Positions 1 to 45,218 of a stretch of 45,218 bases of DNA are shown here, piece after piece (positions within the stretch are counted from its first letter, which is position 1; every line of letters begins with the position of its first letter). The notes beneath the pieces were generated by a model. The model had not been told where the DNA came from. It searched no databases and worked only from the letters and a program-made list of their open reading frames with translations. The position numbers and the translations under genes were made by a program. The stretch lies in the NCBI GenBank assembly GCA_964422155.1, contig CAYQZZ010000011.1:1-45218 (forward strand), written 5' to 3'. Origin of the DNA: an uncultured Dehalococcoidaceae bacterium. GTDB lineage: Bacteria; Chloroflexota; Dehalococcoidia; Dehalococcoidales; RBG-16-60-22.

Positions 1-2
1 GG

Positions 3-86
3 GACGCCTCCCTTGCTAAGGAGCAGGCGATAGCCGAGGCTCAGGAGGCGAGAAAGCTCAAGGCCAAAAAGCAACCACCACAGTAA
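3..86 (+). CDS. 3' end of an upstream CDS running off the window edge (hypothetical protein C-terminus)
   Basis: Open frame 3 from the window edge to TAA at 84-86, translating ...DASLAKEQAIAEAQEARKLKAKKQPPQ*. No start codon inside the window. Confidence 0.3.
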   Translation, partial: DASLAKEQAIAEAQEARKLKAKKQPPQ

Positions 87-121
87 GCTAGAAAGGTAAC
101 AATAGAGAACGGGGACACGAT

Positions 122-429
122 ATGAAGCAGGGTGCTAAATATATTCGCTGGTTTGAAGAGATCAAGATTGGAGATATTCCCATTGTTGGCGGCAAGAATG
201 CCTCTCTGGGAGATTTGATGAACGAGACCCTGGAGTGATGAAGATGATTTCCATGGCTATCTAGGGAGCCAGAAGAAACCACCGCCATATTGGACTCTGC
301 GGTCAGGCGCCGAGCGACTATCCTGAGTTTGCCGAATTTCTGGTGAAAGAAGGAATAAATTCAATGTCTCTCAACCCTGACTCGATAATGAAAGTTACCC
401 TTCAGTTAGTAGATATAGAGAATCCCTGA
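122..429 (+). pseudogene. ppsA: Phosphoenolpyruvate synthase (PEP-utilizing enzyme) remnant: N-terminal about 38 aa joined out of frame to the C-terminal about 54 aa, with the central about 700 codons missing
   Basis: 122-238 encodes MKQGAKYIRWFEEIKIGDIPIVGGKNASLGDLMNETLE*, the canonical PpsA N-terminus (VGGKNASLGEM). 265-429, in another frame, encodes ...[46 protein letters not shown], the canonical PpsA C-terminal TIM-barrel end (GICGQ.PSD....FLVE.GIDS.SLNPD). The two pieces are contiguous and in different frames. Confidence 0.6.
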
Positions 430-827
430 AGTAATGCCTGAAAGAATTGCCAATATTCTCGGGTTTTGCCCTCGGCAGCATCAGCTTTGTCTTTGTTTTC
501 CTGAGACACAATTCGCTCCTTTCACTGTTTAGTCAGTCTACTACCTCTCAGGAGCTTGTGCCACCCGTTTAGACTCTACGGTTTTAGTGGCCCTACTTGT
601 GTCCCATTATCGCTGACGGTCTACAGCGCTTATAGTTGATTAATTTAATAATTGCATAAGGATTAATAGGCCTCTCTGCGATGATATGTAAAATAAAAGG
701 GCAATCTTTGATAACATTTCTCCGATTCCATATTTCTCTTTATTTTCAATACTACTATATCTTGATAGTACTTATGTTGTCTATTTCAGAAAGTGACAAG
801 AAATATAATGATAATGCTTAGATAAGC

Positions 828-2339
828 TTAATCCCAGTTCCCCAAAGCTGCCACACTCTTTCCAGCAAGCCGACCTGAAGCCATCATTTCGCCGGCATTA
901 AGGCCTCCAATGGCGTAGATGTTGCCGCAAATAGACCCCATTTCTCCGGCACTGTATAACCTTGGAATAATCTCCTTATAGGGGTCTAATACCTGCCCGT
1001 AGGCATTACGCCGGGGTCCCCCGCAGGTGTTGATGCCCCCCGGATATAAAACACATGAATAGAAAGGTGGAGTTTCCAGCGGTTTTAAGGATGGTACACC
1101 CCTGCCGAATTCCGGGTCATATCCCTGCTCACAGTAATTGTTGTACTTATTCACAGTCTCTTTGAGGGCAACCGGGTCCATTGTATCGCCGATAAGACGC
1201 CCCAGTTCCTCAATGGTGTCAGCTTTCTTAATCCAACCTTTTTTAATCTCCCGCATGTTGTCATGGCTCCAACCTTCAGGACATCCTCCCAGTTCAGCAG
1301 GGTAGGCTTGAATACCTAGAAGATACCTTTGGTCAGACGCGGAGTTAGCTGAGATAGGCCCCTGTTTCCTTACAGTTTCATCAAAGATTAAATAGGTCGG
1401 AAGGTCGGCATATCCGGGCTCCTCCAGATTATAGTCAGAATGCTTCAACCACCAGTTGTGGCTTAATATACGGATACCCTCATCGGTATATCTCTTACCA
1501 TATTTGTTAACCCAGATACCTCTGCCAAAAACTAACAACCAGGCAGCTTTGTATTCAGGGACCCAGATATTTAAATATCCGACCATAGTATTCATATGCC
1601 AGAGGTCCGCTCCGACACGCTGCGCCATCTTGATACCATCGCCGGTATTATATGGCCAGCCGGAAAACTTTAATGGGAAAGGCCTGAGGTAATTTGCTTT
1701 CATTTCTTCCTCGAATTCAAAACCTCCGGTACACAGGACGACTCCCTTTTTCGCTTTGATAGCTATCTTTTTCCCATTACTCGTTGTATAAACACCCTTT
1801 ATCTCTCTAGTCTCAGCATCTTGAATCAGTTCGGTAGCAGGTGTTGAATACAATACCTCAATACCCCTCTTGTCGAGTTGAATTTTCATCGATGCCAGAA
1901 ATTGAGCACCCCATCCTTTGATAACAACATGGCCGAAGGAATATGCTCCCGGAAATTTAGAATACCCGGCAGAGCTCCCCTTTCTTACGGTATGCTCAAC
2001 TCCCATTGATTTCAGCCAATCCGGATTATTGGCAAGCTCCTTCATGAATATCAGGCAATCTTCCATCGGTACTACTGAAATCTTCGATGCTCTATCTGCA
2101 TCCTGTAGTCCATTCGAGCTTGCAGCGTATAGATATTCCGCGGCGCCTTCAGGATTAGTAGCAAAAGCCGCCCCGACGCCTGACGTCCGGGTCTGACCTC
2201 CTCCCGGGAAAGGCGCTTTTTCCAGTATTATCACACTGGCGCCATTATCATAGGCTGTAATAGCAGTTGAAATACCGGCGCCACCATAGCCCGCAACGAC
2301 CACGTCATACTCTTTGTCCCATTTCTTTTCTTCTCTCAT
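828..2339 (-). CDS. FAD-dependent oxidoreductase (FAD_binding_2 family; fumarate reductase/succinate dehydrogenase flavoprotein-like or 3-oxosteroid 1-dehydrogenase-like)
   Basis: 503-aa ORF. N-terminal dinucleotide-binding motif VVVAGYGGAGISTAITAYDNGASVIILEK. C-terminal flavoprotein signature (RLYSAGE...GGLNAGEMMASGRLAG). AAGAGG RBS upstream of the ATG. Confidence 0.85.
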   Translation of the reverse strand: MREEKKWDKEYDVVVAGYGGAGISTAITAYDNGASVIILEKAPFPGGGQTRTSGVGAAFATNPEGAAEYLYAASSNGLQDADRASKISVVPMEDCLIFMKELANNPDWLKSMGVEHTVRKGSSAGYSKFPGAYSFGHVVIKGWGAQFLASMKIQLDKRGIEVLYSTPATELIQDAETREIKGVYTTSNGKKIAIKAKKGVVLCTGGFEFEEEMKANYLRPFPLKFSGWPYNTGDGIKMAQRVGADLWHMNTMVGYLNIWVPEYKAAWLLVFGRGIWVNKYGKRYTDEGIRILSHNWWLKHSDYNLEEPGYADLPTYLIFDETVRKQGPISANSASDQRYLLGIQAYPAELGGCPEGWSHDNMREIKKGWIKKADTIEELGRLIGDTMDPVALKETVNKYNNYCEQGYDPEFGRGVPSLKPLETPPFYSCVLYPGGINTCGGPRRNAYGQVLDPYKEIIPRLYSAGEMGSICGNIYAIGGLNAGEMMASGRLAGKSVAALGNWD

Positions 2340-2761
2340 TTCGACCTCTTTTTGTCTTACACGAACGGATTATTATAAGGTTCCTATTCTTTCATTGACC
2401 GTATTATATCCAGGCAAAGGTTATAGAAAAGCTGCTGGTCGATAGAATACAGCAGTATCCTGGTGCCTCTGCCTATAGTGTTTTTATTTTATTACAAATT
2501 ACGCGTCTAGTAAATTAGCTCTTTTTCTCAGTCTTAAACCGGGGTAGTCTCTGGAGCTTCTCGGCTGGCAAGAATCGAGGAAATTATGAAGGACCCGGAA
2601 TTACGATAGAAGACAGAGGAGATAAAGCGCAATAGACAAATTGACAAAATTTATACGACAATAAATAATGAGTTTATTATAATGAATAAGATATTCAGCA
2701 AGTAAAGGATTTTACAGGATGCAGATAAAAAAGTAATCGCAGTCCAATCCATTCGTCTGCT

Positions 2762-2860
2762 CCCGGTCTGGCCATCATGCTGGTGGTATTTGCTTTCAAT
2801 CTGGTGGGCGATGGGTTAAGGGATGCCCTTGACCCCAGGTTAAGGGGCTTTCTCTAATAA
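2762..2860 (+). pseudogene. Orphan C-terminal fragment of an ABC (Dpp/Opp-type) transporter permease
   Basis: Translates to [31 protein letters not shown], the conserved C-terminal end of DppC/OppC-type permeases. No upstream coding continuation: an in-frame stop lies about 36 nt upstream. It sits in an AT-rich intergenic region. Confidence 0.45.
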
Positions 2861-2927
2861 TCGACGAAAAGTGATATAGTGTCAAATAATGATATAGAAT
2901 TAAATAAACAATTTAAGGAGGCTGTCT

Positions 2928-3710
2928 TTGTTACTTACCAATAGAGTTGCTATTATTACCGGAGGTGCCAAAGGAATCGGGAGAGGTATTGCCCTTAGGT
3001 TTGCCCAGGAGGGTTGTGACGTCGTCGTCAATGCCTTGCACATCGAAGGCGCCAAGAAAGTTGCGGAGGAAGTCAAGGCTCTGGGGCGCAAGTCCCTGGC
3101 GATTGGGGCTGATGTTTCAAATAGCGCCCAGGTAAACGATATGGTGGCCCGGACGATTAAAGAATTCGGCAAAATTGATATCCTGGTCAATAACGCGGGC
3201 GGGATTTCTGCAGCGAAAGGAGGGGCAATTGAGAATACAACCGAAGAGGATTGGGATAGGATTGTCGACATTAACCTGAAAGGTCAGTTTTTATGCTGCC
3301 GGGCAGTCGTACCCTATATGAAAGAAAAAAAGTACGGTAAAATCGTAAATGTCTCTTCAATGGGCGCCGTCCATCCACCCGCACCCATCGTTCATTATCA
3401 TTCGGCTAAAGGAGGGGTCATTGCGTTAACAGCTAACCTGGCTTTTGAACTGGCTCGCTTTAATATCACGGTGAATGCTTTCCTGCCGGGTCCGATACGT
3501 TCAGAATTTTTTACCGGGATTCTGAAGGGAATGTCAGAGGAAGAAGGAAAAGCCTTTTTCACCATGCTGGATAAGAGAGTCCCGATGCAGAGAATGGGTA
3601 CGCCGGAGGACATGGCCGGAGTGGCTCTATTTCTGGCATCGGAGCTTTCATCTTACGTTACCGGTGAAGCAATATGCGCCGGCGGAGGATTACCTCTGAC
3701 ACCCGACTAG
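2928..3710 (+). CDS. SDR family oxidoreductase (FabG-like short-chain dehydrogenase)
   Basis: 260 aa. TGGAKGIGRGIA Rossmann motif, NNAG motif and YxxxK (YHSAK). TTG start with AGGAGG RBS 7 nt upstream. Paralog of 32378-33184. Confidence 0.9.
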   Translation: MLLTNRVAIITGGAKGIGRGIALRFAQEGCDVVVNALHIEGAKKVAEEVKALGRKSLAIGADVSNSAQVNDMVARTIKEFGKIDILVNNAGGISAAKGGAIENTTEEDWDRIVDINLKGQFLCCRAVVPYMKEKKYGKIVNVSSMGAVHPPAPIVHYHSAKGGVIALTANLAFELARFNITVNAFLPGPIRSEFFTGILKGMSEEEGKAFFTMLDKRVPMQRMGTPEDMAGVALFLASELSSYVTGEAICAGGGLPLTPD

Positions 3711-3796
3711 GCATTTTTACAATAAATATATGCAACTATTACTCATTTGATAAACACAGTCTTAAATTGTCGTAATATTTTTCCAAGGAGTGAAAC

Positions 3797-5632
3797 ATGG
3801 CTAGAGGCTATATGGGGAAGATACTAAACGTAGATTTATCCAGACTTGAGATAAGGGATGAGACACTGGATGAGAAGATACTCTATGATTTTATCGGGGG
3901 CTATGGCGTTGGCGCCAGGCTTCTTTACAGTCGGCAGAGGGGTGGCGTAGACCCCCTGGGACCGGAAAATATGCTTGGTTTTTTAACCGGCCCGCTCACC
4001 GGTACTGCCTCAACTTTTGCCGGCCGGTACACGGTGGTGGCAAAATCACCGATCACGGGCGGGTGGGGGGATTCCAACGGGGGGGGGGATTTCGCACCTC
4101 AGATAAAATTTGCCGGCTATGACGCTGTCTTCTTCACAGGGATAGCGGAAAAACCTGTCTATCTATTTATCGATAACGGTAAGGCTGAGCTAAGAGACGC
4201 CGGTCATTTATGGGGAAAGGACTGCTTTGTAACCGAAGATACGCTGCGGGCTGAACTGGGTGAAGATGTGGAAAGCGCCTGCATCGGACCGCCCGGTGAA
4301 AAACTTGCCCTCATTTCCTGCATTGTCACCAAGAGAGGGGCTGTTGCCGGGCGCTCGGGACTGGGGGCGGTGATGGGTTCTAAAAAGCTCAAGGCGGTGG
4401 CAGCCAGGGGGCAGATGGAAGTCCCTGTGGCCGACATCGAGGCGGTAAATCAATTAAGAAAAGAACATATCGCCGCAATGAGGAAATCTAGCGGTGGCAT
4501 GGAGACTTTAGAGGGATTTCACAAGTACGGCACCTCTCATGTTGCCGAAGGCTTTGCGCATAGCGGCAATACGCCGGTTAAAAACTGGGGCGGCGTCGGC
4601 GTTATCGACTTCCCCGATAGCTCCGGCCTCAGCGGTGATGCGGCTATCGCCAACCTTGAAAGGAGAACAGGCTGCTGGCACTGCCCGGTAGGCTGTGAAG
4701 GCAGGCTTAAAGAAGGAAAGGGCAAGTACAAATACCCGGCCGGCACCCGCCGTGTAGAATATGAGACCCAGGCTGCCTTTGGAACGATGTGTCTTAACAA
4801 TAATACGGAATCAATAAATATGATAAACCACTTATGTAACTGCTATGGACTGGATACTATCTCCGGTGGCACTACCATCGCCTTCGCCATCGAGTGCTAT
4901 GAGAATGGAATTATCACCAAGAAGGACACCGATGGGATTGAGCTTACCTGGGGCAATCATCAAGCCATCGTCGCCATGACGGAAAAAATGGTGAAGGGAG
5001 AAGGCTTCGGCGCCGTACTCGCCAATGGTGTTAAGGCAGCCGCCGAGAAAATCGGCAAGGGAGCCAAAAAGTACGCGGTACATATCGGCGGGCAGGAACT
5101 TGGCATGCATGACCCGAAGTTTTACAATTTCCCCGAAGCGACATCCGCGGCGCGCTATCAGATGGATGCAACCCCCGGGCGCCACACTCAAATGAATTTC
5201 GGGCCTGCCAGCTTCGCCATGCAACTTACCAATGCCACCGGTTGGTGCATGTTTAGCGACCTGGTTGGGGGTAACTCCGTCAAATACATCACGGGATTCA
5301 TGAAAGCTGTGACCGGTTGGGACCGTTCCGAGGATGAGCTGCTCAAGGCGGGGGAGAGGATTATCAATATGCGTCATGTCTTTAACCTGCGCGAAGGAAT
5401 CAATCCCCTGGAGTATAAGGTACACCCCAGGATAATCGGTCGCTCTCCACTTAAAGAGGGACCGCTGGCGGGCGCCACTGCGAGTATTGAAGCTCAGATA
5501 TACTGGGGTCTCGGCGCTCTGGACTGGAACCGGGTCACCACCAAACCCAGCCGGAAAAAGTTGCTGGAACTGGGCCTGGACGATGTCGCCAAAGAACTGT
5601 GGCCGGAGGGGCAATTCCCCGGACCGAGATAA
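3797..5632 (+). CDS. Aldehyde:ferredoxin oxidoreductase family (tungstopterin AOR)
   Basis: 611 aa, the typical AOR length. AOR N-terminal domain (ILNVDLS...IGGYGVGARLLY). Cys cluster CWHCPVGC matching the AOR 4Fe-4S ligand spacing. AAGGAG RBS. Confidence 0.85.
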   Translation: MARGYMGKILNVDLSRLEIRDETLDEKILYDFIGGYGVGARLLYSRQRGGVDPLGPENMLGFLTGPLTGTASTFAGRYTVVAKSPITGGWGDSNGGGDFAPQIKFAGYDAVFFTGIAEKPVYLFIDNGKAELRDAGHLWGKDCFVTEDTLRAELGEDVESACIGPPGEKLALISCIVTKRGAVAGRSGLGAVMGSKKLKAVAARGQMEVPVADIEAVNQLRKEHIAAMRKSSGGMETLEGFHKYGTSHVAEGFAHSGNTPVKNWGGVGVIDFPDSSGLSGDAAIANLERRTGCWHCPVGCEGRLKEGKGKYKYPAGTRRVEYETQAAFGTMCLNNNTESINMINHLCNCYGLDTISGGTTIAFAIECYENGIITKKDTDGIELTWGNHQAIVAMTEKMVKGEGFGAVLANGVKAAAEKIGKGAKKYAVHIGGQELGMHDPKFYNFPEATSAARYQMDATPGRHTQMNFGPASFAMQLTNATGWCMFSDLVGGNSVKYITGFMKAVTGWDRSEDELLKAGERIINMRHVFNLREGINPLEYKVHPRIIGRSPLKEGPLAGATASIEAQIYWGLGALDWNRVTTKPSRKKLLELGLDDVAKELWPEGQFPGPR

Positions 5633-5700
5633 CCCGGCTGATATAACGCGGGACCTCTGGCCTTAAAATGCTATTTTATATAAGGAGGTTTTAACATATT

Positions 5701-6537
5701 ATGAGTAGCCTTACAGGCAAGGTCGCTTTTATTACCGGCGCCGCCAGCAAGAGGGGCATGGGACATGCCATCGCCCTGCGACTGGCTAAAGAGGGGGCTG
5801 ATGTAGCCGTTACTGACAAGTTTGCCGCCCCCAAAAGCCTTTTCCCCGGAGATGAGGGATGGAGCGGATTAGACGCTATCGTCGCTGAAATCGAGGCCCT
5901 GGGCAGGAAATCCCTGGCAGCGACGATGGATATCAACGTCAGTCAGGAGATTGAAGCGGCCGTAGCCAAAGCAATAAAAAAACTCGGGAAGATAGACATA
6001 CTGGTGCACGCTGCTGCCATTCGAGGACCGGTGGGGGTCCCTGTCGTTGACCTTGCGGAGAAAGATATAAGAGCTATCATTGACGTTGACCTGGTCGGCT
6101 CCTTTCTGGTTACCAAAGCGGTCGCTAGGACTATGATAGCCAGGGGAGAAGGCGGTAAGATTGTTATCATCTGCTCAACCGCCGGACTAAAAGGTGTACC
6201 GGGCAGCGCCGCCTATGGCGCGGCCAAATGGGGTACCATCGGGCTGACGAAAAGCCTGGCCCTGGAGCTGGCGAAGTACAAAATAAATGTCAACGGCATT
6301 AACCCGGGTATGTTTGTTACAAACCTGAGAGACGATTCCTTTGCTAAAATGGCGGAGGCTGAGGGCATCACCTGGGAAGAAGCCAGAAAGAAGGACCAGG
6401 GGGCGTTGGCTAAAATGATACCATGGGGTCGGCTCGGCACGGCTGAAGAAATCGCTGACCTGGCCTATTTCCTGGTCTCTGACCAGTCCGGATACATGAC
6501 CGGAGAAGTAATCGTCCTCGGTGGCGGCGTAACTTAA
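5701..6537 (+). CDS. SDR family oxidoreductase
   Basis: 278 aa. ITGAASKRGMGHAIA glycine-rich motif and YGAAK catalytic motif. GGAGG RBS. Confidence 0.9.
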   Translation: MSSLTGKVAFITGAASKRGMGHAIALRLAKEGADVAVTDKFAAPKSLFPGDEGWSGLDAIVAEIEALGRKSLAATMDINVSQEIEAAVAKAIKKLGKIDILVHAAAIRGPVGVPVVDLAEKDIRAIIDVDLVGSFLVTKAVARTMIARGEGGKIVIICSTAGLKGVPGSAAYGAAKWGTIGLTKSLALELAKYKINVNGINPGMFVTNLRDDSFAKMAEAEGITWEEARKKDQGALAKMIPWGRLGTAEEIADLAYFLVSDQSGYMTGEVIVLGGGVT

Positions 6538-6596
6538 AGGGGGAAAGGGAGAGTTGTCAGTTATCAGTTGTAAGTTATCAGTTTGCAGTCGGGAAA

Positions 6597-7304
6597 ATGG
6601 ACTACACAATAGATAAAAAGTATTACGTAATGCGGAAACCTGAACTCCTCAGGAAATTCGACGAAGAGTCGAAAAACTGGAGTTCGGTCGTTGTCAGGCA
6701 ATACGGGCAAAAGTTTGCAGATACGATATTGCATGAAGCCCGTAAGGAGTTCGAGGCTTTAATTCCTCAAATACCTTATATCGGCGGGGATGAAAACCGT
6801 CGGACCGATTCGCTGGTGGAGTCGATAAGATACCTGGCATTCTATCAGGCCATGAAAAAACTAAGCAAAACGGCGGAGGAAACGGGCAAAATACTCTACG
6901 ACGCCATCCTGACGCAGGTTGATAAACAACGGTCGGAAATTCCGCCATCGGAAAGGCAAACCCCGGAGAAGTATATGGAGAAGCGTAGAAAAGGGGCGGA
7001 TGTATCTCAAGAACGGCGTTATCCTGGAGACTACGTATATAAATTTATTGTCGGTGACGGCAAGGAGTTTGACTACGGCTATGACTATACTGAATGCGCC
7101 ACCCTGAAATTCTATCATGCCCGCGGTGCCGACGAGTTCATGCCTTTTTACTGCTATCTCGATTTTCCCATATGTAGAGTACGAGAGATTGGACTAACCA
7201 GGACGATGACGATATCTGAAGGTCAAAAGAAATGCAACCACCGTTTCAAGATAGGCAGAGAAACGAAGCTAGAGTGGCCGCCGCCATTTTTAAAGAGAAA
7301 ATGA
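6597..7304 (+). CDS. Hypothetical protein (conserved DUF-like, possibly L-2-amino-thiazoline-4-carboxylate hydrolase-like family; unverified)
   Basis: 235-aa ORF inside the plus-strand operon, 59 nt after the upstream gene. Coding-like composition. Family assignment is from memory only. Confidence 0.55.
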   Translation: MDYTIDKKYYVMRKPELLRKFDEESKNWSSVVVRQYGQKFADTILHEARKEFEALIPQIPYIGGDENRRTDSLVESIRYLAFYQAMKKLSKTAEETGKILYDAILTQVDKQRSEIPPSERQTPEKYMEKRRKGADVSQERRYPGDYVYKFIVGDGKEFDYGYDYTECATLKFYHARGADEFMPFYCYLDFPICRVREIGLTRTMTISEGQKKCNHRFKIGRETKLEWPPPFLKRK

Positions 7305-7345
7305 TGTCTCTTCAAACTATCTGAAGGAACAGGGGGCGCGAGCAT

Positions 7346-8725
7346 ATGACTGCGATAAATGATTTTGTGAAAAACTTTACCAGTACCAGGTATGAAGATT
7401 TACCCGGTGACGCCGTAGAAGCGGCTAAAAAGGAAGTCCTGGACAGCCTGGCGACAGCCCTGGGCGGTTCGTCAAAGGCCGGGGTCGGGGAGCTGGTGGA
7501 CATGGTCAAGGAGTGGGGAGGCAGTGAGCAAAGCACTATCATCGCCTACGGGATTAAGTGCCCGGCACCCAATGCGGCTCAGGTCAACGGGACGATGATA
7601 CATGCCCTGGACTATGACGATGGTCACCAGGTAGCCCTAGTTCATATCGGGTGTGTGGCCGTGTCAACCTCTTTTGCGGTTGCTGAACGGATGGGAAAGG
7701 TAAGCGGTAAAGAATTAATCGCCGCTATCGCCCTTGGCGGTGACTTCATGGCCAGGCTGGGACTGGCGAGCCGACCGGGCACCAGCGCTCTAGGATCCGG
7801 CTGGCACCCTACAACTTTATTCGGTTTCCTGGGCGCCGCCGCCATGGCCGGGAGGATAATGGGGCTTGACGAAGAAAAGATGATTAATGCGATAGGTCTC
7901 GCTTACCATCAATGCGGGGGAGCCGGTTCCGGCGTGGGCGATGGCGCACTGGCGAAAAGGATGGGGCCGGGACTGGCGGCGAAGGCTGGCATCACGGCTG
8001 CCCTGATGGCCGAAAGGGGGATTACCGGTGAGAGGAACTCTCTCGAAGGGAGAACCGGGCTCTTCAACACATATATGGGAGGAGATTACGATGTTAAAAT
8101 ACTAACCGCGGATTTGGGGAAAAGATTTGAGGGAGTAAACATAGGGGATAAGCCGTATCCCTGCTGCGGGCTCACCCACGCATGTATAGACGCAGCACTC
8201 GCTTTGATAGCCAGACATGATATTAAAGTTGACCAGATACGAGATATTACAGTGTATGGTGGACAGTCGGTATACGGTTTATGCCAGCCCCCGGAGGTAA
8301 AGCGTGCCCCGCGGACGATTATCGATGCGCAGTTCAGCGTACCCTGGGTGGTGGCTACGGCTCTGGTCAAGGGTAAGGTCACCGTGGACGACTTTACCGA
8401 TGAAGCTATTAAAAGGCAGGAGATTCTAAAAGTTGCCGGGAAAGTAACCGGCAGGCTTGAACCGGCGATGAGCCGGCATGGCGTCGGGCCGGGCGGGGTA
8501 ATAATTACGATGAAAGACGGTACGGAGTACATGGAGGAGGTGGAACACTGCCTGGGCAGCGTGGAAAGGCCGATGACCTTTGAAGACTGCGCTGAAAAAT
8601 TCCGGGAGTGCGCCGCCTGCTCTATAAAACCGCTGTCCGCCGACACGGTCGATAAGGTTATCGAAATGGTCGCGCGGCTCGAGAAATTAAATGACGCCAA
8701 CGAAATCATCAGACTGCTCTGTTAA
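7346..8725 (+). CDS. MmgE/PrpD family protein (2-methylcitrate dehydratase-like)
   Basis: 459 aa. N-terminal region typical of MmgE/PrpD (FVKNFTSTRYEDLPGDAVEAAKKEVLDSLATALGGS). Length fits the family. Confidence 0.85.
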   Translation: MTAINDFVKNFTSTRYEDLPGDAVEAAKKEVLDSLATALGGSSKAGVGELVDMVKEWGGSEQSTIIAYGIKCPAPNAAQVNGTMIHALDYDDGHQVALVHIGCVAVSTSFAVAERMGKVSGKELIAAIALGGDFMARLGLASRPGTSALGSGWHPTTLFGFLGAAAMAGRIMGLDEEKMINAIGLAYHQCGGAGSGVGDGALAKRMGPGLAAKAGITAALMAERGITGERNSLEGRTGLFNTYMGGDYDVKILTADLGKRFEGVNIGDKPYPCCGLTHACIDAALALIARHDIKVDQIRDITVYGGQSVYGLCQPPEVKRAPRTIIDAQFSVPWVVATALVKGKVTVDDFTDEAIKRQEILKVAGKVTGRLEPAMSRHGVGPGGVIITMKDGTEYMEEVEHCLGSVERPMTFEDCAEKFRECAACSIKPLSADTVDKVIEMVARLEKLNDANEIIRLLC

Positions 8726-8750
8726 TATTTAAGCACGAGAGGAGGATGCA

Positions 8751-9449
8751 ATGGTCACTAAAAAGGAAAGAAATATAGAGGTTAAAGAAATTCTATATTT
8801 CGAAAAACCGGCGGGCAGGTCAAACACCAACAAGATGTTAGAGTTTATCACCGGGAAGATAGAAACCCTGGGACTACATCAAGTGATGATAGCCTGGTCC
8901 AGCGGGTATACACTGAGGAAATTCCTTGAAGCGACTAAAAATCTAAAGCTCAAACTCGATATTACGACGGTGACCAATCCCAAGGGAGGGACCATCGGCG
9001 GAAGGAATGTGTCTATCGACGATGAAACCCGGGAGGAACTCGAGGAAAAAGGTATAAAAGTCTGCTATCTCAATGACGACATGAGACTCGGCGAACCCAT
9101 GTCTCCATCCCCCGGGCAGAAGCTCATGAGAGACATGCTGCTTCCCTGGCTGCCGGCACATATTGACCCTTTAAGTCTCGATGTTGGGTGGGACCTGTCC
9201 CTCTTGCTCATAATAAGCCAGGGATTCCGTGTCTGTGTGGGGTGTCTGGCGCTTGCCGTAAAACATGGCCTAATCCCCGAGGGTGAGAGGGTGCTGTGTC
9301 TTGCCGGGTCAGCTACGGCGTGCGTCATGCAGGCCAGCGCATCCCCCCGAACGTGCTATGTTAAAGAAATTCTCAGCTATGAACGGAACTCTGATTGGTC
9401 ACAGATGAACCAATCAAGTTTGAAAAGAATGGTAGCCATAACAAAATAG
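8751..9449 (+). CDS. Hypothetical protein, last gene of the AOR/PrpD operon
   Basis: 232 aa. GAGGAGG RBS. 25 nt downstream of the PrpD-like gene. No family recognised. Confidence 0.6.
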   Translation: MVTKKERNIEVKEILYFEKPAGRSNTNKMLEFITGKIETLGLHQVMIAWSSGYTLRKFLEATKNLKLKLDITTVTNPKGGTIGGRNVSIDDETREELEEKGIKVCYLNDDMRLGEPMSPSPGQKLMRDMLLPWLPAHIDPLSLDVGWDLSLLLIISQGFRVCVGCLALAVKHGLIPEGERVLCLAGSATACVMQASASPRTCYVKEILSYERNSDWSQMNQSSLKRMVAITK

Positions 9450-9844
9450 TTTATTCCTTAAATAACACCGCCGGGATGTAGTCAACCACCAGGGGAGCTG
9501 GCTCCGTTAAAAAATAATCTGACCATTCCCATCCTCATCCCCGACTACGCCCTTTGCGCCGCCACAATAATACGGCATCTGGTTTGGTACCGGCATTACC
9601 GAGTTGACCAAAGCGTATTCCACCCATAAATTCAGCCAAAGTGGCATAATGTAACAACATACTAGATTGTGCAGTCAGGCTAAACAACATGCAAGAATGT
9701 TAAATTACAGCCTCTAATGAATTTCTGTTCATTAATCCACTAAAGGACTCTTTCTCGCCCTATCCAGCTACTAATCGGATAATAAAGACACTTTTGTTTA
9801 TAGTGCTATTCCTTAATCTAAAGAAGACTCGTGCATTGACAAAT

Positions 9845-9868
9845 TAGTATATATCAGGTATACTATTG
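9845..9868. promoter_or_regulatory. Inverted repeat AGTATAtatcaggTATACT, candidate MarR operator/promoter region
   Basis: Perfect 6-bp arms flanking a 7-bp spacer in the AT-rich region about 110 nt upstream of the MarR start. MarR regulators bind palindromes overlapping their own promoters. Confidence 0.25.
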
Positions 9869-9978
9869 ATATTATATAAAGTACCGGTTATAGATTTGAT
9901 TAATATTCTGCCCTGAAGAAACCAGTCTATGTCCGGGTGTAATTTTCCATTAAATAAGCGTGATAGGATTTAAGGGAT

Positions 9979-10428
9979 ATGGATAAAAAAGAAGTTATAA
10001 ACGAGATAATGGAACTGCAGCGACGGATGAGCCAGGTCATGATTCCTTACGCTATTGCGTCCTGGCGAGAACTGGATGTACCTCTAGCCCAGTTGAAAAG
10101 CCTGCTTATTATTGCCGGTAAAGGTGAGACCAATTTCAGTACCTTAGCGCAGGACCTTAGAGTTACCCCTGGGAATGTAACAGGTATCATAGAGCGCCTG
10201 GTAGAGCAGGGCCTTGTGAGCCGCAAGCCTAGCCCTGAGGATCGACGCATAATATGGCTCCAAGCCACAGACAAGGGTCGAGACCTTTTAGCTAACTTGA
10301 TGGAAAGCCAAACCCGTCACATGGTCCGTATTCTGGAGTATATGAGTCTGGAGGACCTTAAATCTCTATTGAGGGGGCTTTCGGGATTTATTCATGCCGT
10401 GGGGGAACATCAAAAGGAATTCAATTAA
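9979..10428 (+). CDS. MarR family transcriptional regulator
   Basis: 149 aa. Winged-helix region DLRVTPGNVTGIIERLVEQGLVSRKPSPEDRRIIWLQATDKG is a MarR signature. Confidence 0.85.
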   Translation: MDKKEVINEIMELQRRMSQVMIPYAIASWRELDVPLAQLKSLLIIAGKGETNFSTLAQDLRVTPGNVTGIIERLVEQGLVSRKPSPEDRRIIWLQATDKGRDLLANLMESQTRHMVRILEYMSLEDLKSLLRGLSGFIHAVGEHQKEFN

Positions 10429-10452
10429 TATTGTATAAAGGAGAATCTTTTT

Positions 10453-13400
10453 ATGTGGCATCTTACTAAATTGGCACTGCGCAGTAGAGTCGTTACCATT
10501 CTACTGGCGCTGGCCGTCGCCGGAGTTTCCATCTTTGCATTCCTGGGACTCAAGGTGGAACTCATACCAGATATCAGTTTCCCTTATACCACGGTGTTTA
10601 CGGTTTACCCTCAGGCCACCCCGGATACCGTGGTGAATGAAGTTACCTCGCCTATCGAAAAAGTTGTCTGGGATGAATGGTCAGGAAAAGGTTTAAAGCA
10701 TGTTACCTCCACGTCTTCCGCCGGTATGTCCATGGTGATGGCGGAGTTCGAGTATGGTACGGATATGACGGCAATGGGCAACAGTCTCAACGAAGGCATC
10801 AGTAAGCTCACCTTACCGCAGGCGGTCATCAATTTCCCCAAGGTGATGGGAAGTAACACTAAAAATCCGCAAATCATTCCCATTAATATGAATATCCTGC
10901 CGCTAATGAATCTGAGCCTATCCGGAGACCTGCCTCCGGAGCAACTCAAGCAGATTGCCGTAACGCAAATCGTCCCTGAGCTTACAAAGGTTGAGGGTGT
11001 ACTCCGGGTGGACACGGAAGGCGGGGATAAGGACCAGGTCGTCATTGCTCCTGACCCGGATAAGATGAACCGGTACGGCGTCTCAATGGCCCAGATTGCG
11101 GGGCTGCTCGGCACCGGCTATTCTTCCCTGAATGAAATCGAAAACACTTCTCTCGGCCTGGATAGCGTCAAACTGTCCGGTGTCGCCATGGTCAGCAAGA
11201 GCCCGCCGCCGTTGTCGGCCATTACGCGCACCAATGGTAAACCCAGCGTGGGCATATCGGTGGTAAAGACGGAAGCGGCCAATACTGTAGAGACCGCCAA
11301 TGCCATTAACGCCAAAGTGGCAGAATTAAAAGGAAAGCTGGGCAGCGGCGTCACTATCAGCACTATCTTTGACCAATCGGATTTCATCAAGGCCAGCATC
11401 AACCAGCTCTGGGAAAAAGCCATTATCGGCGGCGTGCTGGCAATACTGGTGGTCTTTCTCTTCCTCTGGGCGGTTCGCGCCTCGCTGATAACCGCTATCT
11501 CGATTCCCCTGAGTCTTTTAATCGGTTTTTTTTGCATGAGTTTAACCGGGATTACTTTAAACATACTGACCTTAATGGCCATGGCATTGGCCGTCGGCCG
11601 ACTAATCGATGATAGTATCGTGATGGTAGAAATAATTTTCCGCCGCATACGCCGGGGGGAAAACTTCAAGGAGGCAGCCATCGGGGGTGCCAGGGAGGTA
11701 GCCACTCCGATTACCACCGCCACGCTAGCTACCGTAGCTATCTTTATACCGTTGATGTTCGTCGGCGGCATCGTGGGGGAGATATTTATCCCCTTTGCCC
11801 TGACAGTAACATTCGCCATGCTGGCCTCACTACTGGTAGCACTAATGCTGATTCCGGCCCTATCCAAGTGGTTGGTGAGTTCCAAACCGAAAATAATTGC
11901 GATACGGGACAACTGGTACCAGAAAATCTATACCAGGGCGTTAAAATGGACGCTCGGACACCGTGTTACCGTGGTGGCGATTGCCGTCGTGCTGTTGATA
12001 GGCAGTATGGGGCTCCTTTCGGTAACCGGCACTTCTTTCATGTCCGGCGCAATGGGCGAAGCAACCATCTCTGTCAATATCGCCCTGCCGGCTAATACTG
12101 AAATCAGCGCTACCAGCGCCGTTGCGGCTAAAGTAGAGACACTGCTCAGCGGGAATGCGGCGATAAAGAGCTTCCAGTCAACCATCGGTACATCCACCTC
12201 GATGGCCGGTATCATGAGCGCGTCCCAGGGGGGAGGTGGTTCCAATACGGCGACGATAATCGTTTACCTGAAATCCAACGCGGACTTGCAGCAGGAGGTT
12301 TCAGCGATAAATAAAGCCTGCCAGGGTATTGTAGAAAACGGACTTATCACAGTCGGCTCGGATTCCGGGGGCGGAATGGGAGGGGGAGGATTTTCCATTT
12401 CCAATGTGAATCTCTCCGTCCAGGGGCAAAACCAGGAAGATATCGCCAGAGTCACCGCCCAACTCATGGAAAAGCTCCAGGGCGTCAATGGTATCGCCGA
12501 TGTGAAAAGCGATTTGACGACGGTTGTGCCCAAGCTGAATATTGCCGTAGACCCGGCCAAAGCGGCCACTTTAGGATTACCGGCCACCCAGATGGCCCAA
12601 TTGCAGCAGGAGTTCATACTGCTGATGAACGGCGGGACTTTACCCGGGAAGACGGTGACCATTGATAATGAAAGCTATCCCATCTACATCAAGGGGATAG
12701 CCCAGAACCTTAGCGACGCGGAACAAGCGAAAAATCTGAAGATAGGTTTCCCCAAGTCCGTAACCCTGAATGATATCGCCGATGTTGCCATACTGGAACT
12801 GCCATCGCATGTCAGCCATACTGATACGGTACTATCCGCCACAATTACGGGCACAATAACCGATAAAAACGTCGGGACGGTAAACAAGGCAATTCAACAA
12901 CAGGTAGACGCCCTGCCGGCACATCCCGGGGTGAATATAGTGACAGCCGGGATAGCCGAGGAAATGGGTAACACTTTCTCCAGGATGTTTATCGCCATTA
13001 TCGTGGCTATCATCATAGTATTCCTGATAGTTATATTAATGATGCGCTCCATAATCAACCCGTTGATTATCATGGTCAGCCTGCCTTTAGCCTTTATCGG
13101 TTCTATCCCGGCTTTGCTCATCAGCGGCTATACGCTTGGAGTATCGGCTTTGATGGGCTTACTAATGCTCGTAGGGATTGTACTGACGAATGCTATCGTA
13201 CTGGTGTCCATGGTGGAACAACAACGTAAGAACGGCTTGAGTATTCAGGATGCCCTGCTCGAGGGCGGCAAGACACGCTTACGCCCGATACTCATGACCG
13301 CTCTGACCACCATCCTGGCGATGGTTCCCATGGCGGTAAGCGTCAGCTCCGGCAATATGTTAGGCGCCGAGCTAGCGATTGTCGTGATCGGCGGCATGGT

Positions 13401-13485
13401 AAGTTCAACATTCTTGACTTTGTTTGTTATTCCGGCTATTTACAGCCTAGTCCATCGGCGACAAAAACAACCTATTGCCCGATAA
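10453..13485 (+). CDS. Efflux RND transporter permease subunit (AcrB/HAE-type)
   Basis: 1010 aa with 12-TM RND topology (hydrophobic blocks around residues 330-470 and 860-1000). AAGGAG RBS. Starts 24 nt after the MarR gene. Confidence 0.9.
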   Translation: MWHLTKLALRSRVVTILLALAVAGVSIFAFLGLKVELIPDISFPYTTVFTVYPQATPDTVVNEVTSPIEKVVWDEWSGKGLKHVTSTSSAGMSMVMAEFEYGTDMTAMGNSLNEGISKLTLPQAVINFPKVMGSNTKNPQIIPINMNILPLMNLSLSGDLPPEQLKQIAVTQIVPELTKVEGVLRVDTEGGDKDQVVIAPDPDKMNRYGVSMAQIAGLLGTGYSSLNEIENTSLGLDSVKLSGVAMVSKSPPPLSAITRTNGKPSVGISVVKTEAANTVETANAINAKVAELKGKLGSGVTISTIFDQSDFIKASINQLWEKAIIGGVLAILVVFLFLWAVRASLITAISIPLSLLIGFFCMSLTGITLNILTLMAMALAVGRLIDDSIVMVEIIFRRIRRGENFKEAAIGGAREVATPITTATLATVAIFIPLMFVGGIVGEIFIPFALTVTFAMLASLLVALMLIPALSKWLVSSKPKIIAIRDNWYQKIYTRALKWTLGHRVTVVAIAVVLLIGSMGLLSVTGTSFMSGAMGEATISVNIALPANTEISATSAVAAKVETLLSGNAAIKSFQSTIGTSTSMAGIMSASQGGGGSNTATIIVYLKSNADLQQEVSAINKACQGIVENGLITVGSDSGGGMGGGGFSISNVNLSVQGQNQEDIARVTAQLMEKLQGVNGIADVKSDLTTVVPKLNIAVDPAKAATLGLPATQMAQLQQEFILLMNGGTLPGKTVTIDNESYPIYIKGIAQNLSDAEQAKNLKIGFPKSVTLNDIADVAILELPSHVSHTDTVLSATITGTITDKNVGTVNKAIQQQVDALPAHPGVNIVTAGIAEEMGNTFSRMFIAIIVAIIIVFLIVILMMRSIINPLIIMVSLPLAFIGSIPALLISGYTLGVSALMGLLMLVGIVLTNAIVLVSMVEQQRKNGLSIQDALLEGGKTRLRPILMTALTTILAMVPMAVSVSSGNMLGAELAIVVIGGMVSSTFLTLFVIPAIYSLVHRRQKQPIAR

Positions 13486-13497
13486 TAAATTAAGCCA

Positions 13498-13540
13498 ACC
13501 TCAGGGACGCTCTCCTGAATCAATTCAGCGTCCCTGAGAA
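13498..13540. terminator. Bidirectional stem-loop between the convergent RND and TRAP genes
   Basis: CTCAGGGACGCT...AGCGTCCCTGAG, a 12-bp perfect stem with a roughly 15-nt loop, placed between two convergent genes. It has no strong T-tract. Confidence 0.45.
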
Positions 13541-13832
13541 CTTCCCGTTTGAACTGCAATCTCCAAGTGACCTTACGATAAAATACCTACCTCACATTCT
13601 GTTGGATTAAGATTCAACAAAATGAGTATTTGTTACCTCAAGCAGAGTTAATAATCCCCTATTATTGCCGGCTGGCTGGCTGATACCACGGGGACATTGG
13701 TCTGGTCATTTTATTTAACCATGACCGGCGGTATATTATCCCTGATTTTACTAATAATAGCCTGGAGAAAATCCGCTTCTTGCGGAGAGTACTGAAAAAG
13801 AGGTGTAGGATTCGGACTGTTTCAGTTGGAGA

Positions 13833-15137
13833 TTAATATGTCATAAAACTGGGTAGCCAGGTAGCAAGAGCTGGAAAAACCATAAGTAAGACAGCTAAAA
13901 CGAACATGCACGCTAAAAATGGGAATATGCCCTTATAGATAGTGGTCAGAGGTACCCCTTCGGCGACTCCATAAATGACAAAAACATTTATTCCTACTGG
14001 GGGCGCGATAACGCCCATTTCTACCAGTACGACCATGATAACACCAAACCATATAGGGTCCCATCCTACCGACAATATGAGTGGATAAAATATGGGAATT
14101 GTCAATACGATCAGGGCAAGCTCATCCATAAACATGCTGATAACGTAATATATGGCTATTACCGCAATCAGCACCAGGTATTTATTCATGTGCATGGCTT
14201 CTACCCAGTTAACCAGCATAGTAGGTATATTGGTAACTGTTAAAAAGTGCCCAAAAACAAAAGCCCCGGCTACTATTACCATGATAAAGCAATTTATTCT
14301 TATAGCATCCCTGACACCGTTTAAAAATCCCTGCCAGGTAAGCTGTCTCCTGACCAGACCGATAACGATGACGCCGGCAGTTCCCGCAGCGGCAGCGTAG
14401 GTGGGGCTGAACCATCCCAGGAATATTCCCAGTATCACCAGTAAAAACAAAACTAATGCTTCAATTATTCCGGTCATGCCCTGGATTTTTTGCTTCCACG
14501 TGGTTGGGCCGCCGGGAGGGGCTAATTTGGGGTTGCGGATAGTTATAATTAATACCGTAACGGCAAAAAGAGTTGCCAGTATGATACCAGGAATAACACC
14601 TGATATAAATAACTTGCCTATGGAATTTTCAGTCATGATGCCATAGACAAGGAATATGGTACTGGGCGGGATGAGAATTCCCAGACTACCGGCAGCAGCC
14701 ACGCATCCTGTTGCCAGCGCATCGTCATATTTGTATCTTTTCATTTCAGGTAAAGAGACCCTGCCCATGGCCGCGGCGGTAGCATTAGTCGAGCCGCAGA
14801 TAGCAGAAAACATAGCACAAGCGGCTATGGTGGATATCGCCAGTCCGCCTGGCAGTCTACCAAACATGGTATATCCCGCATCGTACAATCGCCGGCTGAT
14901 GCCGGTATAGAAGGCAAGCGTACCCATCAGGATAAACATGGTTATGGCAGTATACGAATACGAAGAAAAAACGTCGAAAAGGTCTCTGGTAACAATGCTT
15001 AACCCCGGCCCGAGGCCCCTCAAAGCTGAGAAGCCGATAATACCGACAAGAGCCATGGCAAAACCGATGGGCATGCGCAGAAGAAAGAGAATGACCATGA
15101 AGACAGTCAGGACAATAGCAAGAGTTACCGGATTCAT
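13833..15137 (-). CDS. dctM: TRAP transporter large permease subunit
   Basis: 434-aa polytopic membrane protein. 4-nt overlap with the upstream small-subunit gene. Confidence 0.9.
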   Translation of the reverse strand: MNPVTLAIVLTVFMVILFLLRMPIGFAMALVGIIGFSALRGLGPGLSIVTRDLFDVFSSYSYTAITMFILMGTLAFYTGISRRLYDAGYTMFGRLPGGLAISTIAACAMFSAICGSTNATAAAMGRVSLPEMKRYKYDDALATGCVAAAGSLGILIPPSTIFLVYGIMTENSIGKLFISGVIPGIILATLFAVTVLIITIRNPKLAPPGGPTTWKQKIQGMTGIIEALVLFLLVILGIFLGWFSPTYAAAAGTAGVIVIGLVRRQLTWQGFLNGVRDAIRINCFIMVIVAGAFVFGHFLTVTNIPTMLVNWVEAMHMNKYLVLIAVIAIYYVISMFMDELALIVLTIPIFYPLILSVGWDPIWFGVIMVVLVEMGVIAPPVGINVFVIYGVAEGVPLTTIYKGIFPFLACMFVLAVLLMVFPALATWLPSFMTY

Positions 15138-15619
15138 CTGGTCCGCATCCTGAAAATATTAATGGTCTGCAGCAAGAGAACCAGAATGACAACTATGGCA
15201 CAGATACCCTGGAACCAGATAAAAGGGTAAATGGGCATTTCCACGGTCATGGAAACTTCACCTGATCTGAGTATGTCTATTCCGTACAGGAAACTTCTCC
15301 AGGCGACAATGCTCCAGAGTATTATCCCCAATACGTTTACGAATAAACCGATGATTTTTCGCCAGAATCGTGATAGCCGTGCTTCCAGAACCTCAACCTC
15401 AATATGACCATGATTTACCTGGACCTCAGGAATAGCGAAGACAATAGCTATCACCGCGACTAAACCGATACTATCAAATGACCAATTTAAGGGATTTTTA
15501 AATACTTTGTTCATGATTATATCGGCCACGGAAATTAATAATACGTAAATCATGCCGATACCAGCAATGACATGGAACCATTTAGACAAGGGAGTCATAA
15601 ATTTATCAAATTTTCCCAT
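15134..15619 (-). CDS. dctQ: TRAP transporter small permease subunit
   Basis: 161 aa with 4 TM segments. Overlaps dctM by 4 nt. Confidence 0.8.
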   Translation of the reverse strand: MGKFDKFMTPLSKWFHVIAGIGMIYVLLISVADIIMNKVFKNPLNWSFDSIGLVAVIAIVFAIPEVQVNHGHIEVEVLEARLSRFWRKIIGLFVNVLGIILWSIVAWRSFLYGIDILRSGEVSMTVEMPIYPFIWFQGICAIVVILVLLLQTINIFRMRTR

Positions 15620-15745
15620 TACAAAACATTCTCGTCATTATATTTTAAGAATATATGGTACTACCCCTGTATCGTTTAAAATCAGGGATGCACCGGTCTT
15701 AATCAGGACCAATGCATCCCCAATCTTTGTTTTTGAGCCTGGTAT

Positions 15746-16846
15746 CTATTTAGGTGCGAATGGAACTATATTTTTGTCTGCCCAATCGAGACACTCTTTC
15801 TCTGATGGGGCTTTCTTTCCCAATGTTGATACCCGCTCTATGAGGTATTTTTCATATTCAGCTACAGGACCCTTTGATGCTCTATCTGTTATATAGGCGT
15901 CAAGTGCCGGTTTGGCAGCGGCGACAAATCTTGCCATCTCATCTGGGGATAGCTCGATAAGTTCCTTGCCCGGCATCGATTTGAAGAGGTCAATGGCCGC
16001 TTTATCATAGGCTGTCCAGGACATAGCGTGTTTGTCTACCCATTGCTCGCTGATTTTGGTAATCTTATCCTGGATGTCTTTGGGAAGGGAATCCCACTTG
16101 GCTTTGTTCATACAAACGTAGAAGCCGGCGGTACTGCCTATTCCATAGGTGCCGGTCACGTAGTTGACCACCTCTGCCTGTTTCCATCCCTTAAGCGGCT
16201 CACGCGGAGTAAAGCTACCATCAATGGTGCCTTTGGACATCAGTTCATAGGCATCACCCTGACCGGCCGCGTAACCCTTGGCGCCCAGGGCTTCGATAAT
16301 TTTCGCACCGATACCCGTAGAACGGATAACCATACCCTTCAGGTCTTCCAGCTTTCTAACGGGTTTTTTGGTGGTGTAAATAACCTGTGGCCCGTGGGCA
16401 TGGAAATACAATAAGTGATATTTATCCCATTCGGCCAGCTTGTATTTACTCAGGAAATCCCAGGCAGTTTTGGTAGCTGTCCAGCCATCGGGATAGTTAT
16501 GAGGCATATCAATCAATTCACTGAGAGGAAAACGGCCCAGGGTGTAGGCGGTGCAGGACATACCGATATCAGCAATACCGGTTTCGACAGCATCGGCGAT
16601 TTTATTAGAGGCCGCCAGTTGCCCGGCAGGGTAATAGGTAATTTCCACCCGCCCGTTGGTCTGTTTTTTAATTTCGTCGCACCATTGTTTGGCGAGAATT
16701 GAGTTCCAGTTGGTCGGGGGGAAGAAATCGGCGTAGGTTAATTTAATAACTTCAGTGGGTTGGGTGGTTGCTTGGCAGGCAGAAAGGACAGGCAATAATA
16801 CAACTACCAAGGTAAGAGTAATTAAAACTAATAAAAATCTTTTCAT
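15746..16846 (-). CDS. dctP: TRAP transporter substrate-binding protein (lipoprotein)
   Basis: 366 aa. Lipoprotein signal ...LLPVLSAC. DctP-like fold. AAGGAGG RBS. Confidence 0.9.
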   Translation of the reverse strand: MKRFLLVLITLTLVVVLLPVLSACQATTQPTEVIKLTYADFFPPTNWNSILAKQWCDEIKKQTNGRVEITYYPAGQLAASNKIADAVETGIADIGMSCTAYTLGRFPLSELIDMPHNYPDGWTATKTAWDFLSKYKLAEWDKYHLLYFHAHGPQVIYTTKKPVRKLEDLKGMVIRSTGIGAKIIEALGAKGYAAGQGDAYELMSKGTIDGSFTPREPLKGWKQAEVVNYVTGTYGIGSTAGFYVCMNKAKWDSLPKDIQDKITKISEQWVDKHAMSWTAYDKAAIDLFKSMPGKELIELSPDEMARFVAAAKPALDAYITDRASKGPVAEYEKYLIERVSTLGKKAPSEKECLDWADKNIVPFAPK

Positions 16847-17369
16847 TTATTTACCTCCTTAAGTATTGGCAATCGCCTTCAGGCTTGATTTCGCTCACAT
16901 GATATCGTCACCTCCTGTTTATGATTTTTGTATGTGTCGCATTAATATGCTTAAAAAAACTGTCAATACTCCTTGCTTTGTTCCAACCTATTGACCTAAA
17001 TTACAACAATATTTAGCGAATGTCAATCGGGTGGAAGGTTAAGTAGTAAGTGATATTTATTAATTATGCTTTACCTGAGCGTGGTAACCTTGGGAGCGGT
17101 ATAAATATTATTTCCCGGGTGATTTAACGACATGCCGGGTCCGGAGCTTTATATACGATAATTGAGGAATAAGGTCAGTTTGGCCGTCCGTTATGGGCTT
17201 AATTCCTACTTCTTCATAGGTATCAATCTACTATCTTGTTACCTTCGCTAATATGAAAAGAAAATGCAACCCTTCATTTACAGGTTAATAATGTCTGCCG
17301 CTTTGGGCTTAGGGCTAACGTCATTCTTTCTCTGCCTAACAAGAATAGGTTTACGTTCTTCGCGAGACA

Positions 17370-18833
17370 TTAGGGTAGCATAAGGGCCCAGCAACGCTCA
17401 TATTGGCGGTGATAAAATTCCGGTAAAACATCCGTCTCATGTTCGTGAAAAACTCTGAATTGTTTATCAGTATTTAATAAATTCAATATATCGCGAAGTC
17501 TCCCAATCATTTGCTGGTTACTCAGAGTTTTAACTAAGTTGTATCCGGATGGGAATGGGGCAGGAGCGTTCTTTAGTCTTTTTAGGAGCATACTTCCGGA
17601 AGAAATGTAAGAAACCATATCAATGAGTTTCTCATAAAAGACTACCGGACTATAATTCTTTAGCGTATGTACCAGGTATGGCATGTAATAAAAAGTAAAC
17701 GGCATGGCTGTCAAGATACGGCCTTCGCTTAAATATCTTTCGTATAGCGGAGTGTTTCCAAAGGGGACCGGAATATTAAAATTCGGCATAACGAAAGGAA
17801 CTCGAGATGCGAATTCCTTGGTCAACTCTACAGGTTCATCCCCTGTATCCACATCCAGACCGAAGATAAAATTGGCTTGAATTCCGGTAACGTAAGGCCG
17901 AATGATATTAAAATGCTCTATGACTTTTTCCAGTTTTTGTCGAGGAGCTATGATAGAGCCAGCTCCAGGCTTGTTTGAATAACCTGTCCATGATTCGATG
18001 CCCGGAATTATATAGAACTTCCCCAGGTTTTTCAGCCGCTCCAATCTGGAACCCCGCAGGATGGAGAGTGAAGTTTCCATCATATAACTGCTACGCCTGC
18101 GATTGGGTATCTTTTCCAGTACATCGAAGACTTGCTCGAATTTCACGGCAAAGTTGGGATCATGTAAACCGATCATCACCCTGGGGAAATGTTGGAAGAT
18201 ATAGCGCATATCTGCTTCTAGCTGGTCCAAAGATAAAAGTACATAGGGATTATTCCAATCAATACAGAAATCACAAGAATTAGGACAGCCAATGCTGGTT
18301 AACAACGGAATTGAAGTAAAAGGAAAGGGTTTACCCCTCAGGAAAGTGGATGCGCGGATTTCCGGCATTCGTTCTTGTACACTGGGGATACTGCCAAGGG
18401 CGCGCCCACTGGTGAGAATTTCTCCCCGAGGGGCATCTCTTAAAATCTCAGTTATTAGAGTCTTATCACAATCACGCACAACGATATCAAAGAAACGCAG
18501 ACAATCCTCGGGAAATTGTTTAGCATGAGGACCGCCCATGACCGTAAGCGTTTTCTCCTTGCGATACAGTTTTGCCAGCGCGTATGCCAGTGCACTTGCC
18601 TGAGTATAAGTTGAGATGAACACAACATCCAGATCGTTTGGTAGCAGTTGCTTGGGATCCTTATTGCCAAAATAGGTGGCATAGAAAACTTCGTGGCCCA
18701 GATTACGGCACCAGACGCTAATTGCCTGAGGCATGATACTGGCATATTGCTTGGTAACCAGATAGTTATATGCTGTATGATCCCATCTTCTGGTGGATCC
18801 GGCTCTCAATAGCTCAAGGATTCCTATTCTCAT
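17370..18833 (-). CDS. B12-binding domain-containing radical SAM protein (class B radical SAM)
   Basis: 487 aa. N-terminal cobalamin-binding-like domain followed by CPNSCDFC (CxxxCxxC) radical SAM cluster motif. Confidence 0.8.
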   Translation of the reverse strand: MRIGILELLRAGSTRRWDHTAYNYLVTKQYASIMPQAISVWCRNLGHEVFYATYFGNKDPKQLLPNDLDVVFISTYTQASALAYALAKLYRKEKTLTVMGGPHAKQFPEDCLRFFDIVVRDCDKTLITEILRDAPRGEILTSGRALGSIPSVQERMPEIRASTFLRGKPFPFTSIPLLTSIGCPNSCDFCIDWNNPYVLLSLDQLEADMRYIFQHFPRVMIGLHDPNFAVKFEQVFDVLEKIPNRRRSSYMMETSLSILRGSRLERLKNLGKFYIIPGIESWTGYSNKPGAGSIIAPRQKLEKVIEHFNIIRPYVTGIQANFIFGLDVDTGDEPVELTKEFASRVPFVMPNFNIPVPFGNTPLYERYLSEGRILTAMPFTFYYMPYLVHTLKNYSPVVFYEKLIDMVSYISSGSMLLKRLKNAPAPFPSGYNLVKTLSNQQMIGRLRDILNLLNTDKQFRVFHEHETDVLPEFYHRQYERCWALMLP

Positions 18834-19059
18834 ATCCCACTTTCCCCGTGTATTTTACCGCAAACGGGGTTTCTATGCGTTGCGGCTTTGACATTAATTT
18901 AAAGCGCCAAAAAACCAACCCATCAACTAAAAATAGATGGATTCGTACTAAACCGGGACAAAAGCACGAAACACCTATCCGTTTGACCTATGTTACCGGC
19001 TTCTTCAAAGGTAACTAAATGAGTTTTTATTACCTCAAATACCCCAGAAAGTTTGGTGT

Positions 19060-19752
19060 CTAGCTTTCTTTTACAGCTACAACAATTTCGCCAGGTAGGC
19101 CAAACAACTTTATTTTCTCCTCTTTTCTTATTTCGTATCCAGAATCCCTTAATGACTGCTCCAAATAGATAGGCCTGCAATCAACATATTTGGGCCACTT
19201 TCTATGTGCCCATTCATAAAGCCTCAGTAATAGAGATTCCCCGTTCTTTTTGGACATGCTGATAACCCCGATCCTACCCCTGGGCTTGAGGACTCTCTTC
19301 ACCTCTTCGAGCAGCCTTGGGATCTCAAGAGTATCGAAAAGCTCAAGGGTAAAGCTCATAAAGACCGCATCGAAAGTGTTGTCACCATACGGTAGACTCG
19401 TAGCATCTCCGCAATATAGCTTCACCCTATCCATCAGTTGGACCTTATCAAGCCTTCTCCTTGTGACATCCAGCATACCTGAGGAAATATCCACACCATA
19501 GACTTTGCCCGTCTTGCCAACGGACTCGGCCAATCGCTTTAAACAGTGCCCAGGCCCAAAACCGATTTCGAGCACGGTTGCGCCCTCTTCGACAGATAGC
19601 CGTTCAACAGCCATTTCGGCATATTTTCGCTCGAACGCTCCGGTAAGGTAATCGTAGACCCTGCTTATGCGGTCGTAGAAGCGTTTAGCTTCTTCTTTGC
19701 TTCTGCGAACAGGAAGTATATCTGGAGCTATTAAACCATTTTCCTCTTTCAT
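19060..19752 (-). CDS. Class I SAM-dependent methyltransferase (UbiE/COQ5-like)
   Basis: 230 aa. Motif I VLEIGFGPGHCLKRLAE. Motif post-I VYGVDIS. Confidence 0.85.
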   Translation of the reverse strand: MKEENGLIAPDILPVRRSKEEAKRFYDRISRVYDYLTGAFERKYAEMAVERLSVEEGATVLEIGFGPGHCLKRLAESVGKTGKVYGVDISSGMLDVTRRRLDKVQLMDRVKLYCGDATSLPYGDNTFDAVFMSFTLELFDTLEIPRLLEEVKRVLKPRGRIGVISMSKKNGESLLLRLYEWAHRKWPKYVDCRPIYLEQSLRDSGYEIRKEEKIKLFGLPGEIVVAVKES

Positions 19753-19950
19753 GTTTCTATATCAAAACTATCACACTCTCAAATTCATGTAAACTGCCCT
19801 AATACGCACCGAGGGTGATGAACAATTGTTAGTTGTGCAACCTCGCCATCCAACGATAAGTCATAATGTAGCTGTGTTCCGAGGGAAGGAAGGAATTTGT
19901 AATATTTTGCCATTTATATTACGCTATATAACAATATAACGGAGGAAATA

Positions 19951-20922
19951 ATGAAAGATTTTGTTGGTAAAGTATGTTTTATAACCGGAGGCGCTTCTGG
20001 TGCCGGGTTCGGTCAGGCAAAGGTGTTTTCAGAGGCAGGCTGCAAGATTGCGATTGCAGATATTCGTCAGGACCATCTGGACGAGGCAAAGGCGTACTTC
20101 CGGGAGAAAAAGGTTAAAGTCCATGCGATAAGACTGGACATTACGGACCGCCAGGCATACGCGGCGGCGGCAGATGAGGTAGAAGAGGTGTTCGGTAGCC
20201 CTCCGCAGCTTTTATTCAATACGGCGGGTGTCAATGCCTTTGGTCCGGCTGAAGCCTCGACATTTGAAGATTATGATTGGGTAATGGGTGTTTGTCTTGG
20301 CGGCGTCATCAACGGTATGGTGACATTCGTGCCGCGTATGATAAAAGCCGGCAAGGGAGGCTATATCGCCACGACTTCCTCGATGGGAGGTTTTATGGGA
20401 ACATCCGGGTGTGCTCCATACTCGGCTGCCAAAGCCGCAGTTAATAATCTCATGGAGAGTTATTATCAGGCGCTCAAACCGTATGGTATAGGTGTATCTG
20501 TCCTGTGCCCGGGTGGTATCAAGTCAAATATTGCCGAGGCATCATTTACACGGCCAAAGCATCTGGCAAACACCGGGTATAATATTAATAAAAAGACAAT
20601 TGAATTTATGCGTTACCATTACTCTTTTGGAATAGACCCTGTGGAGCTGGCATACATACTTAAGAAGGGGATTGAAAACGAGCAACTCTTTATTATCCCG
20701 GTCCCGGACCCGGAGAGAATGTTGAGGGACAATTTTGAGCGGATTATCAATTATGCCACTCCTGAAGGCATGCAGAGACAGGAAGAGCTGATGAAGAAGC
20801 GCATGGAAGAAATGAGGAAACGCATGGGCAACAGTCCCATGATGGAGGGTGCAGTCGAAGCCGGATGGGGGAAAGCCAGGAAGGATATAACGTGGGTCAA
20901 AGAACACAGGGGCCCCTTTTAA
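19951..20922 (+). CDS. SDR family oxidoreductase with about 90-aa C-terminal extension (SDR-A, paired with selenoprotein A)
   Basis: 323 aa. ITGGASGAGFG motif and YSAAK catalytic motif. GGAGGA RBS. Paralog of 24568-25515. Confidence 0.9.
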   Translation: MKDFVGKVCFITGGASGAGFGQAKVFSEAGCKIAIADIRQDHLDEAKAYFREKKVKVHAIRLDITDRQAYAAAADEVEEVFGSPPQLLFNTAGVNAFGPAEASTFEDYDWVMGVCLGGVINGMVTFVPRMIKAGKGGYIATTSSMGGFMGTSGCAPYSAAKAAVNNLMESYYQALKPYGIGVSVLCPGGIKSNIAEASFTRPKHLANTGYNINKKTIEFMRYHYSFGIDPVELAYILKKGIENEQLFIIPVPDPERMLRDNFERIINYATPEGMQRQEELMKKRMEEMRKRMGNSPMMEGAVEAGWGKARKDITWVKEHRGPF

Positions 20923-20967
20923 ATCGAAGATTCAACTAAATGTTGAACATTCGAATGGAGGATAATA

Positions 20968-22731
20968 ATGTCAAGTGAAGTACGTTTTTCAGTAATAAGC
21001 CCCGAAGCTGGAATCCTGAAGGGTACGGGTGGATTTGGACCTCCCGGTATGGGCGGACCTCCGGGTAGACCTCCCGGTGGACCTCCGCCGGGTATGGGCG
21101 GACCGGCACTGTCTTCACCATCTTTTGCCAAGCGGCTGGACACACTGGAGAACAAAACTGTGTATCTGGTGGATATCGGTTTCGGGGGCGGCTATAATTT
21201 CATGCTGCAATTGCAGAAGTGGTTTACCGAAAATATGCCGTCCGTCACCGCGATAGTGAAGCGGAAACCGGGGAATGTGTTCATGGACGATAAGAATGAC
21301 CTCTGGGAGGAAATTAAAGCAAAGGGCCATGCCGTTGTCCTCGGCGTAGCCGGCTGACCGGGCTGTATTTCAGCGGTCGCTGGAGGCAGCACGAAACTTG
21401 AACAGAACTATGGTATCCCGGTTGCTCCTGTCTCAAGTTACACGATGGAAAGCGTTGCCAAGGATAACCCGAGAGCCGCTTCTTTACCTTTCATATATAC
21501 GCCACTTCCTGTGATAGGTATGTCTCCTGAAGTCCTCGACAGGTATATCGCAGGCAACGACCCGGATACCGGTAAACCTGTCATCAATGAAATAATCGAC
21601 GTATTGACAAAACCGGTAAGCAAAACGAAGCTGGCGCCTGAATCTCCCAAAACCGTAAAAGTCGGCGCTCCCCAGGAATTCCTTGAACCGGATACTGAAG
21701 ACAACTTGCAGCGTCTATTTTATGAAAGAGGGTGGACGGACGGATTACCCATCATACTTCCTACCGAGGAGCGGGTGAAGAAAATGCTCGCAGGCACCGG
21801 CGCTTCTCCGGACGAAGTGGTTGGTGAAACATTCCAGATGGATACCGGAAAACTTGTCAAGTACACTGTTGCCAATATTGCGGTTATGGCGGTCATGGCC
21901 GGCGCTAGGCCGGAACATTTTCCCGTGATACTGGCTGTTGCGTCCACCAGACAATCGTCGCTTATGCCCTCTACAACAGCCTTTTCAGCCATGCTTTTGG
22001 TGAATGGGCCAATTCGCAATGAGATTGGTATGAACTCCGGTATTGGCGCATTCAGTCCGGTAAATATGGCAAATTCGGTAATCGGCAGGGCATGGACGTT
22101 GATGAGCATTTGCTGGGGATATGCTAAGCCTAAAAAGACGTTGTGGAGTTCACAGGGGAGTAATCTTATCTATAATAATATGTGCGTTGCGGAGAATGAG
22201 GAGAGGAGCGTCTGGACGCCTTTTCATGTTGATAAGGGTTTCAAGGCTGAAGAGAGTGTGGTCAGTATCTTCCGGGGATGGGCTGTTATCAACAGTACCG
22301 GAGCAGCCTCCAACCGGACACTGGGGGAGGAACTGAATCTCGAGCTAGCCGTGATCCCGCCGCTTGATTCCGCGGCTACTATAATAATGGACCCGCTTGT
22401 TGCCAGGAATCTGAAGGAGAACGAGGGCTTTAGTACCAAGCAGGATTACTGCCGCTGGTTATCTAAGAACATCAAAATGCCGGCAGGACAATACTGGAAA
22501 ACAGATTATATAGATATGCTGGTGGCCTCTGAAGCATACAAGGGAATAGAGCCTTACGCTTCCTGGAAAAAGCTCCCCGATGACGCGCTGATAGCTCCCT
22601 ATCATAAACCGGACAATATTAATATCATTGTCGTAGGCGGAGAGACAAGTCCCTTATGGAAAGCTTCGGATTATCGCTACACAGCCAGCGTATCTATTGA
22701 TAAGTGGCGAGCGAATAAGTTGGATAATTAA
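20968..22731 (+). CDS. Candidate selenoprotein A (about 587 aa; in-frame TGA at 21355-21357 read as Sec in G-V-A-G-U-P-G-C). N-terminal Pro/Gly-rich linker plus Rossmann-like domain, C-terminal about 450-aa domain of unknown function
   Basis: ORFs 20968-21357 and 21445-22731 are in the same frame, separated only by TGA. The 87 nt between them keeps protein-level conservation with the paralog (E..YG[IV]P.AP[VI]). The paralog has TGA at the aligned position. A GU-loop hairpin lies 5 nt downstream. GGAGGA RBS at 20968. Confidence 0.6.
21362..21390 (+). promoter_or_regulatory. Putative bacterial SECIS element for selenoprotein A
   Basis: Lower stem GCUG(21362-65)/CAGC(21387-90), upper stem CAGC(21371-74)/GCUG(21379-82), apical loop GGUC(21375-78). 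The loop G is 18 nt from the UGA. This is the same loop as the E. coli fdhF SECIS. Confidence 0.4.
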
Positions 22732-22842
22732 TGCGAGGACGGAACACGCGGGCTTCCGGATAAGCCGGCTGATTATGACTAATTTTTCACGGGCTGTTTG
22801 CCGTGCGTTTAATAATTCGGAATTTAACCAATAAGGAGAGAG

Positions 22843-24534
22843 ATGAAGAAGAACGGAAAAATAACAGTATTAGACCCGAGAGGCCAGCCTACCGGCATCT
22901 TCGGGCGGCGGCTTGACCCCGATTCGCCTCCCTTTGCTATTCACGACCCCGTAAACCAGCCGAGAGATACGGCTGAAGCCTTGGGCGCACTTAAAATGGC
23001 GCCGCGCCTCGATAGACTGGAAGGCAAGACCGTTTACCTGGTTGATACGGGATTTGCCGGCGGCGCGGATTTTATGGCGGAGGTCCAGGACTGGTTTACC
23101 CGTCACCGACCGGACGTGAAGACCGAGCTGCGCCACAAGAAGACCAGCATGTTCACCGACGAGCCGGAGCTCTGGGCTGAAATCAAGAAAAATGGCGACG
23201 CGGTCGTCTTCGGCGTGGGCGGCTGAGACGGCTGTTCGGCGAGTATCGCCGAGTTTGCCCGGACGATGGAGAGCGACTACGGGGTGCCGACAGCTCCTAT
23301 TGTCACCGCCCGTTTCGCGGACTATGTCCAGCGCGACGGCCGGAGCCACGGCATGAACCTCCGCTGGAGCTTTCCCCCCTACCCTGTAGGCTTCATCCCC
23401 CGCGAGACACTGCATGGCTATGTCGAGGGCAATGACCCTGTTTCCGGCGTACCCCTCATGGAGGAGGTTATTTCCGCCCTCACCCAGCCGCTGACGGACG
23501 CAGAGAAAACCTACAAGGCGGAAAAGAGACCGAAACGGCCGCGCCTGCTCGAACCGGATACCGAGATGAACCTCCACCGCCTCTTTTTGGAAAACGGCTG
23601 GACTGACGGTCTCCCTATCGTCCTGCCCACCGAAGAGCGCGTAGCGGAGATGCTTACCGGCACCGGCCGCGACCCCCAGGAATTCGTCGGCATGATGTCC
23701 GTGACAACCCATGAGGAGAGGCTCCAGTATGCGGTGGAGAGAGTCGCAGTCATCGCTGTCATGGCCGGGGCCAGGCCGGAGCACTTCCCGGTTATCCTGG
23801 CGTTAGGCGCCTCGGGGCGGCCTTCCATGCCCAGCTCGACGACTTCCTTCGCGAGCATGATGGTGGTAAACGGTCCCATCCGCGACCAGATAGGGATGAA
23901 CAGCGGCCTTGGCGCCTTAAGCCCGGTCAATTACGCCAACTCCGTTATAGGCAGGGCATGGACGCTGATGAGCATTAACTTCGGGGATGTCCGGCCTGGA
24001 GCCACATTCACTGCCAGCACCGGAACCACAATCAATTACAACAACATGTGCTACGCCGAGAACGAAGAGAACAGAGTCTGGCAGCCTTTCCACGTGCGTA
24101 AAGGCTATAAGGCAGGTGAAAGCACGGTGAGCTTTTTCCGAGGCTGGAGTGTCCTCGGCTTCAATACTGGCCCAGTCCAGCGGATGCTGGAAGTCATGAA
24201 AAGTATCGGCGGCCCCTTCGGCGGCTCGTTTACTTTCGTTATCGACCCCCTCGTGGCAAAGAGCCTGAAAAAGGAAGGCTATGATGACCCGTTCAAGCTG
24301 AGTGAGTGGCTCGTGAACCAGACGAATGCCCGTTTCAAGCGCCCGGAGATGGTGAACTTCGTCGTCGTCGGCGGTGAAATGAACCCGATGTGGGTTACGA
24401 CTGATTTCTCTTATTTCCAGACGGTCGTTATAGACCCGTGGATTCCTAAAGCCGGCATCAAGAAAGACGCCAGACCGCTCCGGATGCCGGTGGCATTAGC
24501 CTGTAAGGATGGTTCCTGCGGCATCTCGCATTAG
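22843..24534 (+). CDS. Candidate selenoprotein B (about 563 aa; in-frame TGA at 23224-23226 read as Sec in G-V-G-G-U-D-G-C), paralog of selenoprotein A but lacking the Pro/Gly linker
   Basis: ORFs 22843-23226 and 23266-24534 share a frame across a single TGA. The N-terminal domain aligns with A (LEGKTVYLVDTGFAGG / LENKTVYLVDIGFGGG; VVFGVGGU / VVLGVAGU). The C-terminal domain aligns along its length (GWTDGLPI[IV]LPTEERV, AVMAGARPEHFPVILA, NMC.AENEE..VW). AAGGAGAG RBS. Confidence 0.6.
23235..23253 (+). promoter_or_regulatory. Putative bacterial SECIS element for selenoprotein B
   Basis: Stem UUCGGCG(23235-41)/CGCCGAG(23247-53) with apical loop AGUAU. The loop starts 16 nt after the UGA and contains GU. 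Confidence 0.35.
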
Positions 24535-24567
24535 TTGCTTATAATACGGAAAGGAAAAGTTTTTATC

Positions 24568-25515
24568 ATGAAGGACCTAAAAGGAAAAGTAGCTTTTATT
24601 ACCGGCGGCGCCAGCGGCATCGGGCTGGGGATTGCCAAGGCCTGCGCCAAATACGGCATGAAGGTGGTCATCGTTGATATGCGCCAGGACGCTCTGGATG
24701 AAGCGACGGCTTATTTCAAAAAGGCTAAACTGCCTGTCCATCCCATCAATCTGAACGTTACCGACCGCGTCGCTTATGTTAAAGCCGCCGATGAGGCGGA
24801 AAAAGTCTTCGGCAAGATACACGTGCTGGTCAATAACGCCGGCGTAGGCTCGGGCGGTCCGCTGGAGAGATTAACTTACAAAGATTGGGATTACAGCATG
24901 GGCGTCAACGTAGGCGGCGTTATCAACGGTGTGATGACGATTGTACCGCGCATCCTGAAGCACGGGGAGGGCGGCCACATCGTCGCCACTTCCTCGACCT
25001 GCGGCCTTATGGGCTCGAGCAACTTCTCTATCTACTGCACGACCAAGTACGCCGTGGCAGGCTTGATGGAGTGCCTCGCTTCCGAGCTTCAGAATAAAGG
25101 GATTGGGGTTTCGATACTGGTTCCCGGGCCGACGATGGGCAATCTTGGTTTATCCTCTTTTGTCAATCGCCCCGCTCATCTAAGGAACGAGGGAGAAACC
25201 TGGCCTCCTAAAATGCCTCCGCCCCCGAGGGACGGTCAGCCGCCCCGTCGGCCGCCGGGGGAAATGAAGGATGTATTTATGGACCCGGCAGAGACCGGCG
25301 AGCGCGTATTGCGGGCTATCAAGAATAACGACCTTTTCATCATCACCCATACGGAATGGAAGGCGGGTTTCAACGCCCGCAACGAAGCGATAATGCGCGC
25401 CTGCCCGGATGAGCCGCGGAATGAAAAGCGCTGGGAAGTAATTCAGCATTTCGGGGATATAATATATAATGATATTTATGATAAACAGAAACAGATAGGC
25501 CCGCCTGACTGGTAA
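24568..25515 (+). CDS. SDR family oxidoreductase with Pro-rich C-terminal extension (SDR-B, paired with selenoprotein B)
   Basis: ITGGASGIGLG motif and YCTTK catalytic motif. AGGAAA RBS before the ATG at 24568; the ORF-track start at 24535 is an upstream extension. Paralog of 19951-20922. Confidence 0.9.
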   Translation: MKDLKGKVAFITGGASGIGLGIAKACAKYGMKVVIVDMRQDALDEATAYFKKAKLPVHPINLNVTDRVAYVKAADEAEKVFGKIHVLVNNAGVGSGGPLERLTYKDWDYSMGVNVGGVINGVMTIVPRILKHGEGGHIVATSSTCGLMGSSNFSIYCTTKYAVAGLMECLASELQNKGIGVSILVPGPTMGNLGLSSFVNRPAHLRNEGETWPPKMPPPPRDGQPPRRPPGEMKDVFMDPAETGERVLRAIKNNDLFIITHTEWKAGFNARNEAIMRACPDEPRNEKRWEVIQHFGDIIYNDIYDKQKQIGPPDW

Positions 25516-25734
25516 ATCGGTCGTGGCTTCTTGGTTACGGAGAGGATGCGATGGAAAAACAACAGGACTGGAAAAAGGCACTAAAGGCAGATCCAACCGA
25601 GTGGCTGCTGGAGCCGGATGACCCCGGGGTAAGGTACCTGGCCTTGCGCGACATAGTTGAAGCTGATTGACAACAGTGCCATACATTATCTGCTCTCAAA
25701 CACTACCCGGGTTTTTTCTATAAAGTCCGTATGA

Positions 25735-27528
25735 TTAGGGCGCACCAGCATCATAAACAATTTTACCGCCAACGACAGTCATTAAATTCTGTATATCTCC
25801 TATCTCCTTCGGGGAAATAGTCAAGATATCTTTGTCCAGAATACAGAAATCAGCCAGCTTGCCTACCTCGATAGAGCCCTTAATATCCTCCATATGGTTT
25901 AGCCAGGCACCCTCAATGGTGTACATGCAGATGGCTTGCTCCGCGCTAAGCCCTTGGAAAATAGCCCCCTGTATCCCCAGTTTCCAGTCTGGCCCGGCAC
26001 AAGGAGCATCAGAGCCTCCAGCAACATGAACGCCACGATCAATCAACTCCTTTAATCCCGATGACATTGATCCTGTTGGCATAGCTGGCATACCGCCAAA
26101 CAGTTGCATAAGTTCAAGCATCATACCCGGCTGGGTCGAAATACCAATATCGCATTCAGCCATACTTCTTGCCTTTTCTACTGATATGGCGGCACCATGT
26201 ATAATATAATGGCGTAGACCTTTCGGATTATTATGCTCAGCCTTGATGAAGCTGTCGGCGCAGACATCAGAGGCTCTGTCACCGATAGCATGGATACCTA
26301 CCTGAACACCGAGTTCATGGGCATAGGCGATGATGTTTGCCAGAGATTGGATGCGTTCTTCGTCTGTCTCTCCAGGCGAATTAAGAGTCCCGTAGCTGCC
26401 GTCAGGGTACGGCTTATAGTTCCAGGAAGTCCGCATCATCGGGTTGCCGTCAGCGAAGAACTTGGTACCGGATATTCTTAGCCACCCATTGTCAAAGCTG
26501 CCGTGCATGTCGGCGGATGTTAGGCCTTTTTTTATTTCGTCAATATTGCAGGTATTATAAGGGGTAAAGACCTCCAAAATGCTGACCCGCATCGTCAGCT
26601 TGCCCTCATTGTAGATTTCCTGGTAAGCGCGGATACACTCATCGTCCCAGGTCCCTTGATAATCCCCGCGGGTGCCGGGCCCCAGGGCGCCGTTGGTAAT
26701 GCTGGTTATCCCCAGTGCATTGAGCTCACGCATGGCCGCCAGGGCTGCCTGTTTTTTATCCTCCAAATCATAAGCGGGAAGTGCTTTTTTTACCACCAAA
26801 TCCATAGGCATACCCTTTAGTAAACCAGTAGGTTCTCCGGTGTCTCTGTCTTTGACAATCTCCCCTATCGCAGGGAACGGAGTATCCTTGGTGATGCCAA
26901 CAATCTCAATGGCCTTACTGTTAAGTAAATCAACGGGTGGTAAAAAGCTAAAGTAACCGACAGTAAGACAGACTGGATTATTCGGAGATACCGGGTCTAG
27001 ATCCCACCGTGTTGGGAGCTTGGCTGGGTATTGCTTATATTCCTTTATAGCATCCAAATTTAGCCCTATACCAATTATCCACTCGCCTGGTTCAACCGTT
27101 TGAGCCTTCTTCTCCACTGCAATCACGATATCAGCAATTGTCTTTATTTTCGGGTCGGTGAGATCAATTACTAAAGGAGACTTCTCACTGCCGAAGAGAA
27201 TGCTATGAACATGCGTATCATTGATTCCTGGAAGCATGGTTTTACCCTTAAGGTCCAAAACCTTCGTATTCTTGCCGACTAACGTTTTAATCTCCTCATC
27301 CGTACCAACGGCGATAATTTTGTCGCCTTTCACCGCCACCGCCTGCGCGATAGAGAAGCTTTTGTCAACCGTGACTACCTTGCCATTGTAGATGACCAGA
27401 TCAGCCGCTTGCTCCTCAGGAATATTCGCCGGTGACAGCCCTCTGTCGCAGGATGTCATCAGGGGTAAAGAGACTAAAAGCAGGGCCATAAGGAGACCAA
27501 GGAATAGTACAACCACTCTGTTTTTCAT
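25735..27528 (-). CDS. Amidohydrolase family protein (amidohydrolase_3-type), secreted lipoprotein
   Basis: About 597 aa from MKNRVVVLF... AAGGAGGG RBS. Signal/lipobox ...LPLMTSC. Metal-binding HxH near the N-terminus (NDTHVHS) and a C-terminal D-containing motif typical of amidohydrolases. The ORF-track start at 27597 is an upstream extension. Confidence 0.85.
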   Translation of the reverse strand: MKNRVVVLFLGLLMALLLVSLPLMTSCDRGLSPANIPEEQAADLVIYNGKVVTVDKSFSIAQAVAVKGDKIIAVGTDEEIKTLVGKNTKVLDLKGKTMLPGINDTHVHSILFGSEKSPLVIDLTDPKIKTIADIVIAVEKKAQTVEPGEWIIGIGLNLDAIKEYKQYPAKLPTRWDLDPVSPNNPVCLTVGYFSFLPPVDLLNSKAIEIVGITKDTPFPAIGEIVKDRDTGEPTGLLKGMPMDLVVKKALPAYDLEDKKQAALAAMRELNALGITSITNGALGPGTRGDYQGTWDDECIRAYQEIYNEGKLTMRVSILEVFTPYNTCNIDEIKKGLTSADMHGSFDNGWLRISGTKFFADGNPMMRTSWNYKPYPDGSYGTLNSPGETDEERIQSLANIIAYAHELGVQVGIHAIGDRASDVCADSFIKAEHNNPKGLRHYIIHGAAISVEKARSMAECDIGISTQPGMMLELMQLFGGMPAMPTGSMSSGLKELIDRGVHVAGGSDAPCAGPDWKLGIQGAIFQGLSAEQAICMYTIEGAWLNHMEDIKGSIEVGKLADFCILDKDILTISPKEIGDIQNLMTVVGGKIVYDAGAP

Positions 27529-27665
27529 CGCATCCCTCCTTCGGTTCAGTGAACCATGGTTTATTGGTGCGTCGTCAGCATTTATAGCGCAACCCACGTA
27601 ATAGACAATTTAGTTAATTGAATTCTTCTTATCAAGTCAAGTGGTTATATTGTAGCTTTTATCGC

Positions 27666-28256
27666 TTAGTGGCCCTCATGGGGAACGTCATACCTCGGCG
27701 TGAGTGCAATAATCACCATGGTGATGGCTTTGTCCACCTTCTTGAAGTTGAGGGGGCAGTGCGGCATGCCTTTGGGGAAGAAGAGCACCGTGGGGGAGGT
27801 GATAACGTACCTTTCTTGGTCCTCCCCCTGGCCGATATAGCATTCAATCTCGGCATCGAAATCCGAGATGTCCTGTGGGTCAGAGCCGAAGAACATCATG
27901 AATTCCTCAAAGTCGTGTGAGTGCGGGAAGGGGACCATATCCACGGGCTTGGTGATGAAGCGATATATGAAGCGGCAATTGGCGTTTTCGTAGTTTTCCC
28001 CTTGCAGGTCTATCCACGGCCCATGTATCGGCCCCGGCTCTATTGGTAGCGGGGTCACATACTTAGCGTACTTTCCGGCTGTCATCACTCCATTAGTCTC
28101 CTCATTGGCCGAGGCCGTAGGTGCCTTCACCGGCACTGCCGCCGGCTCTGTTGTCGGCACGGGGGTCGTGGTACAGCCAGTAAAGATGCTTACTGATAGC
28201 GCCAGTACCAGAAGCCCTGCCAGCAAAATACTTACCAACTTCTTTTTACTTTTCAT
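27666..28256 (-). CDS. Cupin-like small protein family member 1 (lipoprotein version)
   Basis: 196 aa. Signal plus lipobox ...SIFTGC. Core shares PHSHDFEEF, DFDAEIE and P.G..H.P motifs with 33374-33799 and 36312-36872. Confidence 0.7.
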   Translation of the reverse strand: MKSKKKLVSILLAGLLVLALSVSIFTGCTTTPVPTTEPAAVPVKAPTASANEETNGVMTAGKYAKYVTPLPIEPGPIHGPWIDLQGENYENANCRFIYRFITKPVDMVPFPHSHDFEEFMMFFGSDPQDISDFDAEIECYIGQGEDQERYVITSPTVLFFPKGMPHCPLNFKKVDKAITMVIIALTPRYDVPHEGH

Positions 28257-28610
28257 TTGATTCCTCTATTTGCCCTATTCTACCACTGTCCAGGCAAAGC
28301 CTACTAACATATTCTCCAAGAAGGGTATGAAGTGGCTCTACTCTTTAGAAATGACCACAGAAGAAGATGATATGTTATCTATTTGAGTCTCCATAGTCAA
28401 GGTAATAATAGTAAGCTTGGTTGCCTATTCTGGCGTAGAGTTCAGCTACGTTTGATGTGGCATGTTTCAGAGGATGCTTGAACTCTGTAAATTGTCGGGA
28501 AATTTGAGATAACAATTGGGCGTTTTGTTGAATTATCGCTGTGGAGGTTTTATTATTATCCCAGTGCCGGGATTTTACTTAATTCAGTTTGCCAAAACTT
28601 GAAGAAGGTC

Positions 28611-29066
28611 ATGGAAAGAGAACATCGTATTTCTGCCGGGGCTATTATCATACAGGGAGATAAGATTCTGCTTGTAAGGTATAACAATACCGATGGGACG
28701 AGTTTCCTGGCTGGACCGGGAGGTGGCGTTCTAAGTAATGAAGGCATTTACCAAGCTGTAGTAAGAGAAGTAAAAGAAGAGACCGGGCTTGAAGTTAGTC
28801 CTTACAGAGTACTCTTTGTTGAAGATTTACTTTCTCGGCGATATAGAATAGTAAAGATTTGGCTTCTCTGCAACGTTATCGGTGGACAACTGGCAAATAC
28901 TCAGGGGGCGCTCGAAGAAGGCATTATCGAGGCTAGATGGTATCGCAAAGACCAATTAGAAAATGAAGTGGTTTATCCACCGGTGCTCTTAAGTCATAAT
29001 TGGGACACTTTTTTCCATGATAATTGGGAGTCGAAGTATTTGGAACTAAGGATGACTAATTTCTGA
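28611..29066 (+). CDS. NUDIX hydrolase
   Basis: NUDIX box GGGVLSNEGIYQAVVREVKEETGLEV. The ATG at 28611 is preceded by GAAGAAGG; the ORF track offers an alternative TTG at 28599. Confidence 0.8.
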   Translation: MEREHRISAGAIIIQGDKILLVRYNNTDGTSFLAGPGGGVLSNEGIYQAVVREVKEETGLEVSPYRVLFVEDLLSRRYRIVKIWLLCNVIGGQLANTQGALEEGIIEARWYRKDQLENEVVYPPVLLSHNWDTFFHDNWESKYLELRMTNF

Positions 29067-29391
29067 CTATATCTTGAGCCAGCCCGACTCGGGTAACAAA
29101 AGTCCATTCTGTGCAACTGACCTCTATTTGTGCAAGAGTTAAATACCCGGTTAGGAATTGCTCTTAGACCAGCTCCCGATAACTGGATATTTGCTAACGG
29201 ATTTGCTAACGAACTTGGTGGCATGGGGTCACCAGACGATATAAAACCCCCTTATTATGCCCGGTTTTAGCTATAAAACGGCGCTACACGACACCCGAAA
29301 ACACGGGGCGGGACGGCCTGCAAAGGACTGCAAAACCCCAATTCGGCGGTCCGAATCCGCCCGTCGCCTCCATCCCCTTCAAAGATGCCCG

Positions 29392-29436
29392 ATATAAAAA
29401 AGAAAGACGGGTTGCCATTTGCTCCGGCAACCCGCC
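29392..29436 (-). terminator. Rho-independent terminator of the 29459-29716 gene
   Basis: On the minus strand: GGGTTGCC-ggagcaaat-GGCAACCC followed by TCTTTCTTTTTTAT, immediately downstream of the stop. Confidence 0.6.
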
Positions 29437-29458
29437 CATACCATGCCAATCACGTGCC

Positions 29459-29716
29459 TTACGATAAACAGGCTTCTATCTCATCCTCGTAGACGACTAT
29501 CTCTTTCCTCTCCTTGCCCACGCGCACGTTATAGATATAAAAGACCTGGCCGGTACGCGGGCTTATCCAGTAGAAATTGGAAACTTCACCCACCTGCCCG
29601 GCATACAGATTAATATCATTTTCGCGCTGCGTTAAGCCCTTCTCGCTGACAGGCCGTATGATAACCCTCTGCCCTTTTACGTACCTGGGCTTTATGACAT
29701 TCTGTTTCATCGTCAT
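29459..29716 (-). CDS. Hypothetical small protein (85 aa)
   Basis: Clean ORF with a strong intrinsic terminator downstream. No family recognised. Confidence 0.55.
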   Translation of the reverse strand: MTMKQNVIKPRYVKGQRVIIRPVSEKGLTQRENDINLYAGQVGEVSNFYWISPRTGQVFYIYNVRVGKERKEIVVYEDEIEACLS

Positions 29717-29813
29717 TTGCGCATAATAATACTAAATTAATTATTTGTCAATATTTTTTACAAAATATTTCCGCAATTTTAAGTTAATTAAATACTCAAT
29801 AGAGTTTTTTCTT

Positions 29814-30335
29814 CTAGTGCCAGCCAAAGCCCTGCCGCAAGCCCCGGACATAAGAAGCCTGCCCGGCATGCTGTAGGCCGTCGCTCAGCGTACCGATAAG
29901 CATCATCCCGAAATTCGGCGGCGGTTTAAATGGCGTGCCTTCGATAACCCTGTCGAAATCTGCTTTTTTCAGGGTTGGGAAGTACTTCTGCGACCTCTCC
30001 AGCACTGCCTTATGGTAGCCGAGCAGCGTCTTGACATCGGGAGATTTGAATTTGGCCAGGTCGGCTGGCTTCTGGCCGGTGCCATTGTCCTTGGGGTCGG
30101 CCGGCCTGCCGAACTTTTTATGCCACCCGCCTTTAATCCAGATTTGTTCCTGACTCATGAAAGAAGAAATTTGCACGTCCTGCCAGCGTGTCAGGTGCCA
30201 GACCAGCCAGCCAATGCTGTTGCAGTCCGGCTTGGGCTGCCAGTTCAGGTCCTCTTCATCAAGACCTTCCAGCGTGTATTCCAGCGCCCTCAAGATGCTA
30301 CCGTAACCACCCGATAACATGTCATGTAACTCCAT
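29814..30335 (-). CDS. DinB/YfiT-like (DinB_2) family protein
   Basis: Start MELHDMLSGG... with AAGGAGG RBS 5 nt upstream. WLVWHLTRWQD motif typical of the DinB_2 four-helix-bundle metalloenzymes. The ORF-track start at 30392 is an extension. Confidence 0.75.
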   Translation of the reverse strand: MELHDMLSGGYGSILRALEYTLEGLDEEDLNWQPKPDCNSIGWLVWHLTRWQDVQISSFMSQEQIWIKGGWHKKFGRPADPKDNGTGQKPADLAKFKSPDVKTLLGYHKAVLERSQKYFPTLKKADFDRVIEGTPFKPPPNFGMMLIGTLSDGLQHAGQASYVRGLRQGFGWH

Positions 30336-30544
30336 AGATACCTCCTTATTGCCTCTCGTCAGCAAGATATTATATTTTATCACTTGAGTCAAGTGCCTGT
30401 AAGCGTCCGGCGCCTTAAAAAAACTTTTCCCGTAACCTGATTTGTTATATAATCTCTTTTGGGTCTCGCGCCATTTTTTCCCGAGGGTTAAATCAGATTA
30501 AAAACGATAGCGTTTTTTCCGCGATAAGAGAAATCAACGAAATA

Positions 30545-31198
30545 TTGTCCCTCACCAACGAGCCTAATAAGCTCGTTAATATGGTCCTGGATACGCTTCC
30601 CCAGGTCCTGAAGATAGAATGCTGCTGGATACAGACTTTCAACGACAGAAAACACCAGCAGCTGCTCCTGGCCGCCGAGCGCGGTTTCAGCCCTGAAATG
30701 CGGCTGGAAGTAAATTCTATGGACATGATTCACGGTTTCAGCGAGCAAATCATCGGGCTGGGGCAAAAAATCGTCATCCCTGACCTGTACAATGATGGAT
30801 TATACGGGCTATCTTCATTTAAAAAGACCGGCTATAAATGGCTGGTGGCCGCCCCGCTGATGACCTACCGGGTACACGGTATCCTGGGAATCGCCTCCCG
30901 TAACAGAAAGTTGCTTAAGAAAGAAACCGCCGAGCTTATCATGGTAATTGCCGGTCTTATCGCCCATGCTCTCAGCAAAGCTTACCTTTCCCTCAAGTCT
31001 TCAGCGCCGGAAGAGCCTGTAAAAGCGCCTGCCCGGGAAGTTGGGGAAGGACTGGAGACCCCTGATAAAAGTCCGGAAGTATCTCTGGATATAACAGATT
31101 CCGGAATCTCACCGGGAAAAACCCCCGTAAAACCCCCTGATGCCACCTTTCACAGCCATACCCGCCGGATGGAGACATTCCGCCGCTCCCACCATTGA
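30545..31198 (+). CDS. GAF domain-containing protein with low-complexity Pro/Ser/Glu-rich C-terminal tail
   Basis: GAF-like core (LLLAAERGFSPE...KIVIPDLYNDG...WLVAAPLMTYRVHGILGIASRN). Start codon uncertain: TTG at 30545, no in-frame ATG/GTG upstream back to the stop at 30416. Confidence 0.6.
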   Translation: MSLTNEPNKLVNMVLDTLPQVLKIECCWIQTFNDRKHQQLLLAAERGFSPEMRLEVNSMDMIHGFSEQIIGLGQKIVIPDLYNDGLYGLSSFKKTGYKWLVAAPLMTYRVHGILGIASRNRKLLKKETAELIMVIAGLIAHALSKAYLSLKSSAPEEPVKAPAREVGEGLETPDKSPEVSLDITDSGISPGKTPVKPPDATFHSHTRRMETFRRSHH

Positions 31199-31466
31199 GT
31201 CAGTGGAGTTCCTCCCATGTAATTATTTATCAAATTCCTCTCCCTCGATGCCTGCCTGCGCGTAGCCTGCTTGCGCTAAAGCTCTCGCCTGCCAGAGAAC
31301 TTGTTCGGCGAGCAGGTCAGCGAAGGCAAGCCGCTCCGGCGAAGGCAGGGGAGAGGGAAGGGCGAGGGTGAATATATACATCACCCCATCAATTTATGTT
31401 AATATAATGAGAGGGTCGAAAAAAGAAAAGCCGATAATATCACGGCAGAAACAGGAGAAAGGAAAA

Positions 31467-32333
31467 ATGATTGCACTATATATTATCATCGCTATAGCTA
31501 TTGCCCTCCTTTTCGCCTCGATGAGAACAGTCAGACCAACTGCCCGGGGCTTGATAGAAAGGTTCGGCAAGTACAACAGGTTCGCCCAGCCCGGGCTTCA
31601 TTTCATTATTCCCTTTAGCATAGAAAGACTAATCAGGGTGAATATCACGGAAATGATGGTCAGCTCGGAAAAACGGGAAATTATCACCGCTGACAGCCTT
31701 AATGCGGAAGTGGACTCTAACGTCTACTTCAAGGTTAAAACGGAAGAAGATAATGTGAAAAAGTCGGTTTATGGAGTCTACAATTACCGTGAGCAGATTG
31801 TCGCCCTGGCTAAAACCACGCTGCGTAATATCATCGGCACGATGACCCTCAAGGAAGCCAACAGCGAACGTAATAAAATCAATCTGGCATTGTACGAACA
31901 GCTGGCCAGAGAGACCGGACACTGGGGCATTGAAATCGTCAGGACGGAGTTAAAAGAAATTCAGCCCCCGCAAGCCGTGCAGGAAGTCATGAACAGCGTC
32001 GTTGTCGCCAATAACCAGAAAATCGCCGCCCAGGATTTTGCCACCGCCACCGAAACCAAGGCGGACGGTGAAAGAAGGGCGGCTATAAAAATCGCCGAAG
32101 GCGAAAGACAGGCGAGGATTTTGAGAGCCGAGGGTGAGGCGCAGGCGATTGCGCTGGTCAATGAGGCAGCCGATAAGTACTTTGTCGGCAATGCCCAGCT
32201 GCTGCGGAAATTGGAAGCCGTCGAAAAATCTCTGTTATCCAATTCCAAGATTGTTTTACCCACCGGCCAGAGCCTGGTGAACGTTATCGGTGACTTAGCC
32301 GGCATAACCACGAAACAACCAAAGGATAAATAA
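31467..32333 (+). CDS. SPFH/band-7 domain protein (stomatin/HflC-like)
   Basis: Start MIALYIII (TM anchor) with AGGAGAAAGG RBS. SPFH core. C-terminal coiled-coil A/E-rich region (AIKIAEGERQARILRAEGEAQAIALVNEA). Confidence 0.85.
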   Translation: MIALYIIIAIAIALLFASMRTVRPTARGLIERFGKYNRFAQPGLHFIIPFSIERLIRVNITEMMVSSEKREIITADSLNAEVDSNVYFKVKTEEDNVKKSVYGVYNYREQIVALAKTTLRNIIGTMTLKEANSERNKINLALYEQLARETGHWGIEIVRTELKEIQPPQAVQEVMNSVVVANNQKIAAQDFATATETKADGERRAAIKIAEGERQARILRAEGEAQAIALVNEAADKYFVGNAQLLRKLEAVEKSLLSNSKIVLPTGQSLVNVIGDLAGITTKQPKDK

Positions 32334-32377
32334 CTATCTTTCCTTAATACTTGTTTCTTGGTACTTGGTATTTCCCC

Positions 32378-33184
32378 CTATCGGGGTGGCGTTGGAGGCG
32401 GTGCCGGTGCCGGCGGTAAAAGCGGCAGTCCTCCGGCCACATACAGGGCTTGACCCGTAACGTATGCCGCGAGTTCCGAAGCCAGGAATAAGGCGGCTCC
32501 GGCCATATCCTCCGGAGTTCCCACTCTCTGCATGGGTACTTTTTTACCCAGCATATTAAAAAAGCCGTCCCGCTCTTTTTCTGTCATCTTCCCCACCATG
32601 GCGTCATAGAAGTTTGTCCTGATAGGCCCCGGCAATATACAGTTTACATTGATGCCCAGCGGCGCCAATGCGTTAGCCAGGTCGGTGGTGAAGCCGATAA
32701 CCCCGGCTTTAGCGGTATTATAATGAATCTCATGAGCCGGGGGCTGGACGGCGCCTATGGAAGAAAGATTGATGATTTTACCGTATTTCCTTTTCTTCAT
32801 GTGAGGGACGACATACTTGCAGAACAGGAAGTCGCTTTTCAGGTTTAAGGCGAAGGTTTTATCCCAGGCTTCTTCGGTCAGGTCTTCAACAGGAATATGC
32901 GCGGCTATCCCCCCGGCATTATTAACCAGGATGTCTATCTTGCCGTATTTTTTTACGACCTTCTCCACGGTATCGCCGACCTGCTGGCCGCTGGTGACAT
33001 CGCATTTGATGAAGATGGCGTTGCCGCCTTTTTTCTTAATTTCGGCGACGACTTCCTCTGCTTCCTTTATGGCGATATCGGCGATGGCGACGGCACAGCC
33101 TTCCTCCGCGAATTTAAGGGCCATGCCCCTTCCCATTCCTTTAGCGCCCCCGGTGATGATGGCTACTTTGTCCTTTAATAACAT
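32378..33184 (-). CDS. SDR family oxidoreductase with Pro/Ala-rich C-terminal tail
   Basis: 268 aa. ITGGAKGMGRGMA motif. AGGAGG RBS. Paralog of 2928-3710. Ends ...LLPPAPAPPPTPPR. Confidence 0.9.
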   Translation of the reverse strand: MLLKDKVAIITGGAKGMGRGMALKFAEEGCAVAIADIAIKEAEEVVAEIKKKGGNAIFIKCDVTSGQQVGDTVEKVVKKYGKIDILVNNAGGIAAHIPVEDLTEEAWDKTFALNLKSDFLFCKYVVPHMKKRKYGKIINLSSIGAVQPPAHEIHYNTAKAGVIGFTTDLANALAPLGINVNCILPGPIRTNFYDAMVGKMTEKERDGFFNMLGKKVPMQRVGTPEDMAGAALFLASELAAYVTGQALYVAGGLPLLPPAPAPPPTPPR

Positions 33185-33295
33185 TTTTCCTCCTTGATTT
33201 ATTTATTGAATCACCAATAACCAAGATATAAGTACCAAACAAATCTCAATATTCAATAATCAATGTCTAAAATTTTGGTTATTTGAATTTGGTTA

Positions 33296-33372
33296 TGGGT
33301 CATTGTTTGGTTATTGTTTCTTGTTACTTGGTTATTGTCTGGTTATTGTCTCTTGTTATTTGATTATTTTCC
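33296..33372. repeat. T/G-rich short tandem repeat tract (TTGGTTATTGTYT-like units)
   Basis: ttggttattgtttcttgttacttggttattgtctggttattgtctcttgttatttg. A related tract sits on the other flank of the same SDR gene (32340-32375, cttgtttcttggtacttggtat). Confidence 0.6.
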
Positions 33373-33373
33373 A

Positions 33374-33799
33374 CTAGTCCGTTGTATTGCCCACTCTTGA
33401 GTATTTTGCCGTCACGGCGACGTCCACGAACAGGACAGGTTTGTTTATCCTGGCGAAGTTTATCGGGCCGTGCATCAGGCCGGCCGGGATATATGCCGCC
33501 GTGGGCGACTTGATAATATGCTTTTCCTGCTCTTCGCCCAGCGTAATCTCGATTTCTGCATCGAAATCCCTGGCGTTATTCGGGTTTGCCGAGAAAAAGC
33601 TCAAATACTGGGGGAACTCATGCTTGTGGGGCTGGGATATCATCAGGTGGGGGCCTGTGATGTAAATGCTATCGATGGACAGGTGCCCCCCACCGAACTT
33701 GTCCAGGTGCCTGGTGCTGGTAACGTGGGAGCCCTCGTGTTTCGGGTCCTCTTTAACGACTTCCGTGGTAAGATATTTATCGTATTTCGTTTTGGCCAT
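33374..33799 (-). CDS. Cupin-like small protein family member 2
   Basis: 141 aa starting MAKTKYDKY. AAGGAG RBS. Motifs PHKHEFPQY, DFDAEIEITLGEEQEKHIIKSPT, PAGLMHGP. Confidence 0.7.
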   Translation of the reverse strand: MAKTKYDKYLTTEVVKEDPKHEGSHVTSTRHLDKFGGGHLSIDSIYITGPHLMISQPHKHEFPQYLSFFSANPNNARDFDAEIEITLGEEQEKHIIKSPTAAYIPAGLMHGPINFARINKPVLFVDVAVTAKYSRVGNTTD

Positions 33800-33889
33800 G
33801 TTTCACTCCTTATCTAAAATACACTTAACATAACTCTGGAAACAATTCACGCCTGCCCAACTTCGAATTGTTTCCTCATTTAATTCTTT

Positions 33890-34858
33890 TCACAGTGGCT
33901 TCAGGCGCGGGTGCTTCTTGATTGTGTACCAGTACGTGTTCCAGCCAACTTTATCAAGCGGTATAAGCCTGCGAAAACGCTTTTTAACCTCTGCCTCTTC
34001 GGCAATCTCGATGAAGCCCGGGGCAACATGCTCGTTGATAACTTTGACGATGGTTTCCCAGTCGACCTCTATAGCACCCCGGGGGCAAATCTGCTCGCAG
34101 TACCAGCACCTGTCGCACCTTTTCCTTTGAATCGGCGGGGATGTGGACATATTAATGCTGTTGGTGGGGCAGTTGTCTATGCAGAGTGTGCATTTGGGAT
34201 ACAGGCATTTCTCTCTATTGAACCTGAAGTCGAAGCTCCGCAGGCCTGTCTGCTCCAGCCGCTCGGCATTTGGCGGCGCTCCGGCCTTACGTCCCTTTTT
34301 CAATTGCCAGCTATTGCCCCGCCCCGGATAGAGCTCGTCATATTCGCTTCCTCGCGGCAATGCGGGAACCAATCCTGTGTCTCCCGCATATATCTTGCTA
34401 CTTCGCTCCGCCATTTCCCTGCCGAAGCTTTTCGCCTCGTCAAGGTCGATGGCATCGGGATGACCGTCGGTAAAATAGGGCTTGGGTTTCTCCGGCATGG
34501 TAACGCTGCAGTACCAGTTCTTCCAGCCGATAACGGTGAGGCCCTTCTGTGTCATCATGGGCACCACCCTTGCCAGGAAGCGGCCGGGGAGAAGGCCGTG
34601 GGTGCAGAAAGCGAAACCGTGCTTCCCATCCACGGCGTTCATGCTATATTCGATGAAATTCATGAGATTGGCCGGTTCCCGCCGGTGCCAGACCGGGGCG
34701 CCCAGTCCGATTAAATCATATTCGGCCAGGTCTCCGGTATCCACGTCCTGCAGTCGGGCGAGGTCACAGGGCATGAGTTCACTAATGCCGGATTGTACAG
34801 CCTCGGCAATTTTTTTGGTATTTCCCGTCTGTGAGTAGTAAATTACAATACTTTTCAT
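33890..34858 (-). CDS. Flavodoxin-like domain fused to a 2x[4Fe-4S] ferredoxin domain
   Basis: N-terminus MKSIVIYYSQTGNTKKIAEAV (flavodoxin FMN-binding motif). C-terminus CTLCIDNCP...CDRCWYCEQICP (two CxxCxxCxxxCP motifs). Confidence 0.8.
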   Translation of the reverse strand: MKSIVIYYSQTGNTKKIAEAVQSGISELMPCDLARLQDVDTGDLAEYDLIGLGAPVWHRREPANLMNFIEYSMNAVDGKHGFAFCTHGLLPGRFLARVVPMMTQKGLTVIGWKNWYCSVTMPEKPKPYFTDGHPDAIDLDEAKSFGREMAERSSKIYAGDTGLVPALPRGSEYDELYPGRGNSWQLKKGRKAGAPPNAERLEQTGLRSFDFRFNREKCLYPKCTLCIDNCPTNSINMSTSPPIQRKRCDRCWYCEQICPRGAIEVDWETIVKVINEHVAPGFIEIAEEAEVKKRFRRLIPLDKVGWNTYWYTIKKHPRLKPL

Positions 34859-34916
34859 CTTATTTTAAAGGTGTTTAGTAATATTCCTGTTTTTTATAAT
34901 GTGTCTACACTTTTAC

Positions 34917-35009
34917 TGTCATCCTGACCCCGATGCAATCGGGGGAAGGATCCGCATCCCTCCCGTCAAAGAACGGATTCTTCAGTCGCTGCGCTCCTTC
35001 AGAATGACA
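34917..35009. repeat. MITE-like structured repeat copy A (TGTCATYC ... GAATGACA termini)
   Basis: About 93 bp, near-identical to 36206-36300. Terminal inverted repeats tgtcatcctga/tcagaatgaca. Internal hairpins ccccgatgcaatcggggg and ggatccg...cggattc. Confidence 0.6.
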
Positions 35010-35033
35010 ATCATATAACACCTTTCATGTCGA

Positions 35034-36185
35034 TTATTGCGGTATCATCTCCGGCAGGCCCGGCAAAGCGGTGGTCATCCACCTGGTGGCATCCCTGCCG
35101 ATGAAATACATGTCTCCAATCATGGTAAACGGCGCTTTCCCGCCTTTGCATCTTACCATAGGATGGACGGCATAGACCTCATCGGTCAGGATGGTCCACT
35201 CCATGTAGTCGCGCTCATGGGGACCGGCGGTAATATAGGGGGCGTCCCCATAAGACAGCCCGACGGCATGGCCCAGCTTATCGCATTCGAAACCCCAGTC
35301 GTTTACCAGATCCTCAATTTTTTGACCGGCTTCCGTAATTTCCAGGCCGGGGCGGAACTCCCGCACTATCATCTGTCTCATTTCAGCCCAAAGAGAGAAC
35401 ATTTTTTTGTACACCCCCTTGGGTTCCTCCCACCAGTAACCGCGTATCATTTGAGCGCCATAGCCCGCGTTACGGGTGAACTCCGGGGAAAACGTCACCG
35501 GGTTCGGCTTCTGTATCACCGTCGGGCCGGGACGGTAAGGATAAGCCGCCTCCGGTCGACTGTGTATTAAAATAATCCTGTCGATAATATCGTGGGCGGT
35601 CAGGACTTCATTGGCTTTATTGACGACCTGTTCTTCGGTGAGGCCGGGCTTCAAATTAGCTAGGAAGGTGTAATGGGCCAGGTCAGAGATGCGGATGGCG
35701 TTATCCATGATAGCCAGCTCCTCGCGGCTCTTGGGACCTCTTATTTCACCGAAAAGACGATGCGCTTCCACGAGCCTGACATCGGGGCAAAGCTCGGAAA
35801 AAGTCTGGTATTCGAACACCGGCCAGAAGCGGAAGCTGTCTATACCGACCTGTGTTTTCTGGTGATTGAGGTCGATTATAATTTTAGCCGCGTCTATGGC
35901 CAGGTTAAATGAGGAGCGGATATTCTCCGTTTCCACCCAGCAGCCCTGTTTGACCAGCTGCTCGCCCGTCATGCCCGTGTTGCTGGGGATTAGAAAAACT
36001 GGCTCGCCATCGACCGGGAAAATCACCATGTTCTGCTTGCTGCCCCAGATATGCGTCAGGTAGTGGACAGGCACGCCCAGCTGGGTGCCCCCGTAGACGA
36101 TAAGCGCCGAAAGCCCGGCTTTCTGCAACGTCTTCCGCAGCAACGACCAGCGGCGTCCTTTTTCTTTCAGACTAAGTTCCGGCAT
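35034..36185 (-). CDS. M24 family metallopeptidase (Xaa-Pro dipeptidase/creatinase-like)
   Basis: 383 aa. Creatinase/prolidase N-domain plus pita-bread catalytic domain. GGGGAGGTGA RBS. Bracketed by two copies of the MITE-like repeat. Confidence 0.85.
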   Translation of the reverse strand: MPELSLKEKGRRWSLLRKTLQKAGLSALIVYGGTQLGVPVHYLTHIWGSKQNMVIFPVDGEPVFLIPSNTGMTGEQLVKQGCWVETENIRSSFNLAIDAAKIIIDLNHQKTQVGIDSFRFWPVFEYQTFSELCPDVRLVEAHRLFGEIRGPKSREELAIMDNAIRISDLAHYTFLANLKPGLTEEQVVNKANEVLTAHDIIDRIILIHSRPEAAYPYRPGPTVIQKPNPVTFSPEFTRNAGYGAQMIRGYWWEEPKGVYKKMFSLWAEMRQMIVREFRPGLEITEAGQKIEDLVNDWGFECDKLGHAVGLSYGDAPYITAGPHERDYMEWTILTDEVYAVHPMVRCKGGKAPFTMIGDMYFIGRDATRWMTTALPGLPEMIPQ

Positions 36186-36205
36186 GGGTCACCTCCCCTC
36201 GGTAT

Positions 36206-36300
36206 TGTCATTCTGACCCCGATGCAATCGGGGGAAGAATCCGTCTCCCAGGATTACGGATTCTTCGTCGTCCGCCTGAAGCGGACTCTTCAGAATGACA
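36206..36300. repeat. MITE-like structured repeat copy B
   Basis: TGTCATTCTGACCCCGATGCAATCGGGGGAAGAATCCGT...ACGGATTCTTC...CCGCCTGAAGCGG...TCTTCAGAATGACA. Nested palindromes. Same orientation as copy A. Confidence 0.6.
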
Positions 36301-36311
36301 AAAAATAATAA

Positions 36312-36872
36312 TTACCACTCGCGTTTCATCTTCTTCGCCAGCTTGAGAACCCTCTCCTCGCTTTCATAGCCCTGGTCGATAAACAGCAGATTGTCTCTCT
36401 CTTCATCGGACACCAGCTCCTGGTAAGATTTCTCCGTGTGTGTGGGCGATTGTTCGACGGTTACCATGATAAACGGCCTCGTTACTTTTCTAATTATCCA
36501 GGGTCCATGTATAAAATCGGCAGGTAAATAGACCAGGTCGGAGGTAGTGAGAATGTGCTTTTCCAGCTCCGGGCCCAGACAAAATTCAACCTCGCCGCCC
36601 AGGTCCAGCGGATTTTCCGGGTCTGTCCCGAGATGTATCACTACTTCGGGAAATTTATGTTTATGCGGTCCGTGCCCCATCTGCTCCCATGAGGAAACTC
36701 CGGGCAATCCCTGGGGAACGACAGGTACCCAGTGAATGTAATACTGGTGGCTGCCCAGATAGGCGTTATTATTGACTTTATCATCCGCAAAGGCTACAAT
36801 CGCACCGGTGCCGGCCGGGTTCCACGGCCTTGGTCCGGATAAAATATATTTGTCGTATTTTGTTTTCGCCAT
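36312..36872 (-). CDS. Cupin-like small protein family member 3 (with about 50-aa C-terminal extension)
   Basis: 186 aa starting MAKTKYDKY. AAGGAG RBS. Motifs PHKHKFPEV, GGEVEFCLGPELEKHILTTSD, PADFIHGP. Confidence 0.7.
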   Translation of the reverse strand: MAKTKYDKYILSGPRPWNPAGTGAIVAFADDKVNNNAYLGSHQYYIHWVPVVPQGLPGVSSWEQMGHGPHKHKFPEVVIHLGTDPENPLDLGGEVEFCLGPELEKHILTTSDLVYLPADFIHGPWIIRKVTRPFIMVTVEQSPTHTEKSYQELVSDEERDNLLFIDQGYESEERVLKLAKKMKREW

Positions 36873-36883
36873 TTTCTTGCTCC

Positions 36884-37297
36884 TTACTTTTTGGTTACCT
36901 CGACAATGCCGGCGTCAGCGTCAACCTTAACCCAATCACCGGTCTTGATTACCTCCAGCGGGTTTTTATCCAGTTCGGTCATGGCCGGGGCGTGTAAAAG
37001 TACAGCGGATAAAGCGGCCTTGGTGGTCATATCGTTGAAAATAAGAGCCTTGGGCGCGGTGCCTACCAATCGGGTAGCATGGAATGCCATCGATGTCCCC
37101 GAAGAACCCTTGGTCCCGGGAAATACGAGCACCTTGTCCTTAAAACTCTGCCCTCTTAACTCGTGGCGCCTTTCCGTAATGATGCCTTTAACCGCGTCAA
37201 TACCGCCCCATCCGGATATGGTATCTCTGGTGACGAGCGCTTCGCCCTCAACACAACCGCCAACGACTTTCCGGCCGTGAAGCACTATTTTCTTCAT
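36884..37297 (-). CDS. Aconitase X swivel-domain subunit (DUF126)
   Basis: Start MKKIVLHG. Its ATG overlaps the TGA stop of the upstream large subunit (ATGA). GGAAGGGAGAA RBS. DUF126-like length and composition. Confidence 0.75.
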   Translation of the reverse strand: MKKIVLHGRKVVGGCVEGEALVTRDTISGWGGIDAVKGIITERRHELRGQSFKDKVLVFPGTKGSSGTSMAFHATRLVGTAPKALIFNDMTTKAALSAVLLHAPAMTELDKNPLEVIKTGDWVKVDADAGIVEVTKK

Positions 37298-38610
37298 TTG
37301 AGTTCTCCCTTCCATTTCCCGGTGACAGCCGCCTCGATACAGTCTTTTTGCGAACCGAACCAGGTAGGGAAGCCGAGCATAGCGGGCATATAGTGCGCGT
37401 GTTTGGCCGAATCGGTAGCCGCCGTCTTGACACCCTTGGGTGAGATATGGCTGATGCAGGGGCAGGTATCGGTCATCAGGACAGCTCCGGCTTTTTTAAT
37501 AACGTCCGTCAGTCCTTCCTGGTCGGCGATAGTTTTGAGCGCATGCGGCGTAAAAATCCAGAGGTTAACGTTAGCGTGGACATGCTTGCCCTCCAGCAGC
37601 CGGGCCGCGTTCCATACCTCTTCCAGCGTATAGTGAGGGCAGCCCAGCATAATAAAGTCGACATTAGGGTCGGTGGCAGAAGTCAGGTTGTCATAAGCCT
37701 TCTTCCTCTCCGCCTTACCGAATTTCAGCTTCGCGACGGGTTTTTTCTTGCCGAAAGCCTGCTCCAGGGAATTCGCTTCCGGCGTGAAGCCGACGACGTG
37801 GTACAGCTCGACGCCGCCCGAAGAGGCGGCCGCGGCGCCGTGATGCTTAAGCCGGGCGATATTGGGGGCTTTACGTACACCATTAATCACGGGAACGTGC
37901 TCCTGTACTATTTCCCCGACGTAATAGCCCAGAAGACCCCAGTCCATAACGCTCTCCGGCTGGTATTCAACCTCCACCAGATGCGTGCCCAGACGGTTTT
38001 CATCGAGGTGATAGCCCCAGTAAGGCGTTTTGCCTACCAGCATGGAGGCCGTGGCGCTCTCCATCCCCTCGATATTGGTGCGTCCGCCCAGCACGGAATT
38101 GCAGTAGATGACGGCCGATGATTCTATCCAGGCGCAGTGCTCACCCATGACAGGGACATTGCCAAGAAGGTAAGGGGTACAACTATGCATAAGCTGCATA
38201 CCGATGCGGGCGCAGACTTTTTCCGAGAGGACGCCCATTTCATGGCGTTCGGGGGAGATGCCCTGGATTTGCCAGTTTTCCGGGTCCATTTCCCGTATCA
38301 GGCGGCAGGTGTAGACCTTAGCGCGGGGGATTTCAAAGGGCTCATCGCTATCAAGGTACATGCGTGAGAGGGCGGCGTCAACTTCATTTATTGTGGCCCC
38401 GGGTTTCGGCGCTGTGTAAGCGCCGGCGGAAATCGAAACACAGACGTTGTTAGTATCGACCAGCCTCTCCGCTCCCAGGGCTTCCCCGTACTTTACGAGC
38501 AGCTCCATGGCCTTCTGATAAGCAATGCCTTCACTGCCTTCCAGCAGAGCCTTTTCTTCGTCGGTCAGTTTCATATTACGTTTACCATCCTGTATAAAAA
38601 TCCCCCTCAT
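37294..38610 (-). CDS. Aconitase X catalytic subunit (DUF521)
   Basis: About 430 aa. DUF521-type N-terminus (LTDEEKALLEGSEGIAYQKAMELLVKYGEALGAERLVD). Start ambiguous between 38610 and 38574. Translationally coupled to the small subunit. Confidence 0.8.
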   Translation of the reverse strand: MRGIFIQDGKRNMKLTDEEKALLEGSEGIAYQKAMELLVKYGEALGAERLVDTNNVCVSISAGAYTAPKPGATINEVDAALSRMYLDSDEPFEIPRAKVYTCRLIREMDPENWQIQGISPERHEMGVLSEKVCARIGMQLMHSCTPYLLGNVPVMGEHCAWIESSAVIYCNSVLGGRTNIEGMESATASMLVGKTPYWGYHLDENRLGTHLVEVEYQPESVMDWGLLGYYVGEIVQEHVPVINGVRKAPNIARLKHHGAAAASSGGVELYHVVGFTPEANSLEQAFGKKKPVAKLKFGKAERKKAYDNLTSATDPNVDFIMLGCPHYTLEEVWNAARLLEGKHVHANVNLWIFTPHALKTIADQEGLTDVIKKAGAVLMTDTCPCISHISPKGVKTAATDSAKHAHYMPAMLGFPTWFGSQKDCIEAAVTGKWKGELK

Positions 38611-38659
38611 ATCCCCCTTTACAAAAGGGGGAGGTTACGGATTGCTTCGGTCTCTGATG

Positions 38660-38716
38660 TTCCCTCGCAATGACAGGGAGGCAGGGACTGGATTCCCGCT
38701 TTCGCGGGAATGACAT
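38660..38716. repeat. Degenerate copy C of the MITE-like repeat (GGATTC-hairpin-GAATGACAT end)
   Basis: cgcaatgacagggaggcagggactggattcccgctttcgcgggaatgacatc. Shares the GGATTC...GAATGACAT architecture with copy D. Confidence 0.35.
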
Positions 38717-38722
38717 CTATAA

Positions 38723-40417
38723 TTAATCGAAGTCTTCCCAGCGCGCCGGCCATCCTGCCCCTTTATCAGCCTGGAGGGCCAATTTAGCATATATTGCCAG
38801 CAAACCGGTTACTTTAGACTGGGAAGGCGGCTTCCATTGCGCCTTTCTTTTCTTCATTTCCGCTTCAGATACCTCAACGTCAAGCTTGCGATCGGGGATG
38901 TCCAGGTTAATGCGGTCACCATCTTTGAGCAGAGCGAGCGGTCCGCCCACCTGGGCCTCCGGGCAGACGTGGCCGATAGAAAGGTAGCCCTGGGTGAACC
39001 CTGAGAAACGACCGTCCGAAACAACGATGACGTCCTGGATACGTTTTACTTTGAGCATTGACAACGCGCTCAGGCATTCTGTAAAGGCGGGACCTCCGCG
39101 GGGGCCCTGGTAGCGAACGACGAGGGCATCGCCGGGCTTGACCTTACCCTGCATGGTCCCTTCGGCTGCCGCTTCCAGCGAGTCGAAGACGCGGGCGGTA
39201 TAAACCCTCTTCAGCAGGTCCTTGTTCTCGACGACGGTATGCCGGACAACGGCGCCTCTCGGGGCAAGATTGCCTTTAAGCACGGCTATCGCCCCTTCCG
39301 GCCAGATAGGGTCCTCCAGAGGTTTTATTACTTCGATATCGTCACATGTTACGTCTGCCAGATTTTCACCGACCGTCTTGCCGGTAACGGTGATGCAGGT
39401 CTTATCGAGGTATTTCTCGATGCGTTTCATGACTGAAGGCGTCCCGCCCGCTTTATGGTAATCATAGAGAACGTGCGGGCCCGATGGAGCTACCGCGCAC
39501 AGGGCCGGGACCCTGCGGCTTACCTCGTCCCAATCATCGAGAGTCAGGGGAATTTCCGCTTCATGGGCATAGGCTTGCAGGTGCGCCACCGAGTTGGTGC
39601 CGCCGCATATCGCCATGTCCACCGCTATGGCATTTTTTAATGAATTAAGAGTGATGATATCCCTCGGTCGGATATTCCGCTTGACCAGTTCCAGGATTTT
39701 TTCTCCGGTCTCCTTGGCCTGCCATATTTTCTCGGCGGAAACGCCGGGAGAGGTGCTGGTACCAGGCAGGGCGATGCCCATCCCCTCGGTGAGCACGGCC
39801 AGGGTATTTCCCGTCGTCATCTCGTTGCAGGCCCCGGCGGAAGTGGCGCAGCAACTGGTAATTTCCTGCATTATCTCGCCGATTTCTTCAATAGAAAGGG
39901 GTTTATCCTTATCCATCATCTTTTGCTGCACGATGGACTGGCCCCTGACGAAGCCCAGGCGTGCCCCTTCATAGTCCGAAGGCATCATCTGCCCACCGCC
40001 GATGAAAATAAAGGGTCGGTTCAGGCGTAGAGCGGCCAGAATCAACCCGGGGATAATCTTGTCGCAGGAAGCCAGACCTACCCAGCCGTCGCACCAGCTT
40101 ATGTATAGAGAGGACTCGGCTGCCGCCAGGACGGCTTCGCGCTGGGGCATATCATAAAGCATATCGCTCTGGAGCTTATGGGGTACGGAACATAGTCCGG
40201 GAACGTTGATTTCAAACGGCATTCCTCCTGCCATGCGGATGCCGGCCTTGACCCCATCCGCCACTGCCCTGAGATGCACGTGACCCGGCGACTGCTCGCT
40301 CCAGGAATTGATAACGGCAATCCTGGGAAGCGAAAGCTCTTTGGCGGTAAAACCCATTGCCTTGAAGATGGCGTGATGGCCATAAGACCTGAGGTTAAAT
40401 GCGGGTGGTGTTGTCAT
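38723..40417 (-). CDS. IlvD/EDD family dehydratase (dihydroxy-acid or sugar-acid dehydratase)
   Basis: Start MTTPPAFN... with GGAGGC RBS; the ORF-track start at 40453 is an extension. IlvD/EDD features, including a CDKxxP Fe-S ligand region (SCDKIIPG) and a C-terminal swivel domain. Confidence 0.85.
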   Translation of the reverse strand: MTTPPAFNLRSYGHHAIFKAMGFTAKELSLPRIAVINSWSEQSPGHVHLRAVADGVKAGIRMAGGMPFEINVPGLCSVPHKLQSDMLYDMPQREAVLAAAESSLYISWCDGWVGLASCDKIIPGLILAALRLNRPFIFIGGGQMMPSDYEGARLGFVRGQSIVQQKMMDKDKPLSIEEIGEIMQEITSCCATSAGACNEMTTGNTLAVLTEGMGIALPGTSTSPGVSAEKIWQAKETGEKILELVKRNIRPRDIITLNSLKNAIAVDMAICGGTNSVAHLQAYAHEAEIPLTLDDWDEVSRRVPALCAVAPSGPHVLYDYHKAGGTPSVMKRIEKYLDKTCITVTGKTVGENLADVTCDDIEVIKPLEDPIWPEGAIAVLKGNLAPRGAVVRHTVVENKDLLKRVYTARVFDSLEAAAEGTMQGKVKPGDALVVRYQGPRGGPAFTECLSALSMLKVKRIQDVIVVSDGRFSGFTQGYLSIGHVCPEAQVGGPLALLKDGDRINLDIPDRKLDVEVSEAEMKKRKAQWKPPSQSKVTGLLAIYAKLALQADKGAGWPARWEDFD

Positions 40418-40584
40418 AGATGCCTCCATGAAATTAAATTGCGGTACACACATTCTAGCAAGTTATGAAAAAGGGGGCAAGGAAGATATTTTATAGTGGT
40501 ATCTTGACATTATATCATTATTTATGTTATTGTTTACTAAGTAGACTAAAATAGTCAACAATACTTTTACCCAGAGGTGAGTCG

Positions 40585-41028
40585 ATGAAACTTTCTACCA
40601 GGACACGCTACGGGACAAGGGCTCTCCTGGAACTGGCTCTTCATGAGGGGGAGGGGCCGGTTTTTCTGAAAGACATCGCCAGGCAGCAGCAGATTTCGTT
40701 GCCTTACCTGGAGCATCTGGTCACTCCTTTGATTTCCGCCGGCATTATACGAAGTACCAAGGGACCTAAAGGTGGGGTTACACTGGCCAGGAAACCGGAG
40801 GAGATAAAGCTGAGTGAAATTACGCAACTTCTCGAAGGCTCGGTGACCCCCGTTGAGTGTATCGAGCATCCAGAGGTTTGCAGCCGTTCTGAACTCTGCG
40901 TCACTCGTGAAGTCTGGAGTAAACTCAAAGACGCGATGGATAGTGTCCTGGAGTCCACGACCCTGCAGGACCTGGTGGAAAGGCAGAAAAAGAAAGGCCA
41001 TCCCGAAACATCGATGTATTACATATAA
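40585..41028 (+). CDS. Rrf2 family transcriptional regulator (IscR/CymR-like, Fe-S type)
   Basis: N-terminal w[22 protein letters not shown]. Three-Cys motif C-x6-C-x5-C ([16 protein letters not shown]). 13 nt upstream of cysK. Confidence 0.85.
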
Positions 41029-41041
41029 AGGGGGCAGGGAG

Positions 41042-42052
41042 ATGGTGGTATCGATTCAGGAAATAGAGTATATAAATTATAAGACGATTAAAATACCGAA
41101 GCTGACCAGGGGTATCGCCCGGGACTGCTCTGAGCTGATAGGGAATACGCCGCTCGTCAGGCTGAACCATATAACAGATGGGGCCGGGGCGGAGGTGGTT
41201 GCCAAGCTCGAGTCCTTTAATCCCATCCATAGCGTCAAAGACAGGATAGGCGTGGCGATGATTGTCGACGCCGAGGAAAAGGGGCGGATTAAAAAAGGCA
41301 CGGTAATCGTCGAGCCTACCAGCGGCAATACCGGCATCGCCCTGGCATTTGTCTGCGCGGCTAAGGGGTACAGGCTCATTCTTACCATGCCTGATACGAT
41401 GTCGCTGGAGAGAAGACAGCTTCTTTCTATTTTCGGAGCCGAGCTGGTACTGACCCCGGGTTCAGAGGGGATGACGGGGGCCATCAGAAAAGCCGAGCAG
41501 CTTGTGAAGGAGAACCGTAACTATTATATGCCGCAGCAGTTTAAAAACCCGGCCAATCCTGAAATACACCGCCTGACAACCGCCGAGGAAATCTGGAGGG
41601 ACACGGGCGGCAGGGTGGATATCCTGGTCAGCGGCGTGGGCACCGGCGGAACGATTACCGGCGTTGCCGAAGTACTTAAAGCCAGGAAACCGGGATTCAA
41701 ATCTATAGCCGTTGAGCCGGCTGGCTCTCCGGTACTTTCGGGAGGGAAACCGGGGGCGCATAAAATTCAGGGGATTGGCGCCGGCTTCGTCCCGGATGTC
41801 CTCAGGGCGGAACTGATTGACGAAATTATCACCGTGAGCAATGAGGATGCAGGAGCCACGGCGCGAAGGCTGGCAAAAGAGGAAGGGATACTGGCGGGTA
41901 TATCGTCGGGAGCCGCCGCCTGGGCAGCCTTGAAAGTTGCCGGCAGGCCGGAAAATACGGGCAAACTTATTGTCGTTATCCTGCCGGACACTGGTGAACG
42001 TTACCTGTCCACATGGCTTTTTCAGGAGCCGTCCACGTCCTCTCTAAAATAA
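41042..42052 (+). CDS. cysK: Cysteine synthase (PLP-dependent O-acetylserine sulfhydrylase)
   Basis: Start MVVSIQEIE... PLP-lysine region (SVKDR) and glycine-rich loop GTGGT. The ORF-track start at 40853 is an extension overlapping the Rrf2 gene. Confidence 0.85.
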
Positions 42053-42265
42053 TGCAGAATTACATTAAGGAATTTATATGAAAATAGATGTAATCCCAGG
42101 TGATACTTTTTTAAAGGACGAGAATGATAGCGCTTTCTGGACTTTATCCCCCGGGGCGCCCATTACGGGTATTGGACGGGAGGTGATAAACCTCTTATGG
42201 ACAATGCGTTGCCCGTAAGGGCTTTCAGGACGGAATAAAATAAATCCAGAAAGGTGAAATTAATA

Positions 42266-43468
42266 ATGAAAACAATAGCTGAAATCAACGAACGTATACG
42301 TCAAGGCCAGGCAGTGGTGGTGACTGCCGAAGAAATAATAGATATCGTTAAAGAGAAAGGAATTCAGAAGGCGGCCAGGGAGGTTGATGTGGTGACCACG
42401 GGGACTTTCGGTCCTATGTGTTCCTCCGGCGCCTATCTTAACGTCGGGCACACGAAACCGCGCATCAAGCTCGGCGGCGGCAGGGTTTATCTCAACGATA
42501 TACCGGCCTATACCGGCTTCGCCGCCGTGGATATCTACATCGGATGCACGGCGCTGCCGGATGATGACCCGAGGAACCGCGTACACCCCGGCGACTTCAA
42601 ATATGGTGGGGGCCATGTCATCGAAGAGCTTGTCGCCGGCAGGGATGTCCGGCTGGTCGCTGCCGCCTATGGCACGGATTGCTATCCGAAAAAGAAGCTG
42701 GAGACCCTGATAAATCTCAGGGACGTCAACGAGGCTGTCCTTTTCAATCCCAGGAATGCCTACCAGAACTACAATGTGGCGGTAAATTTATCGAATAAGA
42801 CAATTTATACTTATATGGGCGTCTTGAAGCCCAATCTGGGGAATGCCAACTACTGCAGTGCCGGGCAGCTCTCCCCGCTCCTCAACGACCCCCTTTACAA
42901 GACCATCGGTATCGGTACGAAGATATTCCTGGGTGGGGGCGTCGGCTACGTCGCCTGGCAGGGCACCCAGCATAACCCGGGCGTGCCGCGGGGGGAAAAT
43001 GGGGTTCCGCGGAAACCTGCTGGTACGCTGGCGGTCATCGGCGACTTAAAGCAGATGAAGTCGGCCTGGCTCCGCGGCATCAGTATGCAGGGCTATGGTG
43101 CCAGCATGATTGTCGGCATCGGCGTGCCTGTCCCCATTCTTTCCGAGGAAATTCTGAAGTATACCACGGTGACGGACGCTGATATTGTCGCGCCAATCGT
43201 CGATTATTCCGAGGCATATCCCCAGAGAAAACCGGACGTCCTGGGAGAGGTCAGCTATGCCCGGCTTAAAACCGGCAAGATAGAAGTGCGGGGCAAGCAG
43301 GTGCCTACCTCCTCCCTGTCCAGCTACCCCGGGGCAGTTGAGATTGCCCAGATTCTAAAAGAGTGGATACAAAAGGGAGAATTTACCCTGACCGAGCCGG
43401 TGGCGCCGCTACCGGGTTTAGAATCTGGCATTGCTGTCAAGAGCCTTGAGGAACGTAATATAGATTAA
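42266..43468 (+). CDS. DUF39/COG1900 family protein (homocysteine-biosynthesis sulfur-incorporation enzyme family)
   Basis: Start MKTIAEINERIRQG with AAGGTGA RBS. About 400 aa without CBS domains. The family call is from memory of COG1900 N-termini. Confidence 0.65.
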   Translation: MKTIAEINERIRQGQAVVVTAEEIIDIVKEKGIQKAAREVDVVTTGTFGPMCSSGAYLNVGHTKPRIKLGGGRVYLNDIPAYTGFAAVDIYIGCTALPDDDPRNRVHPGDFKYGGGHVIEELVAGRDVRLVAAAYGTDCYPKKKLETLINLRDVNEAVLFNPRNAYQNYNVAVNLSNKTIYTYMGVLKPNLGNANYCSAGQLSPLLNDPLYKTIGIGTKIFLGGGVGYVAWQGTQHNPGVPRGENGVPRKPAGTLAVIGDLKQMKSAWLRGISMQGYGASMIVGIGVPVPILSEEILKYTTVTDADIVAPIVDYSEAYPQRKPDVLGEVSYARLKTGKIEVRGKQVPTSSLSSYPGAVEIAQILKEWIQKGEFTLTEPVAPLPGLESGIAVKSLEERNID

Positions 43469-43578
43469 CTCTTGTCAACTGGAAAAGTATAAGTGTCCCG
43501 GGGCAGGGTAGCCTCGAAAACACAAAGCCCTGTCCCGGGCGGTGTTATTTCATACCTTGAAAAGTAAGAGGAGGAACG

Positions 43579-44643
43579 ATGGCAGCTAACGAAATGCCCG
43601 AAATCGGGAAAATCTCCCCGGAAATCTTTAACGAGTTGATTTTTCCTCGTCTTGGAGCCAGGAGCGATAGCATTCTGGTCGGCCCCCAGCATGGCGTGGA
43701 TGTGGGTATCGTGGAGATAGGGGGCAAGGCGGTATCGTTTACCACCGACCCCGTTTTCATCGTGCCAGAATACGGCTGGGAGAGGGCTGCCTGGTTTGCC
43801 CTTCACATCATCGCTTCCGACTCCGTCACCAGTGGACTCAAGCCGAAGCTCTTAAGTATTGACCTGAATTTCCCGATGGAAATGACCAAAAAACAGCTGG
43901 AGATAGTCTGGGATATCATTCACCGGGAGTGCGAGAAACTGGGGATAACCGTTATTACCGGCCATACCGCCCGGTATGAGAACTGTCATTACCCCATGGT
44001 CGGTGGGGCTACTATCGTGGGCATCGGCGAGCTTGATGAATACGTTACTCCGGCGTTCTGCCGAGCCGGCGATAAAATAATCATTACCAAGGGGCCAGCC
44101 ATCGAGGCTACCGGCATTTTTGCGGCCATGTTCCCATATATTATCGAGAAGGAGTTTGGGGCGGAGTTCAGCCGGAGGGCTCAGCAGATATTCTATAAAA
44201 TGTCGGTTGTTGAGGATGCTTTGACGGCGGTGGGTGTCGGCGTCCGGGAGAGTGGAGTCACTGCCATGCACGACGCCACCGAATGCGGGGTGTGGGGCGG
44301 ACTGTATGAGCTGGCGCAGGCCGCCGGTCTGGGAGTCAGGATAGAGAAGGATAAGATAATTGTGGAAGAGAGCGTCGCCGGGGTATGCCGGCTGTTCGAT
44401 ATCGACCCTTATACCTCAATCAGCGAGGGCACATTGATAATCGCCTGCAAGGAACATAAAACACAGGATATCGTGAAGGCGCTGGCCAGAAAGAGTATAA
44501 AATCATCTGTAGTCGGCGAGCTGACCAAGCCGGAAAAGGGAATGGTTTTAGTTGAAAAGGGCAGGGAGAAAAAGCTGGAACACCCTATCGTCGACCCGTT
44601 CTGGAGGGCTTTCTACGGCGCTCTTGAAAAATATAAGTCCTAG
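43579..44643 (+). CDS. AIR synthase-related (PurM-like superfamily) protein
   Basis: 354 aa. PurM-like N-domain (DSILVGPQHGVDVGIVEIGGKAVSFTTDP) and C-domain. GAGGAGG RBS. Confidence 0.75.
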   Translation: MAANEMPEIGKISPEIFNELIFPRLGARSDSILVGPQHGVDVGIVEIGGKAVSFTTDPVFIVPEYGWERAAWFALHIIASDSVTSGLKPKLLSIDLNFPMEMTKKQLEIVWDIIHRECEKLGITVITGHTARYENCHYPMVGGATIVGIGELDEYVTPAFCRAGDKIIITKGPAIEATGIFAAMFPYIIEKEFGAEFSRRAQQIFYKMSVVEDALTAVGVGVRESGVTAMHDATECGVWGGLYELAQAAGLGVRIEKDKIIVEESVAGVCRLFDIDPYTSISEGTLIIACKEHKTQDIVKALARKSIKSSVVGELTKPEKGMVLVEKGREKKLEHPIVDPFWRAFYGALEKYKS

Positions 44644-44716
44644 GTAATAGTTGTTGCATATTCATTTCTCAACTCCGTTAAATTAATATTATTGAGATTG
44701 TTTAATAATAGTCTGA

Positions 44717-44816
44717 TGTCATTCCAGCCTTCTCTCAATTGTCATTCCAGCGAAAGCTGGAATCCAGCGGTGGAGAAAGGGCGGCCTGGATTCTCGGGTC
44801 AAGCCCGAGAATGACA
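44717..44816. repeat. Copy D of the MITE-like repeat family
   Basis: tgtcattccagc (duplicated), ccagcgaaagctgg, ggattctcgggtcaagcccgagaatgacat. Same TGTCATTC/GAATGACA termini. Confidence 0.5.
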
Positions 44817-44976
44817 TCACTAGATAATCTCGTTTTTTCTGCTCGCCAGTTAGTTATTTCCTCACGAATGAGATAAAAGTCATTTTAAATAACCCCATTG
44901 AATATTATACTGATAATGAGTAACATAAGAGGCGTATTAATTTCTCTTGGTCTATAGATATAGATGAGGAGGTAGA

Positions 44977-45218
44977 TATGAGGAAGGTATATCTGGACAA
45001 TGCTGCTAGCACTCCCCTCCTCCCCGAGGTACGGGAGGCGATGATGCCTTATCTGGGGGAGGTCTTCGGCAATCCGTCGTCTCTGCACGACTGGGGAGAC
45101 GGGGCACGGGAGGCTGTAGAAATTGCTCGCGCTCAGGTTGCCGACCTTATCGGGGCAAGCCCCGAGGAGATAATTTTCACCAGCGGCGGTACCGAGAGCA
45201 ACAACTTTGCGGTCAAGG
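44977..45218 (+). CDS. Cysteine desulfurase (NifS/IscS family), 5' partial running off the window
   Basis: [40 protein letters not shown]...[14 protein letters not shown], the canonical class-V aminotransferase N-terminus. GAGGAGG RBS. Confidence 0.8.

Follow-up and report, generated by a model that had tools for sequence, protein, structure and literature searches.

We found that the four plus-strand genes at positions 19951-25515 of the window (the whole stretch of DNA analysed, 45,218 nucleotides) probably form two anciently diverged two-gene catabolic modules, in each of which a selenocysteine (Sec) protein with an additional C-terminal domain and a short-chain dehydrogenase (SDR) would act on a shared small substrate; judging from the gene sequences and their context, we give this reading a probability of about 0.6. 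The genes lie in the order SDR-A, Sel-A, Sel-B, SDR-B, as an earlier note on this DNA had claimed and as the ORF coordinates confirm (Table 1). Sel-A and Sel-B are a fused two-domain variant of the already known UGSC selenoprotein family, whose members have ranked, in listings from 2005-2008 onwards, with the most abundant selenoproteins of prokaryotes and for which a 2026 review lists no function (PMC13188914).

Table 1. Features of the SDR-selenoprotein block, in window coordinates.
Feature	Position	Strand	Description and basis
SDR-A	19951..20922	+	323-aa classical short-chain dehydrogenase; Pfam adh_short 137 bits
Sel-A	20968..22731	+	587-aa selenoprotein; read-through translation; PF24696 35.1 bits across TGA
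Sec codon (TGA) of Sel-A	21355..21357	+	Homologous-site counts; no SD sequence before downstream ATG 21445
SECIS-like hairpin of Sel-A	21369..21384	+	6-bp stem, apical loop GGUC; fold and covariation
Sel-B	22843..24534	+	563-aa selenoprotein; read-through translation; PF24696 72.1 bits across TGA
Antisense ORF	22870..23784	-	304 aa; artefact of GC3-rich coding sequence
Sec codon (TGA) of Sel-B	23224..23226	+	Homologous-site counts; no SD sequence before downstream ATG 23266
SECIS-like hairpin of Sel-B	23236..23252	+	Stem UCGGCGA/UCGCCGA, loop GUA; pairing conservation
C-terminal C-x4-C tail of Sel-B	24502..24519	+	Candidate redox relay; homolog counts by motif type
SDR-B	24568..25515	+	315-aa classical short-chain dehydrogenase; Pfam adh_short 162.8 bits

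Both outer genes encode classical SDRs, with adh_short matches (137 and 163 bits) and the TGxxxGxG and YxxxK motifs. Specifically, the SDR-A translation contains TGGASGAG, YxxxK and an Asp ending beta2 (ADIR), the last suggesting a preference for NAD as cofactor, and that of SDR-B contains TGGASGIG, YxxxK and VDMR; the best NCBIfam model for SDR-A was PRK06194, with a score under that model's cutoff. Three further SDR genes are present elsewhere in the window. GGAGG lies 7 nt upstream of the SDR-A ATG, and the SD sequences GGAGG and AGGAG precede the starts of Sel-A (20968) and Sel-B (22843), respectively. SDR-B likely begins with the ATG at 24568, upstream of which lies a purine-rich AAGGAA and for which an identical 315-aa gene call appears on other contigs; the TTG at 24535 is less likely. 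The paralogy proposed earlier for both gene families is upheld by 47% identity over 260 aa between SDR-A and SDR-B (E 6e-71) and 44% over 539 aa between Sel-A and Sel-B (E 2e-151), and the duplication that gave modules A and B is, to judge from these values, old.

The two in-frame TGA codons both encode Sec. Among 109 homologous sites, the codon was TGA in 103 and TGC in six, with TAA and TAG never found in that column, and U/C128 and C131 were 100% conserved in 85 full-length homologs. Single-ORF full-length Cys forms exist among the homologs; for example, the full-length homolog P0076 has CDGC at the Sec site of Sel-B. In addition, Sel-A orthologs on other contigs (70-83% identity) carry TGA at the same site, protein conservation is unbroken from the TGA through to the next ATG in both genes, and no SD sequence was found before these internal ATGs (21445 and 23266). 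The Sec motif reads G-V-A-G-U-P-G-C in Sel-A and G-V-G-G-U-D-G-C in Sel-B, and variants among homologs include UDGC, UPGC, USTC, UGSC, UEAC and UHGC, the literal UGSC/CGSC motif being confined to subclades other than those of the window proteins.

A stem-loop lies just 3' of each UGA, with G or U in its apical loop, as in SECIS elements. In Sel-A, the loop GGUC occupies +21 to +24 counted from the U of UGA, and an outer helix lengthens the hairpin to about 21359-21393 (fold -17.2 kcal/mol); across 36 sequences, 81% of cells pair and both sides have changed in four of the six pairs, a level of covariation reached by none of 500 shuffles. The Sel-B hairpin is paired in 100% of cells across 35 distinct homologs, with one compensatory change (G-C to U-A), and the entropy at synonymous third positions of codons 5-9 is 0-0.3 bits, versus mostly 0.9-1.9 bits downstream. 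Rfam searches returned no SECIS or other RNA family, either for the window at gathering thresholds or for 20900-24600 at E<=10, and the hairpin was therefore demonstrated through covariation instead. No selA, selB, selC, selD or tRNA genes were found in the 45-kb window; an AIRS-family gene at 43579-44640, considered as a candidate for SelD, was rejected. The capacity of the organism for Sec insertion rests on the conserved TGA, the hairpin and reports that Dehalococcoidia are rich in selenoproteins (PMC13326102). No further credible Sec sites emerged when the window was scanned for additional ORF pairs split by TGA. The U-x-G-C selenoproteins claimed in the earlier note are thus substantiated by the TGA/TGC sites, the hairpins and a Pfam match that runs across the stop.

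Both selenoproteins exceed the PF24696 gathering score of 25 bits, and they score 29.5 (Sel-A) and 47.9 bits (Sel-B) against NCBIfam NF041046 (UGSC_fam), below its equivalog cutoff of 125 bits; by these scores they are related to, and not equivalogs of, the UGSC proteins of about 150 aa. The U/C-x-x-C motif of the family is present at the conserved position, as UPGC in Sel-A and UDGC in Sel-B, and neither protein is of the small stand-alone kind, each having an additional domain of about 370 aa. Sel-A consists of a Pro/Gly-rich N-terminus, a UGSC domain (aa 52-190, with U130-P-G-C133) and an uncharacterised C-terminal domain, and has no C-terminal Cys tail; Sel-B consists of a UGSC domain (aa 34-192, with U128-D-G-C131), the C-terminal domain and the tail C554-K-D-G-S-C559. 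This C-x4-C tail occurs in 27/32 homologs of the UDGC type, 5/5 of the UEAC type, 8/14 of the UPGC type and 0/17 of the USTC type. The predicted fold of the UGSC domain is flavodoxin-like, with Sec-x-G-Cys placed where strand beta3 ends and helix alpha3 starts.

The C-terminal domain had no Pfam or NCBIfam match even at E<=10, and no fold match or detectable structural relative in the PDB; PDB sequence searches with the profile and with the N-terminal domain gave noise or nothing, and longer architectures bearing the C-domain core (709-741 aa) showed no Pfam domains. Its invariant residues (Asp, Thr, Thr, Asn, Asn, Asn, Arg, Glu, Glu and His) resemble an active site. The two-domain architecture is conserved, in a clade of more than 6,500 database proteins at E<=1e-5 and 290 cluster representatives (50% identity) at E<=1e-30. 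Public annotation almost always yields a 'UGSC' fragment of about 125 aa and a 'hypothetical protein' of about 420 aa, cut at the Sec codon, and some close homologs are named 'UGSC family (seleno)protein' by NCBI. Haloterrigena turkmenica encodes its UGSC domain and C-domain in separate adjacent genes, followed by a TrxR-like gene and an SDR gene.

The second gene pair is GC-richer than the first, as had been noted before: GC3 is 0.522 in SDR-A, 0.527 in Sel-A, 0.727 in Sel-B and 0.649 in SDR-B, the Sel-B value being the highest of the 32 window genes (range 0.385 to 0.727), 12 others of which reach at least 0.60. The 304-aa antisense ORF, rightly regarded as an artefact in the earlier note, has counterparts over homologs at 28 other loci, as expected from GC3-rich coding sequence. 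This composition might mean that the modules were separately acquired by horizontal transfer and that the GC-rich second pair is a foreign, recent arrival. In its favour, GC3 does differ by 0.12-0.20 between the pairs, other genomes carry single modules or other arrangements of them, and genes resembling Sel-A and Sel-B (64-70% identity) are present in Desulfobacterota (L007), suggesting that transfer between phyla probably occurred at some point. However, we consider this origin unlikely, because GC3 is 0.61-0.74 for Sel-B versus 0.49-0.60 for Sel-A, with the contrast running in the same direction in each of the six genomes with both paralogs, whatever their arrangement, and because the codon usage of module B matches that of the 12 other GC3-rich window genes (r 0.70-0.76) as well as those genes match one another, the window as a whole being of two classes in composition. 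The contrast, which had been offered as evidence for separate acquisition, is instead an inherited trait of the paralogs, and both modules have been inherited together with it across related, probably Dehalococcoidales, genomes. The accompanying argument against a recent in-situ duplication stands, but on the identity of 44-47%, without need of GC content.

Type-specific pairing with an SDR is conserved. We found 25 adjacent SDR-selenoprotein pairs, in which the SDR precedes Sel-A in 9/9 A-type pairs and follows Sel-B in 12/12 B-type pairs, so that the conserved partnership with inverted order described earlier is real; moreover, distances among the selenoproteins co-vary with those among their partner SDRs (Mantel r 0.90, with none of 2000 permutations as high), as expected of co-inheritance. 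Elsewhere the modules occur alone, divergently or as B then A, and thus behave as separable units. Homologs with 76-87% identity carry Dehalococcoidales source names. Adjacency is limited by clade: an SDR adjoins the homolog at 27/86 loci, near-universally in Dehalococcoidales-like orthologs and again in haloarchaea, but is absent at 59/86, mostly in distant clades, and given these the coupling may be lineage-specific or incidental. One locus has two SDRs, a Zn-ADH and MarR with Sel-A and three SDRs with Sel-B, and arrays contain up to four paralogs per locus. A single-protein contig scan yielded nine close Cys- or Sec-form loci in Desulfobacterota and Acidobacteriota.

In distant clades, a TrxR-like flavoprotein with TctC, or Hdr-like genes, take the place of the SDR. 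For example, a TrxR-like Pyr_redox_2 gene with CxxC adjoins the homolog in seven metagenomic loci and also in Variovorax boronicumulans and H. turkmenica (CAKC), and in a Desulfobacteraceae MAG the homolog lies among HdrA-like, MvhD and Fer4 genes. Several clades, like the window itself, have TctC or TRAP transporter genes nearby, a loose association. In the window, no reductase gene adjoins the modules.

On the basis of sequence motifs and gene neighbourhoods, we propose that the U-x-x-C centre alternates between selenol/thiol and selenenylsulfide states and would supply a small substrate held on the C-domain with reducing equivalents or with a nucleophilic selenolate. The oxidised centre would then be recycled by a disulfide reductase, which in other clades may be the adjacent TrxR-like flavoprotein or Hdr-like complexes and here may be a reductase encoded elsewhere, possibly acting via the C-x4-C tail of Sel-B. 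Instead of reducing the selenoprotein, the SDR, probably NAD-dependent, would convert a hydroxyl or keto group of that substrate in an adjoining step; for instance, a carbonyl made by the SDR might activate the bond next to it so that Sec can cleave it reductively. An organic acid is the probable substrate, as the TctC/TRAP neighbours hint, and the two modules may handle different substrates or stereoisomers. More speculatively, the UGSC and C-domain unit could represent an unrecognised class of Sec/Cys-dependent substrate reductases with a new catalytic fold, recycled by flavoproteins or Hdr and acting on organic acids prepared by SDRs, a tentative extension that we consider unlikely.

Less probable than separate acquisition, if by little, is that the selenoproteins serve general thiol-redox, stress or metal(loid)-handling roles and that the SDR neighbourhood reflects operon packing. 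Most UxxC selenoproteins that are still uncharacterised are indeed classed in reviews as probable thiol oxidoreductases (PMC2398784, PMC13188914), and SDR genes are plentiful in the window. However, each paralog type keeps its own gene order throughout (21/21 orthologous pairs), the two families co-diverge, SDR adjacency appears again in haloarchaea, and substrate-specific enzymes are suggested by the arrays of paralogs and by the C-domain, which is large, polar and invariant.

The earlier suggestion of a two-component reductase/dehydrogenase system survives in its pairing, which is conserved and type-specific, but the SDR as a dedicated NAD(P)H-dependent reductase of the Se-S bond is doubtful, and we rate it lower again. 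Tight type-specific adjacency and co-divergence would fit such a role; yet the redox partner encoded beside the homologs of other clades is a TrxR-like CxxC flavoprotein, the two or three SDRs and a Zn-ADH per selenoprotein at some loci fit substrate processing better than a 1:1 partnership, and the Asp ending beta2 suggests NAD+-linked oxidation. Hydride transfer by classical SDRs goes to carbonyl or C=C groups, and reduction of disulfides or selenenylsulfides is not known in the family. Finally, the reading of the TGAs as true stops, leaving small UGSC fragments and separate hypothetical proteins or pseudogenes, has the public gene calls and the lack of an Rfam SECIS match on its side but is scarcely credible and already effectively refuted by the single exact column of TGA or Cys, the continuous conservation up to internal ATGs that lack SD sequences, the conserved hairpin and the single-ORF Cys forms.

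These results indicate that a very large UGSC clade is really a two-domain, enzyme-like protein, whose lineage-specific partners (SDRs, TrxR-like flavoprotein, TctC/TRAP and Hdr-like genes) suggest how electrons may flow and what class of substrate is handled. Variovorax, Neorhizobium and Haloterrigena, which are culturable and have Cys-form homologs, open an experimental route. For the selenoprotein-rich Dehalococcoidales of sediments, the modules point to an unrecognised Se-dependent catabolic capacity, with two or more copies per genome. If the substrate-reductase reading were true, it would add a further kind of substrate-reducing selenoenzyme to the glycine and proline reductases and assign a role to an orphan selenoprotein family that ranks among the most abundant in aquatic and sediment metagenomes.

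Among known systems, the closest is the UGSC family itself (PF24696, NF041046; the 'UGSC-containing protein' of the Sargasso Sea/GOS data), which resembles Sel-A and Sel-B in the N-terminal 160 aa or so and in having Sec in U-x-x-C with Cys-containing homologs. Where a thioredoxin-like fold was guessed for the family in 2008 (PMC2398784), that fold around UxxC was rejected here in favour of the predicted flavodoxin-like one. A 'UGSC/Unknown_1' fusion is mentioned in a passage of the same paper (PMC2398784), and no motif from the C-domain was found in the portion of the GOS supplement sequences that was covered. The family differs from the window proteins in length (about 150 versus 563-587 aa, owing to the fused domain), in its motif (UGSC versus UPGC/UDGC) and in the NF041046 scores, which for Sel-A and Sel-B fall far under the equivalog cutoff.

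In the glycine reductase GrdB and the D-proline reductase PrdB, Sec is the nucleophile in reductive cleavage beside a carbonyl or carboxyl group, and the thioredoxin system recycles the enzyme. These large catabolic selenoproteins of anaerobes share the UxxC motif with Sel-A and Sel-B (motif table in PMC2398784). However, there is no sequence relationship, since PF07355, the GrdB/PrdB family, did not match the window proteins even at E<=10, and no pyruvoyl subunit or GrdA-like partner gene is present near Sel-A or Sel-B; the likeness is limited to the proposed mode of action. A dedicated reductase and its client are usually encoded by adjacent genes, and such a layout, reminiscent of low-Mr thioredoxin reductase systems, is seen in clades of the USTC and CGSC types and in haloarchaea, where a CxxC Pyr_redox_2 protein of about 305 aa adjoins the UGSC-domain gene. 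The window modules differ in having no such gene beside them, and the UGSC client is not of the thioredoxin fold.

In the beta-aryl-ether (Lig) pathway of Sphingobium, the stereospecific, NAD-dependent SDRs LigD, LigL, LigN and LigO convert a hydroxyl into a ketone by oxidation; the bond beside the ketone is thereby activated for thiolate attack by the thiol-dependent LigE, LigF and LigG, and the adduct is released reductively. The GST-family etherases of that pathway are not homologous to Sel-A and Sel-B, and the nucleophile here would be a protein selenolate; by analogy, however, a ketone made by an SDR may likewise prime the attack, a conceptual likeness.

The in-frame TGA codons of Sel-A and Sel-B, two large two-domain selenoproteins each paired with a short-chain dehydrogenase (SDR-A or SDR-B), both encode selenocysteine (Sec). 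The plus-strand order SDR-A, Sel-A, Sel-B, SDR-B put forward in the earlier note was recovered in the ORF table and read-through translations, the SDRs (47% identity) and the selenoproteins (44% over 539 residues) proved to be paralogous, the second pair was indeed GC-richer on calculation of third-position GC (GC3; 0.73 and 0.65 vs 0.52 and 0.53 in the first pair), and the 304-aa antisense ORF was present in the ORF table; the described block is therefore real. A Shine-Dalgarno sequence precedes each of SDR-A, Sel-A and Sel-B, and a purine-rich AAGGAA lies upstream of the SDR-B ATG; none was found upstream of the ATGs at 21445 and 23266, the gene-caller starts after the TGAs.

Features of the SDR-selenoprotein block and its surroundings
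Feature	Position	Strand	Basis or remark
SDR-A	19951-20922	+	ORF table
Sel-A	20968-22731	+	read-through translation; in-frame TGA 21355-21357
Sel-B	22843-24534	+	read-through translation; in-frame TGA 23224-23226
SDR-B	24568-25515	+	ORF table; ATG 24568 most likely start
Catabolic cluster: FAD_binding_2 protein, two SDRs, tungsten-type aldehyde:ferredoxin oxidoreductase, ATC-hydrolase-like, MmgE/PrpD protein, 232-aa protein without Pfam family	828-9449		
Complete TRAP transporter DctM, DctQ, DctP	13833-16846	-	3-7 kb upstream of block
B12-binding radical SAM protein (487 aa) and UbiE/COQ5-type methyltransferase	17370-19752	-	directly upstream of block; no link to the block found
Amidohydro_3 metal hydrolase, 620 aa, N-terminal hydrophobic segment	25735-27597	-	convergent with SDR-B
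Small protein, no own Pfam hit	27666-28256 and 33374-33799	-	clusters with weak Cupin_2-like proteins
M24/creatinase-type peptidase, AcnX protein, IlvD/EDD dehydratase in a row	35034-40453	-	

In about 100 related loci, taken from genome and metagenome collections and contig look-ups, tblastn alignments of homologs continued straight across the stop, and the homologous codon, at the same position across loci, was TGA at 103 sites and TGC at six, with neither TAA nor TAG among these 109 sites. The Sec-spanning stretch of Sel-B reads GVGG-U-DGCSASIAEFAR, and the motifs of the subclades differ (UDGC, UPGC, USTC, UGSC, UEAC and UHGC), the U/C and the second Cys being invariant across 85 full-length sequences. 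In addition, the Desulfobacteraceae homolog P0076 is a single ORF of 599 aa with C-D-G-C at the Sec position. At its N-terminus this protein carries an additional hydrophobic helix that ends in FYSC (L014 10001-10100) and resembles a lipoprotein signal; if the signal is real, this homolog would be membrane-anchored or exported, but its start may also have been mis-called. We found that a 6-bp stem, whose GGUC loop occupies +21 to +24, lies 3' of the Sec codon in Sel-A-type and USTC-type genes; 81% of cells pair, both sides vary in four of the six pairs, and the observed covariation was reached by no shuffle. The Sel-B-type stem UCGGCGA/UCGCCGA was paired in 35/35 distinct sequences, and the five codons it spans are nearly invariant at synonymous third positions (0-0.3 bits of entropy, versus mostly 0.9-1.9 further downstream). 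No Rfam model matched the hairpin region, and a scan of the window revealed no further credible Sec sites. The window holds no tRNA or Sec-machinery genes, so that the Sec capacity of the organism is presumed.

Within the ~370-aa C-terminal part (C-domain), residues D255, T263, T274, N343, N353, N366, R371, E406, E408 and H417 (Sel-B numbering) are kept among 85 diverse sequences, and C403 in 73% of them. Sel-B ends in a C-x4-C tail, which is frequent among UDGC- and UEAC-type proteins, does not occur in the USTC type and is lacking in Sel-A; the latter begins with a Pro/Gly-rich low-complexity stretch (aa 1-48, window 20968-21110; GGFGPPGMGGPPGRPPGGPPPGMGGP) that is not found in Sel-B. The family comprises more than 6,500 database proteins at E<=1e-5, with 290 representatives (50% identity) at E<=1e-30 among the matches listed. 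In the databases, nearly all listed homologs appear cut short, as "hypothetical proteins" of 393-476 aa preceded by a separate UGSC fragment of ~125-165 aa, since gene callers take the Sec codon for a stop; this mis-annotation is systematic, hundreds of homologs among the matches listed being split in two. Two metagenome contigs (L033 and L051) carry four Sel paralogs per locus, of the UEAC, UHGC, UPGC and another type, with no SDR neighbours, which suggests diversified substrate specificity.

Clustering of the neighbouring ORFs revealed the SDR as the sole common neighbour, present in 27 of 86 loci. Among orthologs with at least 63-65% identity, mostly Dehalococcoidales as judged from source names, SDR adjacency is the rule, with SDR preceding Sel-A in 9/9 A-type pairs and following Sel-B in 12/12 B-type pairs, and SDR-A-like proteins pairing with Sel-A-like, SDR-B-like with Sel-B-like proteins. 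The proposed conserved partnership is thus upheld by this fixed order, although adjacency is not widespread in distant homologs (Desulfobacterota, Acidobacteriota and soil clades), most of which are without an SDR neighbour. On co-inheritance, for which the earlier note had suggested paralog phylogenies, pairwise distances were compared, and those of the SDR and Sel families are correlated (Mantel r 0.90 overall, 0.73 within the B type). The modules also occur singly (SDR, SDR, Sel-A in L004; Sel-B, SDR in L015), divergently (L017, L096 and L098) or as B then A (L020); the "mirrored" layout thus represents one arrangement among several that the two stable units adopt, the inverted order between pairs being real and fixed per type. 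One genome has expanded modules, with MarR, Zn-ADH, SDR, SDR, Sel-A and, on the other strand, Sel-B, SDR, SDR, SDR.

The GC contrast had been taken as a sign of separate acquisition by this genome. However, it recurs in all six genomes with both paralogs, in any arrangement (GC3 0.61-0.74 in Sel-B vs 0.49-0.60 in Sel-A), which argues against that reading. Genes of the window fall into two codon classes, one GC3-poor (about 0.39-0.53; TRAP, radical SAM, methyltransferase, amidohydrolase and NUDIX genes) and one GC3-rich (about 0.60-0.73; IlvD, AcnX, PALP, HcyBio, AcrB, Sel-B and SDR-B), a split that gene age or the level of expression could explain. In codon usage, Sel-B and SDR-B resemble the pooled GC3-rich genes (IlvD, AcnX, PALP, HcyBio and others), with correlations (r 0.70-0.76) in the range found among those genes themselves. 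The recurrence and the matching codon usage therefore indicate an inherited property of the paralogs, which could be due to codon selection or to a transfer older than the divergence of these genomes. Recent in-situ duplication, against which the earlier note had argued from base composition, is already ruled out by the 44-47% identity alone. Neither the mirror arrangement nor the GC contrast is of much significance in itself.

We consider the structural and genetic description of the block very likely to be right, whereas the mechanism is advanced tentatively; to the explanation as a whole, description plus mechanism, we assign a probability of about 0.6. The N-terminal UGSC domain would act as the redox module, its Sec/Cys-x-x-Cys centre being regenerated by a disulfide reductase that differs between lineages, and the C-domain would be its catalytic partner that binds the substrate. 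The SDRs would catalyse a neighbouring step on this substrate, a small molecule that is probably an organic acid bearing hydroxyl or keto groups; that the SDR is instead the reductase of the selenoprotein, as its pairing with a redox-active protein had implied, is unlikely. In the USTC-type clade, a ~305-aa thioredoxin-reductase (TrxR)-like flavoprotein gene (Pyr_redox_2, CxxC) adjoins the homolog in seven loci, where TctC binding proteins are also present, and a Variovorax boronicumulans plasmid is annotated with TrxR-like (WP_319362314), TctC (WP_319362313) and a 545-aa Cys-form (CGSC) homolog (WP_319362312) in succession. In Haloterrigena turkmenica pHTUR01 (L102 6956-10638; WP_012944946, WP_012944947 and WP_012944948), the domains are split into a 193-aa CGSC protein and an adjacent 371-aa C-domain protein retaining most invariant motifs (DGLP, PPT, NGP, GR, ENE and H), and downstream lie genes for a TrxR-like protein (CAKC) and an SDR; Halalkalicoccus jeotgali (L103 6737-8341) has the corresponding split pair of Cys forms, with TRAP transporter and SDR genes nearby. 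The gene lies amid HdrA-like, MvhD and ferredoxin-domain genes in a Desulfobacteraceae MAG, and 3' of malonyl-CoA decarboxylase and synthase genes in Neorhizobium galegae.

The TRAP DctPQM system of the window lies 3-7 kb upstream of the block, and TRAP- or TctC-type carboxylate transporters are encoded near homologs in haloarchaea and Comamonadaceae, a weak hint of an organic-acid substrate. Members of the Cupin_2-like cluster turn up again next to modules with Sel or SDR genes in L007, L010, L015, L017 (twice), L022 and L028, and its small protein may be an additional module component. Adjacency of Amidohydro_3 and SDR-B was seen only on the near-identical contigs L001-L003. The AcnX protein has cis-3-hydroxy-L-proline dehydratase as its best NCBIfam match, below cutoff, and may with its two neighbours make up a set for the catabolism of amino acids or hydroxy acids.

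The UGSC-containing proteins have been described as an abundant, functionally uncharacterised selenoprotein family (PMC2398784, PMC9312934, PMC13188914), and the present data offer functional handles on this long-standing orphan family. A "UGSC/Unknown_1" fusion is mentioned in a passage of a 2008 paper (PMC2398784), whose Unknown_1 may or may not be the C-domain. Sel-A and Sel-B belong to the Pfam UGSC family PF24696, which their first ~190 residues match above threshold, but are not members of the NCBIfam equivalog NF041046, matching only well below its cutoff; the extra fused domain and the exact motif set them apart from the UGSC proteins of ~150 aa described so far. Their mode of action may be like that of the substrate-reducing selenoenzymes GrdB and PrdB, but they do not match that family.

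What the first reader, a model, noticed from the sequence alone, without database searches (positions are those of the whole stretch)
20968..22731. In-frame TGA in a conserved G-V-A-G-[TGA]-P-G-C motif: probable selenocysteine in a large protein of unknown function
The ORF track splits this locus into a 129-aa ORF and a 428-aa ORF, but both share one frame with a single TGA (21355-21357) between them. The 87 nt after the TGA translate to a sequence (PGCISAVAGGSTKLEQNYGIPVAPV...) that aligns with the paralog's equivalent stretch. That rules out genuine non-coding DNA. The TGA follows a beta-strand-like AVVLGVAG and precedes x-G-C, a U-x-x-C redox pair at a helix N-terminus. The fused product is about 587 aa: a Pro/Gly linker, an 80-aa Rossmann-like N-domain and a 450-aa C-domain I cannot assign to any family. 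Other genes in the window stop at TGA, so this is not a genome-wide recoding. Automated annotation would miss or split this gene.
Basis: partly seen in the sequence, partly recalled or inferred. Interest (0 to 1): 0.9.

Follow-up and report, generated by a model that had tools for sequence, protein, structure and literature searches.

The report
Two tandem UGSC-family selenoprotein fusion genes
The stop-like TGA is almost certainly read as selenocysteine in two neighbouring genes of a known but functionally uncharacterised selenoprotein family (UGSC), here fused to a large conserved domain that matches no solved structure or curated family.

Summary
ORFs 20968-21357 and 21445-22731 share one frame with a single TGA (21355-21357). 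The tandem paralog 22843-24534 has a TGA at the same aligned position (23224-23226).

Evidence for selenocysteine:
- Both N-domains match Pfam PF24696 (UGSC family) above its threshold.
- Of 80 related genes from different species, 66 keep TGA at that column, 11 have Cys and 2 have Leu.
- The full-length homolog P0196 reads GVAG-C-DGC.
- A hairpin with compensatory base changes follows the TGA only in the TGA-bearing genes.
- Six other genes in the window stop at TGA, so the code is standard.

In an AlphaFold model the Sec-equivalent Cys caps a helix in a flavodoxin-like domain. The ~350-aa C-domain has no Pfam, NCBIfam or PDB match.

In Paracoccus, Variovorax and haloarchaea a standalone UGSC gene sits next to a standalone C-domain gene. 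A thioredoxin-reductase-like gene often accompanies them, and sometimes an SDR does too. I infer a U-x-x-C redox module that supplies electrons to an unknown reductase domain.

The family is already known, and a UGSC fusion was reported in 2008. This is a new member of a known kind. Sec machinery could not be checked on this contig.

The parts
20968..22731 (+). Selenoprotein gene 1: UGSC domain plus C-domain fusion, 587 aa with U at residue 130
   Evidence: One frame with a single TGA. PF24696 hit. Orthologs keep the TGA or have Cys.
21355..21357 (+). In-frame TGA read as selenocysteine (GVAG-U-PGC)
   Evidence: Aligned with Cys in P0196, P0256 and P0299 (CGSC).
21362..21390 (+). SECIS-like hairpin of gene 1. 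Core stem 21369-21374 / 21379-21384, apical loop GGUC 21375-21378, lower stem 21362-21366 / 21386-21390.
   Evidence: Fold. Core stem 83% paired across 54 genes, 6 of 6 pairs with compensatory changes, covariation 0.425 against 0.174 for shuffles. The hairpin is absent from Cys/Leu homologs.
21121..21537 (+). UGSC-family domain of gene 1 (residues 52-190), spanning the TGA
   Evidence: Pfam PF24696 35.1 bits against GA 25. NCBIfam NF041046 29.5 bits, below its cut-off of 125.
21670..22728 (+). Conserved C-domain of gene 1 (about 353 aa), no assigned family
22843..24534 (+). Selenoprotein gene 2: tandem paralog, 563 aa with U at residue 128
   Evidence: P0196 is a 62% identical full-length Cys form.
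23224..23226 (+). In-frame TGA of gene 2 (GVGG-U-DGC)
23235..23253 (+). SECIS-like hairpin of gene 2. Stem 23235-23242 / 23246-23253, apical loop GUA 23243-23245.
   Evidence: Fold. 90% of cells paired in 17 genes of this clade, 4 pairs with compensatory changes, covariation 0.187 against 0.066.
19951..20922 (+). SDR oxidoreductase upstream, same strand, 45 nt from gene 1
   Evidence: adh_short, nearest the PRK06194 model (below its cut-off). The same SDR family neighbours the fusion gene in 20 of 82 loci.
24568..25515 (+). Second SDR oxidoreductase downstream, same strand, 47% identical to the first

Best explanation
Both genes encode selenoproteins of the UGSC family, fused to a conserved C-terminal domain.

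**Step 1: recoding (shown computationally).** The in-frame UGA is read as selenocysteine. A hairpin 11-14 nt downstream, with apical loop GGUC in gene 1 and GUA in gene 2, has the position and shape of a bacterial SECIS, the element that recruits SelB and Sec-tRNA.

**Step 2: structure (from the model).** Sec sits at the N-cap of a helix in a flavodoxin-like domain, three residues before a conserved Cys. This gives a U-x-x-C selenol/thiol pair that can cycle with a selenenylsulfide.

**Step 3: function (inferred from gene context and domain swaps).** This redox module serves the attached ~350-aa C-domain, an enzyme-like domain of unknown fold and substrate. The whole protein most likely acts as a reductase. 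In other lineages the pair is probably re-reduced by an adjacent thioredoxin-reductase-like flavoprotein using NAD(P)H. In this organism the reductant is not identified. The two flanking SDR oxidoreductases probably act in the same pathway.
For: **Sec.**
- PF24696 hits above threshold.
- TGA in 66 of 80 species loci across many phyla, Cys in 11, with the downstream Cys kept.
- Full-length Cys homolog P0196.
- TGA is otherwise a stop in this window.

**SECIS.**
- TGA genes against Cys/Leu genes at the same site: median 6 against 3 contiguous pairs (p=1.2e-6) and MFE -16.1 against -8.4 kcal/mol (p=7e-6).
- Compensatory changes in all 6 core pairs for the gene-1 register and in 4 of 8 pairs for the gene-2 register.

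**Structure.**
- AlphaFold pLDDT 90.2. The Sec-equivalent Cys161 lies between strand 153-157 and helix 162-179.

**Functional link between the two domains.**
- Standalone UGSC genes sit directly next to standalone C-domain genes in Paracoccus ferrooxidans (AN-TGA-GSC, overlapping stop/start), Variovorax (CGSC), Natrinema and Haloterrigena (CGSC).
- An AhpC/TSA-redoxin domain replaces the UGSC domain on the same C-domain in P0390.

**Reductant.**
- A TrxB-like gene lies next to the fusion gene, in most cases immediately downstream, in 23 of 82 loci.
- trxB, an SDR, the C-domain gene and a UGSC gene share one operon in Variovorax.
- A NAD(P)/FAD oxidoreductase and an SDR follow the pair in Haloterrigena.

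**Lineage.** Dehalococcoidia are listed among the selenoprotein-richest bacteria, with 46-49 selenoproteins per genome (PMC13326102).
Against: - No selA, selB, selD or tRNA-Sec was found on this 45-kb contig. The rest of the genome could not be examined.
- Folding either hairpin on its own is not significantly better than shuffled sequence (z -0.65 and -0.17). The support comes from comparison across genes.
- Many distant full-length family members have no Cys or Sec at the motif (for example P0245, P0252, P0259, P0262, P0301). The C-domain can therefore work without a redox-active N-domain in some lineages.
- No TrxB-like gene is adjacent in this window.
- The C-domain has no conserved Cys and no known fold, so 'reductase' rests on context only.
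- No member of the family has been studied experimentally.
Confidence: 0.72

Rival explanations
1. Sec is incorporated, but the U-x-x-C motif is not an electron relay for the C-domain. Either Sec is the catalytic nucleophile that attacks the substrate directly, as in the substrate-binding selenoproteins of glycine and proline reductase, or the N-domain is a redox sensor or peroxidase independent of the C-domain.
For: The C-domain has no conserved Cys to accept a dithiol exchange. Redox-dead N-domains coexist with intact C-domains. UGSC also occurs as a free ~150-210-aa protein.
Against: UGSC and the C-domain are tightly coupled or fused in bacteria and archaea. A redoxin domain can substitute for UGSC. 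A thioredoxin-reductase-like partner recurs. These points fit either variant of a reductive mechanism but do not fit an independent role.
Confidence: 0.2
2. The TGA is a true stop. The locus holds two separate genes, a 129-aa and a 428-aa product, or a decayed pseudogene.
For: Gene callers in public databases call it this way. Split UGSC and C-domain genes do exist in other organisms.
Against: The natural split elsewhere lies after the whole UGSC domain, not at the U. Sequence is conserved from the first codon after the TGA. The TGA cuts the Pfam domain in half. The TGA is conserved in 66 species while 11 have Cys. The downstream ATG at 21445 would leave 87 nt of conserved coding sequence unused.
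Confidence: 0.03
3. The TGA is an assembly or sequencing error for TGC/TGT (Cys), or TGA is reassigned genome-wide to Trp or Gly.
For: Cys forms of the same protein exist.
Against: The same TGA occurs in both paralogs and in 66 independent assemblies. The TGA genes, and not the Cys genes, carry the downstream hairpin. Six Pfam-supported genes in the window terminate at TGA. No homolog has Trp or Gly at the column.
Confidence: 0.02

Closest known systems
UGSC-containing selenoprotein family (Zhang & Gladyshev 2008, PMC2398784; Pfam PF24696; NCBIfam NF041046), including the reported 'UGSC/Unknown_1' fusion
   Same: The N-domain matches PF24696. The U-x-x-C motif aligns with UGSC/CGSC. Sec and Cys interchange at the site. 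The 2008 paper already reports a UGSC domain fused to a conserved unknown domain. NCBI names close relatives 'UGSC family (seleno)protein'.
   Different: The motif here is U-P-G-C and U-D-G-C rather than U-G-S-C. The protein is 560-590 aa rather than about 150 aa. It scores below the NF041046 equivalog cut-off. The modelled fold is flavodoxin-like, not the thioredoxin-like fold suggested in 2008. I could not confirm that 'Unknown_1' is this C-domain, because the figure is held only as an image.
Thioredoxin-system-dependent selenoprotein reductases of Stickland fermentation (glycine reductase GrdA/GrdB, D-proline reductase PrdB); comparison from my own knowledge of these systems
   Same: A Sec/Cys pair (UxxC or CxxU) serves as the redox or nucleophilic centre. 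Thioredoxin reductase genes are encoded alongside. The reaction is reductive chemistry on a small organic substrate.
   Different: No sequence relationship was found: the Pfam scan found no family other than UGSC, hence no GRDB match. There is no evidence of a pyruvoyl subunit. The catalytic domain here is of a different, unassigned fold.
Enzymes fused to their own thiol-disulfide donor module, such as peroxiredoxin-glutaredoxin or methionine sulfoxide reductase-thioredoxin fusions; from my own knowledge
   Same: A small redox module is covalently attached to the domain it serves. The same partners occur as separate adjacent genes in other genomes. A different redox module can be swapped in, as with the AhpC/TSA-redoxin domain in P0390.
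   Different: The donor module here is flavodoxin-like and uses Sec. The acceptor domain is uncharacterised.

Membership tests
UGSC family (Pfam PF24696) | Sequence match above the Pfam gathering score | tested here: met
   35.1 bits (gene 1, residues 52-190) and 72.1 bits (gene 2, residues 34-192) against GA 25.
UGSC family (seleno)protein, NCBIfam NF041046 (equivalog) | Score at or above the curated cut-off of 125 bits for the ~147-aa protein | tested here: not met
   29.5 and 47.9 bits. The window proteins are divergent, fused relatives rather than equivalogs of the standalone protein.
UGSC family | U/C-x-x-C motif at the family's conserved position | tested here: met
   U-P-G-C and U-D-G-C align with CGSC of P0299, which scores 119 bits to PF24696. 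Standalone members read CGSC or U-GSC.
UGSC family | Small standalone protein of about 150 aa | tested here: not met
   The window proteins are 587 and 563 aa with a ~350-aa extra domain.
Bacterial selenoprotein gene | In-frame UGA with conserved coding sequence on both sides | tested here: met
Bacterial selenoprotein gene | Cys-containing homologs aligned at the UGA | tested here: met
   P0196 and 11 of 80 species loci with TGC/TGT.
Bacterial selenoprotein gene | SECIS hairpin just downstream of the UGA with G/U in the apical loop | tested here: met
   The loop GGUC or GU(A/G/C) starts 16-17 nt after the UGA. Covariation supports the stem. The hairpin is absent in Cys forms. The loop-distance criterion of 16-37 nt is recalled from the bSECISearch description, not re-read here.
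Bacterial selenoprotein gene | selA, selB, selD and tRNA-Sec in the same genome | not testable with these tools
   None on the contig; the AIRS-family gene 43579-44643 is not SelD. There is only lineage-level support: Dehalococcoidia with 46-49 selenoproteins (PMC13326102). selB lies 3.3 kb from the homologous pair in Paracoccus.
Bacterial selenoprotein gene | Selenium actually incorporated | not testable with these tools
   This needs 75Se labelling or mass spectrometry.
Thioredoxin-fold oxidoreductases (the fold proposed for UGSC in 2008) | Thioredoxin-like fold of the Sec-bearing domain | tested here: not met
Glycine/proline reductase selenoproteins (GrdB/PrdB, Pfam GRDB) | Sequence match to the family model | tested here: not met
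   The Pfam scan returned no family other than UGSC at E<=0.01.

The most novel reading that the evidence does not exclude
The abundant but uncharacterised UGSC selenoprotein is the dedicated electron-delivering subunit, or here a domain, of a new-fold reductase. Together with a thioredoxin-reductase-like flavoprotein and often an SDR, it would form a previously unrecognised NAD(P)H-dependent reductive pathway for an unknown small organic substrate, spread from haloarchaea to Proteobacteria and Dehalococcoidia.
Probability: 0.4. Interest if true: 0.65.

Novelty: new member of a known kind. Interest (0 to 1): 0.4.

Why it matters

This locus and its relatives show that the UGSC module is either fused to, or encoded next to, one particular conserved ~350-aa protein. 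That protein has no curated family and no solved-structure match, and a thioredoxin-reductase-like gene often accompanies the pair. This gives a concrete three- or four-gene unit to test.

The unit also occurs in cultivable organisms: Neorhizobium galegae, Variovorax, Paracoccus and Haloterrigena.

In practical terms, public gene models for thousands of these proteins are truncated at the TGA, and they could be corrected.

Tried and rejected
- **Read-through protein.** I used the post-TGA part and the natural Cys homolog P0196 instead.
- **Structure library.** afdb50 was not available.
- **SelD candidate.** I considered the AIRS-family gene 43579-44643 as SelD and rejected it. It scores far below the SelD cut-offs and sits beside a homocysteine-biosynthesis gene.
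- **Third TGA candidate.** The minus-strand pair at 40925-42043 joined by a TGA is antisense to cysteine synthase.
- **RNA searches.** A tRNA-Sec search of the window and 60 related loci, and an Rfam search of the window, found nothing relevant.
- **'Unknown_1'.** I tried to confirm that the 2008 domain is this C-domain. The figure panel is an image and the sequence file was cut, with no motif match.
- **Genome scan.** Broad alignments A1 and A2 were too diverse for the scan. A3 worked.

Full report
**1. The observation**

ORFs 20968-21357 (129 aa) and 21445-22731 (428 aa) lie in one frame and are separated by a single TGA at 21355-21357. Read-through gives a 587-aa product with ...AVVLGVAG-U-PGCISAV....

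The next gene, 22843-24534, is a paralog. It has a single in-frame TGA at 23224-23226, at the same aligned position (...VVFGVGG-U-DGCSAS...). The two post-TGA parts are 42% identical, starting from the second residue after the TGA.

A six-frame scan for long open stretches joined by one TGA found only these two credible cases. A minus-strand candidate at 40925-42043 is antisense to a cysteine synthase gene. Six of 31 likely genes in the window end at TGA, so the genetic code is standard.

**2. Family of the N-domain**

With Cys substituted for U, both proteins match Pfam PF24696 (UGSC family): 35.1 bits over residues 52-190 and 72.1 bits over residues 34-192, against a threshold of 25. They also match NCBIfam NF041046, 'UGSC family (seleno)protein', at 29.5 and 47.9 bits. 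That is below its equivalog cut-off of 125.

The TGA therefore falls in the middle of a recognised domain, and that domain's defining feature is a U/C-x-x-C motif. The remaining ~350 aa match nothing in Pfam or NCBIfam.

**3. Sec/Cys signature across species**

- Homology searches returned more than 5,800 relatives. Of the closest 240, all but one are 358-479 aa and start just after the TGA. They are truncated gene calls, mostly from Dehalococcoidales and other Chloroflexota MAGs. Some that NCBI names 'UGSC family (seleno)protein' are truncated in the same way.
- The window is itself a whole 45,218-bp NCBI contig.
- P0196, a 599-aa Desulfobacteraceae protein 62% identical to gene 2, is full length and reads GVAG-C-DGC.
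- A scan of one genome per species found at least 532 species with a relative. Among the best 80 loci, the column aligned to U130 is TGA in 66, TGC or TGT in 11 and Leu in 2; one locus did not align there.
- The TGA forms come from Dehalococcoidales, Acidobacteriota, Actinomycetota, Thermodesulfobacteriota, Rokubacteria, Binatia, Verrucomicrobiia, Latescibacterota and Proteobacteria. The Cys forms are mostly Alphaproteobacteria. The downstream Cys is nearly always kept. Motif variants are G-U-PGC, G-U-DGC, H-U-STC, L-U-STC/SSC and T-U-PGC.

This distribution excludes an assembly error, a pseudogene and a real gene boundary.

**4. The recoding signal**

A hairpin follows each TGA. Taken one sequence at a time, it is not significantly more stable than shuffled sequence. 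The comparison across genes is what carries the argument.

| Measure | 71 TGA genes | 12 Cys/Leu genes | p |
|---|---|---|---|
| Contiguous pairs at the site (median) | 6 | 3 | 1.2e-6 |
| MFE, nt 4-45 (kcal/mol) | -16.1 | -8.4 | 7e-6 |

The apical loop is GGUC in 38 of 71 TGA genes.

| Register | Genes | Stem columns | Cells paired | Pairs with compensatory change | Covariation score | Shuffle mean | Best slid register |
|---|---|---|---|---|---|---|---|
| Gene 1 (GGUC loop) | 54 | 15-20 / 25-30 | 83% | 6 of 6 | 0.425 | 0.174 (0 of 500 reach it) | 0.165 |
| Gene 2 (GUA loop) | 17 | 12-19 / 23-30 | 90% | 4 of 8 | 0.187 | 0.066 | 0.090 |

In window coordinates:
- Gene 1: core stem 21369-21374 / 21379-21384, loop 21375-21378.
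- Gene 2: stem 23235-23242 / 23246-23253, loop 23243-23245.

The position and the G/U-containing loop are those of bacterial SECIS elements. That comparison rests on my own knowledge of the fdhF element and of the bSECISearch criteria.

**5. Structure**

AlphaFold on the Cys homolog P0196 with a 90-sequence alignment gave pLDDT 90.2 and pTM 0.88. The Sec-equivalent Cys161 sits between strand 153-157 and helix 162-179, and the second Cys lies in the first helical turn.

Conserved C-domain motifs are GWTDGLPIxLPTEERV, VAxNAVMAGAxPE, VNGPIRxEIGMNxGxGA...AN..IGRA, AENEExSPWxPFHV, VVVGG and a C-terminal SIDxWR. None contains a conserved Cys.

**6. Context and domain partners**

In the window the order is SDR, fusion 1, fusion 2, SDR, all on the plus strand with gaps of 33-111 nt. 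The two SDRs are 47% identical.

Across 82 loci:
- The same SDR family is a neighbour in 20.
- A ~314-aa thioredoxin-reductase-like flavoprotein (Pyr_redox_2, CASC motif) lies next to the fusion gene in 23, in most cases immediately downstream. These belong mainly to the H/L-[U/C]-STC clade.

Annotated replicons show the split version of the same unit:

| Organism | Arrangement |
|---|---|
| Paracoccus ferrooxidans | Standalone UGSC gene with AN-TGA-GSC overlaps the start of a standalone C-domain gene; selB lies 3.3 kb away |
| Variovorax sp. SRS16 | trxB, TctC binding protein, SDR, C-domain gene, UGSC gene (CGSC) |
| Natrinema caseinilyticum | 'UGSC family (seleno)protein' (CGSC), then C-domain gene, DUF6282 gene and an NAD(P)-binding protein |
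| Haloterrigena turkmenica | UGSC-like gene (CGSC), C-domain gene, NAD(P)/FAD oxidoreductase, SDR |

In P0390 an AhpC/TSA-redoxin domain replaces the UGSC domain on the same C-domain.

**7. Interpretation**

Shown computationally: these are Sec-decoding genes with a SECIS supported by covariation, and the UGSC module and the C-domain form a conserved functional pair.

Inferred: the U-x-x-C pair supplies electrons, or a selenolate nucleophile, to a reaction carried out in the C-domain. A thioredoxin-reductase-like enzyme re-reduces it where one is encoded nearby. The SDRs act in the same pathway. The substrate is unknown. Neighbouring transporters (ABC, TctC, TRAP) point only to an imported small organic compound.

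Cautions:
- Many distant family members have lost both redox residues.
- No TrxB-like gene is adjacent in this window.
- Sec machinery could not be checked for this genome. There is lineage-level support, since Dehalococcoidia are listed with 46-49 selenoproteins (PMC13326102).

**8. Novelty**

The UGSC-containing selenoprotein family has been known from metagenomes since at least 2007-2008. A 'UGSC/Unknown_1' fusion was described then (PMC2398784). Reviews up to 2026 still list the family as uncharacterised (PMC13188914).

The window genes are therefore new members of a known kind, in a fused and tandemly duplicated form. Three points may go beyond what I found in the literature searched:
- the gene-order and fusion evidence tying UGSC to one specific partner protein and to a TrxB-like reductase;
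- the flavodoxin-like rather than thioredoxin-like model of the Sec-bearing domain;
- the lack of any solved-structure match for the partner domain.

I could not establish whether 'Unknown_1' is this same domain.

Noticed in passing
window 21025-21105 and 25204-25260: Gene 1 has a Pro/Gly-rich low-complexity stretch near its N-terminus (GGFGPPGMGGPPGRPPGGPPPGMGGP) that most homologs lack. The downstream SDR carries a Pro-rich insert (PPKMPPPPRDGQPPRRPPG). The L001 ortholog has a similar Pro/Gly stretch.
   Followed up: no
window 40853-44643: Cysteine synthase, an HcyBio (homocysteine biosynthesis) gene and an AIR-synthase-related gene lie in a row. The last resembles SelD or HypE only weakly and is not SelD.
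   Followed up: partly
L087 (Paracoccus ferrooxidans pFER4) 3357-5014 and 8329-8570: A standalone UGSC gene is annotated as two small hypothetical proteins because of its TGA. It overlaps the start of a standalone C-domain gene, and selB lies 3.3 kb downstream.
   Followed up: partly
P0390 (530 aa): The same C-domain is fused to an AhpC/TSA-redoxin domain instead of a UGSC domain.
   Followed up: partly
P0294, P0312, P0315, P0331, P0356 (709-741 aa): These long relatives match the C-domain in two separate stretches and have no Pfam domain. They may carry a duplicated C-domain.
   Followed up: no
L009, L020, L058 (OY970253.1, Acidobacteriota chromosome): One genome carries at least three copies of the fusion gene from different motif clades, all with TGA.
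   Followed up: no
L066 (Candidatus Nitrosocosmicus MAG): A TGA-form gene with a bacterial-type hairpin inside the coding region appears in an archaeal bin. This looks more like bin contamination or a transferred gene than archaeal Sec decoding.
   Followed up: no
L001 11605-12212 and 12910-13573: Other genes near the ortholog on the 1.56-Mb contig are split into short adjacent ORFs (a flavodoxin_2-like gene and a cyclase). These could be further selenoproteins or long-read frameshifts.
   Followed up: no
L082 (Neorhizobium galegae pNgVX) 6962-9616: The Cys-form fusion gene is annotated as two overlapping hypothetical proteins, apparently because of a frameshift. It is followed by about 1 kb with no listed gene, at the position where relatives carry the TrxB-like gene. 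Malonyl-CoA decarboxylase and synthase genes lie upstream.
   Followed up: partly

Follow-up and report, generated by a model that had tools for sequence, protein, structure and literature searches.

Does a TGA codon in the middle of a conserved coding region end one gene, or does it encode selenocysteine (Sec) within a longer one? The question is raised by a region of the window, by which we mean the whole stretch of DNA analysed, 45,218 nucleotides of a single contig. There, a mechanical ORF list splits a coding region into two ORFs, 22843-23226 and 23266-24534, and a paralog interrupted in the same way lies directly upstream. The original prediction, made from the letters of the window, held that the two ORFs share one frame across a single TGA and that both paralogs (hereafter copy A, upstream, and copy B) are selenoprotein genes.

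One reading frame crosses an internal TGA in two paralogs

On the forward strand, 22843-24534 translates as 563 codons interrupted by just one stop. This stop is codon 128, a TGA (23224-23226), and the peptide around it reads AVVFGVGG-*-DGCSASIAEF. The two listed ORFs are in the identical frame, as had been claimed. Copy A likewise contains one internal TGA (21355-21357), in the context AVVLGVAG-*-PGCISAV. When the two joined proteins were compared by BLASTP, they aligned over 539 aa with 44% identity (E 1e-150), and the alignment ran unbroken through the TGA with both stops in one column. The predicted identity of the TGA position in the two paralogs, and the conservation between them on both of its sides, were thus borne out by the pairwise comparison that had been proposed as a check. 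The motif named for this position, G-V-G-G-[TGA]-D-G-C, is exact for copy B, whereas copy A reads G-V-A-G-[TGA]-P-G-C. A Pro/Gly-rich N-terminal stretch (GPPGMGGPPGRPPGGPPPGMGGP) is present in copy A only, in agreement with the linker said to be lacking from copy B. The Cys and Sec residues of copy B number five: U128, C131, C403, C554 and C559. The features of the locus are collected in Table 1.

Table 1. Coordinates of the features of copy B, its paralog and the partner genes (positions in the window).
Feature	Position	Strand	Remarks
Partner SDR s1 (323 aa)	19951..20922	+	Pfam adh_short; 45 nt upstream of copy A
Paralog copy A	20968..22731	+	587 codons; predicted Sec130 at 21355-21357; motif U-P-G-C
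SECIS-like hairpin, copy A	21368-21385	+	Loop GGUC at 21375-21378; by folding
Shine-Dalgarno-like AAGGAGAGAG	22833..22842	+	Abuts the ATG of copy B; read from the sequence
Copy B, complete gene	22843..24534	+	563 codons including predicted Sec128, plus TAG stop; single frame
UGSC domain (aa 34-192)	22942..23418	+	Predicted alternating strand/helix alpha/beta domain
TGA predicted to be read as selenocysteine (Sec128)	23224..23226	+	TGA in 111/112 aligned copies, TGC in 1
U-D-G-C putative redox motif (Sec128, Cys131)	23224..23235	+	Sequence and alignment of the same copies
Sec-site peptide, copy B			GVGG-U-DGCSASIAEFAR (U, predicted Sec128)
SECIS-like hairpin, copy B	23235..23253	+	8-bp stem UUCGGCGA/UCGCCGAG; apical loop GUA at 23243-23245; by folding
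C-terminal module (aa 236-563)	23548..24531	+	Function unknown; motifs GWTDGLPxxxPTEERV, AVMAGARPE, VNGP, NSVIGRA, AENEE, VVGG
C-K-D-G-S-C tail (Cys554, Cys559)	24502..24519	+	Possible second redox pair (CX4C)
Partner SDR s2 (315 aa)	24568..25515	+	Pfam adh_short; 33 nt downstream of copy B

The TGA is conserved across phyla and its flanks evolve as one protein

A pattern scan with one genome per species yielded 79 loci, which span Dehalococcoidales, Acidobacteriota (including Acidiferrales), Bacillota, Desulfobacterota (Desulfobacteraceae, Desulfatiglans) and Leptospirales. When the region around the Sec site was used as a tblastn query against 80 related loci and the window, 112 domain copies covered the site. 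The aligned codon was TGA in 111 of them, which come from five phyla and from different samples and assemblies, and TGC in the remaining one, at locus L044. This locus encodes a Cys homolog, P0076, as a continuous 599-aa ORF with TGC in the context GVAG-C-DGC, and the protein aligns end to end with copy B at 62% identity. At the Sec column, more distant full-length relatives have CDGC, CSTC, CPGC, the classical CGSC or no cysteine; CxxC is found in many of them. Two hallmarks of a selenoprotein gene are therefore present at this locus: a UGA within a reading frame conserved on both sides, and Cys homologs aligned to that UGA (P0076 as well as several full-length representatives with CxxC). The search for Cys homologs had been suggested together with the original prediction and came out in its favour.

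Coding constraint across the read-through segment was assessed in 69 B-type orthologs. Measured against the window, they diverge at the first, second and third codon positions by 0.138, 0.094 and 0.490 over the 25 codons that precede the TGA; over the 25 codons that follow it, the values are 0.134, 0.069 and 0.421. The codon-position pattern thus persists past the TGA, and the near-equal values indicate that purifying selection on this one frame is the same before and after it. Conservation downstream of the TGA, which at chance level would have spoken against read-through, is far above chance.

Could the TGA have arisen by a nonsense mutation, leaving a pseudogene, or by an error of sequencing or assembly? 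The window is a metagenome-assembled contig, and nothing more specific speaks for this explanation. It would have to place a TGA at the same codon in 111 independent copies from varied samples, assemblies and phyla, with both flanks under purifying selection, and we regard its chance as negligible. That a nonsense mutation would be very hard to defend here, and that the shared TGA is a signature of Sec, had been argued from the two paralogs; the codon counts, the coding constraint, the Cys homologs and the covarying hairpin described below all support that view.

The alternative closest to existing annotation is that the locus consists of two separate genes, one for a UGSC protein of 127 residues, truly terminated by the TGA, and one for an independent 422-residue protein that starts at ATG 23266. 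All public gene calls split the locus in this manner, every record that we inspected giving two hypothetical proteins, and about half of the B-type copies do have an ATG 14 codons past the TGA. However, among 83 B-type copies, just 41 have that ATG as their first in frame; 21 have their first ATG 43 codons downstream, within conserved sequence, and in copy A it comes 30 codons past the TGA. The protein sequence of the 13 codons that separate the TGA from the gene-caller start is conserved, with a substitution pattern of the coding type, and the region carries a hairpin instead of a ribosome-binding site. Termination at the TGA would also split the UxxC motif and the UGSC domain, the so-called C-terminal fragments still match the Pfam model of that domain (PF24696), and the Cys homolog is one uninterrupted ORF. 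Two genes are thus very improbable. The gene calls themselves have the lengths expected if they stop at the TGA: among the best 120 N-terminal matches to the first 217 residues, 119 are 125-135 aa long, nearly all of them 127-128 aa, and one spans the site.

A covarying SECIS-like hairpin lies just downstream of the UGA

In both copies, folding placed a hairpin immediately after the UGA; its apical loop contains G and is spaced from the UGA as expected of a bacterial SECIS element. The apical loop begins 16 nt after the UGA in copy B, where an optional lower stem stretches the hairpin to 23230-23259. Copy A has an upper stem of 6-7 bp, and its loop begins 17 nt after the UGA. The hairpins are similar to bacterial SECIS elements (E. 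coli fdhF type; bSECISearch consensus) in that they are intracoding, lie directly 3' of the UGA, start their apical loop 16-17 nt past it and have G at the first loop position. We take their position, size and G-first loop to fit the bacterial SECIS consensus, and the loop of copy A is presumably the same as that of E. coli fdhF. Copy B differs from bacterial SECIS elements in that its apical loop has only 3 nt. G-first loops at a fixed distance were seen in the hairpins of every paralog class inspected. Inspection of folds showed equivalent hairpins, whose loop is CGUGA, in the U-HGC and U-NGC/NAC classes, the formal counts being those of the A and B types.

Since the hairpin energies of single sequences were no better than those of shuffles (z 0.22 for copy B and -1.32 for copy A), we assessed the hairpin by comparative evidence. 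Across 77 distinct B-type sequences, 93.8% of the cells of the 8-bp stem pair, a share that fell to 52% or less once the 3' partners had been slid. Four pairs of this stem have changed on both sides, with G-C replaced by A-U six times and by C-G and U-A once each, and loop positions G20 and U21 are invariant among the 77 orthologs. None of 500 column shuffles reached the observed values. For the A-type hairpin (13 sequences), 17 cells in four pairs have changed on both sides, and the covariation score was 0.37 versus 0.21 in shuffles, with again 0 of 500 shuffles reaching the observed value. Third-position divergence was 0.156 in the nine B-type hairpin codons versus 0.49-0.57 in the flanks, which indicates constraint on synonymous sites of the kind that an RNA element would impose; part of the hairpin conservation could stem from the conserved peptide CSASIAE. 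In the Cys homolog, the hairpin loop is altered to CAGCUUA. No Rfam family matched at the gathering threshold.

UGA is an ordinary stop elsewhere in the window

A further possibility is that the UGA is read as a standard amino acid, either by genome-wide reassignment to Trp or Gly or by near-cognate read-through. The inserted residue is not identifiable by sequence alone, and no gene of the Sec machinery was found in the window: selA, selB, selD and tRNA-Sec are absent from this single 45-kb contig, which contains no tRNA gene at all, and no tRNA-Sec was found in the 60 related loci scanned for tRNAs. However, TGA ends 6 of the 35 main ORFs of the window, including genes whose Pfam matches reach the C-terminus (for example DctQ and AcnX). 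It is therefore an ordinary stop elsewhere in the window, and the code is not reassigned genome-wide. The aligned residue in homologs is Cys within CxxC and not Trp or Gly, the SECIS-type hairpin is site-specific, and the N-terminal domain comes from a family already documented as containing Sec. Insertion of a standard amino acid thus has very little chance of being correct. Dehalococcoidia MAGs are among the most selenoprotein-rich bacteria, and MAGs with 46-49 selenoproteins have been listed (PMC13326102).

With these alternatives weighed, we are highly confident, on comparative sequence grounds, that 22843-24534 is one gene that encodes a 563-residue selenoprotein in which the internal TGA specifies Sec. 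By analogy with established bacterial Sec decoding, SelB with Sec-tRNA(Sec) would recognise the hairpin and insert Sec at codon 128.

The N-terminal domain belongs to the UGSC family

UGSC-containing proteins, which have a UxxC motif and no known function, are an established selenoprotein family (PMC2398784; PMC1976440; PMC13188914), and in the GOS metagenome this family was among the most abundant (PMC2398784). Copies A and B match the Pfam UGSC model (PF24696) with 35.1 and 72.1 bits, respectively, above the gathering threshold of 25, which places both in the family at the domain level. This membership was not recognised in the original prediction, whose reading of the TGA as Sec is otherwise supported. 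With the NCBIfam model NF041046, "UGSC family (seleno)protein", copies B and A scored 47.9 and 29.5 bits, far below its cut-off of 125 bits. That model describes small single-domain proteins with a literal U-G-S-C or C-G-S-C, whereas the two copies have U-D-G-C and U-P-G-C in two-domain proteins of 563 and 587 aa; judged by sequence, they are related to the NF041046 equivalog and are not members of it.

The likeness to the UGSC family (Zhang and Gladyshev; PF24696; NF041046) lies in the Sec at the first position of UxxC and in the existence of Cys homologs. Besides the U-P-G-C of copy A and the U-D-G-C of copy B, which take the place of U-G-S-C, two differences are evident: UGSC family proteins stand alone at about 150 aa whereas here the domain is fused to a C-terminal module of about 330 residues, and a cognate SDR gene is adjacent. 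Distant full-length relatives with the same two-domain architecture have the literal GD-CGSC and score up to 180 bits on PF24696. The locus is thus a fused, motif-variant (U-D/P-G-C) branch of the known UGSC family and not a new kind of selenoprotein.

A "UGSC/Unknown_1" fusion has been reported in the GOS metagenome (PMC2398784, Figure S1A). It is similar to the present proteins in that a UGSC-type domain is joined to a second conserved domain, which has no assigned function and occurs in few sequenced organisms. Unknown_1 could be the C-terminal module; the motifs of the module were absent from the reads in the portion of the PMC2398784 sequence dataset that we examined. The habitats also differ: GOS sampled oxic surface water, whereas the clade found here consists of anaerobes such as Dehalococcoidales and Desulfobacterota.

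A structural model of P0076, the full-length Cys homolog, was computed from a 66-sequence alignment and is confident (pLDDT 90.5, pTM 0.89). P0076 has an N-terminal hydrophobic extension that is missing from the window protein and possibly reflects a mis-called start. In the model, strands and helices alternate around the motif, Cys161 (equivalent to Sec128) directly precedes the helix 162-179, and Cys164 lies in the first turn of that helix. Sec128-x-x-Cys131 is therefore predicted to sit at an N-terminal helix cap, the usual geometry of CxxC redox centres. From the model, we infer that the UGSC domain is flavodoxin-like. A thioredoxin fold around the CxxC/UxxC was also considered, since a "likely Trx-like fold" had been suggested for UGSC in 2008 (PMC2398784), but the predicted alternating order of strands and helices is unlike that fold.

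The GrdB/PrdB reductases (PF07355) were considered as another possible assignment. They too have a UxxC Sec motif (PMC2398784) in large proteins of anaerobes with partner subunits. The likeness of copies A and B to them is resemblance and not membership: no Pfam match to PF07355 was obtained at E <= 0.01, and no grd or prd genes lie nearby.

A conserved C-terminal module with a CX4C tail

The C-terminal module, of about 330 residues, is confidently predicted and has no relative in the PDB and no characterised relative. Among the positions conserved in it are the motifs GWTDGLPxxxPTEERV, AVMAGxxPE, VNGP, NxxIGRA, AENEE-x-x-W and VVGG; in P0076 numbering, conserved residues include D288, T296, E332, N376, R404, E439-E441 and W446. 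Of 74 copies of the U-DGC type, 71 share the CX4C tail of copy B; copy A of the window and all six U-HGC copies lack it. The tail is probably flexible in the model, because its pLDDT is low. Many distant family members have neither Cys nor Sec at the position of Sec128, which indicates that the module does not always depend on the redox centre.

The module also occurs in other settings. Distant paralogs of it, with 31-39% identity, adjoin the main genes at five loci (L004:3429-4430, L011:3277-4437, L022:3829-4668, L025:3830-4666 and L027:3615-4559); these may be versions without a Sec domain, because the tblastn search with the UGSC domain did not flag them. One 1,226-aa protein (P0216) combines the UGSC domain and the module with repeats like the N-terminal part of copper amine oxidase. 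Five proteins of 709-741 aa (P0178, P0193, P0205, P0209 and P0265) have the module in other architectures, among them proteins of about 710 aa without any Pfam match.

SDR genes are paired with the selenoprotein genes in the window and in many related loci

The window has the gene order SDR s1, copy A, copy B and SDR s2, all on the forward strand and separated by gaps of 45, 111 and 33 nt. Two modules recur in Dehalococcoidales loci, a B-type gene followed by an s2-type SDR gene and an s1-type SDR gene followed by an A-type gene; in most of these loci the s2-type SDR is directly 3' of the B-type gene. SDR genes were adjacent in 44-45 of 80 loci, with paralog-specific pairing, and they are the sole widely recurrent neighbours. 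Minor and mixed neighbours include a family-5 solute-binding protein, CoA-transferase III, dihydroxy-acid dehydratase and URO-D. On the contig of a closely related Dehalococcoidia MAG (L071:5001-10451; record JBGPRB010000054), these four genes are arranged as B-s2-s1-A, versus s1-A-B-s2 in the window (19951-25515). Between this contig and the window, copy A is 99% identical and the SDRs are 97-98% identical, but copy B is just 87% identical. The reordering and the unequal identities suggest that the two modules, each of a selenoprotein and an SDR, have been shuffled or exchanged independently.

The gene for P0076 is surrounded by HdrA-like, MvhD/FlpD, HdrD-like (CCG domain) and molybdopterin oxidoreductase genes. 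These surroundings hint at electron transfer between thiols and disulfides, in one homolog that occurs with the same local gene order on two contigs. On one stretch of this context (L084:1-19800) we counted three HdrA-like flavoproteins, three MvhD/FlpD proteins, an HdrD-like CCG protein, a DUF1573 protein and a molybdopterin oxidoreductase.

Within about 12 kb, an Acidiferrales locus may hold as many as three or four paralogs with Sec. Copies with U-EAC, U-HGC, U-PGC and U-NGC/NAC are clustered there, each with its own hairpin (L048, L049, L052, L056, L064, L065 and L068), and at one of these loci (L064:10681) a classical U-G-S-C copy is followed by a homolog of the C-terminal module.

As to the remainder of the 45-kb contig, it encodes five SDR-family oxidoreductases in all (2928-3710, 5701-6537, 19951-20922, 24568-25515 and 32378-33184), an aldehyde:ferredoxin oxidoreductase (3797-5632), PrpD/MmgE (7346-8725), a TRAP transporter (13833-16846), a B12-binding radical SAM enzyme (17370-18833) and an aconitase X pair (36884-38610). 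Together, these genes have the flavour of anaerobic organic-acid catabolism. Four ORFs of 141-232 aa (8751-9449, 27666-28256, 33374-33799 and 36312-36872) have no Pfam match, and homologs of the one at 27666-28256, with about 35% identity, occur in six related loci. A UbiE-like methyltransferase gene on the reverse strand (19060-19752) points away from the selenoprotein block. It has weak matches, far below threshold, to several NCBIfam models of methyltransferase-domain selenoprotein families, and these most likely reflect mere similarity of the shared methyltransferase fold.

Possible function of the Sec centre

The model and the chemistry of CxxC motifs are consistent with a redox-active selenenylsulfide centre formed by Sec128 and Cys131. 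The C-terminal module could hold a substrate that Sec128 attacks as the nucleophile of a selenol/thiol redox reaction, and the selenenylsulfide with Cys131 might then be resolved by the flexible CX4C tail or by an external reductant. This substrate may also undergo an NAD(P)(H)-dependent step catalysed by the adjacent SDR. This specific catalytic scheme, from the nucleophilic Sec128 through resolution by the tail or a reductant to the SDR step, is speculative; we have low confidence in it and think it less likely than not.

The UxxC domain could instead be a sulfur or selenium carrier, or a redox sensor that regulates the C-terminal module, and not provide the catalytic nucleophile at all. The many distant family members that lack redox residues are compatible with such a role, but the helix-cap geometry predicted for the UxxC is typical of redox-active centres. 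The high cost of encoding Sec, and its usual retention at catalytic redox positions, also count against a carrier or sensor. We consider such a role rather unlikely.

It is conceivable, though we think it unlikely, that the UxxC selenoprotein with its C-terminal module and cognate SDR makes up an unrecognised selenium-dependent enzyme system of anaerobes, which would have been duplicated into substrate-specific paralogs and hidden by the splitting of every copy at the TGA. Such a system might, for instance, be a reductase in which a selenol nucleophile would act on a small molecule, by a logic analogous to that of the glycine and proline reductases.

Implications for annotation and for the UGSC family

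The family is large: database matches exceed 6,500, and clusters at 50% identity number about 4,000. Almost every copy in the clade found here has Sec, and this branch of the family is widespread and systematically split in annotation; copies A and B stay below the cut-off of the NCBI UGSC model (NF041046). Correct annotation would add one to four selenoproteins per genome in many Dehalococcoidales, Acidobacteriota, Desulfobacterota and Bacillota. The C-terminal module, confidently predicted and without a PDB relative, is a good target for work on structure and function. Correct annotation would also supply the first functional leads for the long-uncharacterised UGSC family, namely a constant fusion partner whose polar residues are conserved, a cognate SDR and, in one lineage, a link to redox genes of the Hdr/Mvh type.

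Follow-up and report, generated by a model that had tools for sequence, protein, structure and literature searches.

A cupin family of Dehalococcoidia and other anaerobes, represented by three paralogs in one locus, one of them a predicted lipoprotein

Cupins of the RmlC-like superfamily are very well known, and the proteins described here share their barrel, the motifs HxH(x3)E/Q and PxGxxH(x3)N, and the occurrence of both single-domain and fused bicupin forms. They differ in that the flanking glycines of cupin motif 1 are absent or shifted, and in adding a K-Y-x-K-Y segment and an E-x-E...G...E signature. PDB searches with family profiles of three and of 44 sequences retrieved only 7eqk, at E ~1. 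This entry, probably StnK3, is titled 'novel non-heme iron epimerase/lyase', and MarH (6j4b, 6j4d) is among the Foldseek matches. Sequence similarity is marginal (E ~1), and these structures derive from antibiotic (maremycin) biosynthesis, whereas the cupins here lie in catabolic clusters of uncultured anaerobes, as paralog pairs and arrays. The bicupin isomerases BacB and AerE show no relationship to the family that HMMER can detect in the sequence, and have a different pathway context. KdgF and KduI, with KduD, resemble one of our proteins, B, in operon logic: there a small 3-His + Gln cupin shares its pathway with an SDR reductase, and B is followed by an SDR gene. The metal site of KdgF consists of three His and one Gln (PMC11381880), and cupin-SDR clustering is typical of the uronate catabolism pathway (PMC12838403).

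Three paralogs in one gene neighbourhood

Within the window, the whole 45,218-nt stretch of DNA analysed, three minus-strand ORFs named A, B and C lie where a preliminary description had placed them, all with good ribosome-binding sites. These and the neighbouring features are:

20968..24534, plus strand: two tandem UGSC-fusion proteins (20968-22731 and 22843-24534), one in-frame TGA each
25735..27528, minus strand: Amidohydro_3 (YtcJ-like) metal-dependent hydrolase, predicted lipoprotein MKNRVV...LMTS-C (Pfam E 3e-84)
27666..28256, minus strand: cupin paralog A, 196 aa, predicted exported lipoprotein form (ORF; E 2e-24 to B; family HMM match)
27753..27776, minus strand: A cupin motif 2, PKGMPHCP (His166; sequence, family conservation)
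27903..27926, minus strand: A cupin motif 1, PHSHDFEE (His112, His114, Glu118; sequence, family conservation)
28173..28256, minus strand: A predicted signal peptide and lipobox, MKSKKKLVSILLAGLLVLALSVSIFTG-C28, followed by a Thr/Pro-rich linker (sequence reading; kept in orthologs)
32378..33184, minus strand: SDR oxidoreductase immediately downstream of B (Pfam adh_short_C2 E 4e-66)
33374..33799, minus strand: cupin paralog B, 141 aa, minimal single-domain form, cytoplasmic
33464..33487, minus strand: B cupin motif 2, PAGLMHGP (His110; sequence, family conservation)
33524..33559, minus strand: B family-specific acidic strand and loop, AEIEITLGEEQE (Glu82, Glu84, Gly88, Glu92; family conservation)
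33608..33631, minus strand: B cupin motif 1, PHKHEFPQ (His58, His60, Gln64; aligns to PHVHEVDE of 7eqk)
33890..34858, minus strand: flavodoxin/4Fe-4S ferredoxin fusion (EFR1 family), between C and B
35034..36185, minus strand: M24 creatinase/prolidase-like hydrolase, between C and B
36312..36872, minus strand: cupin paralog C, 186 aa (ORF; E 5e-17 to B; orthologs upstream of B-type genes in 12 loci)
36501..36524, minus strand: C cupin motif 2, PADFIHGP (His122), Asp in place of the usual Gly (sequence)
36645..36668, minus strand: C cupin motif 1, PHKHKFPE (His70, His72, Glu76; sequence)
36884..38610, minus strand: AcnX small (36884-37315) and large (37294-38610) subunits, directly upstream of C (Pfam)
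38723..40453, minus strand: IlvD/Edd-family dehydratase, head of the same-strand gene run (532 bits)

The neighbours named in the preliminary description, namely Amidohydro_3, an SDR, the flavodoxin-4Fe4S protein and two AcnX subunits, were all recovered. The AcnX proteins match Pfam AcnX (E 3e-123) and AcnX_swivel (E 3e-23) and score 245 bits against the NCBIfam model for cis-3-hydroxy-L-proline dehydratase, under its 700-bit cut-off; the IlvD/Edd-family protein is likewise below the curated IlvD cut-off (618 bits). C starts 11 nt past the stop codon of the AcnX small subunit with a ribosome-binding site of its own (AAGGAG), and no clear operon boundaries emerged from a promoter/terminator scan within the gene run 40453-32378. 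SDR genes lie on both sides of the UGSC-fusion genes, at 19951-20922 and 24535-25515. Scans of the window for tRNAs and Rfam families gave no matches.

A, B and C are true paralogs, with similarity far above chance. In BLASTP comparisons (database size 1e6), A and B are 35% identical over 135 aa (E 2e-24), B and C 32% over 141 aa (E 5e-17), and A and C 28% over 79 aa (E 1e-8), so the resemblance first noticed from motifs is significant in a proper alignment; tblastn found no fourth copy in the window. Of the three motifs proposed as common to all, only PH[SK]HxF[EP][EQ] is, the other two being confined to A and B: C reads DLGGEVE in place of DFDAEIE and PADFIHGP in place of PxGxxH[GC]P. B and C do open with an identical MAKTKYDKY, and mature A has the equivalent KYAKY at residues 62-66. 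C also has extra sequence inserted ahead of the barrel and ends in a charged tail of ~45 aa.

The structure models are confident, and the fold is a double-stranded beta-helix (jelly-roll) cupin barrel, as had been suggested from the sequence. The motif 1 core HxH(x3)E/Q is present throughout, with the flanking Gly residues of G(x)5HxH(x)3-4E(x)6G absent or shifted, and the fourth ligand is Gln in B and Glu in A and C. The motif 2 consensus PxGxxHxxxN is matched exactly by A (PKGMPHCPLN) and B (PAGLMHGPIN), while C (PADFIHGPWI) retains the Pro and His and replaces Gly by Asp and Asn by Ile. His and Glu/Gln are spaced as in a metal-binding cupin, as previously remarked, and occupy canonical ligand positions conserved across the family.

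A is a predicted bacterial lipoprotein, in agreement with the earlier reading. Its N-terminus has an n-region KSKKK (MKSKKK), a hydrophobic core, a lipobox with an invariant Cys (IFTG-C28) at the end of the signal peptide, and a Thr/Pro-rich linker before the cupin domain at approximately residues 58-190. Signal peptide and lipobox are kept in four orthologs (P0144, P0145, P0149 and P0159), with the variants IFIGC, IFTGC and IFSGC; the exported lipoprotein form is rare in the family. The Amidohydro_3 gene lies 137 nt downstream of A, and the same pairing is seen again in two other loci (L089 and L093). The mechanical call of its ORF runs to 27597, and the start at MKNRVV is backed by a called gene in L089.

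A widespread family and its gene contexts

Neither Pfam nor NCBIfam has a model that matches A, B or C at E<=10, one spurious hit at 0.26 aside, and all public copies of the family are labelled 'hypothetical protein', which bears out its description as uncharacterised; no publication on it was found in the literature on cupins of Dehalococcoidia. The nearest curated model, Pfam Cupin_2 (PF07883), does not match A, B or C at E<=10 and weakly matches 20 of 142 diverse relatives (best E 1e-9). The proteins form a new family inside the cupin superfamily, ordinary in fold and lacking a curated model.

The family comprises at least 1,326 clusters at 50% identity and is distributed across Dehalococcoidia, Acidobacteriota, Desulfobacterota/Syntrophus, Bacillota and other groups, mostly anaerobic uncultured bacteria. 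Genomes often hold many copies, including arrays of 4-7 paralogs in some Dehalococcoidia. The preliminary description had proposed a lineage-specific expansion, a view that does not hold: the clusters span several phyla, C and B form a syntenic pair and not a local burst, and the 28-35% identity among the three paralogs indicates that the duplications are old.

The shared architecture is one beta-barrel domain of ~135 residues that opens with the conserved K-Y-x-K-Y and carries the metal-site motif His-x-His-x3-Glu/Gln ... His, with a family-specific E-x-E, G and E between the two cupin motifs. Among 226 representative domains, the B residues Glu82 and Glu84 are each kept in 79% and Gly88 and Glu92 in 88%. 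The His triad is present in 77% of these domains and missing from 23%, a loss that, like the many non-enzymes among cupins, speaks against an enzymatic reading. Fused bicupins account for approximately one third of family members. A Rosetta-stone reading, in which the fusion represents C plus B, was rejected on 106 fused proteins: they mix domain types and orders, and in the most frequent distinct class an A/B-like domain lies N-terminal to a C-like domain, the reverse of the C-B gene order.

C and B form a conserved syntenic gene pair across genomes. C-type orthologs lie upstream of B-type genes in 12 loci, often separated by a few nucleotides, among related loci that were gathered with a B-type alignment and are thus biased towards B-type relatives. 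The pair is usually trailed by an SDR, with a UGSC selenoprotein gene nearby. The SDR cluster (24 loci) is among the two most frequent family neighbours, and the UGSC-fusion family, as clusters c0 (24 loci) and c2 (13 loci), is the commonest cupin neighbour elsewhere. The flavodoxin/ferredoxin insertion between C and B recurs in L025, L044, L018 and L031, an M24 hydrolase cluster lies near cupins in nine loci, and IlvD/Edd-family genes lie near C/B pairs in L030, L032 and L044. The adjacency of C and AcnX is confined to close relatives of the window and is absent in L007. Outside the Dehalococcoidales core (C, B, SDR and UGSC protein), gene contexts are highly variable, which argues against one single substrate. 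The large paralog arrays (L066, L067, L074, L075 and L092) are heterogeneous, with no common contextual theme.

Proposed function and rival readings

The preliminary description left a choice between a metalloenzyme and a substrate-binding protein, and the evidence leans towards an enzyme. The analysis directly supports the paralogy, the fold, the conservation of the ligands, the size and taxonomic spread of the family, its synteny and the export signals; metal binding, reaction class, heterodimer formation and substrate class we infer. Our preferred reading, to which we assign a probability of roughly 0.5, is that these cupins are divalent-metal, non-redox enzymes acting on oxo- or hydroxy-carboxylates, with a C/B heterodimer and an exported A. 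With a bound divalent metal (Fe, Mn, Ni or Zn) as Lewis acid, A, B and C would catalyse an isomerisation, epimerisation or lyase-type step, on substrates supplied by the adjoining dehydratases or hydrolases of anaerobic catabolic clusters. The adjacent SDR may carry out an NAD(P)-dependent step before or after the cupin reaction. C and B would probably associate with the geometry of the fused bicupin members, and A would present the same domain outside the membrane, beside the lipoprotein amidohydrolase. As the family has no characterised member and the nearest solved structure in sequence lies at E ~1, the reaction class rests on fold neighbours and context.

Those fold neighbours include the binding cupins AraC ligand domains, auxin-binding protein, ChrR and CENP-C, which would suit non-catalytic ligand binders of a sensor, substrate-binding or chaperone-like type, with A as an extracellular binder passing substrate to the amidohydrolase. 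The weak match of AraC_binding to three of 142 members, the domains that have lost the His triad, the paralog arrays, which fit a set of binding specificities, and the lipoprotein nature predicted for A, as in solute-binding proteins of monoderm bacteria, point the same way. We nevertheless consider such a role unlikely, as conservation of the metal triad and of three acidic residues is strong throughout the 1,326 clusters, none of 314 inspected members carries a fused DNA-binding or signalling domain, and operon coupling is tight with enzymes and not with regulators. Even less probable, in our judgement, are O2-dependent dioxygenases of the quercetinase, gentisate dioxygenase or cysteine dioxygenase type, with cleavage or oxidation of an aromatic or thiol substrate as their reaction.

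The ligand set of B, three His and a Gln, and its spacing match KdgF (PMC11381880), KdgF structures are among the Foldseek matches (E 3e-5 to 9e-5), and cupin-SDR clusters are the rule in the uronate pathway (PMC12838403), so that the SDR after B could be read as a KduD equivalent and the cupins as KdgF/KduI-type enzymes of uronate (pectin, alginate, glycosaminoglycan) catabolism. This assignment is very improbable: a PDB search with the family profile recovered neither KdgF nor KduI even at E<=10, identity in the structural alignments is 11-18%, A and C have Glu instead of Gln, and Pfam and NCBIfam scans of the window ORFs found no polysaccharide lyase, kdgK, kdgA or kduI. Membership in KdgF was rejected for want of profile-level homology and of uronate pathway genes in the window. 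The chance that the motifs resemble each other by accident, or that the ORFs are not real genes, is negligible; pairwise E-values of 1e-8 to 2e-24, hundreds of homologs conserved at the protein level, the ribosome-binding sites and the confident structure models refute it, and nothing was found in its favour.

Beyond the preferred reading of non-redox metalloenzymes, a bolder and rather doubtful extension would join C/B, the SDR and the UGSC-fusion selenoprotein into one anaerobic catabolic module, conserved across several phyla and built on a heterodimeric cupin with a reaction type new to the superfamily. The flavodoxin-ferredoxin and M24 hydrolase genes would then be optional extras, and the arrays of 4-7 paralogs a substrate-diversified toolkit for recalcitrant organic matter.

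Meaning for anaerobic catabolism

On present evidence, the family, with a standard cupin fold and a probable metal site of the usual kind, represents an annotation gap and no new principle. Anoxic sediments and aquifers are rich in Dehalococcoidia and their relatives, few of whose catabolic enzymes have been characterised, and these cupin genes are closely linked to genes for SDRs, for dehydratases and for a selenoprotein of unassigned function. A curated model and the biochemistry of one C/B pair would annotate thousands of 'hypothetical proteins' and could reveal a step of anaerobic organic-acid degradation.

Three divergent cupin paralogs

The window encodes three paralogous proteins, A, B and C, each gene with a good ribosome-binding site:

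27666-28256, minus strand, A, 196 aa
33374-33799, minus strand, B, 141 aa
36312-36872, minus strand, C, 186 aa

In pairwise BLASTP, A and B are 35% identical (E 2e-24), B and C 32% (E 5e-17), and A and C 28% (E 1e-8), which bears out the paralogy proposed in the preliminary description and excludes chance similarity as the source of the resemblance. Because identity is 28-35%, A, B and C are, judged by sequence, old paralogs. No fourth copy was found in the window by tblastn with all three queries. The motifs described earlier as common to the three are present, with two exceptions: DFDAEIE is found in A and B, but C reads DLGGEVE, and C has PADFIHGP in place of the PxGxxHGP-type motif. The identical start MAKTKYDKY is common to B and C, as first described, and has its counterpart in KYAKY within the mature part of A. 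The single lipoprotein signal belongs to A (MKSKKK...IFTG-C28) and is followed by a Thr/Pro-rich linker after the lipobox Cys28; both signal and linker are kept in A orthologs.

None of the three proteins matches Pfam or NCBIfam even at E<=10, and every public copy of the family is named ‘hypothetical protein’, in keeping with its description as uncharacterised. An AlphaFold2 model of B, built from a 44-sequence alignment, is confident (pLDDT 87.5, pTM 0.79) and nearly all beta-strand. Foldseek returned 203 PDB matches at E<=1e-3 for this model, and the listed top matches have a cupin or another double-stranded beta-helix fold; among them are TM1287, AerE/BacB, KdgF, cupin phosphoglucose isomerase and TM1459. 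The sole PDB match by sequence is 7eqk, which also occurs among the structural matches, a cupin described as a ‘novel non-heme iron epimerase/lyase’ (E about 1), with which the PHxHE and PAGxxH motifs align, and Pfam Cupin_2 is matched weakly by 20 of 142 diverse family members (best E 1e-9). Because of the model, the structural matches, the 7eqk alignment and the weak Cupin_2 matches, the cupin assignment suggested earlier is secure. The family forms a divergent branch within the cupin superfamily, without a curated model of its own, and we put the probability that A, B and C are metal-site cupins of such an uncurated family at roughly 90%.

A widespread family with a putative metal site

HMMER, run exhaustively against 1.84 billion representatives, recovered 1,326 clusters at E<=1e-3, or 861 at the stricter E<=1e-10. 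Genome matches are mostly Dehalococcoidia/Dehalococcoidales MAGs, with further matches in Acidobacteriota, Desulfobacteraceae/Syntrophus, Bacillota, Leptospirales and Pirellulales, all uncultured; the closest relative of the window is a Dehalococcoidia MAG whose B protein is 94% identical. Given this cluster count and taxonomic spread, the family is not lineage-specific, and the proposed lineage-specific expansion, with copies only 28-35% identical, does not hold. We found no paper on this family, which is new, sizeable and uncurated inside a very well known superfamily.

Among 314 inspected members, 106 are two-domain forms of about 290-310 aa, and exported forms are rare (8). Paralog clustering is a property of the family: one locus (L066) holds seven copies in 8 kb, another (L067) six, two (L074 and L075) five each, and one more (L092) comprises four two-domain copies in tandem. 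Adjacent same-strand family genes (n=39 pairs) are separated by a median of about 50 nt. The L066 array (CAZLEY010000032.1, 9321-17112), the largest seen, consists of single-domain members, five of them consecutive (14519-17112). The L092 array (DAOUDV010000234.1, a Dehalococcoidales MAG, 3787-10264) lies between two lipoprotein solute-binding-like proteins that carry (PT)n linkers; it adjoins TRAP DctQ/DctM, an SDR, a corrinoid-binding protein and two URO-D-family methyltransferase-like genes.

Alignment of 226 domains (50%-identity representatives) to the family HMM shows, in B numbering, conservation of His58 (79%), His60 (91%) and His110 (92%), together in 174 domains (77%). At the fourth ligand position, these 174 carry Glu in 108 cases and Gln in 57. 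Also conserved are Glu82 and Glu84 (79% each), Gly88 and Glu92 (88% each), Pro112 (85%) and Pro121 (88%). The full ligand set is kept in A, B and C, with Glu at the fourth position in A and C and Gln in B, so the metal-binding-cupin spacing of His and Glu noted at the outset stands, and we infer metal binding by this putative site. A few family members carry twin-arginine (RRxF) signals; the twin-arginine route exports already folded, often cofactor-loaded proteins.

Conserved gene neighbourhoods

In 12 Dehalococcoidales loci, a B-type ortholog has a C-type ortholog upstream (42-98% identical to C). The two are directly adjacent in six, where their spacing runs from an overlap of one base to a gap of about 50 nt; in the rest, and likewise in the window, M24 and/or flavodoxin-ferredoxin genes lie between them. 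This conserved pair, the large paralog arrays and a recurrent link to UGSC-fusion genes, probable selenoproteins, go beyond the preliminary description. The UGSC-type gene also adjoins family members that are more distant, found in Acidobacteriota, in a deltaproteobacterium and in a Bacillota MAG.

Recurrent neighbour families from clustering of genes around family loci
SDR, usually directly after B: 24 loci
Domain of about 447 aa, no Pfam match: 24 loci
Small UGSC ORF, ahead of the about 447-aa domain: 13 loci
Band_7: 12 loci
M24/creatinase-like: 9 loci
MarR: 8 loci
Aldehyde:ferredoxin oxidoreductase: 8 loci
Flavodoxin-4Fe4S: 7 loci

The redox and hydrolytic neighbours named earlier are present: SDR, flavodoxin-ferredoxin and AcnX genes in the C/B run, and an Amidohydro_3 hydrolase 137 nt past A. 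The run is as follows:

40453-32378, one strand: IlvD/Edd-family dehydratase, AcnX large subunit, AcnX small subunit, C, M24, flavodoxin-ferredoxin, B, SDR

The AcnX small-subunit stop codon lies 11 nt before the C start. The large subunit of this two-subunit AcnX (36884-38610, minus strand) scores 245 bits, under the 700-bit cut-off of the cis-3-hydroxy-L-proline dehydratase model, so its substrate probably differs from that enzyme’s. The IlvD/Edd-family dehydratase scores 532 bits, under the IlvD cut-off of 618.

The pairing of A with Amidohydro_3 recurs in two related loci (L089 and L093) and is absent from the more distant L090. The hydrolase ORF (25735-27597, minus strand) was called mechanically from a GTG at 27597. 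Its true start is likely the ATG at 27528 (MKNRVV...), which gives a signal peptide with lipobox LMTS-C, so the hydrolase, like A, is a predicted lipoprotein.

The window’s UGSC-fusion genes lie in a mirror-like cassette (19951-25515):

19951-20922, SDR
20968-22731, plus strand, UGSC-fusion protein, single in-frame TGA at 21355-21357 (...GVAG-TGA-PGC...)
22843-24534, plus strand, UGSC-fusion protein, single in-frame TGA at 23224-23226 (...GVGG-TGA-DGC...)
24535-25515, SDR

Each fusion gene is one continuous frame whose N-terminal part matches UGSC (Pfam PF24696; NCBIfam ‘UGSC family (seleno)protein’); for the C-terminal part (~430 aa, GWTDGLPI motif), no Pfam model or PDB relative was found. 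These are probably tandem UxxC selenoproteins of 587 and 563 aa, split by ORF callers. The hairpin after each TGA is no more stable in folding than shuffled sequence (z -0.65, -0.15). An earlier paper predicted the UGSC family and also its fusion to an ‘Unknown_1’ domain (PMC2398784). The SDR plus UGSC-fusion unit is the commonest cupin-family neighbour in other genomes (24 loci).

Elsewhere, an AIR-synthase-related gene (43579-44643, plus strand), which matches HypE, ThiL and SelD weakly and below their cut-offs and may encode a SelD-like selenium- or sulfur-activating enzyme, adjoins a homocysteine-biosynthesis (HcyBio) gene and a PLP enzyme (CysK-like); a homolog lies near a C-type cupin in another genome (L007). 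Positions 1-19000 look like an anaerobic organic-acid catabolism island, encoding FAD-binding_2 and aldehyde:ferredoxin oxidoreductases, an SDR, an ATC-hydrolase-like protein, an MmgE/PrpD-family dehydratase, an RND transporter, TRAP DctP/DctM and a B12-binding radical SAM enzyme.

Candidate function

Structurally, the single domain is nearest to non-redox enzymes, among them an epimerase/lyase, the BacB/AerE isomerases, KdgF and a sugar-phosphate isomerase, that act on carbonyl or carboxylate substrates with the metal as Lewis acid. Family hosts are mostly anaerobes, and neighbour genes encode oxygen-sensitive functions. Genes for carboxylate catabolism are plentiful in the window (a TRAP transporter alongside dehydratases of the PrpD, AcnX and IlvD/Edd families); these dehydratases yield oxo-acids, typical bidentate ligands of cupin metals. 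Structural relatives, anaerobic hosts and neighbours together make a metal-dependent step of isomerase, epimerase or lyase type the preferred reading; it would be coupled to the neighbouring SDR. C and B may form a heterodimer with bicupin-like geometry, and A, as an extracytoplasmic form, would act together with the amidohydrolase. We give this enzyme class and the C/B pairing about even odds.

An O2-dependent dioxygenase would fit the type of site, but the biology is anaerobic. A non-catalytic binding role is less likely: conservation of the metal and acid residues is strong, and fusion to a signalling domain is seen in no member. KdgF/KduI-type uronate enzymes are a further, unlikely reading: the KdgF site of three His and Gln (PMC11381880) is that of B, the fourth ligand being Glu in A and C, and the uronate pathway has the same cupin-SDR operon logic (PMC12838403); however, these enzymes have no sequence relationship to the family, and uronate genes are absent from the window. 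The family is of value mainly as an annotation and enzymology target.

Follow-up and report, generated by a model that had tools for sequence, protein, structure and literature searches.

The two repeats that bracket the M24 peptidase gene of this uncultured Dehalococcoidaceae bacterium, here called copies A and B, are best explained as gene-less members of a bacteria-wide double-hairpin family, a variant of the NTS/SRM motifs tied to the nuclease Ssn, which inserted independently beside a resident gene and whose spread we propose to proceed by Ssn nicking; we place the probability of this reading at roughly 0.8. The window (the whole stretch of DNA that was analysed, 45,218 nucleotides long) contains the following features.

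34917–35009, plus strand: copy A, 93 nt, without a gene, two Ssn-type hairpin arms that form an inverted doublet round a short central stem-loop
34917–34952, plus strand: copy A arm 1, TGTC-ATCCT-GA-CCCCGATGCAATCGGGG-GA-AGGAT-C
34976–35009, minus strand: copy A arm 2, TGTC-ATTCT-GA-AGGAGCGCAGCGACT-GA-AGAAT-C, which holds a GCGCAGC mini-hairpin
35034–36185, minus strand: M24 gene (Creatinase_N and Peptidase_M24 by Pfam), the bracketed resident gene and not part of an element
36206–36300, plus strand: copy B, 95 nt, likewise an inverted doublet without a gene, in the spacer that separates the 186-aa gene stop from the M24 start
36206–36241, plus strand: copy B arm 1, TGTC-ATTCT-GA-CCCCGATGCAATCGGGG-GA-AGAAT-C, predicted at −9.6 kcal/mol (z −3.8)
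36259–36300, minus strand: copy B arm 2, TGTC-ATTCT-GA-AGAGTCCGCTTCAGGCGGACGAC-GA-AGAAT-C
38640–38715, minus strand: two tandem arms on one strand, in the next intergenic spacer
38688–38715, minus strand: arm of the tandem pair, TGTCATTCCCGCGAAAGCGGGAATCCAG, which fits the Neisseria NTS consensus except at its first base
38640–38674, minus strand: arm of the tandem pair, degenerate, ATTGC-GA...GA-AGCAAT
44718–44816, plus strand: canonical-type inverted doublet with arms at 44740–44767 (plus) and 44786–44816 (minus)

The initial annotation placed both copies correctly, in the same orientation and within 25 nt of M24, and its termini, TGTCATYCTGA and TCAGAATGACA, and nested palindromes are present in each. 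Copy A lies between the M24 stop (35034), from which it is 24 nt away, and a flavodoxin/4Fe-4S gene, whose ATG (34858) follows after 58 nt; copy B lies between the upstream 186-aa gene, whose stop is 11 nt away, and M24, whose ATG (36185) is 20 nt away, and all of the adjoining genes are on the minus strand. Exact matches to the termini number four in the window, with one further single-mismatch match elsewhere, against 1.2 expected. The arm with the CCCCGATGCAATCGGGG hairpin stands at the low-coordinate end of both copies, but they are not near-identical, as had been thought: mean column identity is 81%, with indels, and what the two have in common is limited to the left arm (34/35 nt) and the 11-nt termini, the central stem-loops being different and the right arms containing unrelated inner hairpins (AGGAGCGCAGCGACT in A and AGAGTCCGCTTCAGGCGGACGAC in B, read on the minus strand). 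Judged by their sequences, the copies belong to one family as distinct members that have one arm in common. Duplication during assembly, a doubt raised at the outset, does not account for them, because both recur in place in L177, an independent assembly from ENA, and contigs from Logan end inside them, as is expected of repeats.

The first description of the ends as terminal inverted repeats with internal palindromes was correct as far as it went, but it under-describes them, since at each end a whole hairpin unit of ~35–43 nt folds on itself. The general arm reads 5'-(T)GTC, ATYCT, GA, a variable inner hairpin, GA, AGRAT, C-3', and an element is an inverted doublet of two such arms, single units measuring ~85–110 bp; all four arms of A and B have the form TGTC-stem...stem-C. 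That each arm folds on itself follows from covariation and Y/R complementarity, which lie within the arm. Among 47 parsed doublets, the Y and R positions are complementary within the arm in 47/47 left and 47/47 right arms, and between arms in only 17/47, and the C/G variant pair of copy A arm 1 has both partners in that same arm. Six of the seven pairs in 109 fixed-length arms show changes on both sides, with 96 compensatory cells against 29 ± 7 after shuffling (0 of 500 shuffles as high), and slid controls collapse.

Folded alone as single-stranded DNA, copy A arm 1 is predicted to reach −10.4 kcal/mol (z −3.6) with its 5' TGTC left unpaired, as every arm folded alone is predicted to leave it and as the canonical NTS in the window are; copy B as a whole reaches −32.9 kcal/mol (z −8.2). 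Copy A arm 2 is predicted to be barely stable (−1.7 kcal/mol), a value that depends on GNA-triloop and sheared G.A pairs, which are poorly modelled. The inner hairpins are diverse (202 distinct among 348 arms, 5–49 nt in length), and 60% close with at least two Watson-Crick pairs, compared with 9% when shuffled. They are also modular, being swapped between orthologous copies, and the commonest, GCGNAGC, is a DNA-type GNA mini-hairpin. Gene callers run into the arms, lengthening or creating open reading frames, an example being a 111-aa 'putative endonuclease' with an arm-encoded tail.

Comparison with relatives indicates how A and B came to flank M24. Five orthologous Dehalococcoidales loci, with M24 88–95% identical, retain the gene and have neither element; gene order is identical in L172, L174/175, L176 and L178 and partly conserved in L173, and the element-free spacers are 17–20 nt upstream of M24 and 5 nt, or an overlap, downstream. 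At the copy A site, L177 has the element and L172, L174, L176 and L178 lack it; the copy B site is again filled in L177 and is a 17–20-nt spacer in L172–L176 and L178; a relative with a 97% identical M24 has both elements. Because the 88–95% relatives keep M24 synteny without the elements, M24 is resident and the elements are later, independent arrivals. Empty sites had been foreseen as lacking the gene and keeping one copy of the repeat, and their polarity is the reverse, with the gene kept and the elements absent. The two copies represent separate and recent insertion events, and would have entered the two very short spacers flanking M24 after the split from the lineage with a 94–95% identical M24 protein. 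The junctions are not clean, and this counts against our preferred explanation: B is flanked by ~9 and 4 extra nt, and A came with 13 + 58 extra nt and ATGAAA on both sides. Across 187 copies, target-site duplications (k = 2–8) were at chance level only, and neither an inverted repeat extending into the flanks nor a conserved flank motif was found.

Two further motif-bearing sites in the window, at 38640–38715 and 44718–44816, had been overlooked. A scan for structure only (GTC, a stem of at least 5 bp, and C) returned 10 sites in the window, comprising eight arms, a partial duplicate of the forward terminus of the second doublet (44718–44730, ahead of its arms) and one probable chance match. 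Arms identical to those of this doublet occur at a different locus (7125–7197) in the relative L174. No ssn gene was found in the 45-kb window.

Beyond these genomes, the same architecture recurs widely. The pattern of termini plus gap was found, with identical termini, at 120 or more loci in GTDB genomes that cover more than 15 bacterial phyla, and in 48 IMG/VR contigs, where by our own estimate ~4 matches in the genome collection and fewer than one in the viral collection would be due to chance. Nor is bracketing a particular property of M24: among 27 arm-bracketed ORFs in other genomes, GIY-YIG is the sole recurrent family, the rest being unrelated housekeeping or phage genes, and none encodes a Y1_Tnp (RAYT) or DDE partner. 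A full-text literature search for the terminal sequences returned only primers and other unrelated matches, and one that joined GIY-YIG with REP or MITE returned nothing relevant.

Longer relatives of A and B have a GIY-YIG gene of 93–111 aa between the arms. In the 1.4 Mb of loci that were fetched, all four GIY-YIG ORFs adjoin arms or lie between them; positions 2984–3374 of L168 form a clean arm–ORF–arm unit (Pfam GIY-YIG, single domain), and the gene in L220 is flanked by arms with a GTCCGCC...GGCGGAC hairpin similar to that of copy B arm 2. Among 80 metagenome homologues, 71 have at least one terminus on the proper side, and in 47 a forward terminus precedes the gene and a reverse terminus follows it, each within 200 nt. 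In a viral contig (L354), the corresponding gene has an exact Neisseria-type NTS on both sides, and its protein is 45% identical to that of L168 (E 4e-25), which makes the L168 protein a putative member of the Ssn clade (cd10448), to which SsnA of N. meningitidis belongs. A PDB search with the L168 protein gave a weak match to UPF0213 protein BH0048 (1ZG2, E 6e-4), which is uninformative, the query being inexact past about position 100.

Since proteins flanked by our arms are 45% identical to one flanked by NTS, we consider the arms to be a variant of the Ssn-related motifs. The published SRM pattern, HGTCWYN(0-2)YYVSBRHN(0-5)WNVSBRGN(0-2)RNCYNB, matches none of 210 A/B-type doublets, the arms of A and B included, because it does not accommodate their GA/GA loop and long inner hairpin, and no canonical SRM lies near the genes of the arm-associated GIY-YIG clade (80 loci); within the window the pattern fits three other arms, against 0.29 expected. 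We nevertheless file A and B as an SRM variant because the pattern is its authors' search heuristic and not a definition. Like NTS and SRM (PMC11893778), the arms are imperfect palindromes of 20–50 nt predicted to fold as single-stranded DNA hairpins, have a frame of 5' GTC and 3' C and the same outer stem letters (GTC-ATTC...GAAT-C), are multi-copy, intergenic and often gene-bracketing, and in other genomes are tied to a single-domain GIY-YIG gene of ~95–110 aa between inverted copies. Unlike NTS and SRM, A/B-type arms have a stem that runs for 5 bp and is then interrupted by a conserved internal loop, GA/GA, beyond which lies the variable inner hairpin. Besides the canonical and TCTGA arm types, ACCCT, ATGCT and ATTCC variants were observed. 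The core of NTS is dRS3 (PMC11893778). As in Neisseria dRS3 and NIMEs, short variable segments lie between inverted hairpins in intergenic DNA. NIMEs are arrays of RS blocks between inverted dRS3/NTS hairpins in the intergenic DNA of one genus, whereas A/B-type units are single, ~85–110 bp long, and have the same termini in more than 15 phyla.

Published work on the Neisseria and Wolbachia enzymes suggests how such arms could be used. Ssn, a single-domain GIY-YIG protein of about 94 aa, binds the hairpin as single-stranded DNA only and does not bind RNA; it cuts a few nt 5' of GTC, which is required for cutting, and the C after the palindrome is required for binding (PMC11893778). An NTS–gene–NTS arrangement in Neisseria lowers replacement of the bracketed gene by incoming single-stranded DNA, and that NTS–ssn–NTS behaves like an insertion sequence was put forward as a hypothesis only (Chenal et al., Nat Commun 2025; PMC11893778). 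The long form of our family consists of an arm, a putative ssn gene of ~95–110 aa and an inverted arm (~400 bp in total), of which A and B look like the short, non-autonomous form. An Ssn encoded elsewhere in the genome would recognise each arm when it becomes single-stranded, during replication, repair or DNA uptake, and, the arms being inverted, each strand would have a single cleavable arm, at its 5' end. Insertion is not explained by the nuclease alone, since GIY-YIG enzymes act by hydrolysis of DNA and do not religate it. The nicks may seed copying or recombination and not a clean cut-and-paste, which would fit both the lack of target duplications and the untidy junctions. By analogy with Neisseria, an arm–gene–arm arrangement in a cell with a cognate Ssn would also reduce replacement of the bracketed gene by incoming single-stranded DNA.

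A stronger form of this proposal seems possible to us, although we would lean against it: the ~400-bp unit of arm, ssn and inverted arm would be an autonomous mobile element in which a ~100-aa GIY-YIG nuclease of single-stranded DNA replaces the transposase, with A/B-like doublets as its MITEs, moving by nick-primed copying without target duplication among more than 15 phyla and partly on phages. The inner hairpin would vary freely under this proposal, because recognition would need nothing beyond the flanking GTC and 3' C, the outer stem and the GA/GA junction. If true, the arm–ssn–arm unit would be among the smallest such elements in bacteria.

The relation could also run the other way, with the doublets primary and spread by host recombination, replication slippage or some other factor, and the GIY-YIG gene a secondary, selfish invader homing into them, so that A and B would not derive from a gene-carrying element. 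GIY-YIG homing endonucleases are known invaders, which supports such an origin, as does the position of the gene in L146, L089 and L044, beside complete doublets and not inside one; the short and long forms in L168 have in common the arms and ~6 further nt on each side, with no clear internal deletion boundary. We consider it unlikely, however, since in 47 of 80 cases the gene follows a forward terminus and precedes a reverse one, as expected of one bounded unit, the ORF often stops inside the right arm, with its stop codon in GAATGACA, and the published Ssn binds the hairpin itself (PMC11893778).

Selection of A and B as cis-acting RNA elements (stabilisers, processing sites, attenuators or terminators) in the 186aa–M24–flavodoxin operon is less probable again. 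Stable folds are predicted for the minus-strand RNAs (−42 and −52.5 kcal/mol, z −3.8 and −7.6), both elements lie between co-directional genes, and B ends, at its distance of 20 nt from the M24 ATG, by a Shine-Dalgarno-like GAGGGGAGG. Against this, close relatives do with the short spacers described above, and the element is strand-symmetric, with tandem, convergent and divergent gene contexts numbering 81, 20 and 15. Rfam gave no match at the gathering threshold, nor a relevant one when E was relaxed to 10, and a terminator scan found zero T-runs or terminator-like sites; the structured intergenic repeat first suggested is real and multi-copy, but its proposed role as terminator or attenuator is not borne out. 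The DNA type of the commonest inner hairpin and the absence of RNA binding by the published Ssn (PMC11893778) point the same way. A side effect of the elements on mRNA stability may exist. A hammerhead or K-turn reading of CUGA...GAAG was rejected, since the CUGANGA/GAAA core spacing and a 3-nt bulge are both absent and Rfam gave no match.

In architecture, the elements also resemble REP/BIME/REPIN sequences: two inverted, self-folding units of ~35 nt with a short spacer make an intergenic doublet of ~100 bp without target duplication, presumably recognised as single-stranded DNA, and Chenal et al. (2025) drew the analogy of NTS/Ssn to REP/RAYT (PMC11893778). Mobilisation of a REP doublet by a RAYT, a Y1 HUH transposase of the IS200/IS605 superfamily, is nonetheless very doubtful: GIY-YIG and not Y1_Tnp recurs among the 27 bracketed ORFs, so that the partner would be a hydrolytic nuclease; the flank is GTC and no GTAG-type 5' tetranucleotide is present; and A/B-type sequence is conserved across phyla, with identical termini in more than 15 of them, unlike lineage-specific REP/RAYT pairs. 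IS200/IS605 elements and their palindrome-associated derivatives have hairpin ends, no target duplication and short gene-less forms, as ours do, and by analogy may have single-stranded substrates in common with them. IS200/IS605 hairpins are both on the same strand, and insertion is beside a specific tetra- or pentanucleotide; A/B-type arms differ in being inverted, with no conserved flank motif.

Two origins have a negligible probability in our view. Terminal inverted repeats starting TG...CA, a length of ~95 bp and multiple copies would suit a classical MITE from a DDE-transposase insertion sequence, but the 187 copies lack a 2–8 bp target-site duplication, no transposase lies between the arms of the 27 bracketed ORFs, and each arm is a hairpin complementary to itself, with covariation inside the arm; 'MITE-like' is apt as a term for the short, gene-less version of a small element with inverted ends, whose longer relatives contain a GIY-YIG gene, and not in the DDE sense. 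That M24 is itself a mobile cassette bounded by A and B (a composite transposon, integron-like cassette or recombination module), as two same-orientation copies within 25 nt of the gene ends had suggested, is refuted by the empty sites, with synteny preserved in the five loci that keep M24 without the elements (partly so in L173); in addition, A and B differ over half their length, by inspection the elements contain no attC-type GTTRRRY/RYYYAAC core (the termini read TGTCAT/ATGACA), and arms bracket unrelated genes in other genomes.

For M24, insertion of Ssn-related doublets is a deflationary outcome, the gene being an ordinary resident between two insertion-prone spacers. For the family, an arm variant missed by the published pattern is nevertheless spread over most bacterial phyla and phage contigs. 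The filled and empty alleles are dated, the elements being absent at 94–95% M24 identity and present at 97%, and, together with identical arms at different loci in sister genomes, they bear on the hypothesis that NTS–ssn–NTS is mobile. The four arms of A and B, with the L168 and L220 proteins as candidate cognate enzymes, provide substrates for asking how a ligase-less nuclease of single-stranded DNA could drive the spread of repeats.

The two repeats flanking the M24 peptidase gene lie where the initial annotation had placed them, and both carry the termini TGTCATYCTGA and TCAGAATGACA.

Features at the M24 locus
34917-35009: element A, 93 nt
35034-36185, minus strand: M24 peptidase gene
36206-36300: element B, 95 nt

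Every gene between 32378 and 38610 is read from the minus strand. B follows the stop codon of an unannotated 186-aa gene by 11 nt and precedes the M24 ATG by 20 nt; A follows the M24 stop by 24 nt and precedes a flavodoxin/4Fe-4S gene by 58 nt. Their description as near-identical was overstated, as overall identity is 81% with indels and the shared sequence is confined to the left arm (34/35 nt) and the termini. The window holds four exact terminus matches plus one with a single mismatch elsewhere (1.2 expected), and no further A/B-type copies were found in it.

The suggestion that M24 is a mobile cassette is refuted by relatives that carry the gene without either element. Our window is an NCBI contig, and the relatives are annotated as Dehalococcoidales. 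The order 186aa-M24-flavodoxin-141aa-SDR is kept in L172, L178, L176 and L174/175 (95%, 94%, 91% and 88% M24 protein identity), and L173 (91%) has the same genes with three additional ones between M24 and flavodoxin. Neither M24 site holds an A or B element in any of these; the 186-aa gene is 17–20 nt from M24 in 5/5 of them, and M24 and flavodoxin are separated by 5 nt or overlap in 4/4 relatives with intact order. In L177 (97%), A and B are both present, in the positions they occupy in the window. Because M24 occurs without elements at 94–95% identity and with both at 97%, A and B arrived after the 94–95% split. They entered two separate spacers and differ from each other. The L173 insert (6235-7920) comprises genes for a 116-aa protein, a DUF488 protein and a 269-aa protein, with a phage-type integrase ~4 kb upstream; the M24-flavodoxin junction seems prone to insertion.

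This insertion polymorphism, demonstrated here without target duplication, has untidy junctions. About 9 and 4 additional nt flank B, and 13 and 58 additional nt flank A, which has ATGAAA on both sides. Ahead of A (35010-35033), 5 nt past the M24 stop, is the sequence TCGACATGAAAGG, apparently a vestige of the former flavodoxin start codon; the 58 nt between A and the present flavodoxin ATG (34859-34916) are AT-rich and contain a weak promoter-like match (34907-34880, minus strand). Orthologous copies of A (window 34917-34952, L177 5559-5592) are identical save for one arm's inner hairpin, which differs as a whole, being CCCCGATTGCATCGGGG in the window and CCCTTCAGCCGAAGGG in L177, and this block replacement also points to exchange between copies. 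The window version, CCCCGATTGCATCGGGG, is also that of copy B, 1.3 kb away, and the swap suggests very short-tract conversion between copies.

Folding of A and B gives a closing stem with three hairpins, a reading that the family data reveal to be misleading. IMG/VR and GTDB genomes were scanned for both termini at 60–90 nt separation, and nearly every match listed follows the plan TGTC-ATYCT-GA-[hairpin]-GA-AGRAT-C, a variable centre, then an inverted arm. At two polymorphic positions per arm, complementarity is maintained within 47/47 left and 47/47 right arms but between the arms of a doublet in only 17/47; each arm thus forms a separate hairpin, of which the supposed 11-nt terminal inverted repeat is merely the outer end. 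Among 109 fixed-length arms, 6/7 pairs of the intra-arm helix show changes on both sides, with 96 compensatory cells against 29 ± 7 after shuffling; 0/500 shuffles reached the observed score and the signal collapses in slid controls. The intra-arm hairpins are demonstrably under selection. Inner hairpins are diverse (202 distinct sequences in 348 arms, 5–49 nt, GCGNAGC being commonest), and when A/B arms are folded singly as ssDNA, TGTC is predicted to stay unpaired.

The scan recovered 48 IMG/VR contigs and at least 120 loci in GTDB genomes, where by our own estimate about 4 chance matches would be expected. Among the matches listed, cultured hosts include Hymenobacter, Mucilaginibacter, Pedobacter, Flavobacterium and Bifidobacterium, and hosts known from metagenome-assembled genomes include Acidobacteriota, Chloroflexota (including Dehalococcoidia), Nitrospirota, Desulfobacterota, Firmicutes, Planctomycetota, Verrucomicrobiota, Gemmatimonadota, Synergistota, Elusimicrobiota, Patescibacteria and Proteobacteria. 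Again among the matches listed, copies are mostly intergenic (141/181 lie clear of crudely called ORFs) and their gene contexts are tandem, convergent or divergent (81, 20 and 15), with a neighbouring 3' end a median of 38 nt away, and neither a target-site duplication nor a conserved flank motif was found beside them. A terminator or attenuator role, also raised in the initial annotation, finds no support, as A and B contain no terminator-like site and had no match in Rfam. Some copies depart from the usual single doublet: in Pedobacter nototheniae (L107 3512-4076), forward arms form a tandem array with a period of ~135 nt; and copies at L022 (4157-4259), L017, L018, L021, L029, L048, L050, L051, L054 and L079 have internal expansions, for example a hairpin in which CCCTGA x5 pairs with GGGAAG-type repeats, or additional terminal TGTCATYCTGA 20–30 nt apart. 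These expansions and repeated termini suggest slippage at element ends. On phage contigs (L010 1055-2490, L011, L042, L043, L005, L008, L018 and L050), doublets surround structural genes, including those for a 376-aa protein, capsid and portal.

A search for arm-bracketed ORFs led to small GIY-YIG proteins, the sole recurrent Pfam family among 27 such ORFs, which included no Y1 or DDE transposase. The others are unrelated (DnaJ, GidB, MatE, phage portal, capsid and terminase, for example), and bracketing of arbitrary genes such as M24 is thus a by-product of intergenic insertion. Using jackhmmer over all ORFs in 1.4 Mb of loci, we identified 4 small GIY-YIG proteins, 4/4 directly adjoining arms. 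The cleanest unit (L168 2984-3374) consists of a forward arm, 16 nt, an ATG, a 111-codon ORF whose TGA stop lies inside the terminal GAATGACA, and a reverse arm; a gene-less doublet of the same arm type is 54 nt upstream. Among 80 homologous metagenome genes, 47 are flanked within 200 nt by a forward terminus upstream and a reverse one downstream, and in 71 one or both termini are on the proper side, demonstrating the association with GIY-YIG genes. The GIY-YIG gene is also present on one viral contig (L044). At L168 (3036-3371) and in public protein cluster P0121-P0135, annotated 'putative endonuclease', the ssn ORF is called through the right arm, giving a repeat-encoded tail, ...RDSSLRSE; extended or spurious ORFs probably often arise from arm-encoded peptides of this kind.

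A comparable arrangement was recently described in Neisseria, where the NTS, CGTCATTCCCGCGMAVGCGGGAATCYRG, is present in hundreds of copies, its partner SsnA is a 94-aa single-domain GIY-YIG protein, and NTS-like 'Ssn-related motifs' (SRMs) extend across phyla (Chenal et al. 2025, PMC11893778). The SsnA protein recognises the hairpin only in single-stranded DNA, and its cut falls a few nt upstream, cleavage being governed by the upstream GTC and binding by the C after the palindrome; those authors likened NTS-ssnA-NTS to insertion sequences and REP/RAYT, with mobility as a hypothesis, and found transformation to be lower when the incoming DNA carries NTS-gene-NTS (PMC11893778). The A/B arms share the NTS frame GTC-ATTC...GAAT-C, but differ in having a GA/GA loop and a free inner hairpin. 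The degenerate SRM pattern of PMC11893778 matches 0/210 A/B-type doublets among the matches listed and none of 80 loci of the associated GIY-YIG clade, though it does match 3 other sites in the window (0.29 expected). The product of a viral-contig gene with exact NTS on both sides (L354) shares 45% identity (E 4e-25) with the L168 protein. We therefore file A and B as a structural variant of SRM repeats, with a probable Ssn homologue as partner. Sequences of 28 nt fitting the Neisseria consensus exactly, such as CGTCATTCCCGCGAAGGCGGGAATCCAG, occur in Dehalococcoidia, and close variants in Nitrospirales, Coxiellaceae and Parcubacteria genomes; these exact or close fits are at L062 (333-5380, a Dehalococcoidia chromosome), L054, L087 and L116, and the 24-nt NTS core is found at 120 or more loci in viral contigs.

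Other arms in the window
38640-38674, minus strand: degenerate arm, ATTGC-GA...GA-AGCAAT
38688-38715, minus strand: arm TGTCATTCCCGCGAAAGCGGGAATCCAG, one base (the first) off the Neisseria NTS consensus; SRM pattern match
44740-44767 and 44786-44816: arms of a canonical-type inverted doublet; both match the SRM pattern

The first two are Ssn-type arms in tandem (38640-38715), in the spacer upstream of an AcnX gene, and 23 nt ahead of the doublet part of its terminus is duplicated (44718-44816). Arms identical to those of 44740-44816 enclose a different central spacer in L174 (7125-7197), where the L174/L175 doublet sits between the flavodoxin and 141-aa genes; that intergenic gap measures ~20 nt in both L176 and L177 and, in the window, holds an unrelated hairpin. 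All 8 arms of the window occupy 4 intergenic sites in its last 10 kb (34.9–44.8 kb). The first 34 kb is free of arms save for one match inside coding sequence (22723-22779), which is probably due to chance. Two adjacent stretches, 21652-22123 and 23548-23989, are ~71% identical at 1866 nt spacing, presumably tandem paralogous genes, and several SDR genes (3159, 5977, 24802, 41600) have a conserved nucleotide-binding-site stretch in common.

In conclusion, A and B are real, but are explained as a variant of a recently described kind of element. Binding specific to ssDNA and upstream cleavage have been shown for related enzymes (PMC11893778), and A and B may be acted on in trans by an Ssn whose gene lies at another locus of the source genome. 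Since the arms are inverted, each strand would carry one cleavable arm at its 5' end, and nicks made while the DNA is single-stranded could prime copying or recombination in place of a precise excision-ligation step, which would fit the untidy, microhomology-like junctions.
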